Virus record (IMG/VR): IMGVR_UViG_3300034117_001582
Location: 124,001 to 188,000 of that record
Length of the DNA: 64,000 nt
Direction: 5' to 3' (one strand)
In this document: positions 1 through 64,000 of the stretch, one piece after another
Layout of the letters: every line of letters begins with the position of its first letter
Numbering within the stretch: the first letter of the stretch is position 1
Program-made: the position numbers and the translations under genes
Notes under the pieces: generated by a model
Told to the model about the DNA's origin: nothing
What the model saw: only the letters and a program-made list of their open reading frames with translations
Database searches by the model: none

Positions 1-96
1 TTTGTATTTTGGATAATAATATGTATTTAAATTTTGAGTTGGCATTCTTTTTTTAGATAAATACTTTATATGAAGGTATTTATAGGTAAAGCCTGC

Positions 97-846
97 ATGA
101 AAACATATAAATATTCAACAAAAGAAAGAGCGGAAAGGGTTTCTAAAACTTTGGGATGTTCGGGTTCTCACTATCACAATGAGGATGGCGATAGAAAATA
201 TATGCCATGTAAGTCTCACAACATATTCTTATCTAAAACTAAAAAAAATAAAAAAGGGGAAGAACAAGAAGTCACCGAACTTGTTGATGCGGATGGTACG
301 TGGTTATCATCGAATACCCCAATATTAGATCCGGCAAGTACGGGTGTGGGCACAAAAACTATGGACCAAATCATACCGGCAGCAAGAAATCCAAGAGACC
401 CGTTGATGAGAGGGTGGTACGGTTATTATGGTGAAGGTCGTGTTAAAGAAGAAGACATGTCTAAAGCATTTGGATATAAGAATACAAAAAATATGGACGC
501 TAAAGAAACTCTTGATTACTTCAAAGATGAATTAGAAATGGATGATGAATCCGCCGAACACAGAGTTGAGGATGAATTTGGTAAAAGTCCCGAAAGAGAT
601 AAAAAATCTAAATTTAAAAACAAAAAAGGATTTGTTGGAAGACCAATACTTAAAGAAAAAGAAAGTGAAGATATTGCCGAAGACGTATTAGTTGATAAAG
701 AAACAAACGACCAAGAAAATATTAAGAAAAGAGTATTAGATATTAATCCACTTTTAGTTAGAAATATTAAGTCAATTAAAAAAATGGCAAAAGAAAATGG
801 AATAACCGTTAGGGAATTAATAATGATGTTAAAAGATGAACAGTAA
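97..846 (+). CDS. hypothetical phage protein with GCxGxHxH...YMPCxxH putative metal-binding motif
   Basis: ORF 70..846; ATG at 97 preferred because TATTTATA lies at 77-84; Cys/His motif near N-terminus. Confidence 0.7.
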   Translation: MKTYKYSTKERAERVSKTLGCSGSHYHNEDGDRKYMPCKSHNIFLSKTKKNKKGEEQEVTELVDADGTWLSSNTPILDPASTGVGTKTMDQIIPAARNPRDPLMRGWYGYYGEGRVKEEDMSKAFGYKNTKNMDAKETLDYFKDELEMDDESAEHRVEDEFGKSPERDKKSKFKNKKGFVGRPILKEKESEDIAEDVLVDKETNDQENIKKRVLDINPLLVRNIKSIKKMAKENGITVRELIMMLKDEQ

Positions 847-1288
847 TCTATACGATAGAATTGCAATCATACCGGATTCATTGGTTAAACACTTAAATGA
901 TTGTTTTGGATCAACTGAAGGTGATAATAATGTTGAGGGTTATAAAAGAAACCAAGATTTAAGAAAATCAAGAAAGGCAACATACCAACAAATTAAAAGA
1001 ATTAAAAGTTGGTTTGATAGTTATGGTGGAAATAAAGAAGACGCTCCATTTATATTAAATGGTGGTGATAGAATGCAACAATGGTGTGATGAGGTTTTAA
1101 GGGTTTGGAGAGACAACGATTTAAGTGGAAAAAAATTAAAAATGGATACAGGAATGCAAAACCAATTTTTAGATTCACACGAAAAAAATAGTTTTAACTT
1201 AAACGATAAACACGGAACAACCGTAGATGATTTAAAAGTTAACGAGGATGTTAATAAAATTAATAAACTAATGAAAAAAATAATATAA
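836..1288 (+). CDS. hypothetical phage protein
   Basis: 150-aa ORF overlapping upstream stop; IKRIKSWF...LNGG..M..W motif. Confidence 0.7.
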   Translation: MNSNLYDRIAIIPDSLVKHLNDCFGSTEGDNNVEGYKRNQDLRKSRKATYQQIKRIKSWFDSYGGNKEDAPFILNGGDRMQQWCDEVLRVWRDNDLSGKKLKMDTGMQNQFLDSHEKNSFNLNDKHGTTVDDLKVNEDVNKINKLMKKII

Positions 1289-1582
1289 ATGGCAAATCAA
1301 TCAGACAAGTTAGATTTTTCACAACCTGATAATGCGTTATCACAAATTGCTGAAGAACAAAGAAAAAAACTTTTCCCAAGAAATGACTTTAAACCTACTG
1401 ACCCATATTCGTCTGTTCATCCTGATGCAATTGCAAATGGTGATAAGATTGGTAGAGGAACTGGTGGTGACTTAGATATTTATAACCAACAAGCGGGAAC
1501 ATCAACAGACATTACAGAAAGAAAAGACGATTTAAAAGTTAATAAATTCTCATCTAATAACCCATACTACACGGTAACATGA
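1289..1582 (+). CDS. hypothetical protein
   Basis: 97-aa ORF abutting neighbours. Confidence 0.7.
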   Translation: MANQSDKLDFSQPDNALSQIAEEQRKKLFPRNDFKPTDPYSSVHPDAIANGDKIGRGTGGDLDIYNQQAGTSTDITERKDDLKVNKFSSNNPYYTVT

Positions 1583-2013
1583 AACTAGTTAGGAGTTTAA
1601 GTAAAGTAATTACTGAAGTGGCAGCTTTAGATAATGTTCAAAGTAGCATTAAACAAAAGAATATTATCACGATTAATTATGATGGTGACGAGTACGGTAA
1701 AGGTTATCGTGACGTTGAGCCAGTTTGCTTAGGAATTAGTAAAGCCGGTAATATGGTTTTAAGGGCTTGGGAAAGACAAGGGTCTTCACACTCTAATAAG
1801 GTTGATGGTAACCCAATTCCAGGATGGAGACTTTTTAGATTAGATAAAATATTGACTTATGCTTTACAAGGTGATAGTTTTACAGAAGTTAGACCTAAAT
1901 ATAACCCTAACGGTGATAGGTCAATGGAAAGAGTTATTTTAAATGCCGTATTTGATTACACACCAAATACAGATGACATAGAAAATATCGATAATATAGA
2001 AAATATAACATAA
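1579..2013 (+). CDS. stand-alone WYL-domain protein
   Basis: RDVEPVCLG...LRAW...GWRLFRLDKI matches the WYL pattern R.VEP..L...L.A...R.FRLDRI; no HTH. Confidence 0.75.
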   Translation: MKLVRSLSKVITEVAALDNVQSSIKQKNIITINYDGDEYGKGYRDVEPVCLGISKAGNMVLRAWERQGSSHSNKVDGNPIPGWRLFRLDKILTYALQGDSFTEVRPKYNPNGDRSMERVILNAVFDYTPNTDDIENIDNIENIT

Positions 2014-2014
2014 C

Positions 2015-2635
2015 ATGGGAGCAGCAGAGGACTTAATGCAAAGATTGGCAGTATCCAAAAAAATAATGGAGAAAACAGAAGGAATACAAAGGGGGGCAAT
2101 AGATTCAAGACATATTAATTCACCTAGAGTTGAGGAGTTTCAACCCGTACAAGGAAATTACAACATACCACAAGAATACTTACAGGAAAATTCAACACCT
2201 AAATCGTCATACGACGCAACAAAACCACTTGAGTCAGATAGAATTAAAAATTCAAAGTTACCTGACGAAATTAAACAATTAATGATTGAAAGACCAATTA
2301 TTCAACCGTCTTCATCATCACCAACAATTTCAAATGACATTATAGAAGGGGCACAAAGACTAATGAATATGAATTCAAGTAATAATACACAACAAAAAAA
2401 ACCTATTACTGAAAATGTAAAAACAAATAACGTTAGTTCTAATATTAATATGAATGAAATGAAATCAATAATTCGTGACGTTGTAAGAGATACGGTAAGA
2501 GATGTGGTTAGAGAAGAATTAAAAGATGCTGGAATGTTAGTGGAATCAACCACAGACTCAAATGAGGTAATACAATTTAAAGTGGGAAAACATCTATTTG
2601 TTGGTAGAGTAACTAAAGTTAAAAAACTAGCATAA
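2015..2635 (+). CDS. hypothetical protein
   Basis: 206-aa ORF in operon, followed by terminator. Confidence 0.7.
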   Translation: MGAAEDLMQRLAVSKKIMEKTEGIQRGAIDSRHINSPRVEEFQPVQGNYNIPQEYLQENSTPKSSYDATKPLESDRIKNSKLPDEIKQLMIERPIIQPSSSSPTISNDIIEGAQRLMNMNSSNNTQQKKPITENVKTNNVSSNINMNEMKSIIRDVVRDTVRDVVREELKDAGMLVESTTDSNEVIQFKVGKHLFVGRVTKVKKLA

Positions 2636-2654
2636 TTAAAATAATATTATATTT

Positions 2655-2684
2655 AAAATCCATCCTAATAGGGGTGGATTTTTT
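2655..2684 (+). terminator. intrinsic terminator
   Basis: AAAATCCATCCT-AAT-AGGGGTGGATTTTTT hairpin with T run. Confidence 0.7.
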
Positions 2685-2722
2685 GTTTTAATATGGTTAT
2701 GATTAATACAAATAGTTTTTAT

Positions 2723-3937
2723 ATGAGCAAAATTAGAGTATTAGTATTACCATCAGATAAGACGGGTGTTGGTAAGTTTAGAAGTATTGACCCACACGTA
2801 ATGTTACAAAATAACCACTCTGAAGATTTTCACGTGGATATTGATTATGAACCAAAAATTAACGATATAAACTATTGGAAACAATACGATATCGTACATT
2901 TCCATAGGACTATTGGTCAGGACTATGATAATTCAGTTAATCTAATCCAAAGACTTAATTCTTTAGGTCTCGTAACAATAATGGATTTGGATGATTATTG
3001 GTTACCAACAAAAGAACACCCTGTTCATCAAATGGTCTTACAAATGAAATTACATGAAAAAATCATGGCAAATTTAAAAGCCGCAAGTCATGTTACCACA
3101 ACAACATCGGTGTTTGCAACAGAAATTTCTAAGTTTAATAAAAATGTATATATTTTACCAAACGCAATTAATCCAAAAGAAGGACAATTTAATGTTAAAT
3201 CGGAAACTTCAGACAAATTAAGATTTGGTTGGTTAGGTGGTTCTTCTCACTTACACGATTTAAAGTTATTAGATGGGACTATTAGTAAATTGTCACAACA
3301 TAAAGATAAGTTTAGTATGTATCTTTGTGGTTTTGATATTAGAGGTACGGTAACTGAAATTAACCAACAAACAGGAGAACAAAAACAAAGAGATATTAAA
3401 CCTGAAGAAACGGTTTGGTCTCGATATGAAGAAATATTTACAGATAATTATAAAACGGTTGAACCTAAACATAAAGAATTTTTAATGTCATTTAAAGATG
3501 AGGAATATGTTTCGGATGTTTTACCATTCTATAATAGAATTTGGACTAAACCAGTAACAAGTTACGCAGCAAATTACAAATGGTTTGATGTGTCGTTAGC
3601 ACCAATTAAAAACCACATCTTTAATCGTGTTAAATCACAATTAAAAGTTATTGAGGCTGGTTTCCACAAAAAGGCGATTATCGCATCTAATGTTGGACCA
3701 TATACTATTGATTTAAAACACGGACTCAAAAATGGTGAATTTACTGACGGAAACGCACTATTAGTAGATGAAGCAAGAAACCATAGTGATTGGGCAAAAT
3801 ACATGAAAAAATTAATCGATAACCCTAATTGGGCATATGATTTAGGACAACGTTTGTATGAGACGGTAAAAGACACATACGACCTAAATAAAGTAACAAA
3901 AGACAGAGCTGAACTATATAAATCCTTAATAAAATGA
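2723..3937 (+). CDS. GT-B (GT4-like) glycosyltransferase
   Basis: DLDDYW, GWLGGSSH..DL, FNRVKSQLKVIEAG; start MSKIRV preferred over 2693. Confidence 0.8.
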   Translation: MSKIRVLVLPSDKTGVGKFRSIDPHVMLQNNHSEDFHVDIDYEPKINDINYWKQYDIVHFHRTIGQDYDNSVNLIQRLNSLGLVTIMDLDDYWLPTKEHPVHQMVLQMKLHEKIMANLKAASHVTTTTSVFATEISKFNKNVYILPNAINPKEGQFNVKSETSDKLRFGWLGGSSHLHDLKLLDGTISKLSQHKDKFSMYLCGFDIRGTVTEINQQTGEQKQRDIKPEETVWSRYEEIFTDNYKTVEPKHKEFLMSFKDEEYVSDVLPFYNRIWTKPVTSYAANYKWFDVSLAPIKNHIFNRVKSQLKVIEAGFHKKAIIASNVGPYTIDLKHGLKNGEFTDGNALLVDEARNHSDWAKYMKKLIDNPNWAYDLGQRLYETVKDTYDLNKVTKDRAELYKSLIK

Positions 3938-4662
3938 TAAACATACCTATTAACAAAATCCTATTTTTAGACATTGAAACCGTTGGCTTGTGTCGTAATT
4001 GGGAAGGATGTAAAGAAAATCACCCAAATATTGCAGAACAATTTGTAAAATATTTTGATTGGTTTTTAAAGCGTTTCCCTGAAGATAACGTAGAAACAGA
4101 TGGATTAGAGGAAGAACTACAAAAGATGAACGACGTTTATGAAAAACGTTCCGCACTTGTTCCAGAATTTGCAAAGATTGTTTGTGTTTCAATGGCGTTT
4201 ATGACTAAAGATGGTATTAAACAACAAACCTTTTCTAACCACGACGAAAAACAACTATTAATGGATGTTAGAGATTTATTGGATCGTTGCCACAAATTAG
4301 ATTTTTATCTATGTGGACACAACCTTAAAAACTTTGATATTCCAATGTTAGCGAAACGAATGATTATTAATGGAATTATGCCATCAAAGATTCTTCCTTC
4401 ATACGATACCAAACCGTGGGAAGTAAAAGCGATAGATACAAAAGAAATTTGGCAATACGGAGCATACACATCTATTGGTTCGTTGGATTTAGTTTGTTCT
4501 ACTATGGGTATCGATACACCAAAGGATGGACCAATTCATGGGGGAAATATTCATGAAGTTTATTGGAATAACCAAAGTAGATTAGATGAAATTTCAGAAT
4601 ATTGTGAAAAGGATGTTAAAGTATTAGTTGATTTCATAACAAAATTAAAAGAATTAAAATAA
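3934..4662 (+). CDS. PolB-like 3'-5' exonuclease (DEDD)
   Basis: FLDIET, GHNLKNFDIP, YCEKDV. Confidence 0.85.
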   Translation: MINIPINKILFLDIETVGLCRNWEGCKENHPNIAEQFVKYFDWFLKRFPEDNVETDGLEEELQKMNDVYEKRSALVPEFAKIVCVSMAFMTKDGIKQQTFSNHDEKQLLMDVRDLLDRCHKLDFYLCGHNLKNFDIPMLAKRMIINGIMPSKILPSYDTKPWEVKAIDTKEIWQYGAYTSIGSLDLVCSTMGIDTPKDGPIHGGNIHEVYWNNQSRLDEISEYCEKDVKVLVDFITKLKELK

Positions 4663-5273
4663 TGTTTAATAAAATTAAAGAAATAAAAAACCAAATGAAA
4701 ACGTTAAAGGACTTACAAGGTAAGTTTAATGATGTTGATATGTCAAACCCCCAAGCAATGTTAGAATCTATGGGGATTGATGTTGATGATTTACAAAAAC
4801 AATTTGACTCGGAATCACAAAGTATTGTTGATGCGAAAGTACCTTTACGGTTTATTAATGATAGTGAAAATGAAAATCCTGAATATGCGTATCAATCGGA
4901 TTCGGGATTTGATTTAAGATCGTCCGAAGTTATTTGGATACACCCTAATGATAGAAAATTAATATCTACTGGAATGAGATTTGATATTCCCGAAGGTTAT
5001 GAAATTCAAGTAAGATCCAAAAGTGGTTTAGCTTTAAATCAAGGTCTTATGGTTTTGAATTCACCGGGAACTGTGGATAGTGGTTATCAGGGGGAAATTA
5101 AAGTTATTATGTTTAATACCACAAACCAAAAGGTTAAAGTTGAAAAAGGTCAGAAAGTTGCTCAAGCGGTTCTTTGTCCTGTGGTTAGTGGTAAATGGGT
5201 AGATTTAATTAGAGTAGATAACATTAACAATAAAGACCGTAACTCAAATGGTTTCGGTAGTACAGGATTATGA
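4662..5273 (+). CDS. dut: trimeric dUTPase with ~55-aa N-terminal extension
   Basis: GFDL, RSKSGL, GTVDSGYQGE, AQ, RNSNGFGSTG motifs. Confidence 0.95.
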   Translation: MFNKIKEIKNQMKTLKDLQGKFNDVDMSNPQAMLESMGIDVDDLQKQFDSESQSIVDAKVPLRFINDSENENPEYAYQSDSGFDLRSSEVIWIHPNDRKLISTGMRFDIPEGYEIQVRSKSGLALNQGLMVLNSPGTVDSGYQGEIKVIMFNTTNQKVKVEKGQKVAQAVLCPVVSGKWVDLIRVDNINNKDRNSNGFGSTGL

Positions 5274-6733
5274 TAACAATAGGATTTTCAACAAGGAAAA
5301 CTAATCCAGAATTTGTGGATTACGTAAAAAACACATGTCAAATAAAAGACGTAGAAGTTATTGAAAAAGTTAATAATGGTGAAAAAAGTCTTTCAGAAGT
5401 TTATAATGAAATATTAAAAGAATCAAAAAATGATATTGTAATTTTATGTCACGATGATATTGAATTTGATACTAAAGGTTGGGGAAAAAAAATATTAAAA
5501 CATTTCCAAAATTCAGACTTTGGGATATTGGGAGTTGCAGGAACTACGGAGATGCCAGAAAGTGGTATGTGGTGGGAAGACAGACGAAAAATGTTAGGAA
5601 TTGTAAATCATAAAGACCAAGGCAAAAAATGGGAATCAAAGTATTCTAAAAGTTGGGGCGATGAAATAACCCAATGTTGTTTGGTGGATGGTTTATTTAT
5701 TGCAATTAATAAAACCAAAATAAAGAAAAATTTTGATGAGTCCGTTAAAGGGTTTCACTTTTATGATGTGTATTTTAGCACCAATAATTTTTTAGAGGAT
5801 GTTAAAATTGGTGTAATTTATAATGTTAGAATCACCCATAAATCTATTGGTAAAACAAATGAGACTTGGGAAGAAAATAAATTATTATATAAAGAAACAT
5901 ATAAGTCTAACTTACCACTTAAATCTAAAATTAATTTGGATTACGATATAAAAGAATTTAAATTCTTAAAAAAATACAATATTAAAATTGTAATTAATTC
6001 CGGTGAGAATATTGAATGGGTTGATGAGGTATTAAAAAAGATAGATTCATTTAATTTACCTAACTACTCTGTGAATTTAATCTCACATGAAAAAATAAGT
6101 GATGATATTAAAAAATACGAATCAGAAATAATAAAAATTTATGATGGGTTTTTTGATGAGTTATCCAAAAATTTATCAATATTAAAGTGGGAGGATGATT
6201 TTGTGTCAGAAAAAGATGATTTAATATTCTTTATCGATAAAAATGTAAAACTAATAAATAATATTTTTTCTTCTATGTGTAGAATACATCATACCGAAAG
6301 ACCTAATTTTGGTTGTGCGTTTCCTACATCTTTATATGAGAATCTTAGTATTTTTTCAACAAAAATAGATTACATAAGAAATGCAGATAATAATATTAAC
6401 ATTATTTTAAATGATAATAATTCATATTATAACGTAATGAGTGGGTATATGGAAAAGAACACAGCAAACTTTTCAGATGTTTTTGTAACAACACTTACTA
6501 ATTTGAAAAATAATGATTGGTTTGATATACAGTATAATACCAACACATGTTTTAATGATTTTTCCTTAAAATGTTTTTTAAGTAATAAAAAAACATACAT
6601 AGACACAGATTCGTTAGCGACTCAAACTTCTTTTTTAGATTCAGAAAAAATAAACCAAGATATAAACAAACTTTTAGCTAAGATGGTTGAAAATAAAAAA
6701 AGTGAAACATTAATAGGTGAAATGCGTGGTTAA
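5270..6733 (+). CDS. GT2-like glycosyltransferase with second degenerate GT-A-like domain
   Basis: SLSEVYN, LCHDD, GVAG, VDGLF, GFHFYD. Confidence 0.75.
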   Translation: MITIGFSTRKTNPEFVDYVKNTCQIKDVEVIEKVNNGEKSLSEVYNEILKESKNDIVILCHDDIEFDTKGWGKKILKHFQNSDFGILGVAGTTEMPESGMWWEDRRKMLGIVNHKDQGKKWESKYSKSWGDEITQCCLVDGLFIAINKTKIKKNFDESVKGFHFYDVYFSTNNFLEDVKIGVIYNVRITHKSIGKTNETWEENKLLYKETYKSNLPLKSKINLDYDIKEFKFLKKYNIKIVINSGENIEWVDEVLKKIDSFNLPNYSVNLISHEKISDDIKKYESEIIKIYDGFFDELSKNLSILKWEDDFVSEKDDLIFFIDKNVKLINNIFSSMCRIHHTERPNFGCAFPTSLYENLSIFSTKIDYIRNADNNINIILNDNNSYYNVMSGYMEKNTANFSDVFVTTLTNLKNNDWFDIQYNTNTCFNDFSLKCFLSNKKTYIDTDSLATQTSFLDSEKINQDINKLLAKMVENKKSETLIGEMRG

Positions 6734-7514
6734 AATAGTTTCAGGTTATTCGGATAAGGGAGGGTCAACAACAGCATTTATAAACCTAACCAATTTTTTT
6801 AATGATAATGGTATTGATTGTACATTTTATGGTCCACACGATTGGCATTTAAATAAATGTAAATCAGATTTATTAAAAAATGTAAAATACGATTCAGATG
6901 ATATTGTTATATTTCATTTTTTAGATTTGAAAGAAAGACCTAATGTTAAAAGGGTAATATTATCCTGTCATGAAAAATGGTGGTTCCCTGTTGGAAAAAT
7001 TACAAAATATTGGGACACTGTGGTTTTTTTACATGACCAACATAGAGATTACCATAAAGAATATACTGGCAACTTTGTAATTATTCCTAACCTAAAAGAA
7101 GACTTAAACGTATCAGATAAAACTAATGTAAAAAATATTGCAGGAATTATCGGGACAATAGAAGATAGAAAACAAACTCACGTTTCAATACAAAGAGCAT
7201 TAAAAGATAAGTGTGAAAAAATTTATCTATTTGGTCACGTTGGTGATGATAATTACTTTAATAATTACGTTAAACCATTACTCTTACCTAAAGTGATACA
7301 ATATGGTCACACAACTAATAAACAAGAGATGTATGACATGATAGGTAAAGTATATCACTCATCTAAAGGTGAGGTTGCGTGTTTAGTAAAAGATGAATGT
7401 TATTTAACAAACACTGAATTTTATGGTAATGAAGAAACCAATAATGAGGTATCTAAATTAACAAATAATGAGGTATTAATATTATGGAAAAAACTTTTTA
7501 ATTATGGAAATTGA
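6717..7514 (+). CDS. GT-B glycosyltransferase
   Basis: GGST N-terminal motif, IIGTIEDRKQTH, HSSKGEVACLVKDE; true start may be GTG at 6726. Confidence 0.65.
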   Translation: MKCVVKIVSGYSDKGGSTTAFINLTNFFNDNGIDCTFYGPHDWHLNKCKSDLLKNVKYDSDDIVIFHFLDLKERPNVKRVILSCHEKWWFPVGKITKYWDTVVFLHDQHRDYHKEYTGNFVIIPNLKEDLNVSDKTNVKNIAGIIGTIEDRKQTHVSIQRALKDKCEKIYLFGHVGDDNYFNNYVKPLLLPKVIQYGHTTNKQEMYDMIGKVYHSSKGEVACLVKDECYLTNTEFYGNEETNNEVSKLTNNEVLILWKKLFNYGN

Positions 7515-8076
7515 TAATTCAAACGGGTTTTGGCACCCAGATTTTGCCAAACAACATCACGTTCACAGTCAAAAAGTAAGTGACTGGGTTGTTAAATATT
7601 TATCTGAAGATAAAGAAACTACCGTATATGACTTTGGTTGTGGTATGGGTACATATTTAAATGATTTACACAAAAATGGTTTTAAAAACCTAATAGGTGT
7701 TGAAATGATTCCTCCAAAAAATGATTATCCGTTTGAGATTAAATCTCAAAATTTAGCGGAAAATTTTGATTTTGTGGTTAAGGGTAATGTCATTAGTTTA
7801 GAAGTTGGTGAACATTTACCACCACAACATATGGAGGTATATTTAAATAATATAACTTCACATTGTTCTAAATATCTAATCATTTCATGGGCTTTAAGAG
7901 GTCAAGGAGGTTATGGGCATTTTAATGAATTAAATAATGATGAAGTAATATCCCAAATTGAAAAATTTGGGTTTGAATACTTAAAAGAAGACTCTATGGA
8001 TGTTAGAAAAGATATTGAAGATGGGTATTGGTATTTTAGGAATTCAATAATGATTTTTAAAAAAATTAAATCATGA
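7504..8076 (+). CDS. class I SAM-dependent methyltransferase
   Basis: YDFGCGMG, SLEVGEH, GQGGYGHFN. Confidence 0.85.
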   Translation: MEIDNSNGFWHPDFAKQHHVHSQKVSDWVVKYLSEDKETTVYDFGCGMGTYLNDLHKNGFKNLIGVEMIPPKNDYPFEIKSQNLAENFDFVVKGNVISLEVGEHLPPQHMEVYLNNITSHCSKYLIISWALRGQGGYGHFNELNNDEVISQIEKFGFEYLKEDSMDVRKDIEDGYWYFRNSIMIFKKIKS

Positions 8077-8795
8077 GAATACACGCACACATATTATCAT
8101 GGAACGAAGAAAAAATACTTCCATTCACCCTCGATTATTATTCTTCATTTTGTGAGGAAATTTATATTCATGATAACATGTCAACCGATTCATCTGATGA
8201 GATATATAAAAAGTACCCAAAAGTAAAAGTATTAAAATGGAATAGTGACGAACAGATAAATGAAATGAACTACATAAACCTAAAAAATAACGAATATAAA
8301 AAACACAGTAGAGATAAAGGGGTTGATTGGGTTATTGTTTGTGATTGTGATGAATTATTATACCACCCTAATTTAATAGAAATTTTAGAAGAGTATAAAG
8401 AAACCGGTATTACGGTACCAAAAGTTTGTGGACATGATATGGTTAGTGAAATATTCCCCATTTATGACGGTGAGTTGATTACTAAAAAAATAAAAATAGG
8501 GTCAGATCGTTACCAACCCATGTGTAAAAATATTATATTTAATCCTAACGTTGATGTTAATTTTGGTGTGGGAGCACATAGTTTTTCATCATCAAATGGT
8601 ATTTTTTCTGAAAATGAAGATTTAAAATTACTACACTATAAATTTTTAGGCAAAGACTATGTAAAAAAACTTTATGTCGATAGAGCTAAAAGACTATCAG
8701 CATTTAATAAACAAAACAAGTTCGGAGAACATTACTTTAATTTACCTTTTAAATATATGGACGAGGTGTTAAGTAAAAACCAAGAAGTAATATGA
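8073..8795 (+). CDS. GT2-family glycosyltransferase
   Basis: WNEE..LP, DNMSTD, DCDE, LLHYK. Confidence 0.8.
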   Translation: MRIHAHILSWNEEKILPFTLDYYSSFCEEIYIHDNMSTDSSDEIYKKYPKVKVLKWNSDEQINEMNYINLKNNEYKKHSRDKGVDWVIVCDCDELLYHPNLIEILEEYKETGITVPKVCGHDMVSEIFPIYDGELITKKIKIGSDRYQPMCKNIIFNPNVDVNFGVGAHSFSSSNGIFSENEDLKLLHYKFLGKDYVKKLYVDRAKRLSAFNKQNKFGEHYFNLPFKYMDEVLSKNQEVI

Positions 8796-9619
8796 GAAAA
8801 ATTTTAGTTTCAGATTTTACAACAAAAGAAGTTCCTCATGGTGGATCAGAATGGGTAAATCAAGTTTTAATAGAACAATTAGGATTAGAGTTTGAATATT
8901 CACAAAACTTACAATCATTTGATTCAAATACTTTTTATATCATATCTAACATATCATTAATGAATCCTTCACTGGTTCGTCAAATACCTAATCTCAATTA
9001 TATTATAATTGAAAATGATTATAAAATTTGCCCGTCAAGACATCCTTGGCGTTACCCTGATAACATTATACCATTAAGTGATAGAATCAATTACGACTTA
9101 TATAGTAATGCGAAAGCGGTATTTGTTCAAACTACAGACCACATGAATGTTTATTTAAAAAATGATGTTAAGGCTAATTTTATAAATTTAGAATGTTCAA
9201 TATGGTCAGATTCGGATATCAAATTATTAAACGAGTTATCAGAAAAAAATAAAATAAAAAATGGTAAATATGGTGTCTATTATACAAATAACTGGATTAA
9301 AAACACACAAGGTAATTTAAAATATTGTAGTGAAAATAAATTACCATTCTCTATTATTAAAGAAAGTCACGATAGGGTTGAGTTTTTAGATAACCTATCT
9401 AAATGTGAGGGGTTAGTTTTCTACCCTTTAGCAAGAGAAACCTTTTGTAGATTGGTTGTTGAGGCTAAATGTATGGGACTTAAAGTCATTACCTCTAAGA
9501 ATTACGGAGCATCGTTAGAGACTTGGTTTGATGAGTTATCAGGTAAATCTTTAATTAGTTTTTTAGAGACAAAAACAAAAGAAAATATAAATAAAATAAA
9601 AAACTTTTTACAATTATGA
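8792..9619 (+). CDS. GT-B glycosyltransferase
   Basis: GGSE N-terminal motif; ETFCRLVVEAKCMG (EX7E). Confidence 0.7.
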   Translation: MRKILVSDFTTKEVPHGGSEWVNQVLIEQLGLEFEYSQNLQSFDSNTFYIISNISLMNPSLVRQIPNLNYIIIENDYKICPSRHPWRYPDNIIPLSDRINYDLYSNAKAVFVQTTDHMNVYLKNDVKANFINLECSIWSDSDIKLLNELSEKNKIKNGKYGVYYTNNWIKNTQGNLKYCSENKLPFSIIKESHDRVEFLDNLSKCEGLVFYPLARETFCRLVVEAKCMGLKVITSKNYGASLETWFDELSGKSLISFLETKTKENINKIKNFLQL

Positions 9620-10365
9620 AGGTAACCTTATTTACGGTTTTTTGGTTAAATGGTAATATTGAAAGAACCAGAAACGCCGCTTTTTCACAAATTAAACTTA
9701 AAAACCTTTGCAACTTTTTAAAAAAAAATGGAGTAGATGCCGATTTTTTTACGTTTGATTTTTCTATAAAAAAAACTATTGACTGTTCAGTCCACATGCC
9801 TTACAACCCATCCCAATACCATAGGTCAAAAAAAATGAACATGTCTATGAATCATATATTAAAAAAAAATAATTCAGACGTATTTTGCCAATTTGATTCT
9901 GATATTTTTTTAAATGAGGATAAGTATGTTGATTTTTTAAATCTTTTAAAAAATTTAAAAGATAATGAATTTTTTATTGCTCAAGTATTAGACATTTCTG
10001 AAAAATCTTTGGGTAATATAAACTTTGATTCGGTGGATGTTGATTTAAATGGTATTATAGTCACACCCAGAACCATTACAGGATTAGGTGCTGTGTTTAT
10101 AACACACACTAAAAACATAATTGAAGTTGGTGGGTTTGATGAAAGATTTGAAGTGTGGGGTGGTGAGGATGACGATTTAGCTGAGAGATTAATGAGACTA
10201 GGTAAATTAAGGAAGTTATGCCCATTCAATTACTATCACTTACCACATAAGTCTTTAGAGGCCGAATCTAAAAATAATATTAAATATCATGAACAGGTTA
10301 ACATAATAAGGTCTGACTCATCGAATATTAGACCTTCATTTATGAACAATTATAATATAAAATAA
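9616..10365 (+). CDS. GT2/GT7C galactosyltransferase-like protein
   Basis: DSD, GGFDERFEVWGGEDDD, YHLPH. Confidence 0.8.
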   Translation: MKVTLFTVFWLNGNIERTRNAAFSQIKLKNLCNFLKKNGVDADFFTFDFSIKKTIDCSVHMPYNPSQYHRSKKMNMSMNHILKKNNSDVFCQFDSDIFLNEDKYVDFLNLLKNLKDNEFFIAQVLDISEKSLGNINFDSVDVDLNGIIVTPRTITGLGAVFITHTKNIIEVGGFDERFEVWGGEDDDLAERLMRLGKLRKLCPFNYYHLPHKSLEAESKNNIKYHEQVNIIRSDSSNIRPSFMNNYNIK

Positions 10366-10367
10366 AT

Positions 10368-11627
10368 ATGAAAAAAATAATTAAATTTAATCCTTTATCA
10401 CTATTAACCCCCTTAAGGTTTGACATTAATGCTAAGATTTTTTACGCAAAACATAGAAATTTAAACTCCGAATACCCTAAAGAACTTTATTTAGAACATA
10501 TTCGCGTATGGAATGGATTTTTTGAGTCTTATCCTGAAAAAAATAAACCTGAAGATTTTATTAATTCATTTAATATCACTTTAGAGTCTATTTTAAGGTT
10601 TGGGTTTAAATCTCCTGAGAAAAATTATATACCGTTAAAAAACAATTCCCCATATAATGGGTCACATAGGGTGGCCGCCAGTATAGTTTCTGATGTTGAA
10701 ATTTATGGGATGGAGGATGATAGTAATGGACAACACATATGTGACTATAGATTTTTTAAACAAAAAGGACTTTCTGATGTTTATTTAGATGAAATGGCTT
10801 TAGAATATGTAAGAAATAAAAAAAACACATACACAATAAGTATTTTTTCGTCAGATAAAAAAGACCTATCATTAGCAGTAGAAACAATAAAAAAACATTC
10901 AAATATTGTTTACAACAAAGAAATAAACTTTACGGAGTTAGGTAAACATAATTACATAATAGAACTTTATAGGTTTGAAAAATGGATAGGTAATCACCAC
11001 TCAGAATACGGGGGAGCGAAACATAAAATGTCCAACTGTTTTAGAAATTCAAATAAAATACAACTATTTGTTGTGGAATGCGACAATATAGAAAAATTGT
11101 TATTATGTAAGAAAGAAATTAGAGATTACTACAAAGAAGAAAACCATTCTGTACATATTAACGATACTCAAGAAGAGACGTGGAGAATATGTTCAACGTT
11201 ATTAAATAAAAATTCTTTGTGGGTTATTAATAATGTAAAACAACCGAATTATGACAATTTTATTTCATTATTTAGTCAGTATCGGGACGAAATAAAAAAC
11301 CAAGATATTAATAAATTTTGTATTACGTCAAGTTCGGTCCTATCTCTTTTTTCAATTAGAGAATGTAACGACATTGATTTTATTACTACCGATGTTAGTT
11401 ATGTTGATAAGAAAGATGGTAATGTATCCAGTCACGAAAACCAATTAAAATATTACCCGTACCATAAAGACGATATAATTATAAACCCTAATTTACATTT
11501 TTATTTTATGGGTTATAAATTTACAACATTAGACGTATTAAAAAAAATGAAAGAGAGTAGAGGAGAACAAAAGGATAAAAATGACGTGTTATTAATAAAC
11601 GATTTTACAATAAAAAATAAAAAATAA
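10368..11627 (+). CDS. hypothetical glycan-locus protein (ParB-like GSHR motif, C-terminal NTase-like DID)
   Basis: NGSHRVAA; SSSVLSLFSIRECNDIDF. Confidence 0.5.
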   Translation: MKKIIKFNPLSLLTPLRFDINAKIFYAKHRNLNSEYPKELYLEHIRVWNGFFESYPEKNKPEDFINSFNITLESILRFGFKSPEKNYIPLKNNSPYNGSHRVAASIVSDVEIYGMEDDSNGQHICDYRFFKQKGLSDVYLDEMALEYVRNKKNTYTISIFSSDKKDLSLAVETIKKHSNIVYNKEINFTELGKHNYIIELYRFEKWIGNHHSEYGGAKHKMSNCFRNSNKIQLFVVECDNIEKLLLCKKEIRDYYKEENHSVHINDTQEETWRICSTLLNKNSLWVINNVKQPNYDNFISLFSQYRDEIKNQDINKFCITSSSVLSLFSIRECNDIDFITTDVSYVDKKDGNVSSHENQLKYYPYHKDDIIINPNLHFYFMGYKFTTLDVLKKMKESRGEQKDKNDVLLINDFTIKNKK

Positions 11628-11631
11628 AATA

Positions 11632-12486
11632 ATGAATAATAATAAAAAAATAAAAATAGGATTTACAGACTTTTGGGGTGGATTTAATCCAACAACAGAC
11701 CCCATATTTAGTTTATTACTAAACAAACATTACGATGTAATTTATGATAACATAAACCCTGATGTGTTATTTTTTAGTGTAGACGGGGACACACATAAAC
11801 AATATAATTGTAAAAAAATTCTATTCACTCCTGAAAATTTTTATTCTCATAGGTATCGACCTTTAGATTTTACATTAGGAGAGGATAACCTTTACAAATA
11901 TGCGGACTACAGTATAACAGGATTTGATACGGGTAATGAGAAAAATTTTAGATTACCTTGCTATATCAGAAGGTACGGCCATAATATTAAGGATACTATA
12001 AATGATAGAACGATACCTAAAAAATCTAAAAAGATTCTTTATCTACAAAGAAACTGCGTACAATTTAGAGACGAATTTGTTTTAAAATTACAAAAACACA
12101 TAGAAGTTGATTGTTTAGGTAATTGTATCAGAAATAAAAACATCGATGTAATCGATAAAATAGAATTTATGAAAGATTACAAATTTGTCATGTCTTTTGA
12201 GAACTCCTCCTACCCTGGATATAATACGGAAAAACTTGTCGATGGATTCATCTCTAAAACTATACCAATTTATTGGGGAGATACCAACGTAAATTCTGAC
12301 TATAACCCTAAATCTTTTTTAAGTTACCACGATTATAATAATCAAGACATATTAATTGAAAAAATATTAGAACTTGATAATGATGATTCTAAGTATAATC
12401 AAATGTTACTTGAGCAACCTATAATTAATTATAGCCTTTTTGATGAAAATAAATTGATTAATTTTTTAAACAAAATATTATTATGA
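11632..12486 (+). CDS. GT10 alpha-1,3-fucosyltransferase-like
   Basis: YKFVMSFENSSYPGYNTEKL...IPIYWG is the GT10 motif. Confidence 0.9.
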   Translation: MNNNKKIKIGFTDFWGGFNPTTDPIFSLLLNKHYDVIYDNINPDVLFFSVDGDTHKQYNCKKILFTPENFYSHRYRPLDFTLGEDNLYKYADYSITGFDTGNEKNFRLPCYIRRYGHNIKDTINDRTIPKKSKKILYLQRNCVQFRDEFVLKLQKHIEVDCLGNCIRNKNIDVIDKIEFMKDYKFVMSFENSSYPGYNTEKLVDGFISKTIPIYWGDTNVNSDYNPKSFLSYHDYNNQDILIEKILELDNDDSKYNQMLLEQPIINYSLFDENKLINFLNKILL

Positions 12487-12893
12487 TAAAAATATATTCA
12501 AAAGTAGACACAACAAAATTATTACATATTATAGTAAAAAAAGAAGATATGACACCAGGTAGACAAGATATTGTACCTGAAGAAAATTTTATACAGTGTT
12601 CTATATTAAATTTAGAAAAAGACAAAACATTTAGACCACATAAACACGTTTGGAAAAGAAGAGATATAGACGTAATTGCCCAAGAAAGTTGGGTTATTAT
12701 TCAAGGGAGTGTTAAATGTATTTTTTATGATTTAGACGATACAATTTTAGTCGAACATATATTAAACGTTGGTGATTCAAGTTTTACTTTAGAGGGCGGA
12801 CATAACTACTTGATTTTAGAAGAAAATACATTAATTTATGAATATAAAACAGGTCCTTATGAGGGCCAAATAAATGATAAAACTTTTATTTAA
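12483..12893 (+). CDS. cupin-fold sugar-modifying protein (WbuC-like)
   Basis: PHKH...QE...GGH...EYKTGPY. Confidence 0.65.
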   Translation: MIKIYSKVDTTKLLHIIVKKEDMTPGRQDIVPEENFIQCSILNLEKDKTFRPHKHVWKRRDIDVIAQESWVIIQGSVKCIFYDLDDTILVEHILNVGDSSFTLEGGHNYLILEENTLIYEYKTGPYEGQINDKTFI

Positions 12894-12894
12894 A

Positions 12895-13539
12895 ATGGAT
12901 AAAATTTTGATATATATAGGACTAAACAATGGTGTTGGGTTTTTAAATATAATAAAAAATGAAAATTTTGACAAATGTTATGGGTTTGAACCAATTCCTC
13001 ACTTATATGAAAAAGTAAAAAATGAACATATAAATAACCCAAAAGTTGAAATAATTAATGCCGCTGTAGTTGAGACAGAGGGCGAGTATGATTTTTATGT
13101 TAGTAAATTTAATGATATAATTGGGGACTCTTCTTCATTATTTCAAATAACAGAAGAATATAGAGAAATAACAGGTAATGACATACACACAGACAAAAAG
13201 ATAAAAGTTAAGGGTATAAATCTTAAAAAATTTTTGGAAGAAAAAAAAATAACTAATATTAAAAAATATGTTTCTGATGCCGAAGGAATGGATTATACAA
13301 TATTAAAAAGTATTAATAGTTTTCTTAATGAAAGAAGAATTGAATTTATACAAGTTGAGTCTATTTGTGATCACGTAATAAACGAAATTAGAGAAAATCA
13401 ACCGACTAACTACGAAAAAGATTTTGTTAATTTATTATCTAATAATTATGAATTATATAAAAAACAAGAAGGCAATTACAACCAAAAATCACCTAACCAT
13501 TGGGTGAACAGGGATTTATATTTTAAACTTAACCAATAA
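12895..13539 (+). CDS. FkbM-family methyltransferase
   Basis: YIGLNNG, GFEP, NAAV, SDAEGMD. Confidence 0.75.
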   Translation: MDKILIYIGLNNGVGFLNIIKNENFDKCYGFEPIPHLYEKVKNEHINNPKVEIINAAVVETEGEYDFYVSKFNDIIGDSSSLFQITEEYREITGNDIHTDKKIKVKGINLKKFLEEKKITNIKKYVSDAEGMDYTILKSINSFLNERRIEFIQVESICDHVINEIRENQPTNYEKDFVNLLSNNYELYKKQEGNYNQKSPNHWVNRDLYFKLNQ

Positions 13540-13543
13540 AAAA

Positions 13544-14158
13544 ATGAACGTTAATTTTGAAGTAGTTCAAGAATTTGAAAATAAAATATCAAAATTTTTT
13601 GGATCACCTTATGCCGTTGCGGTAGATAGTTGTACACATGGTATTGAGTTATGTTTAAGGTACACCAAAGAAACAAAAATAAATGTCCCAAAAAGAACAT
13701 ATTTGTCCGTTCCTTTTTTATCTGATAAAATGGGGTTAGAACGAGAATGGAAAGACGAGGAATGGGAAGATTATTATACTTTAAATTATGGTAATAAAAG
13801 AATAATTGACGCAGCAGTTCTTTGGAGAAAAGATAGTTATTTACCAAATACATTTATGTGTGTTAGTTTTCAGTATCAAAAACATCTTTCATTGGGTCGT
13901 GGCGGTATTATTTTATTAGATAATGAAGAAGACTATATTAAGTTAAAAAAAATGTCTTACGATGGTAGATTACCTAACATACCATGGAGAGATCAAGACA
14001 TTGAAACGGTAGGTTATCATTATTACATGACGCCAGAAACAGCACAACTAGGATTAAATAAATTACAAGAAGCTATCAACACACAACCAAAAAAATGGGT
14101 AGTTACAGATTGGCCCGACTTAACAAAAATGAAAATATTTAAAAACTATGATTTATAA
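13544..14158 (+). CDS. short DegT/DnrJ/EryC1/StrS PLP-dependent aminotransferase-like protein
   Basis: AVAVDSCTHG, IDAA, SFQYQKHL..GRGG. Confidence 0.8.
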   Translation: MNVNFEVVQEFENKISKFFGSPYAVAVDSCTHGIELCLRYTKETKINVPKRTYLSVPFLSDKMGLEREWKDEEWEDYYTLNYGNKRIIDAAVLWRKDSYLPNTFMCVSFQYQKHLSLGRGGIILLDNEEDYIKLKKMSYDGRLPNIPWRDQDIETVGYHYYMTPETAQLGLNKLQEAINTQPKKWVVTDWPDLTKMKIFKNYDL

Positions 14159-14408
14159 AATTTTTGATTCAGTATCATATGGACATATGGAACCATTAGT
14201 TCCCTTTACAAAAATTGCGGAATTTAATACACTTAATGAAGTAAGTGATTTTTTATCTAAATCTGATGAATCAATTAAATACTTTATTTGTGATAAAGAG
14301 AATAAAGTTTTATTTGAAAGTACTATGAAAATATTTGAGTCACCAGATAACGGTAAAACCATCTACGAAAGAGGGTATTTACAAAGAAATAAAAAACAAA
14401 TTAAATGA
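14148..14408 (+). CDS. hypothetical protein
   Basis: 86-aa coupled ORF with IFESPDNGKTIY motif. Confidence 0.6.
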   Translation: MIYKIFDSVSYGHMEPLVPFTKIAEFNTLNEVSDFLSKSDESIKYFICDKENKVLFESTMKIFESPDNGKTIYERGYLQRNKKQIK

Positions 14409-15385
14409 AACAGAAAAAAGCATTTATAACAGGAATTAATGGTCAAGATGGTAGTTATCTTGCGGAATATTTATTGTCTTTAGGATATGAAGTACATGGG
14501 ATGGTTAGAAGACATTCTATGGCCGAAAACCAAGACTCAAGACTTTTACACTTAACAAATGAAGTGACTACACATTATGGTGATTTATTAGATGTAGGAT
14601 CAATAGACAACATATTACAAAAAGTAATGCCTGATGAAATTTATAATATTGGGGCACAAAGTCACGTTAGGATTAGTTTTGAAATACCTCAATTTACCGT
14701 ACAATCAAATGCTCTCGGTGTACTAAACATATTAGAATCATATAGAAGAATATGTCCTAATGCTAAATTCTATCAGGCAAGTTCATCTGAGATGTTTGGT
14801 AATTGTGTAGATGATGATGGATTCCAAAGAGAAACCACACCAATGCACCCTGTTAGCCCTTATGGGTGTTCTAAATTATTTGGATACTCTATAGTTAGAA
14901 ATTATCGCAATGCGTACGGATTACATGCAACTAATGGTATTTTATTTAATCATGAATCGCCAAGAAGAGGTTCTAATTTTGTTACAAATAAAGTTGTTAA
15001 AACAGCAGTTAGAATTAAATTAGGGTTAGAAACTAAACTAGAGTTGGGTAATTTGGATTCTTATAGGGATTGGGGCCACTCTAAAGACTACGTTAGGGCA
15101 ATGCACGCGATTATTAATCACGAAAAACCGGAAGATTTTGTGGTATCAACAATGGAAACACATTCAGTTAGAGATATGACAAAATACGTATTTGACCAAT
15201 TAGGTATGGACTATAAAGATTATGTTACCCAAAATAATCTTTTTATTAGACCTGAGGAGCTTAAATACCTAAAAGGTGACTCTACCAAGGCTAGAGAAAT
15301 ATTTAAATGGTCTCCGGAATATACCTTTGAATCAATGCTAGATGAAATGATTAATTATTGGTTAGATTTTTATAAAAAATTATAA
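14405..15385 (+). CDS. gmd: GDP-mannose 4,6-dehydratase
   Basis: GINGQDGSYLAE, AQSHV, YQASSSE, SPYGCSK, FNHESPRRG, RDWGH. Confidence 0.95.
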   Translation: MKQKKAFITGINGQDGSYLAEYLLSLGYEVHGMVRRHSMAENQDSRLLHLTNEVTTHYGDLLDVGSIDNILQKVMPDEIYNIGAQSHVRISFEIPQFTVQSNALGVLNILESYRRICPNAKFYQASSSEMFGNCVDDDGFQRETTPMHPVSPYGCSKLFGYSIVRNYRNAYGLHATNGILFNHESPRRGSNFVTNKVVKTAVRIKLGLETKLELGNLDSYRDWGHSKDYVRAMHAIINHEKPEDFVVSTMETHSVRDMTKYVFDQLGMDYKDYVTQNNLFIRPEELKYLKGDSTKAREIFKWSPEYTFESMLDEMINYWLDFYKKL

Positions 15386-15386
15386 A

Positions 15387-15827
15387 ATGGATAAAAAAAT
15401 TGTTGGTATAACTTGTAGTACTTTTGACTTACTACACACAGGTCACATCATTATGTTAGAAGAATGTAAAAAACATTGTGATTATTTAATATGCGCATTA
15501 CAAAATGATCCAACAATAGATAGGCCTGAAAAAAATAAACCCGTACAATCTATCGTCGAAAGATATCTTCAATTAGATGCGGTTAAATATGTAGATAAGA
15601 TAATACCTTATAGCACGGAAGAAGAATTACAATCAATATTTGCATCCTTAGATTTGGATGTAAGAATTATTGGGGAAGAATATAAAGACACACAATTCAC
15701 GGCAAAAGACATTTGTCAAAAAAGGGGTATTAAATTGGTGTATAATAAAAGAGATCATGATTTCTCAACATCCAGTTTACGGCAAAGGATTTATAATCAA
15801 GAATCCACTAAACGATTTGTAAAATAA
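15387..15827 (+). CDS. glycerol-3-phosphate cytidylyltransferase-like (HIGH family)
   Basis: FDLLHTGH, R.HDFSTSSLR. Confidence 0.85.
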   Translation: MDKKIVGITCSTFDLLHTGHIIMLEECKKHCDYLICALQNDPTIDRPEKNKPVQSIVERYLQLDAVKYVDKIIPYSTEEELQSIFASLDLDVRIIGEEYKDTQFTAKDICQKRGIKLVYNKRDHDFSTSSLRQRIYNQESTKRFVK

Positions 15828-15830
15828 AAT

Positions 15831-16571
15831 ATGACGACAAGAAAAAAACCACAAACACAAACTGAAGATAATGAACAAAAACAAGTTTCTAAAAAAGATT
15901 TTATAAACTCAACAATTAAAAGAAAACAAAAAAGTAAATTTTTATCTGATAATCAAAAAGAATATTACGATTTACTGATTAATAATCAAATAACTATTTG
16001 TTCCGGACCTGCAGGTGTTGGTAAAAGTTATATTTCCATGAAGGCTGCCGTTGATTTATTAATGGACCCAAATAACTCATATGAAAAAATAATTATCGTT
16101 AGACCGGCAGTCGAAGCCGAAGAAAAATTAGGGTCATTACCTGGTAATTTAGAAGAAAAATTGGACCCGTATATTTTTCCTTCATATTATTTATTAAATA
16201 AGATTATAGGTAAGGAAGCAAGAGAAAAATTAAAAGAGGGTGAGGTTATTGAAGTATTTGCATTGGCCTACATGAGGGGTATGAATATAGACAACTCAAT
16301 TCTTATTTTTGAAGAGGCTCAAAATTCAACACCCAATCAAATGAAACTACTATTGACAAGAATAGGATTTAATAGTAAATTCTTTATATCAGGTGACTTG
16401 GAACAAACTGACAGGTATAAAGATAAAAAACAATCAGGACTTTATGACGCATTACAAAGGTTCAATAAAATACCAGATATTGGTATTTACGATTTTAAAA
16501 ATGCTAAAAACGTTAGAAATCCATTAATTAGTAAAATATTAGTCAAATACGATGAAGAAAATAGGGATTGA
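15831..16571 (+). CDS. phoH: PhoH-family ATPase
   Basis: GPAGVGKS, RPAVE, LGSLPG, AYMRG, EEAQN, LTRIG, GD..Q.D. Confidence 0.95.
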   Translation: MTTRKKPQTQTEDNEQKQVSKKDFINSTIKRKQKSKFLSDNQKEYYDLLINNQITICSGPAGVGKSYISMKAAVDLLMDPNNSYEKIIIVRPAVEAEEKLGSLPGNLEEKLDPYIFPSYYLLNKIIGKEAREKLKEGEVIEVFALAYMRGMNIDNSILIFEEAQNSTPNQMKLLLTRIGFNSKFFISGDLEQTDRYKDKKQSGLYDALQRFNKIPDIGIYDFKNAKNVRNPLISKILVKYDEENRD

Positions 16572-17208
16572 AATTAACGGGGTTTTAAGAGATACTATAA
16601 GTAAGTTTATTCAGTTATATGAAAAAAATATGATTGAAGAAAATGAAACGGAAAACAATTTAAAATCTTTTGATGTTGATATGTCCGGCAATACTGATTT
16701 AGTAATTGAGGAAGAAAATTTTAAATACGAAATAAAAAATGAAGTAACCAGTTTAAATTTAATGAATCATTTTAGTTTTAGAAATGAGGACGAACTATAC
16801 TCTTTTACTTATGAAGACTTTGCAATGCAAATCTTTGGTCATGCTGGATCCTCAGAAACTTTTACGTTTAATGATTTAAATGAAATATATTTAAAATATA
16901 GAGATAATAATGAATTATTAATTGTTTCGGATGAGATGGGTAGATCAAAACCGGCATCATTATTTTTCCTATCTAAGTTTGGGTGTCAGTTAGAAAAGGT
17001 AAAATTTTACTCAAATACGACAATTAATTCTATGTGGGACGAGGTAGACGTTTTACTTACGTCCAATCCTAACTTAATATTAGAAAAACCAAAAGATAAA
17101 ATTGTTGTGAAATACATAACAAACTATAATAAAAATATCAAATCTGATTATGAAATTGAAAAATTAAAAGATTTTGATGAAGTATTACAAAAATTAAAAA
17201 TATGTTAA
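16552..17208 (+). CDS. HAD/5'(3')-deoxyribonucleotidase-like protein, degenerate motif I
   Basis: IGIEINGVLRD in place of IxIDxDGVLxD; YN near C-terminus. Confidence 0.55.
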   Translation: MKKIGIEINGVLRDTISKFIQLYEKNMIEENETENNLKSFDVDMSGNTDLVIEEENFKYEIKNEVTSLNLMNHFSFRNEDELYSFTYEDFAMQIFGHAGSSETFTFNDLNEIYLKYRDNNELLIVSDEMGRSKPASLFFLSKFGCQLEKVKFYSNTTINSMWDEVDVLLTSNPNLILEKPKDKIVVKYITNYNKNIKSDYEIEKLKDFDEVLQKLKIC

Positions 17209-17492
17209 ATTTTTTAGGTGAAAATTACTATATAGATGTGAATGAATTAGAAGACCAAGTCAGTCTAATTAATTCTAAGTATTATACACCCCCACCTTCA
17301 GGAGAAACTGAAAATGAACAACAAATAAGTGTTACTAGATATGAAACTTTTAAAAGTTTAATTGAAGTCATACTTACCGAAAGAGAAGAATTAGATGAAA
17401 ATTTAGGTATACATGCTGCAAAAAATTTAACTATTCCCTTTAAGATTGCATTTAATACACTATTAATGAATAAAATAATAAAAACACTTTAA
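17202..17492 (+). CDS. hypothetical protein
   Basis: 96-aa coupled ORF. Confidence 0.65.
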   Translation: MLNFLGENYYIDVNELEDQVSLINSKYYTPPPSGETENEQQISVTRYETFKSLIEVILTEREELDENLGIHAAKNLTIPFKIAFNTLLMNKIIKTL

Positions 17493-17493
17493 A

Positions 17494-18561
17494 ATGGATT
17501 TAGAAAGAATACAAAAAATTGAAAAGTCTTTAGAAAAACTTAAAGATAAAACATCAAGAATTTATTTCTTGGTTCAAGACACTAAAGGAAACCCAATGGC
17601 GGGTATTAAGTATATTTACGATATGGCATTAACCCTAAAAAATAATGGGTACAATTGTATTATTATTCACGAAACAAAAGATTATCATGGTGTTTCTGAA
17701 TGGTTGGGTCAGGAATATATGGATATACCTCATCAAGAAATTGAAAGTCAGAACTTGGCATTATCCCCCGAAGATTTTGTGGTTATACCTGAAATTTACG
17801 GTCACGTAATGGAACAAATTAAAAATTTTCCGTGTGGTAAAATTGTATTATGTCAAGCGTATGATAATATGTTGGAAACTATGTCTCCTGGAGTTAATTG
17901 GTCTCAACATGGATTTTATAAATGTATTACTACCTCTGAAAGTCAGAAAAAAATGTTATCAGATATTATGAAAGGCACCTCTTTTGATATTCTTGAACCT
18001 TTTATTTATGAGAAATTCACTAAAAAAGAAAAACCTTCTAAACCAATTATCGCAATACACACAAGAGAACCAAGAAATACCGCAAAAATTATTAAAACAT
18101 TTTATTTAAAATATCCACAATATAGATGGATTACTTTTAGAGATATGAGAGGGATTAAACTTGATGATTTTGCTAAGTATTTAAAAGATTCTTATTTATC
18201 GGTTTGGGTTGATGATGAGTCATCATTTGGTACTTACCCATTAGAATGTATGGCAACAGGGACTCCAGTTGTTGGTAAAGTACCTAACATGAAACCTGAA
18301 TGGTTAACAGAAGAAAATGGTATTTGGACATATCAATTTAATGATATTGTAGAGATTATTGCAAACTATACCCAAAATTGGTTGGAAGATAATATTTCAG
18401 GTACTCTTTATGATAACATGGAATTAACCGCTAACATGTACAACCAAAAAAATAAATTTGAGACTGATGTTGTATCTATTTTTGATGAATATTTCTCAGT
18501 AAGGTCAAATTCATTTTCTGAACAATTAGAAAAAATAAACGTAACAGAAGAAAATAAGTAA
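17494..18561 (+). CDS. GT-B (GT4-like) glycosyltransferase
   Basis: VVIPE; SSFGTYPLECMATGTPVVG. Confidence 0.8.
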   Translation: MDLERIQKIEKSLEKLKDKTSRIYFLVQDTKGNPMAGIKYIYDMALTLKNNGYNCIIIHETKDYHGVSEWLGQEYMDIPHQEIESQNLALSPEDFVVIPEIYGHVMEQIKNFPCGKIVLCQAYDNMLETMSPGVNWSQHGFYKCITTSESQKKMLSDIMKGTSFDILEPFIYEKFTKKEKPSKPIIAIHTREPRNTAKIIKTFYLKYPQYRWITFRDMRGIKLDDFAKYLKDSYLSVWVDDESSFGTYPLECMATGTPVVGKVPNMKPEWLTEENGIWTYQFNDIVEIIANYTQNWLEDNISGTLYDNMELTANMYNQKNKFETDVVSIFDEYFSVRSNSFSEQLEKINVTEENK

Positions 18562-18563
18562 TT

Positions 18564-19373
18564 ATGGAAAAAGAAAAATTAGACGTATCGGTAATTTTAC
18601 CGATTAACTCATCAAAACAAAGAGATTTTGATATACTATTTGAAAGGGCCGTTAAATCATTACAAATACAATTAACAGACATTAATGAGTTGGTTATTGT
18701 TCATACAGATGAGGACGGTTTAAAGTCAAGATTAGAGGAATACGATTATAGTGGTATCACTGTTAATTTTATTGAAAATAAAGGTGATTTTGATTTTAGC
18801 TCACAAGTTAATTTAGGTGTTAAAAACGCAAAAAGTAAGTGGGTATCCATTTTAGAATTTGATGATGAATATTCAAGCATATGGTTTAAAAATGTTAATA
18901 GATTTATTAAGGCATATCCTGAAGTGGACGCATTTTTACCATTAGTAGTCGATACAGATGAAAAAGGTATGTTTGTTGGGTTCACAAATGAAGCAACATT
19001 TGCGGCAAGTTTAAATTCAGAAATCGGGTATCTAACAAATGATGTTTTAATGGCTTACCAAAATTTCCAATCAAGTGGTATGGTAATAAAAAAAGAAACA
19101 TATTTAGAAAACGGTGGGTTTAAATCTTCTATGAGATTAACATTTGTTTATGAATTCCTTTTACGATTAACTTACAACTCTGTAAATATTATGACCATTC
19201 CTAGAATTGGTTATAAACATATGAACTTAAGAGAAGGGTCAATTTTTTGGAATTATAAAAATGGTAACGAAAAGATTTCAGACAAAGAAGTTTCATTTTG
19301 GATTGAGTCGGCAAAAAAAGAACATTTCTTCACTTCAGATAGAAATATAAAGTTTGAACCTGAACAAGCTTAA
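18564..19373 (+). CDS. GT2 glycosyltransferase
   Basis: VSVILP, NLGV, ILEFDDE, GGF. Confidence 0.8.
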   Translation: MEKEKLDVSVILPINSSKQRDFDILFERAVKSLQIQLTDINELVIVHTDEDGLKSRLEEYDYSGITVNFIENKGDFDFSSQVNLGVKNAKSKWVSILEFDDEYSSIWFKNVNRFIKAYPEVDAFLPLVVDTDEKGMFVGFTNEATFAASLNSEIGYLTNDVLMAYQNFQSSGMVIKKETYLENGGFKSSMRLTFVYEFLLRLTYNSVNIMTIPRIGYKHMNLREGSIFWNYKNGNEKISDKEVSFWIESAKKEHFFTSDRNIKFEPEQA

Positions 19374-20128
19374 TGATTTTATCATCAGTAACAGAAAATG
19401 AAATAATTAACGAAACGCAAAAGACGGAAAAAAAACCAAAATTAACTACAAATTATTTTGATGTCCGTGAAGAAGAAGCGGTTAAAGCTTATTTAATAGC
19501 TGAAACCAAACAAGAAAAAGATTCAATATACAACGAGTTTCTTCGTAGTCCACTGGATAAAATGATAGAGTCAATTATTAGAAGATATAAGTTGTATAGA
19601 AAAGATATGACGTATATTGATATTCACGCAGATACACATTCTTTTTTAATGACAAAAGTTGATAAGTTTAAACCGGCAAAGAATAAAAAAGCATATTCTT
19701 ATTTTGGGACGATTTGTAAAAACTATTTGATGGGTCAAATATTGAAAGACCAAAAAGAAATGAATAGAAAAATATCTTATGAAGATATTTCTGCAACATT
19801 AGAAAATAGACCAGACATGGTTTATTATTTAGAGTTTGAAAAAATAGATGCTGAAAAAATTATAGATATATTTTTAGTTGATTTAAAAAATTATATTGAA
19901 AAAAACAATTTACCCGATAACGAAACAAAGATGGGTCACGCGTTAATTGATTTATTTGATGACTATGGTAATATTTTTATTGGTAACGATAATAATAAGT
20001 TTAATAAGAATATTGTTCTATTGACGTTAAGAGAAATGACAAATCTTAACACAAAAGAAATTAGAACATGTTTAAAAAAATATAAAACGGTTTATTTAGA
20101 TACGTTAAGAAGAATACATAATCAATAA
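19373..20128 (+). CDS. T4 gp55-like late-transcription sigma factor
   Basis: KFKPAKNKKAYSYFGTICKNYLM resembles the gp55 region-2 pattern (F..K...FAYFT.I); N-terminal NYF. Confidence 0.65.
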   Translation: MILSSVTENEIINETQKTEKKPKLTTNYFDVREEEAVKAYLIAETKQEKDSIYNEFLRSPLDKMIESIIRRYKLYRKDMTYIDIHADTHSFLMTKVDKFKPAKNKKAYSYFGTICKNYLMGQILKDQKEMNRKISYEDISATLENRPDMVYYLEFEKIDAEKIIDIFLVDLKNYIEKNNLPDNETKMGHALIDLFDDYGNIFIGNDNNKFNKNIVLLTLREMTNLNTKEIRTCLKKYKTVYLDTLRRIHNQ

Positions 20129-20144
20129 ACAAATATTTATTGTT

Positions 20145-20513
20145 ATGAGTAGAACAAGAAAAAAAGAAATATCCTTAAATAAGGATTCGGTTTTAGGGCT
20201 TATGCAAGAAATCTACAACGAACTTGTAGAGCAAAGAGCAACCGCAATTAGAATACAAAACAAAATGTTGGCACTGTTAAAAGACCCTGAAGATATGACA
20301 CTTATTGGTCCTGTCATTAAAGAACAACAAAAAATCATTAATGACACCATTGAAAAAAAGTTAACGTTATCTAAACTTCAGTCCACAATTTGGGAAAAAT
20401 CTAACAACACAAAAGAAGAAAGTTTCTCTTTGTCTGACATGGATGATGATTTACTACAAAATTTAATAAAGAAAGACGTAGACAATAGTCAAGGTCAAGG
20501 ATATAAAATGTAA
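20145..20513 (+). CDS. hypothetical coiled-coil protein
   Basis: 122 aa; TATTTAT at 20134-20140. Confidence 0.7.
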   Translation: MSRTRKKEISLNKDSVLGLMQEIYNELVEQRATAIRIQNKMLALLKDPEDMTLIGPVIKEQQKIINDTIEKKLTLSKLQSTIWEKSNNTKEESFSLSDMDDDLLQNLIKKDVDNSQGQGYKM

Positions 20514-20515
20514 TT

Positions 20516-22504
20516 ATGGGTTTAGATTTAAATAACGACTATGATAAGGCAAAGACTAAAATTAGTGCTTATCAAACAACTGTTGAGAACAAAAAAAACG
20601 ACCTTCGTCAAAAAAAAGAAAAAGCAAAAACTTCGTTAGATAAGAAAAAAAGTGATGTTATAAAACAATTAAATGAGTTAGATAAAGGAACAAACAATCT
20701 TAAAAACCAAGTAAAAAATGAAATAAAAAATCAACTTGAACAATTATTAGATTTATTTAAACAAACTCTACCACCAAAAGGTGGGGGTTCCTTATCAACA
20801 ATTAGTGGTTTTTTTTTACAGGCGGCGGAAAAAACAAAAGAACAGGTTAAAGGGCTTTTAGTTGAAGAAATCATTTCAACTATTGGGTGTTCAGAAGAAC
20901 AATCATACGAAGACAAATTAAATCAACCAATTTATATTAAAGTAAGTCAAATCGATTTATTTAAAAGATTAAAATTTTCACCCGATGATGATGATGCTAA
21001 ATATTATTACGAAAACGAACCAACAACTCCGGGAGCAATACCTAGCAGTACTAACAGGATACTTTATGAACGATTACAAAATTTAGGTCAATCTTATCAA
21101 ACGCAATTTAGTTCAGGATATAAGGGGGCGTCAGGACAAGATTTATTTGATGTCGAATATGTTCAGTTTTATCCGGCGGTTAACCCCACAAATTTTGGCG
21201 ACTATTTAAAAATAACTTTAAAACCGCAATTAAATAGTGCAACATCTGTTTCTGATTTTTTAACAGATTACTATGGTAGTATTGATGTTTTACAATTTGA
21301 TGTTTTATCTGCAGAATTAATGAATGCACTTACAGGAGTATTTGATTTTAGTATGAAAATAAGTAGTGATGAGATGAGGGAACAAAAAAAGTTTGACTTA
21401 ATATTAAAAAGAATTATGGGGGTTTGTACAGACCCAACAAAAAAAATAGATGTAAGTGGAGCCGCAAAATTAAGTGACGAAGATAATATTGACGATTCGT
21501 TCTTTGAGGTTTCAAATCAAGATTTAAGGTCCATAGAAAATGATATAAATAACAGACTTGCTGGCGTTGTTGAATTTGAAGATTGTGGTAACTTACAACT
21601 ACCTGTAAATGTTTTAGGTACAAGGCAAATTTTAGATGAGGTAATTACAAAAAAAGGTGAGTCAGGTAAAGTTGATAGGGTTCAACAAGCAATAGACGAA
21701 ATTGCAAACGACCCAAATTGGAAAAACTTAGTCCCTAAATTAGGTATTGATTTAAATATAAAGGCGTCTTTGGATACCAGTTTAATCACCCAATTACCAA
21801 AAATTGTTTTTAAAACTATCTTATCTCCAAAAGTAATGTTAGGGTTTTTAGTTATGGTTAAAGGAATTAGTAGTCAATTTTCAACACAATTAGATTCACT
21901 ATTTGATGATTTAGAAAATTTTATGAAAACCTTTAGAAAGTTTACCGTTAATTTTATGAGAAAAATTATGGCGATTTATGTTAAAGAACTTTTTGATATT
22001 GTTAAGAAAAACGTAAAATTGTTGGTAGAAAAAATATTAACCGATATTATTAAGGAAGCAAAAAACAAACAACTACAAATGTATTCGTCTATAGTCTATG
22101 CCTTACTAATTTTAGGTCAAGCATTTGTTGATTATAGAAACTGTAAAAGTGTTATTGATGAAATTTTAAAATTATTAAACCTTGCACTATCAAAAGGGGG
22201 TAGTGGGTTACCATTATTTGCATTGGCCGGTTCAAAATTATTAGGTGGTGTTTCTGACACTAGATCATTTGCAAATGCTATCGAAGGAATTCAAGCTGCA
22301 GGATTACCAACAGGGGATGCCCCTGACGGAGGACCAAACATGATGAACATGGCATTTATGGCTATGATTAAAGGACAAAATAAAGAACAAGCGGAAAATG
22401 GTAAAACTGAAATATTTATACCACCATTAACGGTAATTGTCCCACCATTTGGTGCAGGACCAGGAATAACTAAAGTGGCAAAAGGATATGGAAAATCATA
22501 TTAA
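20516..22504 (+). CDS. putative virion structural protein
   Basis: 662-aa ORF in operon with baseplate spike. Confidence 0.55.
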   Translation: MGLDLNNDYDKAKTKISAYQTTVENKKNDLRQKKEKAKTSLDKKKSDVIKQLNELDKGTNNLKNQVKNEIKNQLEQLLDLFKQTLPPKGGGSLSTISGFFLQAAEKTKEQVKGLLVEEIISTIGCSEEQSYEDKLNQPIYIKVSQIDLFKRLKFSPDDDDAKYYYENEPTTPGAIPSSTNRILYERLQNLGQSYQTQFSSGYKGASGQDLFDVEYVQFYPAVNPTNFGDYLKITLKPQLNSATSVSDFLTDYYGSIDVLQFDVLSAELMNALTGVFDFSMKISSDEMREQKKFDLILKRIMGVCTDPTKKIDVSGAAKLSDEDNIDDSFFEVSNQDLRSIENDINNRLAGVVEFEDCGNLQLPVNVLGTRQILDEVITKKGESGKVDRVQQAIDEIANDPNWKNLVPKLGIDLNIKASLDTSLITQLPKIVFKTILSPKVMLGFLVMVKGISSQFSTQLDSLFDDLENFMKTFRKFTVNFMRKIMAIYVKELFDIVKKNVKLLVEKILTDIIKEAKNKQLQMYSSIVYALLILGQAFVDYRNCKSVIDEILKLLNLALSKGGSGLPLFALAGSKLLGGVSDTRSFANAIEGIQAAGLPTGDAPDGGPNMMNMAFMAMIKGQNKEQAENGKTEIFIPPLTVIVPPFGAGPGITKVAKGYGKSY

Positions 22505-22505
22505 A

Positions 22506-22706
22506 ATGACTGATCAAGAAGTGTTAGACGTATTAAAAGCATATAAAAATAAATCCAATAAGGACCTTATGGGTGTTATGGATTTTTTACAAGGTGATTT
22601 TGAAAAAACTAAAGACTTGATTCTTAAGTTAACTTATCATTTAGATGAGACTGAAAAGTCATATAATAAAGTTTACGACGAATTTAAAAAAAGAATAAAT
22701 GGCTGA
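22506..22706 (+). CDS. hypothetical protein
   Basis: short coiled-coil ORF coupled to both neighbours. Confidence 0.6.
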   Translation: MTDQEVLDVLKAYKNKSNKDLMGVMDFLQGDFEKTKDLILKLTYHLDETEKSYNKVYDEFKKRING

Positions 22707-24270
22707 TAATTACCAAGATGGACAATTAATATTTTTTGGTACCTGTGTAGACGCTGAAGACCCGTCAATGCTTGGTAGAATTAGAGTTGAGCCGATTAAT
22801 CAAAACATTGAGGCAATAAATAATTCGGTTAAGGGGTTTGATGAAAACTCATCTGACCCGAATAAAAATGGTCCATGGTCACCATTAGACCCATATATTT
22901 ATTTACCACTATTACCTTACTTTGTTAACCAAGTACCAAAAAAAGGTGAGAATGTAATGTTGTTTTACTATAACAAAAATAGTCAAACAGATAAGAATAA
23001 ATTCTATATGTTGGGTACCTTTTCATCGCCAGCAACAATCAAACATGAAGATACCGCATCTTCTCAAACACGATTAATGGGTGGGTATTCTAACTCAACA
23101 AAAAGGTTACAACCAATTAAGAACCAAGATGGGACATACAAAGAAGAAAAATCTAAAGGAGTATTTGTTGAACCCGTAGATATCTCTTTGAATGGTAGGG
23201 ACTCTGCGGATCTTATTATAAAAGAAGATGAGGTTTTACTTAGGGCGGGTAAACACAAAAAATTTGCAACAGGTGAAATGCCAGTTGCAGATGATACAAG
23301 ATCATTTTTACAATTAAGTAAATATTATAGTAAAACCACATTTGGTGAGCCTGAAACCAAAACAAGACTAATTAAAAATGATATCCCAATTAAATATTTA
23401 ATTGAGTATGATGTGATTAATCCTGAAAATGGGTTTTCGGCGTTTACGTCAACAATTTATATATATTCTCTTAGAACTGACCAAAACGCATATCAAACGC
23501 TAAGCTCTAATTTTGATATTGATACGGATTTAGATTTAACCTCAACGACCGGAGGAACAAAACTTATTAGAGTTATAAACCTACCAATAGGTCTTAACCT
23601 AATAGAGCTAGCGTTACGAATTAATGAACAATTAAAAAGTATAATAACAAACCCATCGTCCGCACTATTAAGACCGGACATTAAATTAGGGGAACAATAT
23701 CCATTTTATTTTAGACCATCAAGAAGAATTCTTGATTTAGTTAGAAATTTCACGGGTTCAGGGGATTTAAATGCGTCGGCAAATATGGGATTATTAATGT
23801 TGTTAGTTAAACTTTCAGCAACTGACATAACACCAGGATATGGTTTAGTATTAGATGCTAAACTTTCACCTGAATTACCATTTAACATTAGAAAAGACAC
23901 CTTTGTACCATCAAAGTCAACATTAGAAAATAATAGTGTTGGTCTATTAGGTGCGTCACGATTATTTTTACTATCACACGATACCACAATACCAGGTAAG
24001 GATCCTGTAGATTTAAAAAATAGTGTCTATGGAATTGAATCCGAAACGATTGTTAACCAAATAGAACCTAATACCTCATCTATGGTTAGAGGTGAAGAAC
24101 TTTTGGAGTTAATGGAGTTAATCATTAGGTTCTGTGTTACTCACGTACATCCATATCCATTATTACCACCATCTTCAGTTACGTTAGACGGATTATCCAC
24201 AGATGATTTACTTGCTAAAATGCAAGGGGCATATCAAAAAGTTTTAAATAGCAATATTCGACTTAACTAA
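22699..24270 (+). CDS. baseplate hub/spike protein (gp5/gpV-like)
   Basis: N-terminal OB-fold D..DP..LGRIRV, VPKKGENV; C-terminal RGEEL...HVHP tip motif. Confidence 0.7.
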   Translation: MADNYQDGQLIFFGTCVDAEDPSMLGRIRVEPINQNIEAINNSVKGFDENSSDPNKNGPWSPLDPYIYLPLLPYFVNQVPKKGENVMLFYYNKNSQTDKNKFYMLGTFSSPATIKHEDTASSQTRLMGGYSNSTKRLQPIKNQDGTYKEEKSKGVFVEPVDISLNGRDSADLIIKEDEVLLRAGKHKKFATGEMPVADDTRSFLQLSKYYSKTTFGEPETKTRLIKNDIPIKYLIEYDVINPENGFSAFTSTIYIYSLRTDQNAYQTLSSNFDIDTDLDLTSTTGGTKLIRVINLPIGLNLIELALRINEQLKSIITNPSSALLRPDIKLGEQYPFYFRPSRRILDLVRNFTGSGDLNASANMGLLMLLVKLSATDITPGYGLVLDAKLSPELPFNIRKDTFVPSKSTLENNSVGLLGASRLFLLSHDTTIPGKDPVDLKNSVYGIESETIVNQIEPNTSSMVRGEELLELMELIIRFCVTHVHPYPLLPPSSVTLDGLSTDDLLAKMQGAYQKVLNSNIRLN

Positions 24271-24292
24271 GTATTTATATAAAAAAGTTAAT

Positions 24293-25771
24293 ATGTCAAT
24301 TTATAAATCTTACTTAGATAAGTCTGATACGATAATTTACAACTCATATACAAATACAGGTAGAAACCCAATTGTAGAGTTATTCTATGGTCGTGCAAAC
24401 AACACATCGGCACCAATAGGGTTTAGTCGTCACCTTTTTAGTTTAGATTTAACAGGTCTAACACAAAACATTTCTCAAGGTATTATTTCAACTAATTGTG
24501 GAGGTTCTTTAACACACACATTAAGAATGACCAACACATCCTTTTTTGATAAGGATTTATTAAACGATACAACATCACAAGGTAGAAGAAGAGCAACATC
24601 ATTTGATTTAGTATTATTAAGGATTCCAAAATATTCAGGCACAACAGGTTCTATTCAAAGTTGGGATAGTGGTGTTGGTTATGATTATTATGATTTTGGT
24701 GTTACAAATTTAAATGATAGGTCATTTTCAACAAGACCAACAAATTGGTTTGAAAGAACAACAATTGACGATTGGTCGACACCAGGTATTTACGATAACA
24801 CAAACTCAATATCGGGATTAACAGGATTAAGATATAGTGCATTAACAGTTGTCGATACACAACATTTTGAATTTGGTAATGAAAATATTGAATTTGATAT
24901 GACAACGGAAATTAATAATATTCTAAGTGGAAGTTTAACCGGAGTTACTGGTTGGATTATTGCTTATTACCCCCAAGTTGAAAACTTGTCAGGAATGAGT
25001 GAAAATTACTCTGTGGGGTTCTTTTCCCCTCACACACAGACATTCTATGAGCCGTTCTTAGAAACGTCCTACAATGACTTAATTTTGGACAATAGAAACG
25101 ATTTCTATGCAGGAAACAATAACAATTTATATTTGTATGTATACGAAAATGGAAATGCAATTAATTTAGACTCTAACCCTACCGTCGATCTTTTAGATGG
25201 TAATGGTGCTGCAATTATTCCGTTTACCGGACTATCAACTTGTAAAGTAACCAAAGGAGTATATAAAGTATCAATAAATAATCTAACAGGTGTCACTACT
25301 CCTTGTTTATATTATGATTTGTGGAAAGGGTTATCGATTAATGGTGTTAGTATAACAAATGTTGAAAACGAAGTTGTTGTTTTAGCAAAAAACGGTAACT
25401 ACAAAATAGGTACAACGACTGAAACTCCTAAAATTTATGGTTTTAGTTTTGATGGAATTAAACAAAATGAAAAAATCTTAAATACCGATATTAGAAAAGT
25501 TAATCTAACGATTAAAAAGGCTTACACATCAAAAGAAATTTTAGATAATATTGAAGCATATTATAGAATATATGTTAGAGAAGGGGCAAATACAGAAGTT
25601 CAAGTTCAAGATTGGACAAGGGTTAATAAAACTACCGATAGTTATTACTTTATGTTTGATACAACGGATAAAATACCTAATGAATATTTTGTAGATATTA
25701 AAGTGATTTCAGACAGAAATACAGATACTTATAAAAGAGAACTACAGTTCCAAATTGTTAATAAAAAATAG
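24293..25771 (+). CDS. putative virion structural protein
   Basis: Ser/Thr/Gly-rich beta-type protein after TATTTATA. Confidence 0.55.
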   Translation: MSIYKSYLDKSDTIIYNSYTNTGRNPIVELFYGRANNTSAPIGFSRHLFSLDLTGLTQNISQGIISTNCGGSLTHTLRMTNTSFFDKDLLNDTTSQGRRRATSFDLVLLRIPKYSGTTGSIQSWDSGVGYDYYDFGVTNLNDRSFSTRPTNWFERTTIDDWSTPGIYDNTNSISGLTGLRYSALTVVDTQHFEFGNENIEFDMTTEINNILSGSLTGVTGWIIAYYPQVENLSGMSENYSVGFFSPHTQTFYEPFLETSYNDLILDNRNDFYAGNNNNLYLYVYENGNAINLDSNPTVDLLDGNGAAIIPFTGLSTCKVTKGVYKVSINNLTGVTTPCLYYDLWKGLSINGVSITNVENEVVVLAKNGNYKIGTTTETPKIYGFSFDGIKQNEKILNTDIRKVNLTIKKAYTSKEILDNIEAYYRIYVREGANTEVQVQDWTRVNKTTDSYYFMFDTTDKIPNEYFVDIKVISDRNTDTYKRELQFQIVNKK

Positions 25772-25773
25772 TT

Positions 25774-26232
25774 ATGAAAAATTTAGACAGATTAATTAAA
25801 CAAGTTTTAAGAGAAGATAAAGAGTCCTCAAGATATATGTTCTTTTCTAATTTAGAACAAATGAAAAGACAATGTGAAATATTATTAGATATGGACCACA
25901 ATATGGTTGAGGATATTTTAGATCATGGTCACGATTGGGCTCAAGACCATATATCAGAAGCCAAAAACAATATGGACCAAGTTTTTGATTTTTTAATGAA
26001 TGAGACGGAAAGAGATGGTATGGAAATGTCTATGAATGTTGATGATAATATGATGATGTCTGAAGGAAGAAAAAAAACAGGAACACCTCTTTGTGCAAGA
26101 GGTAAGGCATCAGCAAAGGCAAAATATGACGTGTACCCAAGTGCTTATAGTAATGGCCATGCTGTCCAAGTATGTAAAGGTAAAATAAAAGGTCTTGATG
26201 GTAAAAGACATTGTTCAGGAGCTTATTGTTAA
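25774..26232 (+). CDS. hypothetical protein (LIKQVLRE leader; C-terminal YPSAY Cys motif)
   Basis: ORF; CARGK..AK.KYDVYPSAY.NG.AV..C. Confidence 0.65.
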   Translation: MKNLDRLIKQVLREDKESSRYMFFSNLEQMKRQCEILLDMDHNMVEDILDHGHDWAQDHISEAKNNMDQVFDFLMNETERDGMEMSMNVDDNMMMSEGRKKTGTPLCARGKASAKAKYDVYPSAYSNGHAVQVCKGKIKGLDGKRHCSGAYC

Positions 26233-26948
26233 AGACTACTTAAAACATTTTTAATCACAAATTCTAAGGACTCATTTTGGGTCCTTTTCTTTTTTGGTTT
26301 GTATGAAGTCATAACAGGTTTTTGTCCTTTACCTGTTTGAGTATCCTTTTTTTCTGCTTTTCTTTTTTGTGCACACGCAGCCTTTTTAGCAGAATCAGAC
26401 ATTTTACCAGCAACTCCAGCAGCTCTACATTTAGGGTATGATTTACTATCAGCATCTGGTCGTCCACAAGGGGGATGTTTACCGTCAACTTTACTACATA
26501 TATTAACCCAAGGACCTTTTGGTTGAGAGGACCCTTTAGGTTTTTTCTTTGTACCAAACCACACCGCCAAATCTTCAGTTAAAATATTATCTAATTCAAC
26601 CCACTCTTTAATTGGTACTATTTTGGTTTTTTTACCCGGGTATCGATTGATTGGGTTACCGTCACCATCACTTAAAGTTGCGTTAGGGTGATTTTTAATA
26701 TAATTATATATTTTATCGGCAACTCTTTCTTCTTTACCTATTTGTTTTTTATTTCTTTCCATTTTACCATCGTAAGAATCATACGCTAAATCAGGACTTT
26801 TGTATTTAGATACGTCAACATTGAACGGTGCTAATACATTAGGTTTGAAATACCTTTCACCCGGTAAAAGTGGTGCAACATAACTACCCCTACTACCACT
26901 TGTGGATGTTGCCTCCTTTAAAATATTTTTAATAGTCCTTTCAATCAT
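26229..26948 (-). CDS. hypothetical protein (IKNILKE leader; WF..WV..CGR..YPKC motif)
   Basis: start MIERTIK at 26948, immediately downstream of TATTTATA (26952-26959, minus strand). Confidence 0.7.
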   Translation of the reverse strand: MIERTIKNILKEATSTSGSRGSYVAPLLPGERYFKPNVLAPFNVDVSKYKSPDLAYDSYDGKMERNKKQIGKEERVADKIYNYIKNHPNATLSDGDGNPINRYPGKKTKIVPIKEWVELDNILTEDLAVWFGTKKKPKGSSQPKGPWVNICSKVDGKHPPCGRPDADSKSYPKCRAAGVAGKMSDSAKKAACAQKRKAEKKDTQTGKGQKPVMTSYKPKKKRTQNESLEFVIKNVLSSL

Positions 26949-26971
26949 ATCTATAAATATCCAACTAAACA

Positions 26972-26998
26972 AAAAAAGGGACAATAAATTGTCCCTTT
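26972..26998 (-). terminator. intrinsic terminator after major capsid gene
   Basis: AAAGGGACAAT-AA-ATTGTCCCTTT hairpin with T run on minus strand. Confidence 0.8.
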
Positions 26999-27021
26999 AG
27001 TGTTATTCTTTAAGCTTTTGA

Positions 27022-28830
27022 TTATCTCAATTCTCTTAAATCGAATGTTCTAACACCATCTACGGTAATTCTTCCGTAAAAACGGTTGTTCACCATTTTT
27101 TTCGCGTATCTTGTCATTATTCCTTTAATCGGAGTAAAGTTGAACGGATTGTACATTGTAGGTGTTAATTGTAGAGGTACGTACGGTGCGTAAACATAAC
27201 CTGTATCAAGTAATGACGTTCCTTTGTGTCCTAACAATACTGTGTTTGCTGGGAAGTAAGGGTCACGGTATACTTGGTAACGTCCTGCTAATGTACCAAC
27301 TCTTTCAATACCCATGTTGTATTGGTCTTGTTCAGGAGCTGCGTTAGATACGTGGAAGTATTCTAAATCATCAAAGATTGCAGATATTTCAGAAGATACA
27401 ACGATCCAGTTAGCACCACCTCTCAAAGTAGATTTGTGGATTTGTGCTGAAATTTGGTTAATCGCAGTCAACAAAGTTTGGTTCCAATCTTTTTGAGTGT
27501 ATTGTGTTAATGGGTTAGCTGAAGTACCTCTTTTCCATCCGTTGTAATCCCAACGTAAGTTCCAAGCCGCACCTTTACGTAAGTCACGTAAAATTTCACG
27601 GTCAATTTCAGCCGCCACTTGTTCAGACAATAAAGCTGTTAATTCAGCTTCAGCATCGATGTTATGGAATGCAGAAACGTCTTGTGCTAATTCAGGAGAC
27701 CATTGTGCTCTTAGTTTTCTTTCAGTTACAGAAACCGTTACCGAATCTAAATCAAAAGAAACCTCACCGATTTGGTCTTCAAATTCCATTTCTTTGTAAA
27801 CTCTGTATTTAGCGGTAAATTGTGTGTTAACAGCCGTAGTACCTGTCACTAATGCCGGAATAGTATATCCAGAATATCCGTCCATAGAGTTAGATGTTAC
27901 TGAACAAGGAACTTGAGTATCAACTTCTATGTAGATAAGACCATCTTGAGAACAGATATCATCGTATGATCCACCATTACCTGTTCCAGGGAATGTTGTT
28001 GGTTGTTGTGTTCCGTATTGTATAATACCTTTACCATATTTTTGAGTAACAATTCTAAATAATAGGTTACCAGAACCTAAACCTGAGAATGCTCCACCTG
28101 CTGTAGTAACAGCATTAATTTTTAAGTCAGAAAGGAATGCTTCGTTATCCATCACTTGACCATCAGGACCGATTAATTTTCCAGCCCCACCGTTTGTAAA
28201 TCCAGATAAAACAACTAATACTTTTCTGTATTCAAGTCCTGTTCCGTATCCTGAAATCGATAAATTACCACCATTCCAAGCTACTGTTGTAGCACTTGCA
28301 GTTATTGCAGAGAAAGTACCTTTAGAGTAATCAAATAAACCTGGAGGGTCTAATGATGGCTCATTACCTTCGTAAAATCTGTCATAAAGATTTTTATCAG
28401 TTGCTGAATACCCATCACCGTAAGCTCCACCATTCACAGCACCAATAGGTCCGTAATGTGTACCACCTTCAGTTGGATCTTGTCCGTTTTGGTAATTTTG
28501 AATTTTAGGTACAAAGTAGAACAATTTACCAATTGGTAAGTTCATTGCTTGTACAGAAACTAAGTCGTTAGCCAATAATTTAGAGAATACTCGTCTTACG
28601 ATAGGAAATACTACCGTTTCGAATGAACCTGAACTATCTGTTGACGCCGCTTCGTTAATCAAATGTGACGCTTGATTTTCATACAATTGCGCCATATTTT
28701 CTTTAATGTGACCTTTAAGGCCATCTAGGAACCCTAATTTGTCCCATTTGTTAATTGTGTCTTCTTTGATAACTTTAAGGTGTTTTAACCCTATGTTACC
28801 AACTAGACCTGATTCTAATAATGCTCCCAT
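27022..28830 (-). CDS. major capsid protein (T4 gp23-like)
   Basis: P.VRRVF, VSVQAM..P.G, RKLRAQWSPELAQD, EIDREI, YAPYVPL, FTPIKGIMTRY. Confidence 0.95.
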   Translation of the reverse strand: MGALLESGLVGNIGLKHLKVIKEDTINKWDKLGFLDGLKGHIKENMAQLYENQASHLINEAASTDSSGSFETVVFPIVRRVFSKLLANDLVSVQAMNLPIGKLFYFVPKIQNYQNGQDPTEGGTHYGPIGAVNGGAYGDGYSATDKNLYDRFYEGNEPSLDPPGLFDYSKGTFSAITASATTVAWNGGNLSISGYGTGLEYRKVLVVLSGFTNGGAGKLIGPDGQVMDNEAFLSDLKINAVTTAGGAFSGLGSGNLLFRIVTQKYGKGIIQYGTQQPTTFPGTGNGGSYDDICSQDGLIYIEVDTQVPCSVTSNSMDGYSGYTIPALVTGTTAVNTQFTAKYRVYKEMEFEDQIGEVSFDLDSVTVSVTERKLRAQWSPELAQDVSAFHNIDAEAELTALLSEQVAAEIDREILRDLRKGAAWNLRWDYNGWKRGTSANPLTQYTQKDWNQTLLTAINQISAQIHKSTLRGGANWIVVSSEISAIFDDLEYFHVSNAAPEQDQYNMGIERVGTLAGRYQVYRDPYFPANTVLLGHKGTSLLDTGYVYAPYVPLQLTPTMYNPFNFTPIKGIMTRYAKKMVNNRFYGRITVDGVRTFDLRELR

Positions 28831-28870
28831 TTTTATTTTTTTTTAAATTGAGTTTATTTTATTTTATTTA

Positions 28871-30421
28871 TTACATTTTTGACATCAAATCTCTCATTCT
28901 CATGAATTGAGGATTTTCGTACGTTTTACTTTCGATTAAATTTGAAGCGGAACCGTTAGATGGTGCTTTAGATACTTGTCTCTGAATAGATTCAGTTACA
29001 ATTTCATTAGACCCCTTACTTCCGTCCAATTCATTTTTAATTGTTTTGTAAAGTGATTTAGATTCTTTAATAGATTCTGCGTTATCGAATCTTCTAAGAA
29101 TATTTATTTTTTCTTGTTTTGTTGTTGAGTGTTCTGTGAACAATCTTGTTGAGTACGCCAAGTTTGAATTAAATACTGCCACTTCATTTAATTTGTTTCT
29201 AAAGAAATCTAAAGCTTTTTTGTATTCTTCATTTTTCTCTCTTAACAAATTCATTTCTTTGGAGACTCCTTCGTTAGTTGGTCTAACTTTCATTTTAGGT
29301 AATCCTCTTCCTGGATAATTTCTACTTCCGTTTCCTAATGTTCTTGAAGCTTCTGTAGTTTCACCTGGCATTTCGTCATATGTAGACATATCGTCTTCCA
29401 TATAATCACCTTCCTGCGTTTCATCATCAAACCCTTCGTAGAATTCTTCATCATCCTCATACATTGCTGTTTCAGTATACATTTCATCTTCGTATTCGTC
29501 TTCGTACATTTCAGATTCAGTAACTCCGTGTTTGATTTTACCAAAAGAAAATTTAGGACCTCTACCTGTTTTTTCAGATTTAGAACCACCTTTCATGTTG
29601 TCTTTAAATCCTTTGTTGTTAACAGATGATTTTTTAAATGCTGACTTCATGCTTCCAAAACCAATTCCTACCGGCTTCATTGATTCTTGAACTTCAAGTT
29701 CGTAAACAACTTCATCCTCGTCTTCGTCTTCATACATTTCATACATTTCGTCATCCTCTTCATACATTTCGTCATCCTCTTCATACATTTCGTCATCCTC
29801 TTCGTACATTTCGTCATCCTCTTCGTACATTTCAGAATTCTTTTCATCCTCTTCAAAGACTAATTCATAGATAACACTCTCGTTTGCTGTGTCCATTGGC
29901 ATCGCTTCTATATTATTTGATTCTCCACCTAAACTAATCATGTAGTCGTTGTTTGTGTTGGTATCGGTTAAATGAATATTATCACCATCTTTTTTAATAA
30001 TGATTCCATCTTCATCACCCATAGCCTTCCAAACCTTTAATACTTCTTCAGGAGATGATCCTGTCATGTCTAATGGTGGCATTTCGTCTTCGTTATCTGC
30101 AGGTCCTTCAGTTCCCATAGCGGAGAAATCAATTTCTTCTCCATCTACATCAACCTCAGCATCTACTTCTGTTTCCTCTGTACCGTCTTCTGTGTCTTCA
30201 ACGTCAATGTCACCCTCAGGTGCCATTTCGTCTCCTTGTTCTGGTTGTTCGTACAAAGATTTTTTTCTTGGGCCGTTTAAGGACTCCCTTACTAATTCAC
30301 TGATTTCTTGCTTCATGGTTGAAGCAAGTATTCCTTTTGCGTTTTCACTGATAGCTTCTTCAATCGACTTCATTTGTAATAAAGCCTCTTCTACTATCGA
30401 ATTGTTTTTGTTTAAACTCAT
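28871..30421 (-). CDS. prohead scaffold/core protein
   Basis: very acidic with coiled-coil C-terminus; lies between protease and MCP. Confidence 0.75.
   Translation of the reverse strand: MSLNKNNSIVEEALLQMKSIEEAISENAKGILASTMKQEISELVRESLNGPRKKSLYEQPEQGDEMAPEGDIDVEDTEDGTEETEVDAEVDVDGEEIDFSAMGTEGPADNEDEMPPLDMTGSSPEEVLKVWKAMGDEDGIIIKKDGDNIHLTDTNTNNDYMISLGGESNNIEAMPMDTANESVIYELVFEEDEKNSEMYEEDDEMYEEDDEMYEEDDEMYEEDDEMYEMYEDEDEDEVVYELEVQESMKPVGIGFGSMKSAFKKSSVNNKGFKDNMKGGSKSEKTGRGPKFSFGKIKHGVTESEMYEDEYEDEMYTETAMYEDDEEFYEGFDDETQEGDYMEDDMSTYDEMPGETTEASRTLGNGSRNYPGRGLPKMKVRPTNEGVSKEMNLLREKNEEYKKALDFFRNKLNEVAVFNSNLAYSTRLFTEHSTTKQEKINILRRFDNAESIKESKSLYKTIKNELDGSKGSNEIVTESIQRQVSKAPSNGSASNLIESKTYENPQFMRMRDLMSKM
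29737..29833 (-). repeat. 21-bp tandem repeat encoding EMYEEDD (x4+)
   Basis: TACATTTCGTCATCCTCTTC(A/G) repeated. Confidence 0.9.
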
Positions 30422-30522
30422 TTGTAAATTGCAATGCGTTATCGTTTATTTACAGATAAATATACCGACATAGTAAAAAATTTACTATTTTACTCGATAT
30501 AAACAAAAAAAAATATTATGCA

Positions 30523-30557
30523 CAAAAAAAGGGACACGTAATTTGTATCCCTTTTTT
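30523..30557. terminator. intrinsic terminator, possibly bidirectional
   Basis: AAAAAAAGGGACAC-GTAATTT-GTATCCCTTTTTT. Confidence 0.7.
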
Positions 30558-30574
30558 AATAATTTTTGATGATA

Positions 30575-30784
30575 TTACTCAATAACTTCATCAATTTTAC
30601 TTTCACTGATAGATGTAATTCGCCATGCCATAGAGTAGTTTTCGTAAACCTTTGTTACTTTTGCTTCAATGTCGGTTGGTGAATAACCTTTAACCAATTT
30701 TTCTTCTCTTTGTTTTTTAACCTTTCCGGTTTCAGTATCAACCATGTCTGTGGTGATCTTTGTTACAAAATACTTTTCGTCCAT
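30575..30784 (-). CDS. DUF4494-like small protein
   Basis: GKVKK..E..LV...S.TD.EA.V...I..I.ESKI.EV resembles Bacteroidota DUF4494. Confidence 0.55.
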   Translation of the reverse strand: MDEKYFVTKITTDMVDTETGKVKKQREEKLVKGYSPTDIEAKVTKVYENYSMAWRITSISESKIDEVIE

Positions 30785-30798
30785 TTTTAATTGTTTTT

Positions 30799-31509
30799 TT
30801 ATTTACCTAAATAATCGGATAATCTTCTCATTAAGTCAACAGATTTATCCATACCTGAACCTAAAACTTCAATATTATTATTTTCTTCTAATTTTTCTTC
30901 ATACGTTGGTCTATCTTCTTTATTCAAATAAAGATAAGCTCCAGGTGTTGATGGTGATGACACTAAGTCAAAACAAATTAATTCAAAATCCCCCTGTACT
31001 TCATTTTGTTCTCCTTGTTTAACCAAAGAACCAACACCACGAGAAGAAACCCCCATTGTGACACCTTGTCTCATAAGGTTTGCTGCAACATCACCCTTAG
31101 ACGTTACAATCCCTCTTTCGTGGAAACCTGGACTTGTTAGTAATTTGACTTTACCCATTAGAACATTACCTTCCCACCACATGTCCGTGATAAGGTGTGC
31201 TACTCGATCTAAATCAATCAAGGAAGATTCAGGGTGATTTAATTCTGATATAGACATACCACGTTTAATAACTTCTTGGTATTTTTCAGCTTCTCTTTTT
31301 AATATTTTTTCAGGGTAAACTCTACCATTTCTATTTGGAACTCCATACTTCTGTAAGGTTGCATAAAATACAAACGGTTTAGAGTGTTCTAATTGTCCAT
31401 AAGATTCTTTAATAACATCTGAATTTCTTACTTCATTTGGGTTGATGATTCCAGCATCCCACTCAACTAATATTCCTTTACCAGTATCATTTGGTCCTAA
31501 TATTCTCAT
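30799..31509 (-). CDS. prohead protease (T4 gp21-like)
   Basis: NRNGRVYP, ELNHP, GVSSRGVGS, DLVSSPSTPGA. Confidence 0.92.
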   Translation of the reverse strand: MRILGPNDTGKGILVEWDAGIINPNEVRNSDVIKESYGQLEHSKPFVFYATLQKYGVPNRNGRVYPEKILKREAEKYQEVIKRGMSISELNHPESSLIDLDRVAHLITDMWWEGNVLMGKVKLLTSPGFHERGIVTSKGDVAANLMRQGVTMGVSSRGVGSLVKQGEQNEVQGDFELICFDLVSSPSTPGAYLYLNKEDRPTYEEKLEENNNIEVLGSGMDKSVDLMRRLSDYLGK

Positions 31510-31530
31510 AGTATATTTTTATGATAAATA

Positions 31531-31980
31531 TTAGTCATTTATGAATTCTTTTGTTTTTGTCTTACTTAATATAAAATACTTACTATTTTTTAAGTCATCT
31601 TTATATATTGAACCAAGAATTCTTTTAATTTTGTCCCTTAAAATTAATGATTTAAAATCCATTGTTTGGTTATGTACAAATAAAGTAATTTCAAGATTTA
31701 AAAAACTTTTTTTATTTTTTTGTATCCCACTTGTACGTAAGTCCAAATCGACAATTTGTTTTCTTTCAAAAGTTTGGTTATCAACAACCTCTAATAATGT
31801 ATGTTGTATTTGTCTTTTTATTTCCCCAATTAGTTTTGTCCAATTTTGGTCTTCTTGTATCGGCTCAATCCACGTTTGTAATATTATGTAAACTGATTTA
31901 AAATTTTTTGAGTCAACTGTTCCGTAGTAACATTTTGCATCATCAAATACATTTAGTTTTGATGTTTTTCCTTTTTTCAT
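31531..31980 (-). CDS. hypothetical protein
   Basis: 149-aa ORF. Confidence 0.65.
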   Translation of the reverse strand: MKKGKTSKLNVFDDAKCYYGTVDSKNFKSVYIILQTWIEPIQEDQNWTKLIGEIKRQIQHTLLEVVDNQTFERKQIVDLDLRTSGIQKNKKSFLNLEITLFVHNQTMDFKSLILRDKIKRILGSIYKDDLKNSKYFILSKTKTKEFIND

Positions 31981-32087
31981 TCTTCATACCTTATCTGTTT
32001 ATTGTTTTTATAATGGTAAGTGAAAAAATAAGATTTGTCAAAATTCAAAAAAGTTTGTATATTTATATATAAAAACAAGAAAAATTT

Positions 32088-32282
32088 ATGATTATAGTTA
32101 AGGTAAAAAATGCGGGGTCAATTGAACAAGCGCTTAAGCAATATAAGTTTAAGATTAATAAAACAAAACAATTACAAAAATTAAGAGAACGTCAAGAATT
32201 TACCAAAAAATCAGTTAAAAAAAGAGGACAGAATAAAAAATCAATTTACCAACAAAAAAAGAAGTCTCAATTAGAATCTTGA
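32088..32282 (+). CDS. rpsU: ribosomal protein bS21
   Basis: SIEQALKQYKFK..K..LRERQEFTKKSVKKR...K..Y; 64 aa, basic. Confidence 0.9.
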   Translation: MIIVKVKNAGSIEQALKQYKFKINKTKQLQKLRERQEFTKKSVKKRGQNKKSIYQQKKKSQLES

Positions 32283-32578
32283 TTATCTTCAGTTTTATCT
32301 TCAACGTTATCTAATTTTTTTTCCTTTTGTATTTGATGTAGGATATATCCTGAAATTCCAAACTCAATAGATGCCCACATAACAATATCAGTCATAGATA
32401 AGTCTGGGTATTTCTTTAAAAGAAAAAAAACCATTCCCCATTGTGCCACTATAAAGGCTATTCCTGATTCAAGCCTTTTTTTAGAAAAAAATGATGGTTT
32501 GTGTGAGTATATTCTTATAATTTCAGTAATACCCTTTTTTATGTTTCCCCAACCAAAAAAGAATTTCCTGTTACTCAT
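32267..32578 (-). CDS. small two-TM membrane protein, holin-like
   Basis: two hydrophobic segments and a charged C-terminus. Confidence 0.45.
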   Translation of the reverse strand: MSNRKFFFGWGNIKKGITEIIRIYSHKPSFFSKKRLESGIAFIVAQWGMVFFLLKKYPDLSMTDIVMWASIEFGISGYILHQIQKEKKLDNVEDKTEDNQDSN

Positions 32579-33303
32579 AACCCTTGATTTAACTTTCTTA
32601 ACTGGTAAAGATTATATTTGTCGTATTTAGACTCACTGATTTTTTTGATAGTATTTTCAATAGTATCTTTTAAATCGTTTTCTTTTGATTCGTTTAAAGA
32701 TGTTTTCAAATTAGAAATAACATTTTCTTTTAATGTATCAATTTCTAATTTAATACTCTTATCACTTAAAGACGATAATTCAATTAATTCTTTTCTTTCG
32801 GATTCACTAATATTTGAAAGTTCTTTATTTAACCTATCATTGGCAACCCTTAACATAGTTTTAAGTGGTAGGTTAATAGATTCTTTAATTTTTAATTTAT
32901 CTTCAGAAATTATTGTATTAATAATTCTTTTTTTAGATTCTAAAACCGTTTCTAAATTTTTAATTGACTTATTATAGATTGTAACATCAATATCCTTGTA
33001 ATTGTTTACAGATTTTTTAACAATAGACGATATCCATTCGTCAACATTTTTTAAAGAACGTTCGTTATTTTCAATTAATATTTGTGAGTACTCAATAGAC
33101 TCATTAATATAGTCAGTAGCAATATCATTACTTAATCCCTTCTTTTTAGATAAATCATCATATATATAATACAATTCTGATAAGTCCTTATTTTCTAAAA
33201 CCATAGTTTTTAATTGTGACATATATGTTTTAAATTCAGGTTTACCGTATAACCCAATTGAGGCTTTCTCTATTTTTGTTTTAATTGTTCCGAACGTGTT
33301 CAT
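32575..33303 (-). CDS. hypothetical head-module protein
   Basis: 242 aa, downstream of portal, own TATTTATA. Confidence 0.65.
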   Translation of the reverse strand: MNTFGTIKTKIEKASIGLYGKPEFKTYMSQLKTMVLENKDLSELYYIYDDLSKKKGLSNDIATDYINESIEYSQILIENNERSLKNVDEWISSIVKKSVNNYKDIDVTIYNKSIKNLETVLESKKRIINTIISEDKLKIKESINLPLKTMLRVANDRLNKELSNISESERKELIELSSLSDKSIKLEIDTLKENVISNLKTSLNESKENDLKDTIENTIKKISESKYDKYNLYQLRKLNQGL

Positions 33304-33327
33304 AGTGTTTTTATTTATAAATATTTA

Positions 33328-35139
33328 CTAACTCAGTAAATCCTTCAACTTGTCGTTGATTTCTGTTAATGAGTTTCTTCCTTTCGCTAAATCCATATAA
33401 TCACTACCCCCAAATAAATGGTCTTCTAATAGCATATTTAAATCATTTTTATTAAACCCTTCAGGGGTTACTCCACCGCCAGGAGGGGCGTCAGGGGGAG
33501 GTGCTTCAGCTCCACCACCCATATCAGGCATTCCACCCATGTCACCACCAGCACCACCAGCATCAGCTCCAGCTTCACCCGCAGGCTCACTTTCTTTTTT
33601 ACCATATAGTTTATCTATATTATCAAATAGACCTGTTTTAGTGATAACTTCAGCAGTTTTACCTAATTCTGCAGACACCGCTCTCTCAACTCTTTGTTGT
33701 TGTAAATCCAATCTGATTTCTTCATCTGAGAACCCTAAGATATGTTTCTTAGCCCAAGATGCAGATACAGGTGCTACCGTGTTTGGAATTTCAGCAACCG
33801 CATCTTTATATAATGTTATCTTTTCTTTCCATAATTCAATACCCAATAAGTCGGATTGTTTTGATGGGTTATGTAATCCTAACGTAAAGTTTGTTAATTC
33901 ATCCTCAAACCCTAATAGAAAAAGGTGAATGATTGCTATTTTATTTAATTCGGCAATCATACACTTTTGAATTCTGTTGATTGTTCTTGCAAAACGAATA
34001 TCTAATAATGATAAGTTTTTACCATCACCAACAGCCTCTTCAAATCCTAAATATGCTTTAGGAATTCTTAATGCCGTAACTAATTTCTTTTGAATATACT
34101 CAATATCCGCAATCTCCGCCAAGTTTGTTCCACCAGGTAACGTTTCAATTGGGTTGGTTGCTGCTGCATCCCTAACAGGGATAAAATAATCTTGATCTAC
34201 CGCCAATTGGTTATATCTCATATCAACATTACCTGTTTGGGGGTCTGAAATTTGGTCTCTTTTAAATTTACTTGCAACTCTTTGTACGTATGGGTCGACA
34301 TCTTTATCGTCCATGTTTCCAACAAATACTTTAAACACTCTTCTTTCAGGTGCTCTTGATACACGATAAATTAACATCGCATCTTCTGATAATAAAAGTT
34401 GTTTCCAAATACGACGTGATTTTTCTAACATAGAGGTACCATATGGAAGTTTTCTGTCGTCACCTAAAATTCTAAAGTGAGCAACCTCCCATGTGTTAAA
34501 TTCCATATTCTTTTCTTTCCAAGTAAATTTCAAAGCATCATTCTCCATTTCTTGTGAATACTTGTCAGGTTGGAATCTCATACCCTTTTCCAATCTTTCT
34601 ATTTGAATGTTAGGTAATTGTTGACAACCAACGATTCCTTTTTCTGGATCCAATTTTAAATAAACAAAGTTATCACCAAACTTACATGTGTTTCTTGTCC
34701 ACATTGGTAGGTTTGTGCTAATATCTAATTTATTATTAAACAAATCGGCCAATACTGATTTTATTCTTTTTGACTCTGAATAAATTTGTAATATATGTCC
34801 GTCTTTATCTGGTGTTGTAGATTCTTCACCGTAGATATCTAACGCCGCTGAAATTTCAGGAGTATATTCCATACTTTCGTAGTCATAATATGAGGCCAAC
34901 CTTGTTGGTTCATAATAAACCGCTTGTTGGTATAAATTGCCCTCAACCTTTTGCCATTGTTTACCAATGTACATTGTTTGCTGTGATTGTAGTTTTTCCC
35001 TTTCAAACTCAGCCTTATCTGTTGTTTTTAATAGTTCTTTTTTGTCGAACTTAAAGACAGGTGATTGTTGGTCCAAAGTGGCATTAGGTCCAAAAACCTT
35101 ACCTAACCTTTGCCATACCGTCATTTTATCTTGTGCCAT
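33328..35139 (-). CDS. portal protein (T4 gp20-like)
   Basis: PEISAALD, EDAMLIYRVSRAPERRVF, DYFIP, IETLPGG.NL. Confidence 0.93.
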   Translation of the reverse strand: MAQDKMTVWQRLGKVFGPNATLDQQSPVFKFDKKELLKTTDKAEFEREKLQSQQTMYIGKQWQKVEGNLYQQAVYYEPTRLASYYDYESMEYTPEISAALDIYGEESTTPDKDGHILQIYSESKRIKSVLADLFNNKLDISTNLPMWTRNTCKFGDNFVYLKLDPEKGIVGCQQLPNIQIERLEKGMRFQPDKYSQEMENDALKFTWKEKNMEFNTWEVAHFRILGDDRKLPYGTSMLEKSRRIWKQLLLSEDAMLIYRVSRAPERRVFKVFVGNMDDKDVDPYVQRVASKFKRDQISDPQTGNVDMRYNQLAVDQDYFIPVRDAAATNPIETLPGGTNLAEIADIEYIQKKLVTALRIPKAYLGFEEAVGDGKNLSLLDIRFARTINRIQKCMIAELNKIAIIHLFLLGFEDELTNFTLGLHNPSKQSDLLGIELWKEKITLYKDAVAEIPNTVAPVSASWAKKHILGFSDEEIRLDLQQQRVERAVSAELGKTAEVITKTGLFDNIDKLYGKKESEPAGEAGADAGGAGGDMGGMPDMGGGAEAPPPDAPPGGGVTPEGFNKNDLNMLLEDHLFGGSDYMDLAKGRNSLTEINDKLKDLLS

Positions 35140-35179
35140 AATCTTTTTTTACTTAAATAATAGTGTTAGTTGTAGTAAA

Positions 35180-36958
35180 TTAAACTCTTCCTCCACCGAA
35201 TAACCATAAATACTTTTCATAATCGCTTTTGGATGCTTCTTGTCTACCATAATTCATGTTATTATAGGTGTTGGCGGGTAATCCAGGATTGAAATTTTGA
35301 GAACTATCTTTAAATGTATTTTTTTCGGTAGTCCAAGATTCCAACATCGCCTTTGTTTGTTCTGTTGCCTTTTCTAATTGTGCAAAAGAAGTTTCACCAA
35401 CAAACACAGCCATAGCAAATGCCATGATTAAGTCATCGTGTTGTCCTTTTTGGTGGTCGGGTCTACCATTTACATAAACAAACGTATTCAGTTCGTTAAA
35501 TAGTCTTTGTGACCTTAACGCAAAATCAAATCTTAATGCCTCTTCAAACGCTTGAATTATTAAAATACGTTTTGAATTAAAGTTAATCCCCGGTATTTTG
35601 TCTTGCGATTTTGGATCCCATTTCCATTTATCCGCAGGGTTAACACCATCTATGTATAGATTTTTATATCCTAATTCTTGTAATTTTCTTGAGGTGGATA
35701 CTCCCATACCACCAGTAATATCAGTAACAATAAATGAGTTATACATTGTCGCCCATTTAAACGCAATTTCCGCCAATACATCCGGTGGGACTTTTCCTAT
35801 ATATTCTAATACTTGTTCTCTAGCATCAAAATCAATAATAGATATGGTACTAAAATCTTCACTATCCCCTCTTGAAACGTCAACACCCATTATATATCGA
35901 TGTCCTTCTACTGGTTCTTTCCATTGCCAAATCGATCCACCCATAAATTTGTTTTCAGGCTCCTTAATATGGTTTTCTTTAATTTTTTTCATGGTTTCGG
36001 AAGGAATAACACTATCCCCCGAACCTAAAAAGTTACATTCAAGTTCTTGTGAAATTTTTCTTTTATCGAACTTTAATTTTTTAGCCATTGACTCAAACCA
36101 AGAACTATAAGGTTTATACCCCTCGTTTTCAACTTTTAATTTAATCTCTTTAAAATCCCTGTCACCTACTTTAATGTCTGAATAATCTAATATGATTTCA
36201 CTATCATTATAATCGCCTCTATTTAACATGTAATGAACAATATCATTACATTTAATAAGTTTTAAATCTTTAGAATAACGTGGGTCACGAAACCAATACA
36301 TTTCAGTAATCCTAAAGTCATTCATACCTTTAATGGCCTGACTAAATATTGAATAGTAGATTGGGTCAAACCCGTTTGGAGTTGAAATAACAATTACCTT
36401 ACCACCTGTAGATAGAGACGCCATACAAGCAGACCAAAAGTCTTCATCGGCGTTAATGTATGCTGCCTCATCAAATATTAATATTGTTGGTGTATAACCA
36501 CGCAAAGCATCCTTTGATGTTGCAACTGCCTTAACCTCACATCCATTTGTTAATTTAAAATGTCTTTGTGAGTTCTTTTCGGTAGAAAAGGTAACACCTA
36601 ACCAAGATGGCCATTGGTCAACAAACGCTCTAACCTTATTTCCCATTTCTTGGGCGGTGTCCATTTTGTTTGCAATAATTAGAATTTTTTCTGGTTTTGA
36701 TTTTTTAGCAAACACTAATCTTTTTGATGCCCAAGCAGACGTTACGGTAGATACTCCAGCCTGACGATACTTTAATGCGATATTTTCCTCACAAGTATCG
36801 TAATCCTTAACCAACGTAACTTGGTCATTAAATAATTCTAATGGTACGTATTTAGATTGTGTGTTATCGTAAGTTTGTAGATAGGTTTTAAGTGCGTACG
36901 GAGTATCGTTTATACACTTAGCATACTCTAATAATATTTGTTCTTTTGATAAAGACAT
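35180..36958 (-). CDS. terminase large subunit (gp17-like)
   Basis: KYRQAGVST, LIFDEAA, ISTPNG, QELEC.F, GVDVSRG, HDDLIMA. Confidence 0.93.
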   Translation of the reverse strand: MSLSKEQILLEYAKCINDTPYALKTYLQTYDNTQSKYVPLELFNDQVTLVKDYDTCEENIALKYRQAGVSTVTSAWASKRLVFAKKSKPEKILIIANKMDTAQEMGNKVRAFVDQWPSWLGVTFSTEKNSQRHFKLTNGCEVKAVATSKDALRGYTPTILIFDEAAYINADEDFWSACMASLSTGGKVIVISTPNGFDPIYYSIFSQAIKGMNDFRITEMYWFRDPRYSKDLKLIKCNDIVHYMLNRGDYNDSEIILDYSDIKVGDRDFKEIKLKVENEGYKPYSSWFESMAKKLKFDKRKISQELECNFLGSGDSVIPSETMKKIKENHIKEPENKFMGGSIWQWKEPVEGHRYIMGVDVSRGDSEDFSTISIIDFDAREQVLEYIGKVPPDVLAEIAFKWATMYNSFIVTDITGGMGVSTSRKLQELGYKNLYIDGVNPADKWKWDPKSQDKIPGINFNSKRILIIQAFEEALRFDFALRSQRLFNELNTFVYVNGRPDHQKGQHDDLIMAFAMAVFVGETSFAQLEKATEQTKAMLESWTTEKNTFKDSSQNFNPGLPANTYNNMNYGRQEASKSDYEKYLWLFGGGRV

Positions 36959-36961
36959 TCA

Positions 36962-37633
36962 TTATCCTTTTCTTTTATTCAACGACTTTAATAATTCACC
37001 TTTCGTCGTGTGTGCAGGTAAATGGTTTTGAATAAGTAACATAATACTTTCTTCTATTTTTTTAACATCGTCTTTCTTTTCCGTTTTTTTAGGTAATCCT
37101 TTGTGTTTTGTTGATGCAAAATCTTTTAAATCTTTTTTAGACATTTCTTTTGACATGTCTTGAACTTTTTTAGAAACCTTAGATTTTGGTGTATCACCCC
37201 TTTTAACTGAAAGGGCTAAGCCCATAATTTTTTGTTGTTGTTTAGAAACTGCCTTTTCATTTACCTCTCCTTCATCCATACCATCAGGTCCTTGTTTTTG
37301 GATTGGGTCTTCATCATCTTCACCTTTAGTCACATCAGACACATCCTCTTCTTCAGATTCTTTAAATTCATTTTCTGTTTGTGTAATAACGGTTTTACCA
37401 CCTTCATTTGATACGGTAGCATTCCCAACAGGCATTTTAGCACCAGAAGGTAATTCAGTAACTTTTGACGTTACGGTTTTTTCAATTGGTTTTGGTTGCT
37501 CTTCAATCTCAACTTTAGATTTTTTTACTTTTTCATATAAAACTCCAATTTGTTTTGAAGTTAATTTTTCAATCGTAGTAATCGAAAACCCTTCATTTAA
37601 AAGTCTCGCTAATTTAGGATTCATATGTTTCAT
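36962..37633 (-). CDS. hypothetical protein with DUF3008-like motif
   Basis: AVSKQQQKIMG.A...KRG...MSKKDLKDFASTKHKGLP. Confidence 0.6.
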   Translation of the reverse strand: MKHMNPKLARLLNEGFSITTIEKLTSKQIGVLYEKVKKSKVEIEEQPKPIEKTVTSKVTELPSGAKMPVGNATVSNEGGKTVITQTENEFKESEEEDVSDVTKGEDDEDPIQKQGPDGMDEGEVNEKAVSKQQQKIMGLALSVKRGDTPKSKVSKKVQDMSKEMSKKDLKDFASTKHKGLPKKTEKKDDVKKIEESIMLLIQNHLPAHTTKGELLKSLNKRKG

Positions 37634-38018
37634 CTTGTACTAAATTTTTTTCCCATTTTAATACGATATCTTTCTCGTATAACTTATTTTCAACAGATTC
37701 AATACTTTCTCCGTATTGAAACACTAATCTTTTTCCTTCGTAATTTTCAGGTTTTTCCCAACCTAACGCAATTACACCATCAACCGAGTCATACATTCCA
37801 AAAAAATCAGAATTTTGTATTAAGTCTAATTCTATTTCAGAATTTTTTAAAACCCCAACCCTTTTAATAAATTCAACCTTTGGTGGTGTTGGTTTACCAT
37901 TTGCTGGTTCACTATCCCATTCTTCACCATAAACATCATCAACATCAGAAAATATAAACTCATATATATTATCACCCTTAAAATTAGGGCCTAACTCGTT
38001 TATAAATACTAATATCAT
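37614..38018 (-). CDS. hypothetical protein
   Basis: 134-aa coupled ORF. Confidence 0.65.
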   Translation of the reverse strand: MILVFINELGPNFKGDNIYEFIFSDVDDVYGEEWDSEPANGKPTPPKVEFIKRVGVLKNSEIELDLIQNSDFFGMYDSVDGVIALGWEKPENYEGKRLVFQYGESIESVENKLYEKDIVLKWEKNLVQDETYES

Positions 38019-39409
38019 ATAGTTCTTCCGTTTGGTGTAACTTTAACTTCTTTACCGTTAACAATTAAAACTAAATTCTGTTTATTTGTTTTTCCAATAA
38101 ATCTTGTATTTGCATATCCTTCAAAAAGACTTAACGCCTTTTGTTCTTGTGCAGTAGTAACTGAAAAATTAACTAAATCTTTTTTTTGTTCAATTTTTTG
38201 TAGTTTTTTACCCAAATAGTCCATTTTAGTTTTATGTTCTATAATTGGTTTTTCTTCTGTTTTAATGTTAAAATAATTGGATAATAGTCTATCTATTTTT
38301 GATTCGGAAAAAATTGAATCCATAACGTTTTGGTATCCTTCTTTTGGTTCTTCGATTTCGGCTCCCATACCACCTTCATCACCCATTTCAGGTTCAATTT
38401 CCGGTCCCATATCACCCATATCACCCATATCACCCATATCTTCACCAGATAAATCTAGTTCACCTTCACCTTCGGTTCCATATTCGTCGTCAAACCCTTC
38501 AATTTTATCTACAATTTCTTCTCTATCATCATCATCTAAATTTTTCATATCAATTGCAGATATGATTGAATTAATAACATATTTAATATCTTGAGAATCC
38601 ATTCCCTTATCTTTATCTAATGAACGAATTTTTTGACTTAATTTTCCGGTTAGTTTTTGAATCATTTTTAAACTCATTGGACCAACCTCTTCATCTGAAT
38701 CAATACCTTCTTCGTCACCCATTGGTGGCATTCCCATATCCGGTGCCGGTGGCATTCCCATATCCGGTGCCGGTGGCATTCCTTCTCCTTCAGGTGCCGG
38801 TGGCATTCCTTCTCCTTCAGGTGCCGGTGGCATTCCTTCTCCTTCAGGTGCCGGTGGCATTCCTTCTCCTTCAGGTGCCGGTGGCATTCCCATATCAGGT
38901 GCCGGTGGCATTCCCATATCAGGTGCCGGTGGCATTCCCATATCCGGTGCCGGTGGCATTCCCATATCCGGTGCCGGTGGGGGTAAATCATCACCAGGAA
39001 CAGATTCAGGTGCCGCAGGGGCTTTAGGTGTTTTTAATATGAATTTTTTTTTTGATTGTTCCCCTATTAACGGAACTTCAAAAACATTACCTTCGTTTCT
39101 ATTAACTTCAGAAACAACTAAATTAAGTTTTTTCATTGCGTCAGCATAAGAACGATAGTGTTTTCTACTTCTCATCGGTTCTGAATAATCCAAATTGGAC
39201 TCATTCAACCCCTTTTTAATGATATATCCTGTTTTTTCTTTTACTATACCATAAAGGTTTCCATCAGCAAGACGGATAGTATAATTTGTAGTAGACAAAT
39301 CATTTATTTCTTGTCTAGGAACTTCTTTGTATTTGGCAATTTCCATAATACGTCTTAATTTATCCATTCCTTCTAATTTCTCACTACCTATTGGTTTGAT
39401 ATCTCCCAT
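38015..39409 (-). CDS. hypothetical protein with Pro-rich repeats
   Basis: 464 aa; PPAPDMGM / PPAPEGEGM repeats. Confidence 0.7.
   Translation of the reverse strand: MGDIKPIGSEKLEGMDKLRRIMEIAKYKEVPRQEINDLSTTNYTIRLADGNLYGIVKEKTGYIIKKGLNESNLDYSEPMRSRKHYRSYADAMKKLNLVVSEVNRNEGNVFEVPLIGEQSKKKFILKTPKAPAAPESVPGDDLPPPAPDMGMPPAPDMGMPPAPDMGMPPAPDMGMPPAPEGEGMPPAPEGEGMPPAPEGEGMPPAPEGEGMPPAPDMGMPPAPDMGMPPMGDEEGIDSDEEVGPMSLKMIQKLTGKLSQKIRSLDKDKGMDSQDIKYVINSIISAIDMKNLDDDDREEIVDKIEGFDDEYGTEGEGELDLSGEDMGDMGDMGDMGPEIEPEMGDEGGMGAEIEEPKEGYQNVMDSIFSESKIDRLLSNYFNIKTEEKPIIEHKTKMDYLGKKLQKIEQKKDLVNFSVTTAQEQKALSLFEGYANTRFIGKTNKQNLVLIVNGKEVKVTPNGRTI
38724..38979 (-). repeat. 24/27-bp tandem repeats encoding PPAPDMGM and PPAPEGEGM (about 10 units)
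   Basis: GGTGCCGGTGGCATTCC recurring. Confidence 0.9.
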
Positions 39410-39421
39410 TTTATATTAATT

Positions 39422-39610
39422 TTAATTGTTTAATCCATTAAATCCACCAATAGCAACCGCGTTACATTGTAAATTAGTTGTATTTGTTACACTTCCATAA
39501 TCGGGTTTAGGGGCTGTAAATGTAACTACATTTCCTGCGGATGTACCAGAACCTGGTAAAAACCCAACTATTGTTGTGGTGTAATAAGATGTACAAGCTG
39601 TTGTTGGCAT
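39422..39610 (-). CDS. small Thr/Gly-rich putative virion protein
   Basis: 62 aa; TATTTATA upstream (39623-39630). Confidence 0.6.
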   Translation of the reverse strand: MPTTACTSYYTTTIVGFLPGSGTSAGNVVTFTAPKPDYGSVTNTTNLQCNAVAIGGFNGLNN

Positions 39611-39654
39611 AATATTTTTTTATATAAATATACGGATAATTTGTATTTTTATTT

Positions 39655-40404
39655 TTATTTTAAATTTTCTTGCTCTAAAGATAATTTTTTATCTGCAATT
39701 TTATTTTTAAAGTCCTCAAGTTTAGAAATATACCCGTTTCTTCTTAGATATTTAAACACTAAATTCTCATAAGAAAACTCTCCTTCTTTTTTAAGACCAC
39801 AAGCTCTATACTTTCTTAATTTTTCCTTATACTTCTTAACGAGTTTAATTGCCTCCCCTAAATCTTCATCTTTAGCGTTCTCTAAAACCCCATCAATAAT
39901 ATCCATCCATTGTTGTGATTTATCTTTTAATTTTTTTTCGTCAATTGTGAAGTTTTCTTTTTCAGGTACTCTAACCCATTTATTGTTTAAAATTGAGTAT
40001 GATCCGGCACTTTCTTCCGATTCATTAATGTCTTGAGCGAATAACTCAGTTTCAAACCCTTTGATTCTTATATCGTGGGCGGCATTGAATACCGTTTTTT
40101 TAAGTCTAAACAGTTCTTTATGTAGTTCAACATCCCCACCAAATTCTTTTGGGTCATATAAAATATGAATATCAAAATCTGAAAACTCACTCCAATTATA
40201 TCCGGCTAATGATCCAATAAAAATTATATCGTGTACAAAAAAATCATAATCCAAATAATCTATGAATAATTGTGCAACCTTAAGTAATCGTTTTCTTATT
40301 TCAGGTTTTAGTTTGTAATCACCTTCATTAGGTTCGTCCCATATATCAGGATTTAATTCGTCTTGTAAGTAAAAACTATTAATGATTTTTTTATCGTTCA
40401 TCAT
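39655..40404 (-). CDS. Pol-beta superfamily nucleotidyltransferase
   Basis: IFIGSLAGYNWSEFSDFDIHI (GS...DxD), later ELFAQD. Confidence 0.75.
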   Translation of the reverse strand: MMNDKKIINSFYLQDELNPDIWDEPNEGDYKLKPEIRKRLLKVAQLFIDYLDYDFFVHDIIFIGSLAGYNWSEFSDFDIHILYDPKEFGGDVELHKELFRLKKTVFNAAHDIRIKGFETELFAQDINESEESAGSYSILNNKWVRVPEKENFTIDEKKLKDKSQQWMDIIDGVLENAKDEDLGEAIKLVKKYKEKLRKYRACGLKKEGEFSYENLVFKYLRRNGYISKLEDFKNKIADKKLSLEQENLK

Positions 40405-40421
40405 ACATATAAATACCTATG

Positions 40422-40676
40422 TTATTCTGTTTCTTCTATTTTTTTGTACTTGTACTGTTTTGCAATATCAGTATTAAAGTATTTTCCTTGTGATTCTGCC
40501 AATCTAAATTGTGCATATGTTTTGTGTGGAACATCTTCATATTCGTATATAATTCCGTTTTTGAATGTTGCCATTAATTTATTAGTTTCGCTATCGTATT
40601 CAGTTTTAACTAAATTTGAAGATTCGATTTCACAAATTATTTTTGTTCCGTCTATTGTTGTTCTTTTAATCGCCAT
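40422..40676 (-). CDS. KTSC-domain protein
   Basis: SSNL...YD..T..L...FKNG..YEY.DVP...Y..F..AES.GKYFN..I. Confidence 0.9.
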   Translation of the reverse strand: MAIKRTTIDGTKIICEIESSNLVKTEYDSETNKLMATFKNGIIYEYEDVPHKTYAQFRLAESQGKYFNTDIAKQYKYKKIEETE

Positions 40677-40977
40677 TTGGGTTTGGTTTTCTTAATGGGG
40701 TTATGTCATCTATATGACGAAGTTTATCCATAACATAATAATGAACTTTAGTTCCGTCAACATCAAAACCGTAATCTTTAATTGTTTGGTCTATTTCTCT
40801 AACCAATGGTGGTAATTCAGAATGTAAAAACATTAAATCTTGCGGATAATATGGTGGTTTTTCAATATCCTTTTCTGTCCACCCTTCTTTTTGAAAAATT
40901 TTTCTCATTTTAAAGTAAATTTCCTCTAAATTTTTTGTTAGCTGCAAAGCATCTGCAAATTTTTCCCATGACTCCAT
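40666..40977 (-). CDS. hypothetical protein
   Basis: 103 aa; TATTTATA upstream (40981-40988). Confidence 0.65.
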   Translation of the reverse strand: MESWEKFADALQLTKNLEEIYFKMRKIFQKEGWTEKDIEKPPYYPQDLMFLHSELPPLVREIDQTIKDYGFDVDGTKVHYYVMDKLRHIDDITPLRKPNPNGD

Positions 40978-41089
40978 AACTATAAATATAACTAAAAAAA
41001 AAACTAAAGAATATTGGGGTATGGTTAAAACAATTAAAAGATTGATTATTTAACTACTTATGTTTAATATTTTCTAAAAACAATTTGAT

Positions 41090-43135
41090 ATGATAGATTC
41101 GGCGGACGGAACAGAAAAACCAAAAAACAAAAACCAAGACGGTTCAGGAAAAACACCAGTTTTAGATAACTTTTCAAGGGATTTAATTAAATTGGCGGAA
41201 GAAGGGAAATTAGATCCGGTTATTGGTCGTGAGGATGAAATAAATAGAATAGCTCAAATACTTTCAAGACGCAAGAAAAATAACCCAATTATTTTAGGTG
41301 AACCTGGTTGTGGTAAAACTGCAATTGTGGAAGGGTTGGCTAAGAAGATTTTTGAAGGTGATTGCCCACAAAATTTAGCAAATAAAAGAATTGTTTCTTT
41401 GGATATGACCTCAATTGTTGCGGGGACAAAATATCGCGGTCAATTTGAGGAAAGAATGAAAGTAATAATTGAAGAATTATACGCAAACCCTGATATCATT
41501 ATTTTCATAGATGAAATCCATACAATGATTGGTGCAGGTAATTCATCAGGATCTATGGATGCGTCAAACATATTCAAACCAGCACTTTCTCGTGGTGAAT
41601 TACAATGTATTGGAGCGACAACATTAGAAGAATATAGAAAGAACATTGAAAAGGACGGAGCATTAGAAAGACGTTTCCAAAAAGTGATTGTGGACCCATC
41701 AACAAAAGAAGAAACATTAATAATATTACAAAACTCAAAAGATAGGTACGAAAAACACCACAAAGTATCCTACAGTGATGATATTTTAAAACTATGTGTT
41801 GAGTTGGCGGATAGATATATTACCGATCGCGAATTCCCTGATAAAGCATTTGATATTATTGATGAGGTTGGTGCTCGTTCGCAGGTGGAAATTAAACTAC
41901 CTGAAATTATTGAGGATTTAAAAAAACAAGCACAACTAATTAAAGAAGAAAAGTTGGATGTGATTAACAAACAAAAATATGAGGAGGCTGCAAATCTTCG
42001 TGACAAAGAAAGAAAAATATTAGCCTATTTGGCAAAAGAAAAAGAAAACTTTGAAAATAATAGAGACCAAAATAAAAGGGTAGTAACCGAAGATGTTGTT
42101 TATGATGTTGTTTCGTTAATGACAAAAATACCAATTAACAAAATTACAAGCGATGAAACACAACAATTAATCACATTAAAAGAAACTTTATCGACTAAAG
42201 TTATTGGTCAAGAGGACGCGGTAGCAAAAATATCAAGATCTATCCAAAGAAATAAAGTAGGATTAAGTGACCCTAAAAAACCAATTTTTAGTGGTTTATT
42301 AATTGGTAATTCAGGTGTTGGTAAAACGGAATTAGCAAAACAATTGGCAAAACATATGTTTAATAGTGAAGATGCACTTATCAGATTAGATATGAGTGAA
42401 TTTTCAGATAAAATTGCGACATCAAAATTAACAGGTACCTCACCAGGTTATGTTGGATATGAAGATGGTTCACCATTCTTAAACAAAATTAAAAATAAAC
42501 CTTATTCAGTTATTCTTTTAGATGAGATTGAAAAGGCTCACCCTGAAATCTTTAACGTATTTTTACAAATGTTAGATGAAGGGTTTTTAACTGATGGTCA
42601 CGGAAGAAAAATCAACTTTAAAAATTGTATTATATTAATGACTTCTAATGTTGGTACTAGAGTCGTACAAGATTTTGGTACTGGCGTTGGTTTTACCACA
42701 AGTACAAAAATTGAAAGACGTGAGGATGAAATAAAATCAGTTTTAGAAAAAGAATTATTTAAAAAGTTTGCACCTGAATTTATAAATAGGTTTGATGACA
42801 TTGTATATTTCAAAGACTTAAACGAAGAAGACTTATTAAAAATTGTTGATTTGGAACTTAACAAATTCTATGAGAGAATTGGTCAATTAGAGTTTCAAGT
42901 TGAGGTTGACGATACTTTGAAAAAACACTTAACTGAAGTTGGTACTGACACTAGATTTGGGTCTCGTATTCTAAAACGTACCGTTCAAAAGTGGGTGGAT
43001 GATGCAATTACGGAAAAGATTTTAACTGATAATCCAGAAAAGGGATCAACTTTTATTCTAACATACAATGAAAAGGATAAAAAGACTGACGTTAAAATAA
43101 AAAAACCAACAAAAAGAAAAACAAAATCACAATAA
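41090..43135 (+). CDS. clpC: ClpC-like AAA+ ATPase lacking N-terminal Clp repeats
   Basis: GEPGCGKT/FIDEIH, UVR-type M domain, GNSGVGKT/LLDEIEKAH, GYVG pore loop, VGF ClpP-docking loop. Confidence 0.88.
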   Translation: MIDSADGTEKPKNKNQDGSGKTPVLDNFSRDLIKLAEEGKLDPVIGREDEINRIAQILSRRKKNNPIILGEPGCGKTAIVEGLAKKIFEGDCPQNLANKRIVSLDMTSIVAGTKYRGQFEERMKVIIEELYANPDIIIFIDEIHTMIGAGNSSGSMDASNIFKPALSRGELQCIGATTLEEYRKNIEKDGALERRFQKVIVDPSTKEETLIILQNSKDRYEKHHKVSYSDDILKLCVELADRYITDREFPDKAFDIIDEVGARSQVEIKLPEIIEDLKKQAQLIKEEKLDVINKQKYEEAANLRDKERKILAYLAKEKENFENNRDQNKRVVTEDVVYDVVSLMTKIPINKITSDETQQLITLKETLSTKVIGQEDAVAKISRSIQRNKVGLSDPKKPIFSGLLIGNSGVGKTELAKQLAKHMFNSEDALIRLDMSEFSDKIATSKLTGTSPGYVGYEDGSPFLNKIKNKPYSVILLDEIEKAHPEIFNVFLQMLDEGFLTDGHGRKINFKNCIILMTSNVGTRVVQDFGTGVGFTTSTKIERREDEIKSVLEKELFKKFAPEFINRFDDIVYFKDLNEEDLLKIVDLELNKFYERIGQLEFQVEVDDTLKKHLTEVGTDTRFGSRILKRTVQKWVDDAITEKILTDNPEKGSTFILTYNEKDKKTDVKIKKPTKRKTKSQ

Positions 43136-43161
43136 AATTTTTTAATTGTTAAAAAGTTTCT

Positions 43162-43169
43162 TATCTTTG
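43162..43169 (+). promoter_or_regulatory. Bacteroidota sigmaA -7 element
   Basis: TATCTTTG matches TAnnTTTG, 15 nt before ATG at 43185. Confidence 0.6.
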
Positions 43170-43184
43170 TAGAAATATTATAAA

Positions 43185-44219
43185 ATGAATATAGATAAAT
43201 TTAAGGAACTTCTTTCAGTGCCGTCAAAGACATATCAAGAAGAAGATATGGTTGAGCACATCTGCAACGAGTTAGACTCGATTGAGGGTGTTATGTATTA
43301 TCGAGACGAGATGATGAATGTCTACGCAACTAAAGGTGTGTTAGAGGAAGGTGAATACTACCCTATGTTCATTGCACATACAGATACCGTACACACAAAG
43401 ATTGATAAAATTGTTGTTAAAGAAGAAAAACTTAAACGACCAAATACCTTTGGAAAAACTTTTGATGATACCTTAGTTGATGTTTTAAAGGCATATGATG
43501 AAGAAGGGAACCCAACAGGTATTGGTGGTGACGATAAATGTGGGATTTTTATTTGTTTAGAATTACTTAAACAATTAGACAAAGTAAAAGTTGGTTTGTT
43601 TGTGTCTGAAGAAACGGGTTGTCACGGATCATCAAAATGTGATGAGAGTTTTTTAACAGATGTTGGTTATATTACCCAGTATGACGCCCCTGGTAATCAC
43701 CTAATTTCCGAGATTTGCTCGGGAGTTCGTTTGTTTGAAAGAGATAGTGAATTCTTTGAAAAAAGTATTTCAGTAATCGAAGCAGCATTTGGAAATGAAA
43801 TGTTAGTTCAATCACACCCATATACTGATGTATCACAATTAAAGAAAAAGATTGACGTTTCTTGCATCAACATGTCTTGTGGTTACTACAACATGCACAC
43901 AAAAGAAGAATTCATTTCAATTGATGATGTTGAACGTGCAATTGAGGCAGGAAAAAATATGGTTTTTATCTTGGGATTAAATAAACACCAATACGAATAC
44001 AAACCAATTGTTTATACTAATAAAACAATTATGAATTCTTTAGTGGAGGAAGATTTTGATGAGGATATTATCCATCAGTTAGAAACTATCGATGTTGAGG
44101 AAAATAAAGATGGTATCACCATTATTGATCCGTTTGATGGGAATGCTATGTTTATCAATGATGATGATTTGGTTTACTTATATGATATCATTAAAGAAAG
44201 ATTACTTAAAAAATATTAA
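43185..44219 (+). CDS. M20/M28-type zinc peptidase/hydrolase
   Basis: AHTDTVH, GGDDKCG, SEETGC, YD, NMHT..E. Confidence 0.8.
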   Translation: MNIDKFKELLSVPSKTYQEEDMVEHICNELDSIEGVMYYRDEMMNVYATKGVLEEGEYYPMFIAHTDTVHTKIDKIVVKEEKLKRPNTFGKTFDDTLVDVLKAYDEEGNPTGIGGDDKCGIFICLELLKQLDKVKVGLFVSEETGCHGSSKCDESFLTDVGYITQYDAPGNHLISEICSGVRLFERDSEFFEKSISVIEAAFGNEMLVQSHPYTDVSQLKKKIDVSCINMSCGYYNMHTKEEFISIDDVERAIEAGKNMVFILGLNKHQYEYKPIVYTNKTIMNSLVEEDFDEDIIHQLETIDVEENKDGITIIDPFDGNAMFINDDDLVYLYDIIKERLLKKY

Positions 44220-45364
44220 TCCGTTCTATAATCCATTGGGTCAAATAGACTCTCGTTGTATACCATATTTAGAATATCATCAATATACGATTCACCATAT
44301 TTTACGTTGTACGTTTTTGAGTCCCTAAGTGCATATTTGACTTTAAGCGTTTCTTTATCAACGGATTTAATCAATAATGTGACGTTACTATTTGGGACTT
44401 TAACGTATTTATCAAAACCAACCGTTGTGTTAATCTTATCAATTACTGAAAAATACTTTTCTAATGTTCCTTCATTATAGTCCTCAAGTACCCTATCTTT
44501 AAAACTTTCTAAATCGTTATCTACATTGTGGTCAAACGATCCATGAAATGCTTCATCGTCCCAAACATTATATTGTATTTCATAATATTCAGGTAAGTGT
44601 GATATCCGTTCTTTTGATATTGCCAAAAATAATAAATCAAGAAGACTATCACCTTCAGTACCAAAACGTGGATATAACATAATGGCATCTCCCCAATGTA
44701 ATTTATATTTCCAAAAACAATGTCTTTCAGAATAATTTTCAATACCAACAGGAGACAAACAATTACAATATGCGTCTTCAATGTATTTTTCAATACCACC
44801 CTCAACCGCAGCCACTTCAGCATCTACATACGACATTGTTATATCATCAGATATTCTAGTATCTACTTGGTCTAAAAATGAGCCTACCCTATCCACACCG
44901 TCACCACCAAACACCTGTAATTTACCATCCGGGCGCTTATTAAAAGCAGTTAAAAGTCCTGGTTGAACTATTTTTGCAACATCATAAATAATTTGTAAAT
45001 GATCCGATGTTAATGCTTCAACAATAACACCCTCTCTCCAATCATCGTAGGATCTATCATCAAAATCCCAAGTCCAACTTCTTCTATACATAGAATCATA
45101 ATATCCGGCCTCGTAATAAGAATCACTACCTTCTTCACCATACTCTTCAGGAAAAAAGAATCTCAAATATTCTTCTAACCCATCAAACGTAAACATTAAA
45201 CCGTCTTGTTCTACAGTAATAACGTCACTAAAATCATTACCTTCAGAATTAAAAAACTCTACGTCGTAAGGACTGATTTTTTTTTTATTAAGTGCAAGAA
45301 TTTTTTGAAAGTCATTTAACTCTTCTTCTTCCTCTTGTTCAAAAATCCTTAAAATTTTTTTCAT
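44216..45364 (-). CDS. acidic hypothetical protein
   Basis: start MKKILRIFEQ at 45364, next to TATTTATA (45370-45377); the longer ORF would overlap the tmRNA. Confidence 0.7.
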   Translation of the reverse strand: MKKILRIFEQEEEEELNDFQKILALNKKKISPYDVEFFNSEGNDFSDVITVEQDGLMFTFDGLEEYLRFFFPEEYGEEGSDSYYEAGYYDSMYRRSWTWDFDDRSYDDWREGVIVEALTSDHLQIIYDVAKIVQPGLLTAFNKRPDGKLQVFGGDGVDRVGSFLDQVDTRISDDITMSYVDAEVAAVEGGIEKYIEDAYCNCLSPVGIENYSERHCFWKYKLHWGDAIMLYPRFGTEGDSLLDLLFLAISKERISHLPEYYEIQYNVWDDEAFHGSFDHNVDNDLESFKDRVLEDYNEGTLEKYFSVIDKINTTVGFDKYVKVPNSNVTLLIKSVDKETLKVKYALRDSKTYNVKYGESYIDDILNMVYNESLFDPMDYRTD

Positions 45365-45429
45365 ATATTTATAAATATATTGTTTAATAGAAAGAATTAT
45401 CTTATCTTTACAATAGTTCTTTGATATAT

Positions 45430-45849
45430 GGGGGTGTTTTTGGATTTGACAGGTATTGGCTGAAGACAAAGGGCACGTGGGGACTGAATTAATCTCCTTA
45501 AAAACTGATTCATTTTTACAGACGGCAACGTTTTGAACAACCTTGAGACTTTGGGACTTATCTCAACTCAAGAAGTTACTGTAGCTTAATTTAAGCACGG
45601 TAACGGGGGGTCGGTCAGACATATAACCTAGCAACAGAAGTCGTTGACGAGTTGGTTTTCACTCTAAAAGAAAACAGCGGTCTCGTTCAGAGGTCTACCG
45701 TAATAAAAGTGAACTCGACACAGTTATTGGTGACAATGTCAAAATAGGAACCAAATATTTCGGAAGGTATGACAAACCTTGACCTAAACGTGTAGTCCTT
45801 ATCTGACAGGATAGACTGGACCGGAGTTCGAAACTCCGCACCTCCACCA
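45430..45849 (+). ncRNA. ssrA: tmRNA; predicted tag (A)GNVLNNLETLGLISTQEVTVA at 45524-45589
   Basis: GGGGGTG/CACCTCC-ACCA acceptor stem with G3:U, GGATTTGAC D-loop region, T arm CGGAG-TTCGAAA-CTCCG, pk1 at 45479-45512 followed by open tag frame. Confidence 0.93.
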
Positions 45850-45852
45850 TTT

Positions 45853-45880
45853 AAACCTCATCTTAGGATGGGGTTTTTTT
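45853..45880 (+). terminator. terminator after tmRNA
   Basis: AAACCTCATC-TTAG-GATGGGGTTTTTTT. Confidence 0.8.
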
Positions 45881-45931
45881 ATGCACTATAATTATATTTT
45901 AGTGTTGTGTGAATATTATATTTTAGTGCAC

Positions 45932-45965
45932 AAAAAAACCCACCAAAAGGTAGGTTTTGTTTTTT
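45932..45965 (-). terminator. terminator for minus-strand genes
   Basis: AAAAAAACCCACC-AAAA-GGTAGGTTTT. Confidence 0.65.
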
Positions 45966-46812
45966 AAAGATTTCTTGTATTTTTTCGTATCGACTCTTGA
46001 ATCAATTTATCTAATTTGTGATTATTATATTCTTCAATCTTTAATGACTTTAAAACCGCTTCACCACCAGCACCAACAGCCTTTTCAACTGTGCTTGACA
46101 TCATTTTAACAACGGCAGGAGCTAAAAACTTATAAGATGCTGATAAGAATTTTTTAAAGTTTGAACCAACATTATCAAACTTTGATTTTTCATCCGGAGT
46201 CACCTTTGGGCCATAAAGTTTATGACAATATCTAAAAACTTTATTTTCATCTTTAGACATGACCCTTGCAATATCCTTTTGTGCTTTAAGGTCCTTATCT
46301 TTCATTTGGGATTGGTAACCCTTAAGTCTTACCTCAAAACTTTTCCATATTTCACCACAATTTTGTTTAATTTTTTCTGTTAGGCCTTCAGGTGTCGGTG
46401 TGGTGGTTGTAGTTCCGGTCGGAGGTGTCGCACCAGTCGGAGTTGTAGTTCCGGTTGGTGGTGTAGTTCCGGTTGGTGGTGTAGTTCCTGTTGGTGTTGG
46501 TGTAGTTCCTGTTGGTGTTGGTGTGGTTCCTGTTGGTGTTGGTTGACCTTCTGCCGTTGCAGGAGCTGCAGTCGATTTGGTAAATAATTTATTTATTGCT
46601 TCTATACCCTTTGGATTTGTTTGTGTTTTCCAATTATTGGTACCTTTAGTTGCGTACTCAACTTTATCTCCGGTTTTTCTATATTGGTAAGAGTCTCCAT
46701 TACCACCTTGTACAACTTCTTGCTCTACTAAATACAACCTTTTAGTTGCATTTTCATGCAAATTAATAATTCTATTTTTTTCCTCTTGGGATAATTCAAA
46801 TAAATTTTTCAT
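45964..46812 (-). CDS. putative head-internal protein with PTGTT linker
   Basis: leader ELSQEEKNRIINLHE...LVEQ; Pro/Thr/Gly repeats at ~46390-46545. Confidence 0.6.
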   Translation of the reverse strand: MKNLFELSQEEKNRIINLHENATKRLYLVEQEVVQGGNGDSYQYRKTGDKVEYATKGTNNWKTQTNPKGIEAINKLFTKSTAAPATAEGQPTPTGTTPTPTGTTPTPTGTTPPTGTTPPTGTTTPTGATPPTGTTTTTPTPEGLTEKIKQNCGEIWKSFEVRLKGYQSQMKDKDLKAQKDIARVMSKDENKVFRYCHKLYGPKVTPDEKSKFDNVGSNFKKFLSASYKFLAPAVVKMMSSTVEKAVGAGGEAVLKSLKIEEYNNHKLDKLIQESIRKNTRNL

Positions 46813-46819
46813 GCGTTTT

Positions 46820-47974
46820 TTAATAATAAATACTTTTATATTTTAATTTTTTCTTTGTTGTGTAAAAATAGTTTTCATTTGTTGTTTGCCCTGTGGTCGT
46901 AACTTGTGTTTCAGTTTGCCCTGTGGTCGTAACTTGTGTTTCAGATTGACTAATTGCCTCAAGTTCTGTTTGTGCTTGTTGAATCGCATCTTTACCTTTT
47001 GACATATCTGCTTTTAATTTTTTCTTTGCCCAAGAATCCCCTTGAGAAATTAATTTGTTAACGTTTGCAAATTTTTCAATCGCTTTTGGTAAAAACTTTT
47101 TTACGATATCGTATATTTTTGGCATTTTTTTAATTGATTCTACTGCCTGTGAAATTCCAGACGACATAATGTTTTTAAGCGGTTGTAAAAATTTCGTAAG
47201 ATAACCATTAGATAATAACGCAAAAATATCAATCAATAACAACATCCAACTACCCTTTCCACTTATGGCCATATAAGCATCATATATGGTTAAAGCTCCC
47301 CACGCTACCGTAGTGGCAATTGCTCCTATACCTGTAAAACTTAAAAATTTTTGTACAAGGGCACCCATAGGACTATTTAATGCGTTTCTTAAACCTGCAA
47401 AAAACTTATCAAACCCCGTTTTTTTTATTTTTTCGGCAACTTGGTCATCAGATAAAGTTTGTTGTGTTACTGACTGTCCACCATTAAATGGTATTTTTTT
47501 TTCAATCTCTTTAGATAGTTCACCTTCAGCACCGTACCATTGTTCAGTATTTTTTAATCTCCACGCATATTTTTTTTCTCCACTTTCAAAATATAATTTA
47601 AAGTCGTATTGTGGATTTGTTTTTATATCAATTTGTTCTGTTTTTTGGGTTTCTGATTGTTCTAAAATAAAATTTTTAAAATTTTTAAATTGTGAGTCGG
47701 TAAATATTTTGATATTTTCTTCATTTTCTAAAATGAGGTTATTTAAGTTTTTTTTACTATACTCCAAAATCTTTTTCTTTGGGTATCCAATAGATTTTAA
47801 ATTATCCTCTATTAGTTTTTGAACGTATTTTTTTTGTTCGTATTTACCTTTTATAAAACAACCAAAAGTTGCATCACAAATTCTTTTTTGAAATTCTAAC
47901 GACTCATTTATTGATGAAGTATTTAATTTTTTTGATAACTCTTTTAATTGGTTGTCCGTTAAAATAATTTTCAT
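46820..47974 (-). CDS. putative head-internal/ejection protein with hydrophobic hairpin
   Basis: leader IILTDNQLKE..INES; hydrophobic stretch TGIGAIATTVAWGAL...MLLLIDIFALL; exact 30-bp duplication at 46884-46943. Confidence 0.6.
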   Translation of the reverse strand: MKIILTDNQLKELSKKLNTSSINESLEFQKRICDATFGCFIKGKYEQKKYVQKLIEDNLKSIGYPKKKILEYSKKNLNNLILENEENIKIFTDSQFKNFKNFILEQSETQKTEQIDIKTNPQYDFKLYFESGEKKYAWRLKNTEQWYGAEGELSKEIEKKIPFNGGQSVTQQTLSDDQVAEKIKKTGFDKFFAGLRNALNSPMGALVQKFLSFTGIGAIATTVAWGALTIYDAYMAISGKGSWMLLLIDIFALLSNGYLTKFLQPLKNIMSSGISQAVESIKKMPKIYDIVKKFLPKAIEKFANVNKLISQGDSWAKKKLKADMSKGKDAIQQAQTELEAISQSETQVTTTGQTETQVTTTGQTTNENYFYTTKKKLKYKSIYY

Positions 47975-48002
47975 TAATTTTTTTTTTATTTATATAAATA
48001 TC

Positions 48003-48186
48003 CGTATATTTGTAATTATACAAACATTCCTTCCATATTCAGATTTTAGAAAATCTTGATAACAAACGATTAGGTAAAAAACTTGTTGATGATTATAAGA
48101 TATTTTGGAAGGTATGACAAGCCTTGACCTAAACGTGTAGTCCTTATCTGACAGGCTGGACAGGATCGGAGTTCAAATCTCCACCA
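48003..48186 (+). pseudogene. chimeric remnant: 5' end of the glycosylase gene fused to the 3' end of tmRNA
   Basis: 48003-48100 resembles 48582-48690 (ATG changed to ATA, ~11-nt deletion); 48100-48186 resembles 45755-45849 with 34 nt identical. Confidence 0.9.
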
Positions 48187-48194
48187 TTTAAAAA

Positions 48195-48225
48195 CAAAAA
48201 CCCCTCTTTTGGAGGGGTTTGTTTT
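48195..48225. terminator. intrinsic terminator, likely bidirectional
   Basis: AAAACCCCTC-TTTTG-GAGGGGTTT. Confidence 0.75.
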
Positions 48226-48226
48226 A

Positions 48227-48514
48227 TTACCATTTAGGGCATTGCAATAATTTGGATTTAAATATAGGGCTTTTTGCACTATGTTTTTGTAACATTCTTT
48301 TTAATTTACGTAAATTTCTACCTTTAAATTTACGGATGTTATCACCAAGTTTGTCGATTAATCTTTTTAAACCGTTTGCATCATTTTCATCCACATCATC
48401 AAGTTCATCGTCTACTTCCATTTCAATGTCCCCTGAAATTTCTTCTTGTTCTCTAATCACTCGTCTAACGATGCGAGATAAATCAGACTCTGTTAATCTT
48501 ACAATTCTGTTCAT
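48227..48514 (-). CDS. small protein with VRLTESDL.RIV.RVI.EQ leader
   Basis: 95 aa; TATTTATA at 48552-48559. Confidence 0.7.
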   Translation of the reverse strand: MNRIVRLTESDLSRIVRRVIREQEEISGDIEMEVDDELDDVDENDANGLKRLIDKLGDNIRKFKGRNLRKLKRMLQKHSAKSPIFKSKLLQCPKW

Positions 48515-48583
48515 AATTTTTTTTTAATTTTTTTTATTTATTATCTTTCCATATAAATATATCGTACTTTAAAAAAAGATTCG

Positions 48584-48591
48584 TATATTTG
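48584..48591 (+). promoter_or_regulatory. Bacteroidota sigmaA -7 element
   Basis: TATATTTG 5 nt before ATG; second copy at 48005-48012. Confidence 0.6.
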
Positions 48592-48596
48592 TAATT

Positions 48597-49103
48597 ATGC
48601 AAACATTTCTTCCATACTCAGATTTTAGAAAATCTTTAGAATCTCTTGATAACAAACGATTAGGTAAACAACGCGTTGAGGCTTATCAGATAATTTCAGC
48701 AATTACGGGTCGACCAAAAAAGAACGGACAACCTTATAAAGGGTGGATATCTCACCCATGTTCGGTAATGTGGAAAGACTATGTGAATGCGCTTAAACTA
48801 TACTACAACGATTGTATTGATGTGTGGGTGTCTCGTGGTTTTAAAAACACAATGCAACATGAACACATTGAAGGTGAGTTTGTTTTACCTCATTGGTTGG
48901 GTGATGAAGAGTTTCATTCATCACATAGATCTAATCTATTACGTAAGGATTTTGATTATTATACAAAACACGGGTGGTTAGATAACCCTGACGACCCATA
49001 CGTGTGGATGGATAATCAAGGATTGTGGTACAAACAAATTGCTGGTACTAAAGAAAGGATTTATTATAAACCAAATATTATATTAGAATCCGTTGGTTGT
49101 TGA
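48597..49103 (+). CDS. pyrimidine-dimer DNA glycosylase/EndoV-like (MSMEG_6728 family)
   Basis: MQTFLPY..F..S...LD.KRLGKQRVE..QI, HP...MW, SHRSNLLRKD. Confidence 0.85.
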   Translation: MQTFLPYSDFRKSLESLDNKRLGKQRVEAYQIISAITGRPKKNGQPYKGWISHPCSVMWKDYVNALKLYYNDCIDVWVSRGFKNTMQHEHIEGEFVLPHWLGDEEFHSSHRSNLLRKDFDYYTKHGWLDNPDDPYVWMDNQGLWYKQIAGTKERIYYKPNIILESVGC

Positions 49104-49928
49104 ATTATAGAAAACCAATCCTGTTACGTTAGTTGTTTTTGAGATAGTTGGGGTTGAGTAATTAAATGTCATTACATCACCTCCACCCTGTTCTCCAAAT
49201 TGTATTCTGATTGGATAATAAGTCTCCGCGGTTAATGATGCAGTTCCTGACCGTTCTTGATTTGCGTGTAAACCCCCATTTTTTACTGTCGCATTTAAAG
49301 TAGTAAACCCTGTTATCGCAATATCACCGATCCACATATATGAAGCATCATCCGATGACGTAAAGAATGCGTAGGTTTCCGTTGTTGTTGGTTTGAAATA
49401 ACCTAACCATTGACAACTAAAATTAGATCCATCATCTTGGGCTGGTTCAAATATAGAAGTGGTTTGTACTGATGTTGCCGGATTTCCACCTACCGATGCC
49501 GGAGTTGCAGTTGCAAAGAAACTAACGTTATCGGCAAAATATCCAGAGTAGGTTGTTTTAAATACACCAGCAGTATAAGGTAAAACCCAAGAAGTCCAAT
49601 ACCCATTTGTAGTTAAATACGATGAACACTGAGTAGTTCCGGTAAATGTTTGATTAAATACAGAATTAACTAAATTAATAAATGATTGGTCTGTTTTTAA
49701 TTTTGACCTTGAAAATCTAATATAAGCTGGCACATTGTCAGGGTTAGGTTGATTTCCACTAGTGTTTGGTCTACAAATAACATATCCTAAATCTTCATCG
49801 GGACCATTCCACCATCTAGGGTTTCCAGTAAATCCTGATGATGGCGTACCAACGGCCAATGAACCAATTTGTGTTGTTCCTGATATCGTTGAACCTGTGT
49901 TATATGCGAAAGGTCTTGCAGTTGCCAT
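49083..49928 (-). CDS. PA14-domain virion protein
   Basis: FSCQWLGYF.P....Y.F...SDDAS..WI, NGGLH, YPIRIQFGE.GG. Confidence 0.8.
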   Translation of the reverse strand: MATARPFAYNTGSTISGTTQIGSLAVGTPSSGFTGNPRWWNGPDEDLGYVICRPNTSGNQPNPDNVPAYIRFSRSKLKTDQSFINLVNSVFNQTFTGTTQCSSYLTTNGYWTSWVLPYTAGVFKTTYSGYFADNVSFFATATPASVGGNPATSVQTTSIFEPAQDDGSNFSCQWLGYFKPTTTETYAFFTSSDDASYMWIGDIAITGFTTLNATVKNGGLHANQERSGTASLTAETYYPIRIQFGEQGGGDVMTFNYSTPTISKTTNVTGLVFYNSTTNGF

Positions 49929-49957
49929 TATTGTTGTTTAACAATAAATACCAGTAA

Positions 49958-50884
49958 CTAAACTATTTCCAATACCTTATTATAAACGGCAAAGATTGTT
50001 GGGTGACACTCAAATGTTTCTTTTCTTTCTAAACAATTAACAAGTGAAGGTATACCTTGTATTGATTGCCATTCTCTAACTCCGTATTTAATATCTGAAG
50101 CACAATGTAAACCACAACCACCAAGAACATAATGGTATTTATAACCTTGATTATTTTTTCTATATGGTGCTCTAAATTGAGGGTGTATTGAACTTCCAAG
50201 TTGAATAATTTCTGAGTCTGTTGTTCCTGCTAAATGAAGTAATCCTGAATCCATAGTAATGAAACACATTGCACCATTAATTAACCACCATGTTTGAGAT
50301 AAGGTTGTTTGGTTCATTAAATTCAAACCAATATCAATATTAAAATTAAAAACGGGTTTATCCACATTTGAACCACCAAGTTCTGATGAATCTTTTCCAA
50401 CAGAAATAACGGCAATACCTCTTTCATTTAATAGTTTTGTTAACATTTGCCATTTTTTTGCATCCCAAGTTCTTGAATTCCAATTTTGAACAGGGTGAAT
50501 TAAAACATATTTTTCAGGTAATCCTTCAATTGATTCTACCTCATCAGGAAAATAGTCCATTGACATTTCATCTTTGGTCAACATAAAACCTAAATTAACC
50601 GCATGAAATTGTCTAATATCCATTGCATTATGTTTATAACAAACACCGTTTGGGTGATACCCAATATTAAAGGATTGAAATACTTCATAATCATTTTTAA
50701 TGTCGTCTGTAATTTCATTAAAAATATTATCTACATAAGGATTGTTTTTAAAAATTTCTGGTTGGTTTGTTGCTACTGATATTTTTTTACCGTAAGAATT
50801 ATAAAGTTTTCTTAAAGTGGGTGTTACCGCTAAGGTATCACCTAACGCTCTACATCCTAACACATCAACACAAACATCTTTCAT
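49958..50884 (-). CDS. GT9 (heptosyltransferase-like) glycosyltransferase with C-terminal Cys cluster
   Basis: LGDTL..TP, MDSGLLHLAG, CGLHC...C...FEC. Confidence 0.85.
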   Translation of the reverse strand: MKDVCVDVLGCRALGDTLAVTPTLRKLYNSYGKKISVATNQPEIFKNNPYVDNIFNEITDDIKNDYEVFQSFNIGYHPNGVCYKHNAMDIRQFHAVNLGFMLTKDEMSMDYFPDEVESIEGLPEKYVLIHPVQNWNSRTWDAKKWQMLTKLLNERGIAVISVGKDSSELGGSNVDKPVFNFNIDIGLNLMNQTTLSQTWWLINGAMCFITMDSGLLHLAGTTDSEIIQLGSSIHPQFRAPYRKNNQGYKYHYVLGGCGLHCASDIKYGVREWQSIQGIPSLVNCLERKETFECHPTIFAVYNKVLEIV

Positions 50885-50935
50885 TCTATAATAATATGAA
50901 CTTCACAAATAAACTAAATGTTTTATTTTTATGTT

Positions 50936-53900
50936 ATGGAAAAAACTAAAATAGTCCTCATAAGTTCGTATTGTGATACCGAAGAAAAAATTGACGTTCT
51001 AATAAATACCATCAAAACCATTAAGAGTTACAATTTAGATGTAATGGTAAATAGTCCTTTACCTTTACCTTCAGATGTAATAAATATGTGTGATTTTTAT
51101 GTGCAAACAAAAGAAAACCCATTACTTAATTGGCCCGAAAAATCTGTTATGTCTTGGGCAAGATACATTGGAAAGGATAGGGAAATTGTAGTTAAAAGAT
51201 CGGTAATTGATTATGGGTGGGCAGCACTTTACCAAACTAAAAAATTATCTGAATATGCGTTAACATATGACTATGACAGATATTATCATATTATATATGA
51301 TACGGAAATTGATGATACGGTGGTTTCTACTTTTTTATCGGATAAAAAATGTAACTTTTTTCCATTTCACGAACACAAAGTTAGTTTACATTTAATTGCG
51401 TTAGATAGAGAAAACCTATTGAAATTTTCAAATCTAATAACTTTTGATAGTTACCTTAAATTTAATTGTATTGTTGAGAACTGGCTTTACAACACTCTAA
51501 TTAATAGTGATATGAATTATAAAATTGAATTAGAAAAAATTGATGATTTAATATTATTCCATAAAGACGAAAATTTATTTGACTACTCCGACATTAATGG
51601 TTTAGTTTTTTTCATAGTTAAAGATGTTGTAAATAATGATGAGGTTTGTTTATATTTTTACAATAATAAAGAAAAAATAAATGTTTTAATTACCGTAGAT
51701 GGTGTCGAGTCCTCTTATGATATATCCAATAGGGATATCATTAATTTAGGGTTTAAACCATACAATATAAAAAATGTTTTAATATCTTATGATGGAATAT
51801 CATCGGATATAACAGAAAAAATAAAAAATATTATCCACAATGTTATTGAAATTATTATGAATAAATCAAAAATTAAACTATTATATCTTACACCACACCT
51901 ATCAACAGGTGGAATGCCTCAATTTGTATTAAAAAGAATTCAAGAACTCCAAAAATACAAAGACCAAATTGAAATATTTTTGGTTGAGTATTCTCAGTTT
52001 AGTAACACATACGTTGTCCAACGAGATAAAATAATTAATCTATTAGGTGAAGGTCATTTTTTTAGTTTAGGTGATACAACCGATACAAAAAGAAAATATG
52101 AGCTAATTGATATTATTAAAAACAATAATATTGATATTGTTCATTCAGAAGAAATGTTAGAAGGATTTGAAAGTTTTAATAAAATTCCACTACCATTGTT
52201 AAATCAACTTTATTCAAATGATAGGACTTGGAAAATGGTTGAGACTTGTCATAATGTTTGGTTTAACCCACAAACACATAAAAAGTTCAATCCTGAAGCG
52301 TATTGTTTTGTTACCCCTTATCATTTAAAGGAAACGTTTTTAAATGAAACACCAATTAAGTTTTTATCTCTATACCCAATTGAGAATAAGGTAACTAAAA
52401 TTTTAGAGGAGAATGAAATCTATGGTGATTTTAATCAAGTACCACTTATTGAAAAAATTAAAGTAAGAAATGAACTTGGTTTGGATATGTTTAAAACTCA
52501 CGTACTTAATGTTGGGTTATGGACAAGTGGTAAAAATCAAGGTGAAGGTGTTGAGGTTGCAAGAGAATTAATTGACTCAAACCCAGATATTGAATTCCAT
52601 TTTATTGGGAACCAAGCTCCAAACTTTGAGGACTATTGGGGTCCAATAATGAATAATTTACCATCAAACGTAAAAGTATGGGGTGAGCGTAATGACGTTG
52701 AAAAATTCATGGCGGCTTGTGATGTTTTAATGTTTAACTCAACTTGGGAATGTAATCCGTTGGTTGTTAGAGAATCAATCAACTATGGAATGAAAATACT
52801 TGCAAGAGATTTACCACAATACATGGGTATGTTTGATGGATATATAACACCAATAGAAGGTGATGTTAAAAACATATCAAAACAATTGGTTGGACTTATC
52901 AAAAATAAGGACGTTTATAAAATATTACCTGATGATACATTTGGTGAAGATTTATTAAATTTTTATAACGCAGTTACAAATATAAAAATTACCCAAAACA
53001 AACCATTAACCAAAGATTATACTTTTGTTAGACATTATGTTAATCAACCTTATTTTGAGGTACAAGGAACCACAGAAAACAAATTGAACATTAAATATTA
53101 TGATGATAACAATAATGTTAATTATCAGAACGAATTATCAATTAATAGTTGGGTTAAATTAAATAAAGAATACTTTATTAAATGGAGAACAACGGTTGAA
53201 GAAAATGGTGAAATTATTTACGATGAGACTTTAAATTTAAAAGATAAACGAGTATATATTTCTTTTGGATCAAAATCATTAGGAGATACAATGGCTTGGA
53301 TTCCTTATTGTGAGGTATTTAGAAAAAAACATGGTTGTCAACTTATAGTATCAACATTCCTTAATAGTTTGTTTAAAGACCAATATCCTGAGATTGAATT
53401 TGTTGAACCTGGTGATTTGGTAACTAATATACACGCACAATATAGATTAGGTTGGCATTATACAAGTGAAGGGGTTTACGATAATAACAAACACCCATTT
53501 GATTTTAAGAAAATGCCATTACAAAAAACGGCAACTGACATCTTAGGTTTAGATTATGAAGAAGTTAGACCACTATTAAAATTACCTAACACACCTAAAA
53601 AGAAAAAAGTTGGTATTGGGTTTCACTCAACCGCACAATCAAAATATTGGAACAACCCTGACGGATGGCAAGCAGTTGTTGACCACCTTAATACTTTAGG
53701 TTATGAATGTATGATCTACTCTAAAGAAGGTGACGGATACATGAATAACCATTACCCTAAAGGTGTAACCATTTTTAAAGGAGGTAACTTACAAGAAGTA
53801 ATTGACGACCTATCAGAATGTGAGTTCTTTATTGGTCTCGGATCAGGATTATCTTGGTTAGCTTGGGCTTGTAAATTACCTGTCGTTTTGATTTCAGGAT

Positions 53901-55411
53901 TTAGTGAAAAATGGGCGGAAACAACATTAGACACATATAGAGTTATTAATGAAAGTGTTTGTCACGGATGTTTTAACTCAGATAGATTAGATGCCGGTGA
54001 TTGGAATTGGTGTCCACTACATAAGAACACAGATCGGATGTTTGAATGTACAAAAGAAATAAGTTCCGGTATGGTTATTAAAGAAATAAATAAAATAATT
54101 AACAAAGAATCTAATAGTGATTTAGTTACTATTATATTGTCCCACGCAAACACAAAAGAAAAAAGAAAAATTTTAATAGAACATTTAAAAACAATTAATA
54201 CAAAAATACTACTATCAACAAATTACCCAATTGATGATGAAATTAAAGTTTTATGTGATTACGTCATATATGATGAGGATAACCCAATATTATTGAAGGA
54301 GGATTTTAATAAGTATAACGTGTCTTTTTATTTTTATAGTGTCAGAAAAGGGGTTGAGGTAAGGGAATCCTTTGATTATGAACACGGGTACGCTGTTTAT
54401 AAATTAATACAAAACGGATTAACTGAATCAAAAAAATTAGGATTTAAATATTCTCATATTATAAATTACGATTATTTAATAAACAAAAACACATTACAAG
54501 ATAACTATAAATTATTAGAAAATTACGATTCCGTATTTTATAGATATAAAAATAAATCATATACGCAAGACTCATACTGTACTGGATTTTTTACAGGAAA
54601 AATAGATAAGTTAATTAAACCATTTACCCACTATAACACAAAAGACGAATATTATAATTATGACGGGTATAATAAAATATTAGAAATAATAACAAAAGAT
54701 GCGGTAAAAAAACAAAACTTAAAAGTTAAAGAACTTTTTTATGAAGACTTAAAGGAAACATCAATTGTTAATAGAGTAGACGATAACCACAAAAATAACA
54801 AAGAAGTAATGGAAGAAAACGAATTCAAAAAAATAAGTGATTATTATAATTGCGATAAAACATCCACACACACATACCATAACGTCTATTCAAAAATATT
54901 TGAAGGGATAAGAGATGAGGTATTTTCGTTATTAGAAATCGGAATTCATGAGGGAGCATCTTTAAATGTTTGGAGAGACTATTTGAAGAATGCTAATATA
55001 TATGGTTTAGATATCAATAGGGAATTTTCACATGATAGGGGTCATATTTTTAAAGGAGACCAAAATAACTTATTTGATTTAGAAAAAATCACATCAGAAA
55101 TAAAAAGTTGTAAAGTCATAATTGATGATGCTTCCCATAATCCACAACATCAAATTAAAACCTTTAATTATCTTTTTGAGAATTTATTAGAAGATGGTGG
55201 GTACTATATTATTGAAGACGTTGAAACGTCGTATTGGGATCCATTATCTGAATTATATGGGTATGAAATTGGTTATTTAAATGTTGTTGATTATTTTAGT
55301 AAATTAACACATAATGTTAATTACAAATACAATGGATTTAATAATACTTTAAAAATTGAAAGCATTTTATTTACATCAAATTGTATTGTGATAAAAAAAT
55401 TAATGAAATAA
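50936..55411 (+). CDS. multidomain glycosyltransferase: GT-A-like, GT4, TibC/Aah-type O-heptosyltransferase, GT-A-like, methyltransferase
   Basis: PHLSTGGMPQ / ECNPLVVRES (GT4); SLGDTMAW.PY, GLGSGLSWLAWA, ISGFS, YRVIN..CHGC..C..FEC (TibC); LLEIGI, IIDDASH, GGYYIIEDV (MTase). Confidence 0.85.
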   Translation: MEKTKIVLISSYCDTEEKIDVLINTIKTIKSYNLDVMVNSPLPLPSDVINMCDFYVQTKENPLLNWPEKSVMSWARYIGKDREIVVKRSVIDYGWAALYQTKKLSEYALTYDYDRYYHIIYDTEIDDTVVSTFLSDKKCNFFPFHEHKVSLHLIALDRENLLKFSNLITFDSYLKFNCIVENWLYNTLINSDMNYKIELEKIDDLILFHKDENLFDYSDINGLVFFIVKDVVNNDEVCLYFYNNKEKINVLITVDGVESSYDISNRDIINLGFKPYNIKNVLISYDGISSDITEKIKNIIHNVIEIIMNKSKIKLLYLTPHLSTGGMPQFVLKRIQELQKYKDQIEIFLVEYSQFSNTYVVQRDKIINLLGEGHFFSLGDTTDTKRKYELIDIIKNNNIDIVHSEEMLEGFESFNKIPLPLLNQLYSNDRTWKMVETCHNVWFNPQTHKKFNPEAYCFVTPYHLKETFLNETPIKFLSLYPIENKVTKILEENEIYGDFNQVPLIEKIKVRNELGLDMFKTHVLNVGLWTSGKNQGEGVEVARELIDSNPDIEFHFIGNQAPNFEDYWGPIMNNLPSNVKVWGERNDVEKFMAACDVLMFNSTWECNPLVVRESINYGMKILARDLPQYMGMFDGYITPIEGDVKNISKQLVGLIKNKDVYKILPDDTFGEDLLNFYNAVTNIKITQNKPLTKDYTFVRHYVNQPYFEVQGTTENKLNIKYYDDNNNVNYQNELSINSWVKLNKEYFIKWRTTVEENGEIIYDETLNLKDKRVYISFGSKSLGDTMAWIPYCEVFRKKHGCQLIVSTFLNSLFKDQYPEIEFVEPGDLVTNIHAQYRLGWHYTSEGVYDNNKHPFDFKKMPLQKTATDILGLDYEEVRPLLKLPNTPKKKKVGIGFHSTAQSKYWNNPDGWQAVVDHLNTLGYECMIYSKEGDGYMNNHYPKGVTIFKGGNLQEVIDDLSECEFFIGLGSGLSWLAWACKLPVVLISGFSEKWAETTLDTYRVINESVCHGCFNSDRLDAGDWNWCPLHKNTDRMFECTKEISSGMVIKEINKIINKESNSDLVTIILSHANTKEKRKILIEHLKTINTKILLSTNYPIDDEIKVLCDYVIYDEDNPILLKEDFNKYNVSFYFYSVRKGVEVRESFDYEHGYAVYKLIQNGLTESKKLGFKYSHIINYDYLINKNTLQDNYKLLENYDSVFYRYKNKSYTQDSYCTGFFTGKIDKLIKPFTHYNTKDEYYNYDGYNKILEIITKDAVKKQNLKVKELFYEDLKETSIVNRVDDNHKNNKEVMEENEFKKISDYYNCDKTSTHTYHNVYSKIFEGIRDEVFSLLEIGIHEGASLNVWRDYLKNANIYGLDINREFSHDRGHIFKGDQNNLFDLEKITSEIKSCKVIIDDASHNPQHQIKTFNYLFENLLEDGGYYIIEDVETSYWDPLSELYGYEIGYLNVVDYFSKLTHNVNYKYNGFNNTLKIESILFTSNCIVIKKLMK

Positions 55412-55502
55412 TAGATGGTGTTGATATTAAGTGGGATATATGGAATGACCATTTTATTGAATACTATAGTGAAGTGATTGTTTATATGGATAACAGATAA
55501 AT

Positions 55503-56018
55503 TTATCCATTAGCGGCCTTTATCCACTCACAAGTTAAAAAATCGGAAGTACTAACAACAGAACCTGCCACAATTAAATATTGATTAACCGTCCAATTTA
55601 TTGATAAAGTAGAAAATCCTGTTGTATAGTTAGCAACACCAATATCATCTCTCGCACCAATAGTTGAATTAATCGCTATTGTTGCATTTCCTGTTCCTGC
55701 GGCAACATTTATTGCCAATCTTCTATATAACTGAGCCGCTCTTGTGGCAGTAGCAACTGATGTATTTGTGGCAACTAAAGTCGCACCAACAAGTGTTGCG
55801 GATGTGTTAACATAAAAATAAAAACTAAATGCGTTGTTAGCCGCACTTTTTGTAACGCAAGTTTCTATTGTAACAATATCATCAGCAACAAATGTGTTCG
55901 CCGGTATTAAAATAGAATGAATTAAAGTTATAGATGTGGAGTTTACACTTCCTGTTTGTGTGGTAGATGTAACTACCGCGTATTTTTTTCCCACATTAAA
56001 TCCGTCTATTTTAGCCAT
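55503..56018 (-). CDS. fibre-associated beta protein, paralog 3
   Basis: MAKIDGFN, IPANTF, INWTV..Y.I.AG. Confidence 0.65.
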   Translation of the reverse strand: MAKIDGFNVGKKYAVVTSTTQTGSVNSTSITLIHSILIPANTFVADDIVTIETCVTKSAANNAFSFYFYVNTSATLVGATLVATNTSVATATRAAQLYRRLAINVAAGTGNATIAINSTIGARDDIGVANYTTGFSTLSINWTVNQYLIVAGSVVSTSDFLTCEWIKAANG

Positions 56019-56529
56019 TTGTAATTCTTATCCATTGACAGTTTATGTTATCGGCTGCGTTGTCAACATCACCCGCCAATATAATATAACTATCTACAGT
56101 CCAATTTATTGCTAAAGAACTTGGGATTGTGGTTAAAGCAGCATTATATATATAATCTTGATTAACATCTACAGTATTCAACAATACATTAGTCCCATTT
56201 CCTGACCCATCTGACACCATAATACTAAGCCTTCTTACAAAAAGTATTGCAGTTATGGTTGCAGTAACTCCTATGTTTTCGGCAATTTGAACCGGAGTTG
56301 TTAAATCGTCAGTATTGTTCCAATATAATCTTACATTTGAAACCGCATTAGTTCCTGTTTTTTTTACAAAAGATTCAAGTTTAACGACATCAAAAGTTTT
56401 AAATGTATTTGCTGGAACAAAAATAGAACCTAACTTAACTTCCGTTAACGAGGATGTAGTTGATTGAGGTGTTGTCAAACTTATTGTCTGAAACGGACTA
56501 TACATGTTGAACCCATTAATTTTTGCCAT
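56011..56529 (-). CDS. fibre-associated beta protein, paralog 2
   Basis: MAKINGFN, VPANTF, YWN.TDDLTTP, INWTVDSYIILAG. Confidence 0.65.
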   Translation of the reverse strand: MAKINGFNMYSPFQTISLTTPQSTTSSLTEVKLGSIFVPANTFKTFDVVKLESFVKKTGTNAVSNVRLYWNNTDDLTTPVQIAENIGVTATITAILFVRRLSIMVSDGSGNGTNVLLNTVDVNQDYIYNAALTTIPSSLAINWTVDSYIILAGDVDNAADNINCQWIRITNG

Positions 56530-56792
56530 TACAAGTCGTATACATAATTTATAAAGTCTTGAGAAACCAAAAATGAAATATTGTCAATAGTTACATCTCT
56601 AACTTTGAAAAAAATAATGTTTCCGTCAAGTTCAATTGAAACGTCTTCATCATTATTTGTAAAATATCCTTTTTGACCATTTTCATCTTCAATTAAAAAT
56701 GTTAAAGTTCTTGGGATATCTAAAAAAGAAGACCCCTCTTCTGAATCAATTTTTTTAACCAACGTGTTTCTTTTTTTTTCTAACTGTATCAT
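56529..56792 (-). CDS. hypothetical protein, possibly fibre chaperone
   Basis: 87 aa between paralogs. Confidence 0.55.
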   Translation of the reverse strand: MIQLEKKRNTLVKKIDSEEGSSFLDIPRTLTFLIEDENGQKGYFTNNDEDVSIELDGNIIFFKVRDVTIDNISFLVSQDFINYVYDL

Positions 56793-56796
56793 ATCT

Positions 56797-57303
56797 TTAA
56801 TTACTTACTTTTAAAAATTCTGTTCTAACACCTGTCCCTGTTCCACAAAATCCGGCCAATATAATGTATGAATCCACTGTCCAATTTAGTGCGACGGTAG
56901 ATAAAGCAAAACTTGCAGCCGTAAAATCAGAATCATGCGCGGTTCCTGTTCCATAAATTTTAGAACCATTTCCTGTCCCATTTGCAACAATTACTGACAA
57001 CCTTCTATTTTGACCATAAAATATACTTGTGTTCAAAAGACTTCTTACGGTTAATTGTATTGGTGTTGTTAAATCGTCAGTTTCATTCCAATATAAAGTT
57101 GTTGAATAATTTCCTGACGTTAAACCTGTTAATTTGGTTTGCCATTCTATATGTAAAATATCACCAGCAGCAAAAGTATTTGCAGGAACATAAACAGATG
57201 TAATTTTAGTTGTTGACGCCGCATTAACATAATTACTTGGTGTGCCATTAGTTGAAACAACTTGTTTATTATTATAAAAATCAAATCCGTTAAATTTACT
57301 CAT
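56797..57303 (-). CDS. fibre-associated beta protein, paralog 1
   Basis: MSKFNGFD, VPANTF, YWNETDDLTTP, LNWTVDSYIILAG. Confidence 0.65.
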   Translation of the reverse strand: MSKFNGFDFYNNKQVVSTNGTPSNYVNAASTTKITSVYVPANTFAAGDILHIEWQTKLTGLTSGNYSTTLYWNETDDLTTPIQLTVRSLLNTSIFYGQNRRLSVIVANGTGNGSKIYGTGTAHDSDFTAASFALSTVALNWTVDSYIILAGFCGTGTGVRTEFLKVSN

Positions 57304-57307
57304 ATAA

Positions 57308-60300
57308 TTAAATTTCTACCCAACTATTATCAGGATTAAAATAAATTGTTTCATTAGTCCCATCCAAACTATAACCAATTATTCTTATTATATCACCACT
57401 TCCTGAAGGTGCCGTTGTTGTTATACCTCCTGCGGTTGTTGAAACATATAAAATATCACCTGTGGTTGTTGTGAATCCTGAATTTCTAATATATCCGTTT
57501 ATTAACATACCACTCGTCGTTCCCGTACCTAACGCAAATGCTAACATTCCTGTGGAGCCTGATGCAAAATCCGCATCTGCCGCAACCCAAGCCCCTGAAC
57601 TATTATAGTAATATAGATTACCCGCAGTTAATGACCCCGTACCAAAAGTCACAATATCACCATAACCTGAAACTGAAGATGTTAATCCTGTTACGGGGTT
57701 ATGTATGAATTGGTAATCACCTCTAACATCTATTTTTCTTGATGGAGATGCGGTACCAATACCAACATTTGTTCCATCATCAAAAATAGTACTTGTGCTT
57801 GATAATGTTGATGTTGTTTGCCATTTAACGGCATAATTGGCTGTTCCTGATCCTACAAAAGAAGTTCCAGAAGTACCGTTAGTTCCGCTTGTACCATTTG
57901 TACCGTTGGTTCCTGATGTTCCATTCGTACCATTTGTACCTGACGTGCCATTTGTTCCTGAAGTTCCATTGGTTCCCGATGTTCCGTTTAATCCATTGTA
58001 AACCCACGATATTGTATAGGTCTGAGCCGAAAAAGAACCATTTCCAACAACATTGGTTAAATCAAATTGGTATACAGATCCCGAAACTGAAATACCGTTT
58101 ACAGCCCAAATACCAATAATATTATTACTACCAACTTTAGTCACTTGTAAATAAACAGTATTTCCTGATGATTGTATTGAATCAATTGCCGAAAACCAAG
58201 CCGAGTAATTAACACTGTTAATGTCGGTGGTATTAATGTAAATAATGGTTGTTGCTGATATTGTTGCGGAATCACTATTAAACTTTGTTTCGATAGGGCC
58301 ACCACCTAGTTTCCAGAAATCCCATCTACCTGAGTTTGACCCGTCATTACCATAAATCCCACTAGTTCCGTTAGTTCCATTCGTACCACTTGTTCCTCTT
58401 GTGCCTGAAGTGCCGTTGGTCCCTGAAGACCCATTAGTTCCTGATGTACCATTAGTTCCTGAAGTACCATTAGTTCCTGATGTACCATTAGTTCCTGAAG
58501 TACCATTAGTACCATTTAGTCCATTAAAGACCCACGAAACAGTATACGTAGCCTGATCGGTTAAAGCCCCTGAACCAGTGACAAAACTAAGCCCTATATC
58601 CCAATATGTGGTATTATCCGTCATACCTGTTATATCATAGATTCCAATTACACTATTATTACCTAATTCTGTTATTTGTAGATAACCTTTATTACCCGCC
58701 GATTTTAAAACGGCACAGGCATCAAACCAATCGTAATAATCTATTGTATTAATATCTACAACATTAATAGAAATATATGAAATTGTTGATATTATTTGTG
58801 TGTCAGGAACAAAGTATGTCGAAACAGGACTTCCAGGTACAGTTCCTTCATTATACCATCTTCCACTATTTGAACCATCATTACCCACTTTTCCAGTATT
58901 TCCATTATTTCCTGAAGTTCCATCAGTTCCTGAAGTTCCATCAGTTCCTGAAGTTCCTGCCTGTGCCATTAATGCCCAATTACCACTAAATGGAGGAGTT
59001 GGTATCCCCGTATTACCATTTATTAATGAAATATAAGAACTACCGGCAAATTGAACGACATCATTTATATTGTAAGTGGACATTAAGTTCCATGAACCTT
59101 GCCAATTAAATGAAATGCCACTAGTTCCGTTAGTACCTGATGTTCCGTTAGTACCTGATGTTCCATTTGTTCCATTAGTACCGTTAGTTCCTGAAGTACC
59201 ATTAGTCCCCGAAGTTCCATTTGTACCATTAGTACCATTAGTACCTGAGGTTCCATTTGTACCATTAGTACCTGAAGTTCCATTCGTTCCGCTTGTACCA
59301 TTAGTTCCATTCGTTCCGCTTGTACCATTAGTTCCATTCGTTCCAGATGTTCCTGAAGTTCCATTTGTCCCACTTGATCCATTAGTTCCATTCGTACCTG
59401 AAGTTCCATTTGTACCCGAAGTTCCATTTGTACCATTTGTTCCCGAAGTCCCGTTTGTTCCTGATGTTCCGTTTGTACCATTCGTTCCTGAAGTACCTGA
59501 TGTTCCATTGGTCCCTGAAGTTCCGTTTGTACCAGAAGTCCCATTTGTACCGTTCATTCCTGAAGTCCCATTAGTACCATTGGTTCCTGAAGTACCATTT
59601 GTTCCGCTAGTGCCATTTGTCCCTGAGGTACCATTCGTTCCACTAGTTCCGTTTGTCCCGTTCGTTCCACTTGTTCCGTTAGTTCCAGATGTCCCATTTG
59701 TTCCGTTAGTTCCACTAGTGCCGTTGGTACCATTTGTACCATTAGTTCCTGAAGTCCCATTAGTACCGCTAGTTCCATTTGTACCATTTGTTCCTGATGT
59801 TCCATTTGTGCCGTTAGTTCCGCTCGTACCATTTGTCCCACTTGTACCGTTGGTACCATTCGTTCCTGAAGTTCCATTTGTTCCGCTAGTCCCGTTTGTT
59901 CCCGATGTTCCATTTGTACCGTTAGTTCCTGAAGTACCATTTGTTCCGCTCGTACCATTAGTCCCTGAAGTACCGTTGGTTCCATTTGTGCCGTTTGTCC
60001 CTGAAGTCCCGTTAGTACCGTTCGTTCCCGAAGTTCCATTTGTTCCATTAGTTCCTGATGTGCCGTTTGTTCCTGAAGTTCCATTAGTCCCTGATGTTCC
60101 ATTAGTACCGTTAGTTCCGTTAGTACCAGATGTTCCATTCGTTCCTGAGGTTCCATTTGTTCCATTAGTACCATTCGTTCCTGAAGTTCCATTAGTACCA
60201 TTCGTACCGCTAGTGCCATTTGTGCCGCTAGTTCCATTAGTCCCCGACGTACCATTTGTTCCATTGGTACCTGATGTTCCATTGGTACCGCTAGTTCCAT

Positions 60301-63300
60301 TCGTGCCGTTTGTTCCCGACGTTCCATTAGTACCGTTCGTCCCTGAAGTTCCGTTTGTACCATTCGTTCCTGAAGTTCCGTTGGTACCTGAAGTTCCATT
60401 CGTACCGTTGGTACCACTTGAACCATTTGTTCCCGAAGTTCCATTAGTCCCGTTAGTCCCATTAGTACCTGAAGTTCCGTTTGTACCTGAAGTTCCGTTT
60501 GTACCATTAGTACCCGATGTTCCATTTGTTCCTGAAGTTCCATTTGTACCTGAAGTCCCGTTAGTACCTGAGGTTCCATTGGTGCCTGATGTTCCGTTAG
60601 TACCTGAAGTCCCATTTGTTCCATTTGTACCTGAGGTGCCGTTTGTTCCTGAAGTCCCGTTTGTTCCGTTAGTTCCACTTGTACCATTCGTACCTGAAGT
60701 CCCATTAGTTCCTGAAGTTCCGTTTGTACCATTAGTACCTGATGTACCATTAGTTCCTGAAGTTCCGTTTGTACCACTAGTACCTGATGTACCATTAGTT
60801 CCAGATGTTCCGTTCGTACCATTTGTACCTGATGTTCCGTTAGTACCTGACGTACCATTAGTACCTGAAGTTCCGTTTGTACCTGATGTACCATCAGTCC
60901 CATCAACACCAGAAAGTCCACTAGATCCATTCGTACCATTCGTTCCAGATGTGCCATTTGTACCCGAAGTTCCATTTGTACCATTTGTTCCCGAAGTCCC
61001 GTTTGTTCCTGAAGTTCCGTTGGTACCATTAGTCCCGTTTGTTCCCGATGTACCATTTGTGCCGCTAGTACCGTTTGTTCCATTTGTGCCGCTAGTACCA
61101 TTCGTACCGTTGGTTCCATTTGTCCCTGATGTACCATTTGCTCCACTTGTACCATTTGTACCTGAAGTTCCATTTGTTCCATTTGTGCCTGACGTTCCGT
61201 TTGTACCGTTTGTCCCCGAAGTTCCATTTGCTCCGCTAGTTCCATTAGTCCCGTTGGTACCACTTGAACCATTTGTACCTGAAGTTCCATTTGTTCCGTT
61301 AGTCCCTGATGTGCCATTTGTTCCCGAAGTTCCATTAGTACCGTTGGTTCCATTCGTCCCATTTGTTCCTGATGTTCCATTTGTTCCGTTTGTACCTGAA
61401 GTACCATTTGTACCTGAAGTTCCATTTGTACCTGAAGTTCCGGCAGATGTTAATAAATTTGTACCGACACCCGCAGCACATGCGGTTATGTCAAGAAACG
61501 CACCTCTTGCAGTACCACCTTGTTCAAAAAACCTAATTCTATCTTGCCATATGTCAAAAGTGACCCCTGTACCTGAAATGGTAGTGTTAGTTACAGGTTT
61601 GTTTAATAGGATTTCCCCACCTTCATCACCAGCCTGATACAATACACTTAATTTTGTACCATCAAATGTTAAAAGAGATTCGGCAACTATTCCTCCTGAT
61701 CCGTTTGACGTTAAAACTTGATTATCTGAACCTGGTACTGCAGGTGATGATCCACTTGTTCCGTTTGTTCCGCTCGTACCATTAGTGCCTGAAGTTCCAT
61801 TTGTTCCGTTTGTACCTGAAGTTCCATTAGTTCCTGACGATCCATTTGTACCATTTGTTCCTGAAGTTCCGTTGGTCCCGCTCGTACCATTTGTACCATT
61901 TGTACCTGAAGTTCCATTAGTTCCGTTAGTTCCGCTAGTACCATTAGTACCGCTAGTACCATTCGTACCTGATGTTCCGTTTGTCCCATTTGTTCCCGAA
62001 GTTCCATTTGTACCTGAAGTCCCGTTCGTACCATTTGTTCCTGATGTTCCATTAGTCCCTGATGTTCCGTTTGTTCCATTAGTCCCTGAAGTTCCATTCG
62101 TTCCATTAGTTCCGCTAGTCCCATTTGTACCTGAAGTCCCGTTGGTTCCATTAGTACCATTCGTCCCTGAAGTGCCATTTGTGCCGCTAGATCCATTAGT
62201 CCCAGAAGTTCCGCTAGTACCGTTAGTGCCTGAAGTACCATCTGTACCTGATGTTCCCGCAATAAATGGTGATAATGAAGTGGTTACCTGAGCAATTGTT
62301 GCATCTTCAAAATAACAAGTCATTGTTTTTGCACCTAATGAGGTTGCATAGAACTTAACGACTATTCTATCACTAATATTTACCGTTGTTGCGGGTACAG
62401 GTACAGAAAATAAATAAAGCTCCACAAGCGTACCGTCGCTAATGGGGTGGGGTGCCGCACTATTTGATCCAATTAAAGTTTCAGTACCACCTGTTGTTCT
62501 AATATATATATCAGCATATAATTTTGGAGTACCACCATTGGAGCTCATACTAACGTAATTCTCAAAGTTCCAGTTTCCTGCGGGTATTGTGGTTATTCCT
62601 GGATCACCAATAATTGTTGAAAATGAACCTATTAGTTGTGTTCCAGCACCTGTTGCCGTTAATGTTGTTCCGGCACCTATCACTATGTTTCTATCCATTA
62701 CATAGTAAGTTGGAATTGTAGATGCGGATGAAGGGTTAAAATAATAAACTAAACCTGTTGAAAATCCATTCACCCCTGAAGTTCCATTAGTACCGCTGGT
62801 TCCGTTCGTTCCATTTGTACCTGATGTTCCATTGGTCCCTGATGTTCCATTCGTCCCGTTTGTTCCCGATGTACCATTCGTTCCGTTAGTACCTGAGGTT
62901 CCATTCGTTCCGCTAGTTCCATTTGTTCCTGAAGTCCCATTTGTACCATTTGTTCCGTTTGTTCCACTAGTCCCATCTGTTCCGTTAGTCCCCGATGTTC
63001 CGTTGGTTCCATTAGTCCCGCTAGTACCATTGGTACCTGATGTTCCTGAAGTTCCATTTGTACCTGACGTTCCATTTGCACCATTTGTTCCCGAAGTCCC
63101 ATTTGTACCATTAGTCCCATTTGTACCATTAGTTCCTGATGTTCCATTAGTCCCCGATGTGCCATTTGTTCCATTAGTTCCTGATGTACCATTAGTACCG
63201 TTAGTTCCTGAAGTCCCGTTAGTTCCTGAAGTCCCGTTTGTGCCATTTGTTCCTGACGTTCCGTTAGTTCCACTTGTACCATTGGTACCTGATGTTCCGT

Positions 63301-64000
63301 TAGTTCCATTAGTACCATTAGTACCATTAGTTCCTGAAGTACCATTTGTACCTGATGTACCATTCGTACCATTTGTTCCACTAGTACCATTTGTTCCCGA
63401 AGTTCCATTAGTTCCATTCGTACCTGAAGTACCTGATGTTCCATTGGTCCCTGAAGTTCCGTTTGTACCAGAAGTCCCTGAAGTACCATTTGTACCGTTA
63501 GTTCCACTTGTACCATTTGTTCCGTTAGTGCCCGATGTTCCATTAGTACCTGAAGTACCGTTTGTTCCGTTAGTTCCTGAGGTACCATTCGTTCCCGAAG
63601 TTCCATTTGTACCATTGGTTCCGCTAGTTCCGTTTGTTCCATTAGTACCTGAAGTTCCATTAGTTCCTGACGTACCATTTGTACCGTTTGTTCCCGAAGT
63701 ACCGTTTGTTCCCGAAGTACCATTTGTTCCTGATGTTCCATTAACCCCCGATATGCCACTTGTACCATTTGTTCCTGATGTTCCATTTGTACCATTTGTT
63801 CCGCTAGTACCATTCGTACCTGAAGTTCCGTTCGTTCCATTTGTACCTGAAGTGCCGTTTGTTCCATTAGTTCCTGATGTCCCATTTGTACCATTCGTTC
63901 CATTTGCTCCGCTAGTACCATTTGTACCCGAAGTTCCATCAGTACCATTAGTTCCGTTAGCACCTGAAGTACCATTTGTTCCGCTAGTACCATCCGTTCC
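57308..64000 (-). CDS. giant collagen-like (Gly-Thr-Asn/Gly-Thr-Ser) fibre protein, 5'-truncated (>2200 aa)
   Basis: the frame of the 1821-aa ORF stays open upstream of the GTG at 62773 (...GTSGVNGF) with GTN/GTS repeats to the window edge; interspersed globular domains; NVGIGT.SP fibre motif. Confidence 0.85.
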   Translation of the reverse strand, partial: GTDGTSGTNGTSGANGTNGTDGTSGTNGTSGANGTNGTNGTSGTNGTNGTSGTNGTNGTSGTNGTSGTNGTNGTSGTNGTSGISGVNGTSGTNGTSGTNGTSGTNGTNGTSGTNGTSGTNGTNGTSGTNGTNGTSGTNGTSGTNGTNGTSGTNGTSGTNGTNGTSGTNGTNGTSGTSGTNGTSGTNGTSGTSGTNGTNGTSGTNGTSGTNGTNGTSGTNGTSGTNGTNGTNGTNGTSGTNGTSGTNGTSGTNGTNGTSGTNGTSGTNGTNGTSGTNGTNGTSGTNGTSGTNGTNGTNGTNGTSGTNGANGTSGTNGTSGTSGTNGTSGTNGTNGTSGTNGTDGTSGTNGTNGTNGTSGTNGTSGTNGTSGTNGTNGTSGTNGTNGTSGTNGTSGTNGTNGTSGTNGTSGVNGFSTGLVYYFNPSSASTIPTYYVMDRNIVIGAGTTLTATGAGTQLIGSFSTIIGDPGITTIPAGNWNFENYVSMSSNGGTPKLYADIYIRTTGGTETLIGSNSAAPHPISDGTLVELYLFSVPVPATTVNISDRIVVKFYATSLGAKTMTCYFEDATIAQVTTSLSPFIAGTSGTDGTSGTNGTSGTSGTNGSSGTNGTSGTNGTNGTNGTSGTNGTSGTNGTNGTSGTNGTNGTSGTNGTSGTNGTNGTSGTNGTSGTNGTNGTSGTNGTSGTNGTSGTNGTNGTSGTNGTNGTSGTNGTSGTNGTNGSSGTNGTSGTNGTNGTSGTNGTSGTNGTSGSSPAVPGSDNQVLTSNGSGGIVAESLLTFDGTKLSVLYQAGDEGGEILLNKPVTNTTISGTGVTFDIWQDRIRFFEQGGTARGAFLDITACAAGVGTNLLTSAGTSGTNGTSGTNGTSGTNGTNGTSGTNGTNGTNGTNGTSGTNGTSGTNGTNGTSGTNGSSGTNGTNGTSGANGTSGTNGTNGTSGTNGTNGTSGTNGTSGANGTSGTNGTNGTNGTSGTNGTNGTSGTNGTSGTNGTNGTNGTSGTNGTSGTNGTNGTSGTNGTSGTNGTNGSSGLSGVDGTDGTSGTNGTSGTNGTSGTNGTSGTNGTNGTSGTNGTSGTSGTNGTSGTNGTSGTNGTNGTSGTNGTSGTNGTSGTNGTNGTSGTNGTSGTNGTNGTSGTNGTSGTNGTSGTNGTSGTNGTSGTNGTSGTNGTNGTSGTNGTSGTNGTNGTNGTSGTNGSSGTNGTNGTSGTNGTSGTNGTNGTSGTNGTNGTSGTNGTNGTSGTNGTSGTNGTNGTSGTNGTSGTNGTSGTNGTNGTSGTNGTNGTNGTSGTNGTSGTNGTNGTNGTSGTNGTSGTNGTSGTNGTNGTSGTNGTNGTSGTNGTNGTNGTSGTNGTSGTNGTSGTNGTNGTSGTNGTSGTNGTSGTNGTNGTSGTNGTSGTNGTNGTSGTNGTNGTSGTNGTSGTNGTNGTNGTSGTNGTNGTSGTNGTSGTNGTNGTSGTNGTSGTNGTSGTNGTSGTNGTNGTSGMNGTNGTSGTNGTSGTNGTSGTSGTNGTNGTSGTNGTSGTNGTNGTSGTNGTSGTNGTNGSSGTNGTSGTSGTNGTNGTSGTNGTNGTSGTNGTSGTNGTNGTSGTNGTNGTNGTSGTNGTSGTNGTNGTNGTSGTNGTSGTNGTSGISFNWQGSWNLMSTYNINDVVQFAGSSYISLINGNTGIPTPPFSGNWALMAQAGTSGTDGTSGTDGTSGNNGNTGKVGNDGSNSGRWYNEGTVPGSPVSTYFVPDTQIISTISYISINVVDINTIDYYDWFDACAVLKSAGNKGYLQITELGNNSVIGIYDITGMTDNTTYWDIGLSFVTGSGALTDQATYTVSWVFNGLNGTNGTSGTNGTSGTNGTSGTNGTSGTNGSSGTNGTSGTRGTSGTNGTNGTSGIYGNDGSNSGRWDFWKLGGGPIETKFNSDSATISATTIIYINTTDINSVNYSAWFSAIDSIQSSGNTVYLQVTKVGSNNIIGIWAVNGISVSGSVYQFDLTNVVGNGSFSAQTYTISWVYNGLNGTSGTNGTSGTNGTSGTNGTNGTSGTNGTNGTSGTNGTSGTSFVGSGTANYAVKWQTTSTLSSTSTIFDDGTNVGIGTASPSRKIDVRGDYQFIHNPVTGLTSSVSGYGDIVTFGTGSLTAGNLYYYNSSGAWVAADADFASGSTGMLAFALGTGTTSGMLINGYIRNSGFTTTTGDILYVSTTAGGITTTAPSGSGDIIRIIGYSLDGTNETIYFNPDNSWVEI
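59120..61440 (-). repeat. main block of 9-bp degenerate GTN/GTS repeats (others at ~57870-57990, 58360-58520, 61755-62258, 62775-64000)
   Basis: period-9 pattern of GTWCC-containing units with synonymous variation. Confidence 0.95.

What the first reader, a model, noticed from the sequence alone, without database searches (positions are those of the whole stretch)
49958..64000. Candidate phage protein-glycosylation system: TibC/Aah-type iron-finger transferases beside a sequon-saturated Gly-Thr-Asn/Ser fibre
Seen: a 1.5-kaa enzyme contains a full TibC/Aah-like domain (LGD..AW.PY, GLSWLAWA, four-Cys CHGC..C..C finger) plus GT4, two GT-A-like and a methyltransferase domain. It is divergent from a GT9 enzyme that has its own Cys cluster. 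Both lie next to a >2200-aa fibre built of hundreds of GTN/GTS triplets, where nearly every non-Gly residue is a Thr, Ser or Asn acceptor and N-G-T is a canonical N-x-T sequon. Known: TibC/Aah O-heptosylate Ser in repetitive autotransporter passengers, and Thr glycosylation decorates or stabilises Gly-X-Y collagens such as Bacillus BclA. Inference: the phage builds a densely glycosylated fibre with its own enzymes, for stabilisation, glycan shielding or host-surface mimicry.
Basis: partly seen in the sequence, partly recalled or inferred. Interest (0 to 1): 0.9.

Follow-up and report, generated by a model that had tools for sequence, protein, structure and literature searches.

The report
Phage glycosyltransferases beside giant Ser/Thr-rich fibre
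A large freshwater phage encodes a 2,919-residue, proline-free Gly-Thr-Asn/Ser tail-fibre protein next to a five-domain sugar-adding enzyme whose core closely matches the E. coli enzyme that sugar-coats adhesins; the pairing recurs in many phages, which suggests (unproven) that they coat their own fibres with sugars.

Summary
The window comes from a 292-kb phage contig. On the minus strand (57308-64000, running 2,067 nt past the window end) lies one ORF of 2,919 aa with about 700 Gly-X-Y triplets, about 90% of them GTN or GTS, and no proline in the triplets. Beside it lie a 308-aa GT9 enzyme with an invariant four-Cys cluster and a 1,497-aa enzyme. That enzyme reads GT-A-like, GT4, TibC-like, GT-A-like, then a TylF/MycE-like methyltransferase.

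The TibC-like domain matches solved TibC at E=1.4e-70 and passes NCBI's Aah/TibC model (291 bits, cutoff 200). It keeps the catalytic Asp, Thr/Lys/Trp donor contacts and all four iron-finger Cys. The adenine-contacting Arg is aliphatic or Thr in all 50 phage homologues, so the donor sugar is open.

A GT4 plus TibC-like pair sits within 10 kb of Ser/Thr-rich Gly-X-Y fibres in 26 of 28 assessable lineages, including cultured Microcystis phage Mel-JY01. Related fibres without such repeats lack the pair (7 versus 18, none discordant), but only 2-3 contrasts are phylogenetically independent.

Asn at Y varies from 0 to 64%, so an N-x-T sequon is not the conserved feature. O-glycosylation of the fibre is the best-supported reading. 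No chemistry supports it yet.

The parts
57308..64000 (-). C-terminal 2,230 aa of a 2,919-aa fibre protein. The start lies 2,067 nt beyond the window end. Six G-X-Y runs are interrupted by globular inserts (fibre aa counted from the window end: 415-581, 753-853, 1631-1681, 1712-1826, 1890-2002). A 183-aa C-terminal domain ends the protein (57311-57859).
   Evidence: Translation and triplet census. N-terminus recovered from the source contig. The C-terminal domain is 56.5% identical to the end of the annotated tail fiber protein of Flavobacterium phage immuto. That domain family has 379 hits in IMG/VR.
50918..55411 (+). 1,497-aa five-domain enzyme: GT-A-like, GT4, TibC-like, GT-A-like, sugar O-methyltransferase-like.
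50918..51847 (+). Domain N1 (aa 1-310). A distant paralogue of domain D and presumed GT-A-like. It is a variable add-on, present in only some relatives.
   Evidence: tblastn cross-hit between D and N1; alignment A2; distribution across loci
51848..53077 (+). GT4 (GT-B) domain. The Pfam hit covers aa 516-663. This domain always accompanies the TibC-like domain, either fused or as the gene directly upstream.
   Evidence: Weak NCBIfam hits to the IagA/BgsA and SdgA families, far below their cutoffs.
53081..54100 (+). TibC/Aah-type (BAHT) O-heptosyltransferase-like domain, aa 722-1061. Asp790 aligns with TibC D110, Thr905 with T226, Lys909 with K230 and Trp980 with W305. Cys1015, 1018, 1032 and 1044 align with the iron finger. 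Val961 replaces R286 and Gly975 replaces P300.
   Evidence: residue roles from PMC4358343
54101..54817 (+). Domain D (aa 1062-1300), GT-A fold by structure prediction.
54818..55408 (+). TylF/MycE/CmcI-like methyltransferase domain, a family known for sugar O-methylation of macrolides.
   Evidence: PDB 3ssm E=7e-13 and 8ia9 E=1.5e-8; Pfam Methyltransf_24 below its cutoff
49958..50884 (-). 308-aa GT9 enzyme, divergent from the big enzyme. It begins at the catalytic domain, with no N-terminal barrel. The G-D motif and a C-terminal four-Cys cluster are invariant.
   Evidence: present in most related loci
55503..57303 (-). Three paralogous 168-172-aa all-beta proteins plus an 87-aa ORF, directly downstream of the fibre gene on the same strand.
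   Evidence: Translations. Conserved as a set in a subset of relatives. Predicted jelly-roll fold with only weak matches to TNF-like lectins and a cyanophage short-tail-fibre carbohydrate-binding domain.
49083..49928 (-). 281-aa protein with a C-terminal PA14/GLEYA carbohydrate-binding-type domain, next to the GT9 gene.
   Evidence: Pfam GLEYA E=1.2e-17 and PA14 E=3e-12; present in many related loci

Best explanation
This is a phage-encoded protein-glycosylation module aimed at the phage's own giant tail-fibre protein.

Proposed mechanism, step by step:
1. The 2,919-aa fibre is made in the host cytoplasm. It carries about 700 proline-free, charge-free Gly-Thr-Asn/Ser triplets between small globular domains.
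2. The TibC/Aah-type GT-B domain transfers a sugar from a nucleotide sugar onto Ser/Thr hydroxyls of the repeats. It probably acts before or during trimerisation and probably as an oligomer, because the iron finger is intact and the thumb-tip positions are invariant in the phage family, though with Tyr-Met where TibC has Phe-Val. TibC works the same way on adhesin repeats in the cytoplasm.
3. The obligatorily paired GT4 domain adds to or extends that first sugar.
4. The optional GT-A-like domains, the separate GT9 enzyme and the TylF-like methyltransferase add to, branch or methylate the glycan.

The product would be a densely O-glycosylated fibre. If the repeats form a collagen triple helix, they alone would span about 0.6 micrometres.

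What is shown: the domain identities, the conservation of catalytic residues and the recurrent gene linkage.
What is inferred: that the fibre is the acceptor, that the linkage is O-linked, the identity of the sugar, and the benefit (helix stabilisation, protease or adsorption shielding, or receptor interaction).
For: (a) Enzyme identity. E=1.4e-70 to solved TibC over 340 aa. It scores above the curated cutoff of NCBI's Aah/TibC model. D110, T226, K230, W305 and all four iron-finger Cys are invariant in 50 distinct phage homologues.

(b) Linkage across relatives. Of 36 lineages (clusters at 90% identity) of TibC-like loci, 26 have Ser/Thr-rich G-X-Y genes within 10 kb, usually 0.4-8 kb away. 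Two lineages with full flanks have none. Eight are truncated and cannot be judged.

(c) Reverse test on the fibre's C-terminal-domain family. Of 25 assessable lineages, 7 have Ser/Thr-rich repeats plus the TibC-like gene and 18 have neither. None is discordant. One contrast is nested: L114 has both features inside a well-supported clade whose other members, including Flavobacterium phage immuto, have neither.

(d) The link holds outside this clade. It is seen in cultured Microcystis phage Mel-JY01. It is seen in a 216-kb contig where a standalone TibC-like gene sits beside four GTS-repeat genes. It is seen in MAG contigs of 45-49% GC.

(e) What is conserved in the fibres is hydroxyl side chains, which suits an O-glycosyltransferase. 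X is Ser/Thr in at least 63% of triplets in 29 of 31 fibres (0.31-1.00 overall). Y is mostly Ser, Asn or Asp. Pro is close to 0.

(f) The accessory domains fit glycan building. They have a GT-A fold or resemble sugar O-methyltransferases. FkbM or Methyltransf_24 methyltransferase domains also accompany the TibC-like region in other homologues.

(g) The window also carries a large sugar-nucleotide and glycosyltransferase cluster at 2.7-19.4 kb, including GDP-mannose 4,6-dehydratase and a GT10 fucosyltransferase.
Against: - No chemical evidence exists that any of these fibres is glycosylated.
- Known BAHT substrates are beta-helical autotransporter passengers with a strand-loop-strand acceptor motif, not G-X-Y repeats. 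No autotransporter is present here.
- The adenine-contacting Arg, whose Ala mutant abolished or largely diminished TibC activity (PMC4358343), is replaced by an aliphatic residue or Thr in every phage homologue.
- No ADP-heptose pathway gene was found in the window. The one small nucleotidyltransferase is closer to glycerol-3-phosphate cytidylyltransferases (E=1e-15) than to RfaE-like proteins (E=5e-6).
- Two lineages and a 630-kb contig have the enzyme without a nearby fibre.
- The co-occurrence statistics rest on only 2-3 phylogenetically independent contrasts. The Fisher p of 2e-6 is therefore inflated.
- Neighbourhood could partly reflect a shared late or structural gene module.
Confidence: 0.55

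Rival explanations
1. The enzymes build or alter a non-protein glycan, such as host lipopolysaccharide, capsule or a free polysaccharide, or they modify a host surface protein. They sit next to the fibre gene only because both belong to the same late-gene block.
For: GT9 enzymes are classically LPS-core heptosyltransferases. The 308-aa GT9 scores as well against LPS heptosyltransferase models as against the Aah/TibC model. The window holds a polysaccharide-type gene cluster at 2.7-19.4 kb. Some TibC-like loci have no fibre within 10 kb.
Against: The TibC-like domain passes a model built for protein O-heptosyltransferases, while LPS heptosyltransferase I scores only 23 bits against a cutoff of 185. 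Presence of the enzyme tracks the Ser/Thr-repeat state of the fibre, not merely the presence of a fibre of that family. No membrane-anchoring or lipid-carrier enzymes were seen next to it.
Confidence: 0.15
2. The enzymes glycosylate another virion protein instead of, or besides, the repeats. Candidates are the three small jelly-roll paralogues downstream of the fibre, the PA14 protein, or capsid or tail proteins as in mycobacteriophages.
For: The small paralogues carry several N-x-T/S and Ser/Thr-rich stretches and lie between the fibre and enzyme genes. Phage-encoded glycosyltransferases do decorate capsid and tail-tube C-termini in mycobacteriophages (Freeman et al. 2023, PMC10527164, cited).
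Against: The small paralogues occur in only a subset of TibC-bearing loci. The Ser/Thr-rich G-X-Y genes occur in nearly all of them.
Confidence: 0.15
3. The repeats are N-glycosylated at Asn in N-G-T sequons.
For: There are 289 N-x-S/T motifs in the window part of the fibre.
Against: Asn at Y falls to 0.00-0.06 in many enzyme-linked fibres, including Mel-JY01, L057, L170 and L177. None of the ORFs scanned with Pfam resembles an HMW1C-type or PglB-type N-glycosyltransferase; about a dozen head-module ORFs were not scanned with Pfam. BAHT enzymes make O-linkages (PMC4358343).
Confidence: 0.05
4. The repeat region is not a collagen triple helix. It could be a beta-solenoid or a polyglycine-II/polyproline-II bundle, or stay disordered and mucin-like. 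The TibC-like enzyme would then see something closer to its classical beta-helical substrate.
For: The triplets contain no Pro and almost no charged residues. Thr sits at X rather than Y, unlike described bacterial collagens, where Pro is the commonest residue at X and Thr at Y (PMC8968730). Three GTNGTS hexads equal 18 residues, a typical solenoid turn (my inference).
Against: Strict Gly every third residue runs unbroken for up to 259 triplets, which is the collagen signature. Collagen-like segments are common in phage fibres (PMC3368898).
Confidence: 0.2

Closest known systems
BAHT family: TibC-TibA and Aah-AIDA-I of E. coli (bacterial autotransporter heptosyltransferases; PMC4358343)
   Same: The TibC-like domain aligns to TibC residues 40-387 at E=1.4e-70. 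It keeps the catalytic Asp, the beta-phosphate Thr and Lys, the sugar-contacting Trp and all four Fe-binding Cys. The thumb-tip positions are invariant within the phage family. Both are cytoplasmic enzymes encoded beside a long, highly repetitive, Ser/Thr-rich surface protein that they would modify many times.
   Different: The partner is a G-X-Y fibre of a virus, not a beta-helical autotransporter. The Arg that reads adenine is replaced by an aliphatic residue or Thr, and the stereoselectivity position is Gly. The domain is always paired with a GT4 domain and is often fused to GT-A-like and methyltransferase domains, which implies a multi-sugar, methylated glycan rather than single heptoses.
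Mycobacteriophage virion glycosylation (Freeman et al. 2023, PMC10527164; known to me, and cited in PMC12619734)
   Same: Phage-encoded glycosyltransferases next to structural genes decorate the phage's own virion proteins with O-linked glycans.
   Different: There the acceptors are short C-terminal extensions of capsid and tail-tube subunits, and the enzymes are not BAHT-type. Here the presumed acceptor is a fibre with about 700 triplets.
BclA and related collagen-like glycoproteins of Bacillus and Clostridioides spores (PMC8968730)
   Same: Prokaryotic G-X-Y proteins rich in Thr form surface filaments. The review describes BclA as glycosylated and says the sugars are believed to aid hydration and stability. 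The layout is also N-terminal anchor, collagen-like region, C-terminal globular domain.
   Different: BclA repeats are described, from my own knowledge, as mainly GPT (Pro at X, Thr at Y) and far shorter. The enzymes involved there are not TibC-like. The host structure is a spore, not a virion.
Collagen-like tail-fibre proteins of prophages and phages (e.g. E. coli O157:H7 prophage proteins, PMC3368898)
   Same: G-X-Y segments are embedded in phage fibre proteins and flanked by trimerising globular domains.
   Different: From my own knowledge those segments are short, commonly tens of triplets. I know of no dedicated glycosyltransferase partner described for them.
Giant-virus autonomous glycosylation (Mimivirus collagen and its glycosylating enzyme; chlorovirus capsid glycans; PMC4691112, PMC9614988)
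   Same: Viruses carry their own sugar-nucleotide pathways and glycosyltransferases, including GDP-mannose 4,6-dehydratase as seen here at 14405-15382, to glycosylate virion surface structures.
   Different: Those are eukaryotic viruses. Mimivirus collagen is modified on hydroxylysine, and no BAHT-type enzyme is involved.

Membership tests
BAHT (TibC/Aah O-heptosyltransferases) | Sequence membership: scores above the curated cutoff of the Aah/TibC equivalog model, and is homologous to solved TibC | tested here: met
   TIGR04414 291.2 bits against a cutoff of 200. PDB 4rap E=1.4e-70 over query aa 722-1061 and TibC aa 40-387.
BAHT (TibC/Aah O-heptosyltransferases) | Catalytic base Asp-110, and Thr-226, Lys-230 and Trp-305 contacting the donor | tested here: met
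   Asp790, Thr905, Lys909 and Trp980 are invariant in 50 distinct phage homologues. Residue roles come from PMC4358343.
BAHT (TibC/Aah O-heptosyltransferases) | Arg-286 hydrogen-bonding adenine N1, the basis of ADP-sugar specificity | tested here: not met
   Val961 in the window. Val, Leu, Ile or Thr in all 50 phage homologues and in the environmental homologues that retain the Cys finger.
BAHT (TibC/Aah O-heptosyltransferases) | Four-Cys 1Fe-0S iron finger (Cys-339, 342, 358, 370) | tested here: met
   Cys1015, 1018, 1032 and 1044 align and are invariant. Metal binding itself is not testable here.
BAHT (TibC/Aah O-heptosyltransferases) | N-terminal flattened beta-barrel (TibC residues 1-97) | tested here: inconclusive
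   The alignment covers TibC from residue 40 on. Pfam TibC_1st was not reported for the window enzyme. It was seen weakly (E=5e-4, below cutoff) in the Mel-JY01 homologue.
BAHT (TibC/Aah O-heptosyltransferases) | [quoted passage not shown] | not testable with these tools
   The thumb-tip positions are Tyr-Met where TibC has Phe-Val, and are invariant in the phage family. The oligomeric state of a 1,497-aa fusion protein is unknown.
BAHT (TibC/Aah O-heptosyltransferases) | Cognate substrate is an adjacent autotransporter adhesin with strand-loop-strand acceptor sites | tested here: not met
   No autotransporter in the locus. The recurrent neighbour is a Ser/Thr-rich G-X-Y fibre.
BAHT (TibC/Aah O-heptosyltransferases) | Transfers heptose from ADP-heptose to Ser | not testable with these tools
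   This needs biochemistry. No heptose-pathway gene was found in the window.
Prokaryotic/phage collagen-like proteins | Long uninterrupted (Gly-X-Y)n flanked by non-collagenous domains | tested here: met
   Six runs in the window part, the longest 259 triplets. There are 701 triplets in the full protein, with globular inserts and N- and C-terminal domains.
Prokaryotic/phage collagen-like proteins | Stabilising composition: Pro at X, Thr at Y, and/or many charged residues | tested here: not met
   X is 94% Thr. Y is 57% Asn and 41% Ser/Thr. No triplet contains Pro, and charged residues are rare. Typical composition is taken from PMC8968730.
Prokaryotic/phage collagen-like proteins | Formation of a triple helix | not testable with these tools
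This needs circular dichroism or EM.
Phage tail fibre | Homology of a terminal domain to a known tail-fibre protein, and location in a structural module | tested here: inconclusive
   The C-terminal 117 aa are 56.5% identical to the end of the annotated tail fiber protein of Flavobacterium phage immuto. That annotation is itself untested. A weak profile hit to a 'neck fiber' (8keg, E=0.001) was also found. The N-terminus has no match.

The most novel reading that the evidence does not exclude
A widespread group of large aquatic phages makes 'glyco-collagen' fibres. These would be proline-free, charge-free Gly-Thr/Ser-Ser/Asn chains that can fold into, or be kept as, stable sub-micrometre filaments only because a BAHT-derived enzyme plus a GT4 partner coats nearly every triplet with methylated oligosaccharide. 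That would be a new solution to collagen stability. It would also be a new, non-autotransporter substrate class for the TibC family, possibly with a non-ADP donor.
Probability: 0.25. Interest if true: 0.85.

Novelty: new variant of a known kind. Interest (0 to 1): 0.66.

Why it matters
TibC/Aah-type enzymes are known only as modifiers of enterobacterial autotransporter adhesins. Phage virion glycosylation has, to my knowledge, been demonstrated mainly in mycobacteriophages.

If the inference holds, three things follow.
- The BAHT family has a second, much larger natural substrate class. There are 319 hits in IMG/VR alone and 4,453 protein clusters of stand-alone size.
- Virion glycosylation would be common among large freshwater phages.
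- A collagen-type repeat without proline or charge would depend on sugars.

The last point bears on the long-standing question of how prokaryotic and viral collagens are stabilised. It would also offer a self-contained enzyme-plus-substrate pair for making densely glycosylated fibrous proteins.

The idea is directly testable, because a cultured relative exists (Microcystis phage Mel-JY01). In its GenBank record the collagen-like gene is not annotated on the correct strand.

Tried and rejected
- Nucleotide search of the locus and of the head region against 50,697 phage records found no match.
- PHROGs on the fibre N-terminus, inserts and C-terminus, the small paralogues and the PA14 protein gave nothing useful.
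- Pfam and NCBIfam on domains N1 and D gave nothing. A PDB profile search for D gave nothing. The fold was obtained only through structure prediction.
- The fibre N-terminus had no PDB or phage-record match.
- The promoter and terminator scan of 49.8-57.5 kb gave counts equal to shuffled expectation and was uninformative.
- No tRNA gene is present in the window.
- Heptose supply. The 146-aa nucleotidyltransferase at 15387-15824 scores equally on the RfaE-domain-II and TagD models, both far below cutoff. Against PDB it is closer to glycerol-3-phosphate and ethanolamine-phosphate cytidylyltransferases. It is therefore not counted as evidence for ADP-heptose synthesis. The Mel-JY01 neighbourhood also shows no heptose genes.
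- Rejected: the 407-aa and 853-aa ORFs inside the repeat (62770-63993 minus strand; 59076-61637 plus strand). They are stop-free alternative frames of the repeat.
- Rejected: assembly artefact.
- Rejected: N-glycosylation at N-G-T as the conserved logic.
- Rejected: the Fisher test as a probability. The tree gives only 2-3 independent contrasts.
- The genome-contig scan returned only 11 loci because the derived peptide patterns were narrow. It says little about true bacterial BAHTs.
- I did not fetch enterobacterial BAHT sequences as yardsticks. The printed PDB alignment was enough.

Full report
**What the window is.**
The 64-kb window has about 30% G+C. It encodes a T4-type major head protein (27025-28830, minus strand), a portal (33331-35139) and a large terminase (35183-36958). 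It is therefore a tailed phage. Megablast found no match for two stretches of it (27000-47000 and 49000-57400) in 50,697 deposited phage genomes. A protein-pattern scan of IMG/VR found the source, contig IMGVR_UViG_3300034117_001582 of 291,867 bp, with the window at about 124,001-188,000. The head protein is about 40% identical to those of Microcystis phage Mel-JY01 and Flavobacterium phage immuto.

**The fibre.**
- On the minus strand, the frame from 64000 to the stop at 57308 is open throughout.
- That stretch holds 500 Gly-X-Y triplets in six runs, including 271 GTN and 190 GTS. It also holds 289 N-x-S/T motifs.
- I fetched the adjoining contig DNA through a unique 40-mer. The start codon lies 2,067 nt past the window (MANKKISQLP...). 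The protein is 2,919 aa with 701 triplets.
- Synonymous codons are scrambled. At DNA level 98.9% of 55-mers are unique and no 101-mer recurs. The repeat is maintained at protein level and is not an assembly artefact.
- Other ORFs listed inside the repeat are stop-free alternative frames.
- Between the runs lie globular inserts of 51-167 aa. The last 183 aa form a domain with 379 relatives in IMG/VR.
- The only cultured-phage homologue of that domain is the C-terminal end of the annotated tail fiber protein of Flavobacterium phage immuto, at 56.5% identity.
- A profile search touches a 'neck fiber' structure only weakly (8keg, E=0.001).
- The composition is unusual. X is 94% Thr, Y is Asn or Ser, and no triplet contains Pro. 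Described bacterial collagens favour Pro at X and Thr at Y (PMC8968730).
- At the canonical rise of about 0.286 nm per residue (textbook value), about 2,100 repeat residues would span about 0.6 micrometres as a triple helix. That fold is not tested here.

**The enzymes.**
The 1,497-aa protein (50918-55411, plus strand) has five parts.

| Part | Residues | Identity | Evidence |
|---|---|---|---|
| N1 | 1-310 | Distant paralogue of D, presumed GT-A-like | |
| GT4 | Pfam hit 516-663 | GT-B glycosyltransferase | |
| TibC-like | 722-1061 | BAHT-type O-heptosyltransferase-like | |
| D | 1062-1300 | GT-A fold by prediction | |
| Methyltransferase | 1305-1453 | MycE (E=7e-13), TylF, CmcI relatives | |

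Details on these parts:
- The TibC-like region aligns to solved TibC (4rap) at E=1.4e-70. It scores 291 bits on NCBI's Aah/TibC model, whose cutoff is 200.
- Sequence searches say nothing about N1 or D. An AlphaFold model of D (pLDDT 80, pTM 0.81) retrieves 166 Foldseek hits at E<=1e-3; all 50 listed are GT-A-type nucleotide-sugar transferases or related nucleotidyltransferases.
- The MycE and TylF relatives are sugar O-methyltransferases (my knowledge of those enzymes).
- The divergent 308-aa gene (49958-50884, minus strand) is a GT9 enzyme (E=2e-15). It starts at the catalytic domain. In 24 homologues it has an invariant G-D motif and an invariant C-terminal four-Cys cluster.

**Residue-level test against TibC.**
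The eLife structure paper (PMC4358343) assigns these roles:
- Asp-110 is the catalytic base.
- Thr-226 and Lys-230 contact the beta-phosphate.
- Trp-305 contacts heptose O4.
- Arg-286 contacts adenine N1 and explains ADP specificity.
- Pro-300 determines stereoselectivity.
- Cys-339, 342, 358 and 370 form the iron finger needed for dodecamer assembly and activity.

In the window enzyme the matching residues are Asp790, Thr905, Lys909, Trp980, Val961, Gly975 and Cys1015, 1018, 1032 and 1044. Across 50 distinct phage homologues the Asp, Thr, Lys, Trp and all four Cys are invariant. The Arg position is always Val, Leu, Ile or Thr. The Pro position is Gly, Ser or Ala. The environmental homologues that keep the Cys finger also have an aliphatic residue at the Arg position. 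Catalysis is probably intact, but the nucleotide (and hence the sugar) cannot be assumed to be ADP-heptose.

No heptose-pathway gene was found in the window. The small nucleotidyltransferase at 15387-15824 resembles glycerol-3-phosphate cytidylyltransferases more than RfaE-like proteins.

**Is the enzyme linked to the fibre?**
The TibC-like domain has 319 hits in IMG/VR, and I examined the best 80 loci with 10-kb flanks.
- The conserved core is GT4 followed by TibC-like. The GT9 gene and a PA14-domain gene are common neighbours. N1, D and the methyltransferase are variable add-ons.
- After clustering at 90% identity there are 36 lineages. Of these, 26 have Ser/Thr-rich G-X-Y genes within 10 kb, 2 with full flanks have none, and 8 are too truncated to judge.
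- In the reverse direction I collected 80 loci through the fibre's C-terminal domain. Of 25 assessable lineages, 7 have Ser/Thr-rich repeats and all 7 have the TibC-like gene. The other 18 have no such repeats, or only short GAT/GPQ-type ones, and none has the gene.
- The nominal Fisher p is 2e-6, but the sequences are related. On a tree of the domain, the repeat state changes 3 times and the enzyme state 4 times. That gives only 2-3 independent contrasts. All are concordant, but they are too few for a sign test.
- Independent support comes from cultured Microcystis phage Mel-JY01. Its 1,226-aa protein, annotated 'methyltransferase FkbM', reads GT4, then a D-like domain, then TibC-like at 50% identity. 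It lies 2.6 kb from an unannotated plus-strand GSS/GTS/GTR collagen-like ORF.
- A 216-kb contig has a GT4-methyltransferase gene and a standalone TibC-like gene abutting four GTS-repeat genes.
- MAG contigs of 45-49% G+C show the same adjacency.
- A 630-kb contig has the GT4 and TibC-like pair but no repeat gene within 10 kb.

**Which residue is the likely acceptor?**
Over 31 enzyme-linked fibres, Ser/Thr is the dominant residue at X in most (0.88 or more in 19 of them; range 0.31-1.00). Asn at Y ranges from 0.00 to 0.64. Pro is about zero except in two outliers. None of the ORFs scanned with Pfam resembles an N-glycosyltransferase. The conserved feature is therefore a hydroxyl side chain, which fits an O-glycosyltransferase.

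**Best explanation.**
A phage-encoded O-glycosylation module acts on the phage's own fibre. The TibC-like domain places the first sugar on Ser/Thr of the repeats in the cytoplasm. The obligate GT4 partner adds or extends. The accessory GT-A-like domains, the GT9 enzyme and the methyltransferase elaborate the glycan. Domain identities, residue conservation and linkage are shown. The acceptor, the sugar and the benefit are inferred. I put this at about 0.55.

**Rivals.**
- A non-protein acceptor, with linkage that is only modular (0.15).
- Another virion protein as the acceptor (0.15).
- N-glycosylation (0.05).
- On a separate axis, the repeats may not form a collagen helix at all (0.2).

**Comparison with the known.**
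The system works like TibC-TibA and Aah-AIDA-I: a cytoplasmic BAHT encoded beside a hyper-repetitive Ser/Thr-rich surface protein. It fails two family criteria, the autotransporter substrate and the adenine-reading Arg. It also adds a constant GT4 partner. It resembles mycobacteriophage virion glycosylation (PMC10527164) in logic but not in enzymes or acceptor. It resembles Bacillus BclA in being a Thr-rich collagen-like protein of a kind reported to be glycosylated (PMC8968730).

Full-text searches found no paper connecting heptosyltransferases, collagen-like repeats and phages, and none on Mel-JY01. Automated pipelines do already label such proteins 'autotransporter strand-loop-strand O-heptosyltransferase'. 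I therefore rate this a new variant of a known kind. It has good comparative support, no chemistry yet, and a cultured phage available for a direct test.

Noticed in passing
window 2693-19370 (+ strand): A large glycan-building gene cluster. It holds a GT1-like gene (2693-3934), GT2-type genes (5270-6730, 8073-8792, 9616-10362, 18564-19370) and methyltransferases (7504-8073; FkbM type at 12874-13536). It also holds a GT10 fucosyltransferase (11632-12483), GDP-mannose 4,6-dehydratase (14405-15382, E=4e-111) and a small cytidylyltransferase-like protein (15387-15824). It could supply and extend the fibre glycan.
   Followed up: partly
window 13544-14155 (+): A 204-aa DegT/DnrJ-type aminotransferase match that covers only profile positions 165-237 of 360. 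It looks like a fragment or a split gene.
   Followed up: no
L081 (GenBank PP395634.1, Microcystis phage Mel-JY01) 41-2176 (+ strand) versus the annotated CDS 739-2298 (- strand): The deposited annotation calls a Pro/Val/Glu-rich ORF on the opposite strand of what is clearly a GSS/GTS/GTR collagen-like gene. That gene appears to run off the start of the linear record. The neighbouring 1,226-aa 'methyltransferase FkbM' is really GT4, then a GT-A-like domain, then TibC-like.
   Followed up: partly
window 55503-57303 (-): Three paralogous 168-172-aa proteins (31-36% identical to one another) plus an 87-aa ORF lie between the fibre and the enzyme. They are predicted to be all-beta jelly rolls (pLDDT 80). 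Fold matches are only weak (E about 2e-3), to TNF-like lectins and a cyanophage short-tail-fibre carbohydrate-binding domain. They could be fibre-tip or glycan-binding accessories.
   Followed up: partly
window 49083-49928 (-): A protein with a PA14/GLEYA carbohydrate-binding-type domain sits next to the GT9 gene. It recurs in many related loci at 47-91% identity.
   Followed up: no
window 41090-44219 (+): A 681-aa AAA+ ATP-dependent protease homologue (phrog_4871, E=3.5e-223) is followed by a 344-aa peptidase. This is an unusual pair to find beside the head module.
   Followed up: no
window 27025-28830 (-): The major head protein is 602 aa. The best matched stretch to the T4-type head family covers only aa 335-579, and tblastn to relatives comes in two pieces covering about 60%. 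This suggests a large extra N-terminal or inserted region.
   Followed up: no
L083 6282-6330, upstream of the fibre start codon: No Shine-Dalgarno-like purine run precedes the fibre ATG. The leader is A/T-rich (aaaaaacccattta). Together with the fibre tip's similarity to a Flavobacterium phage fibre, this hints at a Bacteroidota-type host. The evidence is weak.
   Followed up: no
L060-L062 and L070-L074 (IMG/VR), L176 (630-kb contig): These are lineages in which the GT4 and TibC-like pair has no Ser/Thr-rich G-X-Y gene within 10 kb. Either the fibre gene lies elsewhere on these large contigs, or the enzyme has another acceptor there.
   Followed up: partly
window 58001-64000: G+C rises to 41-45% against about 30% elsewhere. 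The Gly (GGN) and Thr (ACN) codons of the repeat explain this, so it is not evidence of foreign origin.
   Followed up: yes

What the first reader, a model, noticed from the sequence alone, without database searches (positions are those of the whole stretch)
50936..55411. Five-domain glyco-enzyme that looks recently fused from separate genes
Seen: the N-terminal domain (LISSYCD..K..L...DFY....NPLL...YG.A...HIIYD) is repeated after the TibC domain (IILSHAN..K..L...DYV....NPILL...HG.A...HIINYD). In-frame gene-like starts occur at 51857 (MNKSKIKLLYL) and before the methyltransferase (MEENEF). Inference: an assembly line that primes, extends and methyl-caps a glycan, with an uncharacterised GT-A-like domain.
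Basis: partly seen in the sequence, partly recalled or inferred. Interest (0 to 1): 0.6.

Follow-up and report, generated by a model that had tools for sequence, protein, structure and literature searches.

The report
Phage multi-domain glycosylation enzyme, newly fused
A lake jumbo phage carries one 1,497-residue gene that strings together four sugar-transferring domains and a sugar methylase; it was made partly by a single extra A that joined two neighbouring genes, and it most likely coats the phage's giant collagen-like fibre with methylated sugars.

Summary
ORF 50918/50936-55411 (+) is open and has six folded units:
- X1: a GT-A domain plus a beta-sandwich.
- A GT4-type GT-B domain.
- A TibC/Aah-type protein O-heptosyltransferase (TIGR04414, 287 bits against a cut-off of 200).
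- X2: a second GT-A domain, homologous to X1 (BLASTP 4e-9).
- A MycE/TylE-like sugar O-methyltransferase.

AlphaFold models of X1 and X2 (pLDDT about 93) match GT-A enzymes at Z 13-14. No Pfam model covers this domain, yet it occurs in more than 1,200 protein clusters, almost all viral.

"Recently fused" is literally true for X1. In over 200 relatives X1 is a separate gene of about 310 aa. A 99.6%-identical contig has the usual ATGA stop/start overlap, and the window differs by one extra A (51849-51851). The fused form is real DNA: it is in two other IMG/VR genomes and in contigs from three sequencing runs.

The rest of the gene is modular. Relatives swap, permute or split GT2, GT4, X, TibC and two methyltransferase types. 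"MEENEF" is not shown to be an old start.

The likely substrate is inferred. A collagen-like Gly-Thr-Asn/Ser fibre gene lies within 10 kb of 55/80 TibC loci and of 0/80 control loci.

Verdict: a new variant of a known kind, of moderate interest.

The parts
50936..55411 (+). Fused ORF, 1491 aa from ATG 50936 (an upstream in-frame ATG at 50918 gives 1497 aa). Residue numbers below count from 50918.
50936..51562 (+). X1 GT-A-fold domain (residues 7-215) from an uncurated, phage-specific family. The Asp (CD), Asn (NP), Tyr-Asp and Glu positions are invariant or nearly so in every family alignment made.
   Evidence: AF2 pLDDT 92.8. VIA-align Z 13-14, rmsd about 3 A, 160-175 residues aligned to mannosylglycerate synthase, glycogenin and alpha-3GalT. 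Foldseek hits include PBCV-1 A64R and BoGT6a. Conserved positions.
51590..51856 (+). Beta-sandwich C-terminal extension of X1 (residues about 225-313), of unknown role. It accompanies the stand-alone X1 genes in relatives.
51849..51851 (+). AAA run holding the one extra A that removes the X1 stop and puts X1 in frame with the next gene. The near-identical relative L006 has AA here, giving a TGA stop that overlaps the ATG.
   Evidence: The fused form is confirmed in Logan contigs of runs X1, X2 and X4 and in two IMG/VR genomes.
51857..53017 (+). GT4-type GT-B glycosyltransferase domain (residues 314-700). It begins at the ancestral start codon of gene 2 (ATG 51857). The E-x7-E motif is present.
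   Evidence: PF00534/PF13692 above cut-off. Weak WaaG (2iv7) match, E 0.007. Start codon.
53018..54103 (+). TibC/Aah-type protein O-heptosyltransferase domain (residues 701-1062), with catalytic Asp790, Thr905, Lys909, Trp980 and iron-finger Cys1015/1018/1032/1044. The adenine-contacting Arg of TibC is Val961 here.
   Evidence: TIGR04414 1.8e-85, 287 bits against cut-off 200. PDB 4rap 1.6e-71. Residue roles from PMC4358343. Conservation in 7 phage homologues.
54104..54802 (+). X2, a second GT-A-fold domain (residues 1063-1295), paralogous to X1 but without the beta-sandwich.
   Evidence: AF2 pLDDT 92.9, pTM 0.90. VIA-align Z about 14. Atlas structural matches to phage GT1/GT9/MT multidomain clusters.
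54803..55411 (+). MycE/TylE-like SAM- and metal-dependent sugar O-methyltransferase domain (residues 1296-1497, plus the stop). The DDxSH and IED motifs are retained.
   Evidence: PDB 3ssm 3e-14 and 8ia9 5e-10. phrog_21658 5e-18.
57308..64000 (-). Giant collagen-like fibre gene, more than 2230 aa and running off the window. It has about 474 Gly-Thr-Asn/Ser/Asp/Ala triplets interrupted by globular domains. Proposed acceptor of the glycan.
   Evidence: Association statistics.
49958..50884 (-). Divergently transcribed GT9 (heptosyltransferase-like) gene of 308 aa, a conserved neighbour of the locus. Probably part of the same glycosylation unit.
   Evidence: PF01075 2e-15. Weak TIGR04414 match. 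Present beside the TibC gene in about 35 of 80 related loci.

Best explanation
The ORF is a modular protein-glycosylation enzyme of a roughly 292-kb tailed jumbo phage from lake water.

Shown:
- It contains a TibC/Aah-type protein O-glycosyltransferase domain with the catalytic Asp, the phosphate- and sugar-binding residues and the iron finger all intact.
- It contains a GT4-type GT-B domain.
- It contains two paralogous GT-A-fold domains of an uncurated family that occurs almost only in viruses.
- It contains a MycE/TylE-like sugar O-methyltransferase with its metal and catalytic motifs.
- The first GT-A unit (X1) is ancestrally a separate gene. It is joined here to the four-module gene by one extra A in a homopolymer.
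- Both the split and the fused alleles circulate, and the locus is a recombination mosaic whose modules are swapped, permuted and split among relatives.

Inferred:
- The TibC-like domain puts the first sugar on Ser/Thr of the neighbouring giant collagen-like (Gly-Thr-Asn/Ser)n fibre. That sugar may be a heptose, though the nucleotide specificity may differ from TibC.
- The GT4 domain and the two GT-A domains extend the glycan.
- The methyltransferase O-methylates a sugar hydroxyl.
- The result is a heavily glycosylated virion fibre.
For: Domain identities.

TibC functional residues are conserved in all seven phage homologues examined (mapped).

GT-A fold of both X copies.

X family size and partners: 1251 clusters at E<=1e-3. 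Among 50 multidomain members the partners are GT1 (22), GT9 (18) and methyltransferases.

Fusion by one base.

The fused allele is real. Contigs of three runs span the junction with 0 differences and no indel is reported in any of the four runs laid. Two further IMG/VR genomes carry it.

Module shuffling.

Mosaic identity of 79.6-100% across adjacent segments.

Substrate inference:
- A collagen-like ORF lies within 10 kb in 55/80 TibC loci (45/52 of loci >=15 kb) against 0/80 capsid-gene control loci of the same phage group.
- The association holds in 10 of 12 TibC clusters at 70% identity and beside the Microcystis phage Mel-JY01 homologue.
- The locus sits near the structural genes.
Against: - No activity, donor sugar or acceptor was tested.
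- The Arg that reads adenine in TibC is Val/Ile/Leu in every phage homologue.
- No GmhA-type heptose pathway gene was found in the phage, so the donor may not be ADP-heptose.
- Known TibC/Aah acceptors are beta-helical autotransporter passengers, not collagen-like helices.
- Conserved synteny among related phages is not proof of an enzyme-substrate relationship.
- The X domains tie in Z-score with sugar nucleotidyltransferases (IspD, GlmU).
- The internal ATG at 51857 may still be used, so the fusion could have little functional consequence.
Confidence: 0.6

Rival explanations
1. The single long ORF is a sequencing or assembly artefact. A homopolymer miscount (AA read as AAA) falsely joins two genes that are separate in the real phage.
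For: The difference from the split allele in L006 is one base in an A run. Every other relative keeps X1 as its own gene.
Against: Logan contigs assembled independently from three runs, one of them not a candidate source sample, span the junction with no differences or gaps. No indel is reported in any of the four runs laid. Two other IMG/VR genomes, whose X1 differs by 5.3% in DNA, carry the identical fused junction.
Confidence: 0.05
2. The enzyme does not decorate a virion protein. It builds or alters a non-protein glycan instead, for example by modifying host LPS or capsule (receptor masking, superinfection exclusion) or by glycosylating phage DNA.
For: GT9 enzymes are mostly LPS heptosyltransferases. 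The GT4 domain's only PDB sequence hit is WaaG. A language-model lead points to the WavE LPS family. The phage carries a large separate set of sugar genes at 1-26 kb.
Against: The domain passes the TibC/Aah equivalog model well above its cut-off, while LPS heptosyltransferase I scores only 18 bits. It keeps the BAHT-specific iron finger and aligns from TibC residue 40, inside TibC's N-terminal barrel of residues 1-97. There is strong, lineage-spanning adjacency to collagen-like fibre genes. The WavE lead was not confirmed by any HMM hit.
Confidence: 0.2
3. The two X domains are sugar nucleotidyltransferases that make activated donors for the GT-B domains, not glycosyltransferases.
For: The structural matches to IspD, GlmU, KdsB and CofC-type nucleotidyltransferases are as strong (Z 13-14) as those to GT-A glycosyltransferases.
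Against: The loop after strand 1 lacks the Gly-rich G-x-G-x-R signature of nucleotidyltransferases and looks like the GT2-type strand-loop-helix (sequence; signature from general knowledge). The conserved Asp, Tyr-Asp and Glu pattern matches the nucleotide-binding, DXD-position and catalytic-base layout of inverting GT-A enzymes (inference). The top Foldseek hits are all glycosyltransferases.
Confidence: 0.12

Closest known systems
TibC / Aah bacterial autotransporter heptosyltransferases (BAHT family, TIGR04414; PDB 4rap; Yao et al. 2014, PMC4358343)
   Same: Sequence match of 1.6e-71 over TibC residues 40-386. The catalytic Asp110, Thr226, Lys230, Trp305 and all four iron-finger cysteines are conserved.
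   Different: The domain is embedded in a 1,497-aa multidomain phage protein. The adenine-reading Arg286 is Val, and the stereoselectivity residue Pro300 is Gly. No autotransporter was noticed among the window ORFs annotated, and the rest of the genome was not searched for one. The likely acceptor is a collagen-like fibre. The oligomeric state is unknown.
Mycobacteriophage virion glycosylation cassettes (glycosyltransferase plus methyltransferase genes next to structural genes; Freeman et al. 2023, as cited in PMC12619734)
   Same: Phage-encoded GT and methyltransferase genes beside structural genes. The methyltransferase domain here is homologous to those phages' methyltransferase genes (tblastn 1e-10 to 7e-11).
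   Different: Those are separate small genes acting on capsid and tail-tube C-termini. Here five enzyme domains are fused, a TibC-type primer domain is present, and the presumed target is a collagen-like fibre.
Glycosylated collagen-like surface fibres: Bacillus BclA (O-glycans with methylated sugars on Thr of GxT repeats) and Mimivirus fibrils (own knowledge; giant-virus glycans reviewed in PMC9614988)
   Same: A Thr-rich collagen-like repeat protein on a particle surface, encoded alongside dedicated GTs and a sugar methyltransferase.
   Different: There is no sequence relationship between the enzymes. This is a functional analogy only.
MycE / TylE macrolide sugar 2-O-methyltransferases (PDB 3ssm, 8ia9)
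   Same: The catalytic core aligns at 3e-14. The Asp/Glu/Asp metal ligands and the catalytic His are retained (residue roles from memory).
   Different: Only the roughly 200-aa catalytic core is present. MycE's N-terminal auxiliary domain is absent, and the substrate is presumably a protein-linked glycan rather than a macrolide.
Microcystis phage Mel-JY01 protein WWT39291.1 (annotated 'methyltransferase FkbM')
   Same: It has GT4, X, MycE-like MT and TibC domains at 38-49% identity, and a collagen-like ORF close by.
   Different: The domain order is GT4-X-MT-TibC, with a single X copy and no X1 type unit.

Membership tests
BAHT (TibC/Aah) protein O-heptosyltransferases, TIGR04414 | Scores above the curated equivalog cut-off | tested here: met
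   287.1 bits against a cut-off of 200. 291 bits in the genome search.
BAHT (TibC/Aah) protein O-heptosyltransferases, TIGR04414 | Catalytic base Asp110 and beta-phosphate/heptose ligands Thr226, Lys230, Trp305 | tested here: met
   Asp790, Thr905, Lys909 and Trp980 are conserved in the window and in six other phage homologues.
BAHT (TibC/Aah) protein O-heptosyltransferases, TIGR04414 | 1Fe-0S iron finger (Cys339, 342, 358, 370) | tested here: met
   Cys1015, 1018, 1032 and 1044 are all present. Metal binding itself was not tested.
BAHT (TibC/Aah) protein O-heptosyltransferases, TIGR04414 | Arg286 contact to adenine N1, which specifies an ADP-activated donor | tested here: not met
   This position is Val961 here and Val/Ile/Leu in all phage homologues. 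The role of Arg286 is from PMC4358343.
BAHT (TibC/Aah) protein O-heptosyltransferases, TIGR04414 | Acceptor is the beta-helical passenger of a self-associating autotransporter | not tested
   No autotransporter search of the phage genome was run. The conserved neighbour is a collagen-like fibre.
BAHT (TibC/Aah) protein O-heptosyltransferases, TIGR04414 | Ring-shaped dodecamer | not testable with these tools
   The thumb-tip residues Phe265/Val266 are Tyr/Met here. No assembly prediction was run.
GT4-type GT-B glycosyltransferases (Pfam Glycos_transf_1) | Pfam match above the gathering score, and the E-x7-E motif | tested here: met
   PF00534 at 30.5-32.7 bits (cut-off 26.4) and PF13692 at 32.5-33.9 bits (cut-off 27). 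An E-x7-E motif is visible in the translation.
GT-A fold glycosyltransferases | Nucleotide-diphospho-sugar transferase fold | tested here: met
   X1 reaches Z 14.0 against 2bo7 (rmsd 3.0, 162 aligned). X2 reaches Z 14.4 against 2y4m and 9yq5. Both models have pLDDT about 93.
GT-A fold glycosyltransferases | DXD metal-binding motif after strand 4 | tested here: inconclusive
   Only one Asp (in Tyr-Asp) is invariant at that position. The second acidic residue is present in X1 types but absent in most X2 types. Metal-independent GT-A enzymes do exist.
GT-A fold glycosyltransferases | Membership of a curated sequence family (Pfam, or the WavE/GT25 leads) | tested here: not met
   There was no relevant Pfam hit for X1, X2 or 31 family members, even at E<=1. 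The WavE and GT25 leads come only from language-model similarity.
MycE/TylE SAM- and metal-dependent sugar O-methyltransferases | Catalytic-core homology with metal ligands (Asp, Glu-Asp) and catalytic His | tested here: met
   3ssm 3.1e-14 and 8ia9 5.1e-10. The DDxSH and IED motifs align. Residue roles are recalled from the MycE literature and were not re-read here.
MycE/TylE SAM- and metal-dependent sugar O-methyltransferases | N-terminal auxiliary/oligomerisation domain of MycE | tested here: not met
   The alignment covers only chain residues 197-331 of MycE. The domain here is about 200 aa.

The most novel reading that the evidence does not exclude
Many aquatic tailed phages may encode their own protein O-glycosylation system. 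In this reading it is built from a TibC-type priming domain, an unrecognised phage-specific GT-A family and interchangeable GT and methyltransferase modules. Its dedicated substrate would be the Thr-rich collagen-like fibres of the virion. That would be a phage counterpart of the autonomous glycosylation machinery of giant viruses, evolving by rapid module fusion, fission and exchange, with this window catching a one-base fusion in progress.
Probability: 0.4. Interest if true: 0.75.

Novelty: new variant of a known kind. Interest (0 to 1): 0.58.

Why it matters
Virion glycosylation is well documented in giant viruses, and recently in mycobacteriophages, but is barely explored in environmental phages.

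- **Testable system.** The locus pairs a candidate enzyme with a candidate substrate (the collagen-like fibre). IMG/VR holds 496 stretches that encode TibC relatives.
- **Unannotated family.** It exposes a GT-A domain family of more than 1,200 clusters, almost all viral, that no curated model annotates.
- **Evolution in progress.** Split and fused alleles differ by one base and coexist in lake populations. The surrounding locus is a recombination mosaic in which glycosyltransferase and methyltransferase modules are exchanged.
- **Possible new donor chemistry.** The TibC clade here has lost the adenine-reading arginine, which may mark a new donor specificity for protein O-glycosyltransferases.

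Tried and rejected
- **Megablast against GenBank phages.** No match for the gene.
- **Word-based search with X2 alone.** Only 3 hits, because of the length filter. The exhaustive profile search was needed.
- **WavE and GT25 leads from the protein atlas.** hmmscan of 31 family members at E<=1 did not confirm them. They are kept only as leads.
- **Heptose pathway in the phage.** No GmhA/SIS_2 gene was found. A cytidylyltransferase-like ORF at 15387-15827 matches RfaE domain II below its cut-off, so ADP-heptose synthesis by the phage is not supported.
- **Exact-junction scans to estimate allele frequencies.** Viral contigs returned only the two fused genomes. Two metagenome-contig scans returned nothing. 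Allele frequencies remain unknown.
- **Literature searches for phage TibC or glycosylated collagen-like phage fibres.** Nothing relevant was found.
- **'MEENEF' as a relic start codon.** Rejected as unsupported: that methyltransferase type was never a separate gene in the related loci.
- **Assembly artefact.** Rejected.
- **Not attempted.** No complex prediction of enzyme with fibre was run. Collagen-like repeats and transient enzyme-substrate contacts are poor cases for that test, and a negative result would be uninformative. The beta-sandwich of X1 was not folded or searched alone.


Full report
**Context.** The window is bases 124001-188000 of a 291,867-bp IMG/VR virus record judged 99% complete. 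GC content is about 30%. It is a tailed phage: the window holds a major head protein (27022-28830), a portal (33328-35139) and a large terminase (35180-36958). Sequencing runs that hold the locus are all lake-water metagenomes.

**Observation.** One ORF runs 50918-55411 on the + strand and encodes 1497 aa. The ATG at 50936 is the start used by relatives and by the stored gene call.

Domain searches give the following:
- A GT-B/GT4 domain at about residues 314-700. PF00534 and PF13692 both score above their cut-offs.
- A TibC/Aah O-heptosyltransferase domain at residues 722-1061. TIGR04414 gives 1.8e-85 and 287 bits against a cut-off of 200. PDB 4rap gives 1.6e-71.
- A C-terminal methyltransferase. 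Its best solved relatives are the macrolide sugar O-methyltransferases MycE (3e-14) and TylE (5e-10), and the DDxSH and IED motifs align.
- Residues 1-313 and 1063-1295 match no Pfam family.

The two unmatched stretches match each other: BLASTP gives E 4e-9 and 27% identity over 120 aa. The alignment extends through a shared Tyr-Asp motif and a conserved Glu.

**What the repeated domain is.** AlphaFold2 models were built from alignments of natural homologues and are confident.
- X1 has pLDDT 92.8. Its residues 1-210 superpose on GT-A enzymes: Z 14.0, rmsd 3.0 A and 162 residues against mannosylglycerate synthase, and Z about 13 against glycogenin, alpha-1,3-galactosyltransferase and GtrB. Foldseek's top hits are also all GT-A enzymes, including the chlorovirus capsid-glycosylating A64R.
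- X1 has an additional beta-sandwich at about residues 220-307.
- X2 has pLDDT 92.9 and pTM 0.90. It gives the same fold at Z about 14.
- Sugar nucleotidyltransferases (IspD, GlmU) tie in Z-score.

I favour a transferase for four reasons. The loop after strand 1 lacks the glycine-rich nucleotidyltransferase signature. The conserved Asp, Tyr-Asp and Glu pattern fits an inverting GT-A layout. Foldseek's top hits are glycosyltransferases. The domain's fusion partners are glycan-building modules. This is an inference, and the rival is kept at about 0.12.

A profile of the domain finds 1,251 clusters (at 50% identity) with E<=1e-3 and 651 with E<=1e-10. Structural neighbours in the ESM Atlas are 97-100% viral. 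In 50 multidomain members the partners are GT1 (22), GT9/TibC-like (18), and FkbM-type (11) and other methyltransferases. No member hits a relevant Pfam family even at E<=1. The genome holds only these two copies.

**Is it recently fused?** For X1 the answer is yes, by one base.
- Over 200 relatives encode X1 as a stand-alone protein of 307-321 aa that ends just after the '...HNVIE...' motif.
- Contig L006 is 99.6% identical in X1 DNA with a single gap. Its X1 ends in a TGA that overlaps the ATG of the next gene, MNKSKIKLL.
- The window has GAAATTATTATGA where L006 has GAATTATTATGA.

This is not an assembly error. Logan contigs of three runs span the junction with zero differences and zero gaps, and one of those runs is not a candidate source sample. 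No indel is reported in any of the four runs laid. Two other IMG/VR genomes have the identical fused junction, even though their X1 differs by 5.3% in DNA and their upstream gene by 20%.

Identity along the locus jumps between 79.6% and 100% in adjacent segments. The locus is therefore a recombination mosaic. The fused junction has either spread by recombination or arisen more than once.

**Modularity of the rest.** Other phages carry other arrangements:
- Relatives at about 89% protein identity in X1 carry X1 | GT2-GT4-TibC-FkbM-type MT. The GT4-TibC core is 94-95% identical, but there is no X2 and the methyltransferase is of a different type.
- Another relative lacks X1 altogether.
- Phages at 35-50% identity have GT4-X-MT (765 aa) and TibC (382 aa) as two genes.
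- Microcystis phage Mel-JY01 has GT4-X-MT-TibC in one ORF.

IMG/VR holds 496 stretches that encode TibC relatives. Among the best 80 of these I found 24 different layouts. The window's layout occurs only in the two genomes already mentioned. The MycE-like methyltransferase was never a separate gene in these loci, so 'MEENEF' is not supported as a relic start.

**TibC domain details.** Residue roles come from Yao et al. 2014 (PMC4358343) and were mapped with the HMMER alignment.
- Conserved in all seven phage homologues: Asp110 (Asp790 here), Thr226, Lys230, Trp305 and the four iron-finger cysteines.
- Changed in all of them: Arg286, which contacts adenine N1 and explains ADP specificity, is Val/Ile/Leu. 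Pro300, the heptose stereoselectivity residue, is Gly.
- The phage has no GmhA-like gene.

The chemistry (O-glycosylation of protein Ser/Thr) is well supported by homology. The donor is open.

**Likely substrate.** Downstream on the opposite strand lies a gene of more than 2230 aa. It is made of about 474 Gly-Thr-(Asn/Ser/Asp/Ala) triplets interrupted by globular domains, and it matches phage tail-fibre and collagen-like families.
- A collagen-like ORF (at least 30 consecutive-type GXY triplets) lies within 10 kb of the TibC gene in 55 of 80 loci, and in 45 of 52 loci of at least 15 kb.
- The same measure is 0 of 80 (0 of 18) for control loci centred on the capsid gene of the same phage group.
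- The association holds in 10 of 12 TibC clusters at 70% identity, and beside the Mel-JY01 gene.

I infer that the fibre's Thr/Ser array is the acceptor. This is analogous to BclA-type collagen-like glycoproteins (own knowledge). Synteny is not proof, and I put this step at about 0.55.

**Mechanism proposed.** The TibC-like domain primes Ser/Thr. GT4 extends the glycan; a weak WaaG-like signal hints at a hexose added onto heptose. X1 and X2 add further sugars, and the MycE-like domain O-methylates one of them. A divergent GT9-like gene (49958-50884) and a PA14/GLEYA protein (49083-49928) are conserved neighbours and may take part.

**Comparison and novelty.** Each catalytic fold is known. Databases already auto-label some phage proteins 'Aah/TibC'. 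I found no paper on phage TibC-type enzymes or on glycosylated collagen-like phage fibres. The nearest studied systems are the mycobacteriophage virion glycosylation cassettes, whose methyltransferases are homologous to this one (Freeman 2023 as cited in PMC12619734), and giant-virus glycosylation (PMC9614988).

The finding is a new variant of a known kind. It combines a rare five-enzyme architecture, an uncurated family of GT-A domains found almost only in viruses, a one-base gene fusion seen as a natural polymorphism, and a strong genomic link to collagen-like fibres.

Noticed in passing
window 2693-19373 (+ strand): A dense run of glycan genes. It includes a weak, sub-threshold GT1-like match (2693-3937), GT2 variants (5270-6733, 8073-8795, 9616-10365, 18564-19373) and methyltransferases (7504-8076, sub-threshold; FkbM-type 12874-13539). 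It also has a GT10 fucosyltransferase (11632-12486), a DegT-type aminotransferase fragment (13544-14158), GDP-mannose 4,6-dehydratase (14405-15385) and a cytidylyltransferase-like ORF (15387-15827). dUTPase, an exonuclease and PhoH are interspersed. The phage appears to carry an unusually large sugar-handling repertoire of its own.
   Followed up: partly
window 57308-64000 (-): A giant collagen-like fibre gene that runs off the window, made almost entirely of Gly-Thr-Asn/Ser triplets. Every Asn-Gly-Thr is also a formal N-x-T sequon. Repeated globular inserts and a C-terminal domain interrupt the repeats. Relatives reach about 3,100 aa.
   Followed up: partly
window 49958-50884 (-): A divergent 308-aa GT9-like gene that weakly matches the TibC model. 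It keeps the catalytic Asp and three of the four iron-finger cysteines. It is only about 80% identical in DNA to the copy in L007, although the neighbouring gene is 94-100% identical.
   Followed up: partly
window 49083-49928 (-); L003 5971-6942: A PA14/GLEYA carbohydrate-binding domain protein sits near the locus. The related phage has a Laminin_G_3 protein in a similar position. It may be a lectin-like fibre or adhesin component.
   Followed up: no
window 55503-57303 (-): Four small ORFs (171, 172, 87 and 168 aa) with no family match lie between the enzyme gene and the fibre gene. They are absent from L007/L008, where the fibre gene follows directly.
   Followed up: no
window 48597-49103 (+): A pyrimidine-dimer DNA glycosylase (DenV-like, PF03013, 4.8e-20). 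This is a UV-repair gene, plausible for a surface-water phage.
   Followed up: no
window 41090-43135 (+), 43185-44219 (+): A Lon-like ATP-dependent protease (phrog_4871, 3.5e-223) followed by a peptidase gene, close to the head genes.
   Followed up: no
L001 (Microcystis phage Mel-JY01, PP395634.1) 1-3052 and 4750-8430: The four-domain GT4-X-MT-TibC protein is annotated only as 'methyltransferase FkbM'. A 1,016-codon collagen-like open frame on the + strand (2-3049) is annotated instead as minus-strand hypothetical proteins, which is probably a mis-annotation.
   Followed up: partly
IMG/VR loci L102-L181: The capsid gene of this phage has at least 600 relatives at 75-100% identity in IMG/VR, so the phage belongs to a very abundant freshwater group. 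Whether that group is the 'moraphage' lineage of PMC12619734 was not tested.
   Followed up: no

Follow-up and report, generated by a model that had tools for sequence, protein, structure and literature searches.

A very long proline-free collagen-like fibre gene paired with a TibC-type glycosyltransferase gene in a T4-like jumbo myophage of lake water

The fibre gene and its Gly-X-Y repeat

In this study, we analysed a window of 64,000 nucleotides (positions 124,001 to 188,000 of IMG/VR record IMGVR_UViG_3300034117_001582), which contains most of a gene for a very long collagen-like protein and, next to it, a group of putative glycosylation genes. The sequence is contained in lake-water runs, and the genome of 292 kb encodes several T4-like markers (Gp23 capsid protein, T4-type portal and T4-type terminase) as well as a tail sheath and a family B DNA polymerase. 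The source is thus a T4-like jumbo myophage of lake water, whose host is probably a member of Bacteroidota.

On the minus strand, the fibre gene occupies genome positions 181308-190067 (L009:309-9068) and codes for 2,919 amino acids. Translation of its in-window part gave an uninterrupted frame of 2,230 residues that closes with its only stop, and the ATG start was found outside the window, at genome position 190067, in agreement with the remark of the initial annotation that the ORF track understates a gene continuing beyond position 64000. The following parts were distinguished (window coordinates):

57308-64000, minus strand: in-window part of the fibre gene, residues 690-2919 plus stop
62759-64000, minus strand: in-window part of collagen-like run 1 (residues 87-1103, 339 unbroken triplets, the C-terminal 138 of them in the window)
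62258-62758, minus strand: non-collagen module NC2, residues 1104-1270
61745-62257, minus strand: collagen-like run 2, 57 triplets
61442-61744, minus strand: NC3, residues 1442-1542
59111-61441, minus strand: collagen-like run 3, 259 unbroken triplets
58958-59110, minus strand: NC4, residues 2320-2370, with PHROG tail-fibre matches
58523-58867, minus strand: NC5, module of about 115 residues, paralogue of NC6
58334-58522, minus strand: run of 21 triplets between NC5 and NC6
57995-58333, minus strand: NC6, module of about 115 residues, paralogue of NC5
57311-57859, minus strand: C-terminal tip domain, residues 2737-2919

Over its full length, the protein contains 701 Gly-X-Y triplets, divided among six runs of 339, 57, 259, 10, 21 and 15 (500 triplets are in the window, where the longest run is 259), and seven globular modules are present in the same frame. 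These modules are mosaic among relatives: NC2 is 93% identical to a module of the relative L057, and the N-terminal end of NC3 carries a post-collagen motif, PAVPG...VLTS.G.GGI.AES.LTFDG, common to L026, L028, L056 and L057. NC4 matched PHROG tail-fibre families (phrog_5073, E = 1e-8; also phrog_9851 and phrog_26419), while no named family was matched by the other modules. The tip domain, presumed to be the receptor-binding end, is common to other long phage fibres, both with a collagen shaft and without one.

The composition of the repeat is extremely restricted. Thr occupies 642 of the 701 X positions (92%), the Y position is mostly Asn (390/701, 56%) or Ser (286/701, 41%), only 22 of the 1,402 X and Y residues are charged (about 2%), and neither Pro nor extra Gly at X or Y was found in any of the triplets. 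Pfam Collagen (PF01391) matched the fibre with E = 1.5e-18. The initial description of a strict Gly at every third residue, with Thr at X, Asn or Ser at Y, no Pro and hardly any charge, therefore holds over all 701 triplets. It had also set the repeat apart from phage and bacterial collagens relying on Pro or charge, and indeed 92% Thr and 0% Pro contrast with 3.1% Thr and 22% Pro at the X position in published viral collagen tables (PMC3368898). The Pro-free array is nevertheless not unique to this fibre: arrays of this Thr/Ser type are common among metagenomic phage proteins and are also present in Burkholderia Bucl3 (PMC4565658).

The repeat is under protein-level selection, as third codon position entropy across it is 1.6-1.7 bits despite invariant Gly and 92% Thr at X. 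A chance origin is excluded, since Gly is invariant at 701/701 positions while its third codon position has an entropy of 1.68 bits. An assembly artefact could also be ruled out, because all 99-mers of the gene are unique within the genome and Gly and Thr stay fixed although third codon positions are nearly random. Exact DNA repeats in the gene reach 84 nt at most. In four lake-water runs, contig pieces matched the gene exactly where they were placed, although none crosses the arrays, so that the exact triplet count is that of the present record. The arrays of relatives in independent assemblies have 421 to 881 triplets with equal DNA-level degeneracy.

It had been proposed initially that the repeat may form a polyproline-II (PPII)/polyglycine-II bundle as in springtail antifreeze proteins. 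In such an antiparallel bundle, which is also known from the S16 gp38 tip, flat Thr arrays would bind ice or glycans. In favour of this, the fibre is rich in Gly and its Thr recurs at a set position, the lake it comes from may freeze, and phage fibre tips are known to contain PPII bundles (10.1101/2023.11.25.568672). However, the springtail and S16 gp38 bundles are compact monomeric domains made of short PPII helices with turns between them, and their Gly content is well over one third (10.1101/2023.11.25.568672). The present repeat has Gly at exactly one third, less than such bundles need. In addition, no interruption was found inside the 339- and 259-triplet runs, and the autocorrelation of Y residues in these two runs was essentially flat past a lag of about 2 triplets, without longer-range periodicity. 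With Gly at exactly one third and no turn periodicity, a triple helix is favoured, and we consider a springtail-type bundle extremely improbable.

The neighbouring TibC-type enzyme

The genes that follow the fibre gene in the window are listed below, together with the domains of the multidomain glycosyltransferase P0302.

56797-57303, minus strand: small gene (168 aa), directly 3' of the fibre gene
56529-56792, minus strand: small gene (87 aa)
56011-56529, minus strand: small gene (172 aa)
55503-56018, minus strand: small gene (171 aa)
50918-55411, plus strand: P0302, multidomain glycosyltransferase (1,497 aa), convergent with the fibre module
54932-55222, plus strand: weak Methyltransf_24-like stretch near the C-terminus of P0302 (21.3 bits, below cut-off)
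53090-54097, plus strand: TibC/Aah-type protein O-heptosyltransferase (BAHT) domain of P0302, residues 725-1060
51857-52957, plus strand: GT1-type (GT-B) glycosyltransferase domain of P0302, residues ~314-680
49958-50884, minus strand: GT9 heptosyltransferase-like gene (308 aa)

The four small genes form a cassette (55503-57303, minus strand) whose order is retained behind the fibre gene of L026; for three of them, which are paralogues, a beta-sandwich fold is predicted. The GT9-type gene adjoins the multidomain enzyme in L025 and L026 too, and in L045 a separate Methyltransf_24 family gene adjoins the homologous enzyme.

By sequence, P0302 belongs to the TibC/Aah heptosyltransferase family, with the transfer of heptose from ADP-heptose to Ser of a repetitive protein itself putative. 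It scored 291.6 bits against TIGR04414, whose equivalog cut-off is 200 (291.1 bits in the genome scan), and matched TibC (PDB 4RAP) with E = 7e-67. The alignment retains the equivalents of the catalytic Asp (D110 of TibC, in SLGDTMAW) and of the four iron-finger Cys residues (C339, C342, C358 and C370 of TibC, in CHGC...WCP...FEC), whose roles in TibC have been described (PMC4358343), and all five residues are invariant in the homologue alignment A2. TibC and Aah hyperglycosylate Ser of long repetitive adhesins (TibA, AIDA-I and Ag43) in the cytoplasm (PMC4358343). In contrast to these enzymes, P0302 is fused to a GT1 and other domains and is encoded by a phage. Neither GmhA nor a heptose kinase (HldE) is encoded in the phage genome, and one nucleotidyltransferase gave an ambiguous match (rfaE_dom_II, 68.9 bits; cut-off 181.5). 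The sugar donor must be supplied by the host, unless the sugar is something other than heptose. The phage also has a separate 26-kb glycosylation island.

Conserved pairing of enzyme and fibre genes

The pairing of this enzyme with Thr/Ser-type collagen-like genes is conserved in many phages and some bacteria. Among viral homologues with at least 60% identity and at least 5 kb of flank on both sides, 20 of 21 loci had a Thr/Ser/Asn-type collagen-like gene within 10 kb, a count that overstates the number of independent events because many of these loci are mutually related. No Thr/Ser-type collagen-like gene was found at 16 other viral loci (0/16, 205 kb). On the enzyme tree, the trait required 8 changes, against a mean of 27.8 under label shuffling. 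Enzymes above the cut-off lie beside Thr/Ser-type collagen-like genes in L025, L026, L028, L045 and L049, whether the enzyme is fused or split and whether the genes are convergent or co-directional. Within 10 kb of 64 bacterial and archaeal enzyme loci, a collagen-like neighbour was present in 13, all of Thr/Ser type; the bacterial neighbours are small lipoproteins with short (GTS/GSS)n stretches. These observations suggest a sugar-decorated kind of collagen, of which no report was found in the searched literature.

One alternative is that the protein is an unglycosylated collagen-like tail fibre, its helix being held by length, flanking trimeric modules, side-chain and water hydrogen bonds and the cold of the lake, while the neighbouring glycosyltransferases act elsewhere, on host surface glycans or another virion protein. 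The CD spectrum of the Pro-free and uncharged repeat (GAS)19 was interpreted by its authors as triple helix, possibly plus random coil, in the absence of Pro, charge and sugar (PMC7682875). The 26-kb island could serve other targets, GT2 genes are carried even by G003, a complete relative with a collagen-free fibre, and no glycosyltransferase was found near the Thr/Ser-type fibres of L044 and L047 in the DNA covered. On the other hand, the TibC-type enzyme is absent from G003, and it tracks Thr/Ser-type genes over different fibre architectures, gene orders, phages and bacterial chromosomes. This alternative is therefore unlikely in our view, though by no means negligible.

A second alternative accepts the glycosylation and not the helix: the repeat would be a monomeric mucin-like chain, densely glycosylated and extended, serving as a 'bottle-brush' spacer between globular modules. 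Dense Ser/Thr beside a hyperglycosylating enzyme does resemble mucin domains, and the (GTS/GSS)n stretches of the bacterial neighbours could be flexible linkers. A spacer, however, needs no Gly at every third residue, whereas Gly is kept at 701/701 positions in spite of saturated synonymous sites, and the register is also kept in runs of up to 861 triplets in relatives. Moreover, phage fibres are generally trimeric. A mucin-like chain is thus very unlikely.

Proposed structure and attachment of the fibre

The reading that we favour, with some confidence, is a glycosylated, collagen-like virion fibre, modular and very long, and most likely a tail fibre; its triple helix, its glycosylation, the identity of the sugar and its attachment to the tail are what we infer. 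Three chains would associate into collagen-type triple helices along the six Gly-X-Y runs. At 0.286 nm per residue, the shaft would add up to about 600 nm, its longest segment to about 290 nm. The seven globular modules would break up or cap this shaft, and the C-terminal one may be an exchangeable tip for host contact. Outward-facing side chains of Thr, Ser and perhaps Asn would provide the glycosylation sites. P0302, combining the TibC/Aah-type O-heptosyltransferase domain with the GT1 domain and a probable methyltransferase, would modify the fibre in the cytoplasm of the infected cell ahead of assembly, with the separate GT9 enzyme adjoining it, and the glycans may stabilise, stiffen and shield the helix. 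Known stabilisers of triple helices are Pro or Hyp, charge pairs and glycosylated Thr; the repeat has 0% Pro, about 2% charged residues and no charge pairs, and its glycosylation is suggested by the conserved neighbouring enzyme. Thr at X and Asn or Ser at Y are reportedly among the weaker triple-helix formers on the Persikov host-guest scale. The unmodified helix might therefore be marginal. The other option raised in the initial annotation, that the repeat may need glycosylation to fold, has strong circumstantial support, all of it from the conserved neighbouring TibC-type enzyme.

The seven in-frame modules, the tail-fibre family match of one of them and the mosaicism among relatives indicate that the protein is most likely a virion fibre, and a tail fibre in particular. 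The position of the gene does not point to tail attachment, as it lies outside the tail/baseplate module: the gp25-like and gp6-like genes are at genome positions 79.6-81.9 kb, a distance of about 100 kb. The fibre might instead decorate the head, neck or whiskers and form an adhesive hairy coat, like those of some jumbo phages and giant viruses, that binds particles or polysaccharide rather than a specific receptor. In favour of this, the head module is about 20 kb from the fibre gene and a PA14/GLEYA lectin-like gene is nearby. However, NC4 matches tail-fibre families, related Thr/Ser-type fibres adjoin sheath and baseplate genes in L049, and mosaic tips are typical of receptor-binding fibres. 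We regard such a decoration as quite unlikely; it concerns the attachment site only and could coexist with any of the structural readings.

More broadly, Thr/Ser/Asn-only Gly-X-Y proteins could form a widespread and undescribed class of 'glyco-collagens', served by a dedicated subfamily of TibC-type O-glycosyltransferases, in which sugars replace Pro, Hyp and charge pairs in stabilising the triple helix. We put this forward only tentatively. If it is true, the enzyme subfamily decorates outward-facing hydroxyl residues, aquatic jumbo phages make use of such proteins in fibres that measure 0.3 to more than 0.7 micrometres, and Gammaproteobacteria and others use short versions as glycosylated lipoproteins.

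Several known systems share some of these features. BclA of the Bacillus anthracis exosporium has GPT triplets (Pro at X, Thr at Y), is far shorter, and has a C1q-like head and rhamnose-based glycans; to our knowledge, its glycosyltransferases are not of the TibC type. Like our fibre, BclA forms a Thr-rich collagen-like filament at the surface of a dormant particle, and its collagen-like region is glycosylated (PMC8968730). The phage collagen-like fibres EPclA and EPclB of an E. coli O157 prophage (PMC3368898) and orf28 of P-SSM2 (PMC1079782) also have a Gly-X-Y shaft with globular ends, EPclA was shown to be trimeric, and a role as side or tail fibre has been proposed. Their shafts, however, are tens of nanometres long and charge-rich, with about 48% Pro at X, whereas the present fibre is Pro-free, has Thr at X, 701 triplets, a predicted length of ~600 nm and a dedicated glycosyltransferase adjoining it. 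TibC and Aah resemble P0302 in the equivalog-level score and in the conserved catalytic Asp and iron finger (PMC4358343). Their known substrates are beta-helix passenger domains of autotransporters and not collagen-like chains such as the putative substrate of P0302, a difference that we count against the proposed model. Burkholderia Bucl3 (GTS/GSS, 38-63 triplets; PMC4565658) and Bucl8 ((GAS)n; PMC7682875) have similar Pro-free, uncharged triplets of small polar residues, but they are 10-20 times shorter and bacterial surface- or efflux-associated, with no glycosylation reported. Mimivirus fibrils, as cited in PMC8968730, likewise combine a virus-encoded collagen-like surface fibre with virus-encoded glycosylating enzymes, which are putative in our phage; Mimivirus, in contrast, is a eukaryotic giant virus with Lys/Hyl-based chemistry (hydroxylysine glycosylation). 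At L051, one of the control loci, a Lys-rich fibre adjoins a GT25/PLOD-type enzyme, and this pair is a phage analogue of the Mimivirus chemistry.

Composition and origin of the repeat

The fibre gene is a single open frame on the minus strand (window 57308-64000) with one stop, the terminal one. The initial annotation had expected it to pass the window end, and in the genome record the frame indeed extends to an ATG at genome position 190067, giving a collagen-like protein of 2,919 aa (P0002). The repeat, which matches the Pfam Collagen family, comprises 701 Gly-X-Y triplets in six runs (339, 57, 259, 10, 21 and 15), and the same frame encodes seven non-repeat modules of 86, 167, 101, 51, 115, 113 and 183 aa. 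Thr occupies 642 of the 701 X positions (92%), and Y is mainly Asn (390) or Ser (286), with 20 Asp. Neither Pro nor additional Gly was found at X or Y, and 22 of the 1,402 residues at these positions are charged, so that the first description of a Pro-free repeat of Gly with Thr, Asn and Ser was accurate. Adjacent Ser residues are nearly absent at Y positions (249 of 266 Ser runs are single, residues 87-2736) and Asn occurs there in runs of one or two. P0002 also contains 392 N-X-S/T sequons, including 372 NGT.

Recent slippage or a collapsed assembly was considered as the source of the array. Gly codons of the repeat have zero entropy at codon positions 1 and 2 and X codons have 0.44 and 0.23 bits, respectively, compared with 1.63-1.71 bits at third positions. 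Because codon positions 1 and 2 are near fixed and third positions near random, the array is old and maintained by selection on the protein, and the same pattern contradicts both sources. The longest exact DNA repeat within the gene is 84 nt; 95% of its 31-mers occur only once, and none of its 99-mers recurs anywhere in the genome. Arrays of 421, 666, 677, 832 and 881 triplets with similarly degenerate DNA were observed in independently assembled relatives. The initial annotation had named stop codons or frameshifts in read data as a sign of an artefact; short-read contig pieces from four lake-water runs confirmed the local sequence, showing no differences from the fibre gene where they could be placed, but they break within the arrays. 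As none spans an array, the exact number of triplets rests on the original assembly. Metatranscriptome pieces from one run cover the small open reading frames beside the fibre gene and its 3' end. We did not take them as transcription of this gene, since they are of low depth, have 95-98% identity as in a related strain, and DNA carry-over is possible.

Viral collagens have been reported to contain 22% Pro and 3.1% Thr at X, and Gram-positive collagens 48% Thr at Y (PMC3368898, PMC8968730); the X position of P0002 is thus very different from that of published viral collagens. When the 339-triplet run was compared, without a profile, with 1.84 billion representative proteins, 47,406 collagen-like matches were obtained. 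Among the best 150 of these, triplet numbers peaked at 499 in a protein and at 337 within one run, Thr at X never exceeded 80%, and 17 proteins lacked Pro and also had low charge. Many phage proteins with a repeat built of Thr, Ser and Asn (Thr/Ser-type) were found by a word-based search of long proteins. Based on these two surveys, the composition of P0002 is best described as the extreme of an existing, unstudied class. Its array is surpassed among relatives (at least 861 uninterrupted triplets in L078), and one of the compared loci, L089, has a different Y pattern of almost pure GSS. In kind, P0002 is a phage collagen-like fibre, set apart by its extreme length and composition together with a conserved link to a protein glycosyltransferase, a link for which no description was found in the literature searched.

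The phage and its fibre

The virus record, of which the window covers positions 124,001-188,000, is 291,867 bp long and 99% complete by CheckV. The presence of genes for a Gp23-type major capsid protein, T4-type portal and large terminase, a 1,069-aa tail sheath protein, a family B DNA polymerase and gp25-like and gp6-like baseplate proteins identifies the virus, by gene content, as a T4-like jumbo myophage. Runs containing its sequence are lake-water metagenomes of several years. One phage protein suggests that the host belongs to Bacteroidota, and its sorting domain suggests export by the host T9SS:

L018:7755-10214 (genome 202755-205214; beyond the window), minus strand: protein of 819 aa that combines a CHU_C type IX secretion sorting domain with a PKD-like domain and a SprB repeat

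The genome also encodes a ClpB-like double AAA+ chaperone of 681 aa (window 41090-43135, plus strand) and very large proteins without Pfam match (2,431, 2,148 and 1,621 aa; genome 90039-104087 and 74698-79563; L016, L014). Comparably large genes, for proteins of 4,235 and 2,122 aa (L045) and of 4,020 and 1,621 aa (L046), precede Thr/Ser-type fibres in those two loci.

Several lines of evidence bear on the identity of P0002. One of its globular modules, NC4, matches three PHROG tail-fibre families (best E = 1e-8). Further long phage proteins, the majority without any collagen repeat, end in counterparts of the C-terminal 183 aa (tip), which are also present in viral contigs L025-L029, including two with Gly-Thr/Ser-Ser/Asn shafts (421 triplets in L026, 196 in L028). 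Another module, NC3, has a 100% identical counterpart in L057, and NC4 has one in L056, where the tip is unrelated; the tip itself is 67-79% identical to its counterparts in L025, L026 and L068. Such mosaicism of modules among relatives is typical of receptor-binding fibres. In this genome the fibre gene lies outside the baseplate operon that contains the gp25-like and gp6-like genes; in other loci, sheath and baseplate genes adjoin related Thr/Ser-type fibres. Considering the relationships of NC4 and the tip, the mosaicism and the gene placement in relatives, we regard P0002 as a virion fibre, most likely of the tail.

Pfam and PHROG searches of the remaining globular modules and of the upstream neighbours returned mostly nothing. 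Some other, collagen-free phage proteins begin with a homolog of the N-terminal domain, and only one of these has a tail-fibre PHROG match. Sequence matches to solved structures reflected Gly periodicity only (animal collagens and one "spindle/axial fibril" entry) and were uninformative on the modules. Downstream of the fibre gene lies a small cassette:

Window 55503-57303, minus strand: four small genes 3' of the fibre gene, encoding three paralogs of ~170 aa (33-37% mutual identity) and an 87-aa protein

The cassette is conserved in the same order in L026 (65-77% identity). A structural model of one paralog is a beta-sandwich (mean pLDDT 69) with weak matches to TNF-like lectins and galectins (TM 0.35-0.48). 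These small proteins could be fibre-end adaptors or assembly factors.

Conformation of the shaft

The initial annotation had suggested that the repeat may be a polyproline-II (PPII) bundle resembling springtail antifreeze proteins, with Thr arrays that could bind ice or glycans. In a survey of PPII bundles, sequences with one-third Gly form the collagen triple helix, about two-thirds Gly gives two-layer bundles such as those of springtail antifreeze proteins, the Gly content required rises with the number of helix neighbours, and bundles are built from short helices that turns connect (10.1101/2023.11.25.568672). In P0002, Gly makes up exactly one third of the repeat, up to 339 triplets follow each other without a break, and no periodicity of the Y residue beyond about two triplets was seen in the two long runs. 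These three features disfavour a bundle, and the suggestion of an ice-binding bundle is not supported.

The Pro-free and uncharged peptide (GAS)19 gave CD spectra that its authors read as triple helix, possibly plus random coil (PMC7682875), and Burkholderia Bucl3 contains 38-63 GTS/GSS triplets (PMC4565658). By analogy with these two cases, a Pro-free Gly-X-Y sequence of small polar residues such as that of P0002 can adopt a collagen-like structure. Because the invariant Gly periodicity is under selection and phage fibres are generally trimeric, we infer that the repeats form a triple helix. With the established collagen rise of 0.286 nm per residue, the summed repeats would give a shaft of ~600 nm, with a longest segment of ~290 nm.

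A TibC-type glycosyltransferase paired with the fibre

Convergent with the fibre gene is a gene for a multidomain glycosyltransferase of 1,497 aa (P0302; window 50918-55411, plus strand). Besides Pfam GT1 and GT9 domains and a weak methyltransferase-like stretch at the C-terminus, it contains a region (residues 725-1060) that matches residues 87-386 of TibC in the PDB (E = 7e-67) and scores 291.6 bits on NCBIfam TIGR04414, "autotransporter strand-loop-strand O-heptosyltransferase" (cut-off 200). The catalytic Asp (TibC D110) and the four iron-finger Cys, whose roles are described in PMC4358343, are conserved in P0302 and invariant among phage homologs. TibC and Aah hyperglycosylate Ser in long repetitive adhesins in the cytoplasm (PMC4358343). 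A separate GT9 gene adjoins P0302, and a PA14/GLEYA lectin-type protein of 281 aa is encoded two genes away (window 49083-49928, minus strand).

Homologs of the enzyme occur in at least 579 stretches of viral contigs. Of the best 80 loci, examined within a 10-kb radius for genes with at least 15 triplets, 45 had a collagen-like gene, which was of the Thr/Ser/Asn type in 41; among those with at least 60% identity and flanks of 5 kb or more on each side, the proportion with a neighbour of this type was 20 of 21. In comparison, no such gene was found in 16 other viral loci (205 kb), and this genome has one in 292 kb. The close relatives L025, L026 and L028 carry an enzyme above the TIGR04414 cut-off beside Thr/Ser-type genes. 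Two loci with differently built fibres also score above the cut-off. At L045, a fibre ending in Peptidase_S74 is convergent with a fused enzyme; at L049, GT1 and TibC-type parts are encoded separately, directly after the fibre gene and in the same direction. Collagen-like neighbours were also present at 13 of 64 bacterial and archaeal enzyme loci, all 13 being Thr/Ser-type and Pro-poor. Small lipoprotein-like genes that combine (GTS/GSS)n with a poly-Asp tail flank the enzyme in Arenicellales (complete chromosome) and Methylomicrobium. Gammaproteobacterial loci include L165:8441-12526, L140:11106-11816, L151, L147, L153, L164 and L194, and most tails there are poly-Asp or otherwise acidic.

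In a tree of 94 informative enzymes, the Negativicutes clade had no collagen-like neighbour (15 of 15), and the other clade had one in 59 of 79 cases, deep bacterial branches included; the trait requires 8 changes versus 27.8 with shuffled labels, counts being inflated by relatedness. The pairing nevertheless survives fusion, fission, inversion and phage-bacteria transfer. A complete relative with a collagen-free fibre has no such enzyme. One subclade of phage TibC-type enzymes (L098-L113, L119-L120; ~54% identical to P0302) has no collagen-like gene within 10 kb. The mere presence of glycosyltransferases is not a useful discriminator, since relatives that lack collagen fibres have GT2 genes as well.

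GT25/PLOD-type enzymes glycosylate hydroxylysine in animal and mimivirus collagens. A control locus provides a parallel case: in place of a TibC-type enzyme, a Lys-rich collagen-like phage fibre (P0057; L051:3168-12422; 41% Lys at Y, Peptidase_S74 end) is accompanied, two genes downstream, by the gene for a 610-aa protein with Glyco_transf_25 and GT_PLOD domains.

The initial annotation had suggested that the repeat may need glycosylation to fold, and the conserved TibC-type neighbour lends this circumstantial support. The sequence data show the family of the enzyme, its conserved residues and the coupling of the two genes. In the model that we infer for substrate, sugar, helix and attachment site, the infected cell would synthesise the fibre chains, the TibC-type domain of P0302 would glycosylate their Ser and/or Thr residues, and the glycans may be extended or modified by GT1, GT9 and methyltransferase activities. 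Trimerisation, nucleated by the globular modules, would precede attachment to the virion. In place of Pro/Hyp or charge pairs, the glycans would stabilise and hydrate the fibre, and they would shield its 0.6 micrometres from proteases. Three observations count against this model: known TibC substrates are beta-helices, unlike the collagen-like P0002; two Thr/Ser-type fibres have no glycosyltransferase nearby; and the heptose enzymes GmhA and HldE kinase were not found in the phage genome.

In animals, the stability of collagen is attributed to hydroxyproline; for those bacterial and phage collagens that have been examined to date, it is attributed to proline or charge pairs. P0002 lacks all of these, and its Gly-Thr-Asn/Ser register is still under selection over hundreds of triplets. 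Its gene is tightly coupled to that of P0302, whose enzyme family had, to our knowledge, been described solely in connection with autotransporter adhesins. Should this coupling be functional, it would represent a new substrate class for the TibC/Aah family and a new principle of triple-helix stabilisation, relevant to the design of hydroxylase-independent recombinant collagen. It would also add a case in which a phage encodes the glycosylation of its virion fibre, which is relevant to recognition of the host, resistance to proteases and adhesion in lakes.

With regard to sugar supply, a phage-encoded ADP-heptose pathway was rejected in view of the missing GmhA and HldE kinase, a small nucleotidyltransferase being ambiguous. 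The latter (146 aa; window 15387-15827, plus strand) scores about equally as rfaE domain II (heptose-1-phosphate adenylyltransferase, 68.9 bits) and as glycerol-3-phosphate cytidylyltransferase (66.1 bits), both below cut-off; it could supply the donor sugar of the heptosyltransferase. N-glycosylation of the NGT sequons by a GT41 (HMW1C-like) enzyme was likewise rejected, as the genome has no GT41 match. Together with this nucleotidyltransferase gene, other glycan-related genes form a long co-directional block, which may act on the fibre, on other virion proteins or on the host surface.

Genes of the glycan block
Window 1-26232, plus strand: co-directional glycan-gene block, with dUTPase and PhoH interspersed
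Window 2693-3937, plus strand: GT1-like gene
Window 5270-6733, 8073-8795 and 18564-19373, plus strand: GT2-type genes
Window 11632-12486, plus strand: GT10 alpha-1,3-fucosyltransferase
Window 12483-12893, plus strand: WbuC cupin
Window 12874-13539, plus strand: FkbM methyltransferase
Window 13544-14158, plus strand: DegT-like fragment
Window 14405-15385, plus strand: GDP-mannose 4,6-dehydratase
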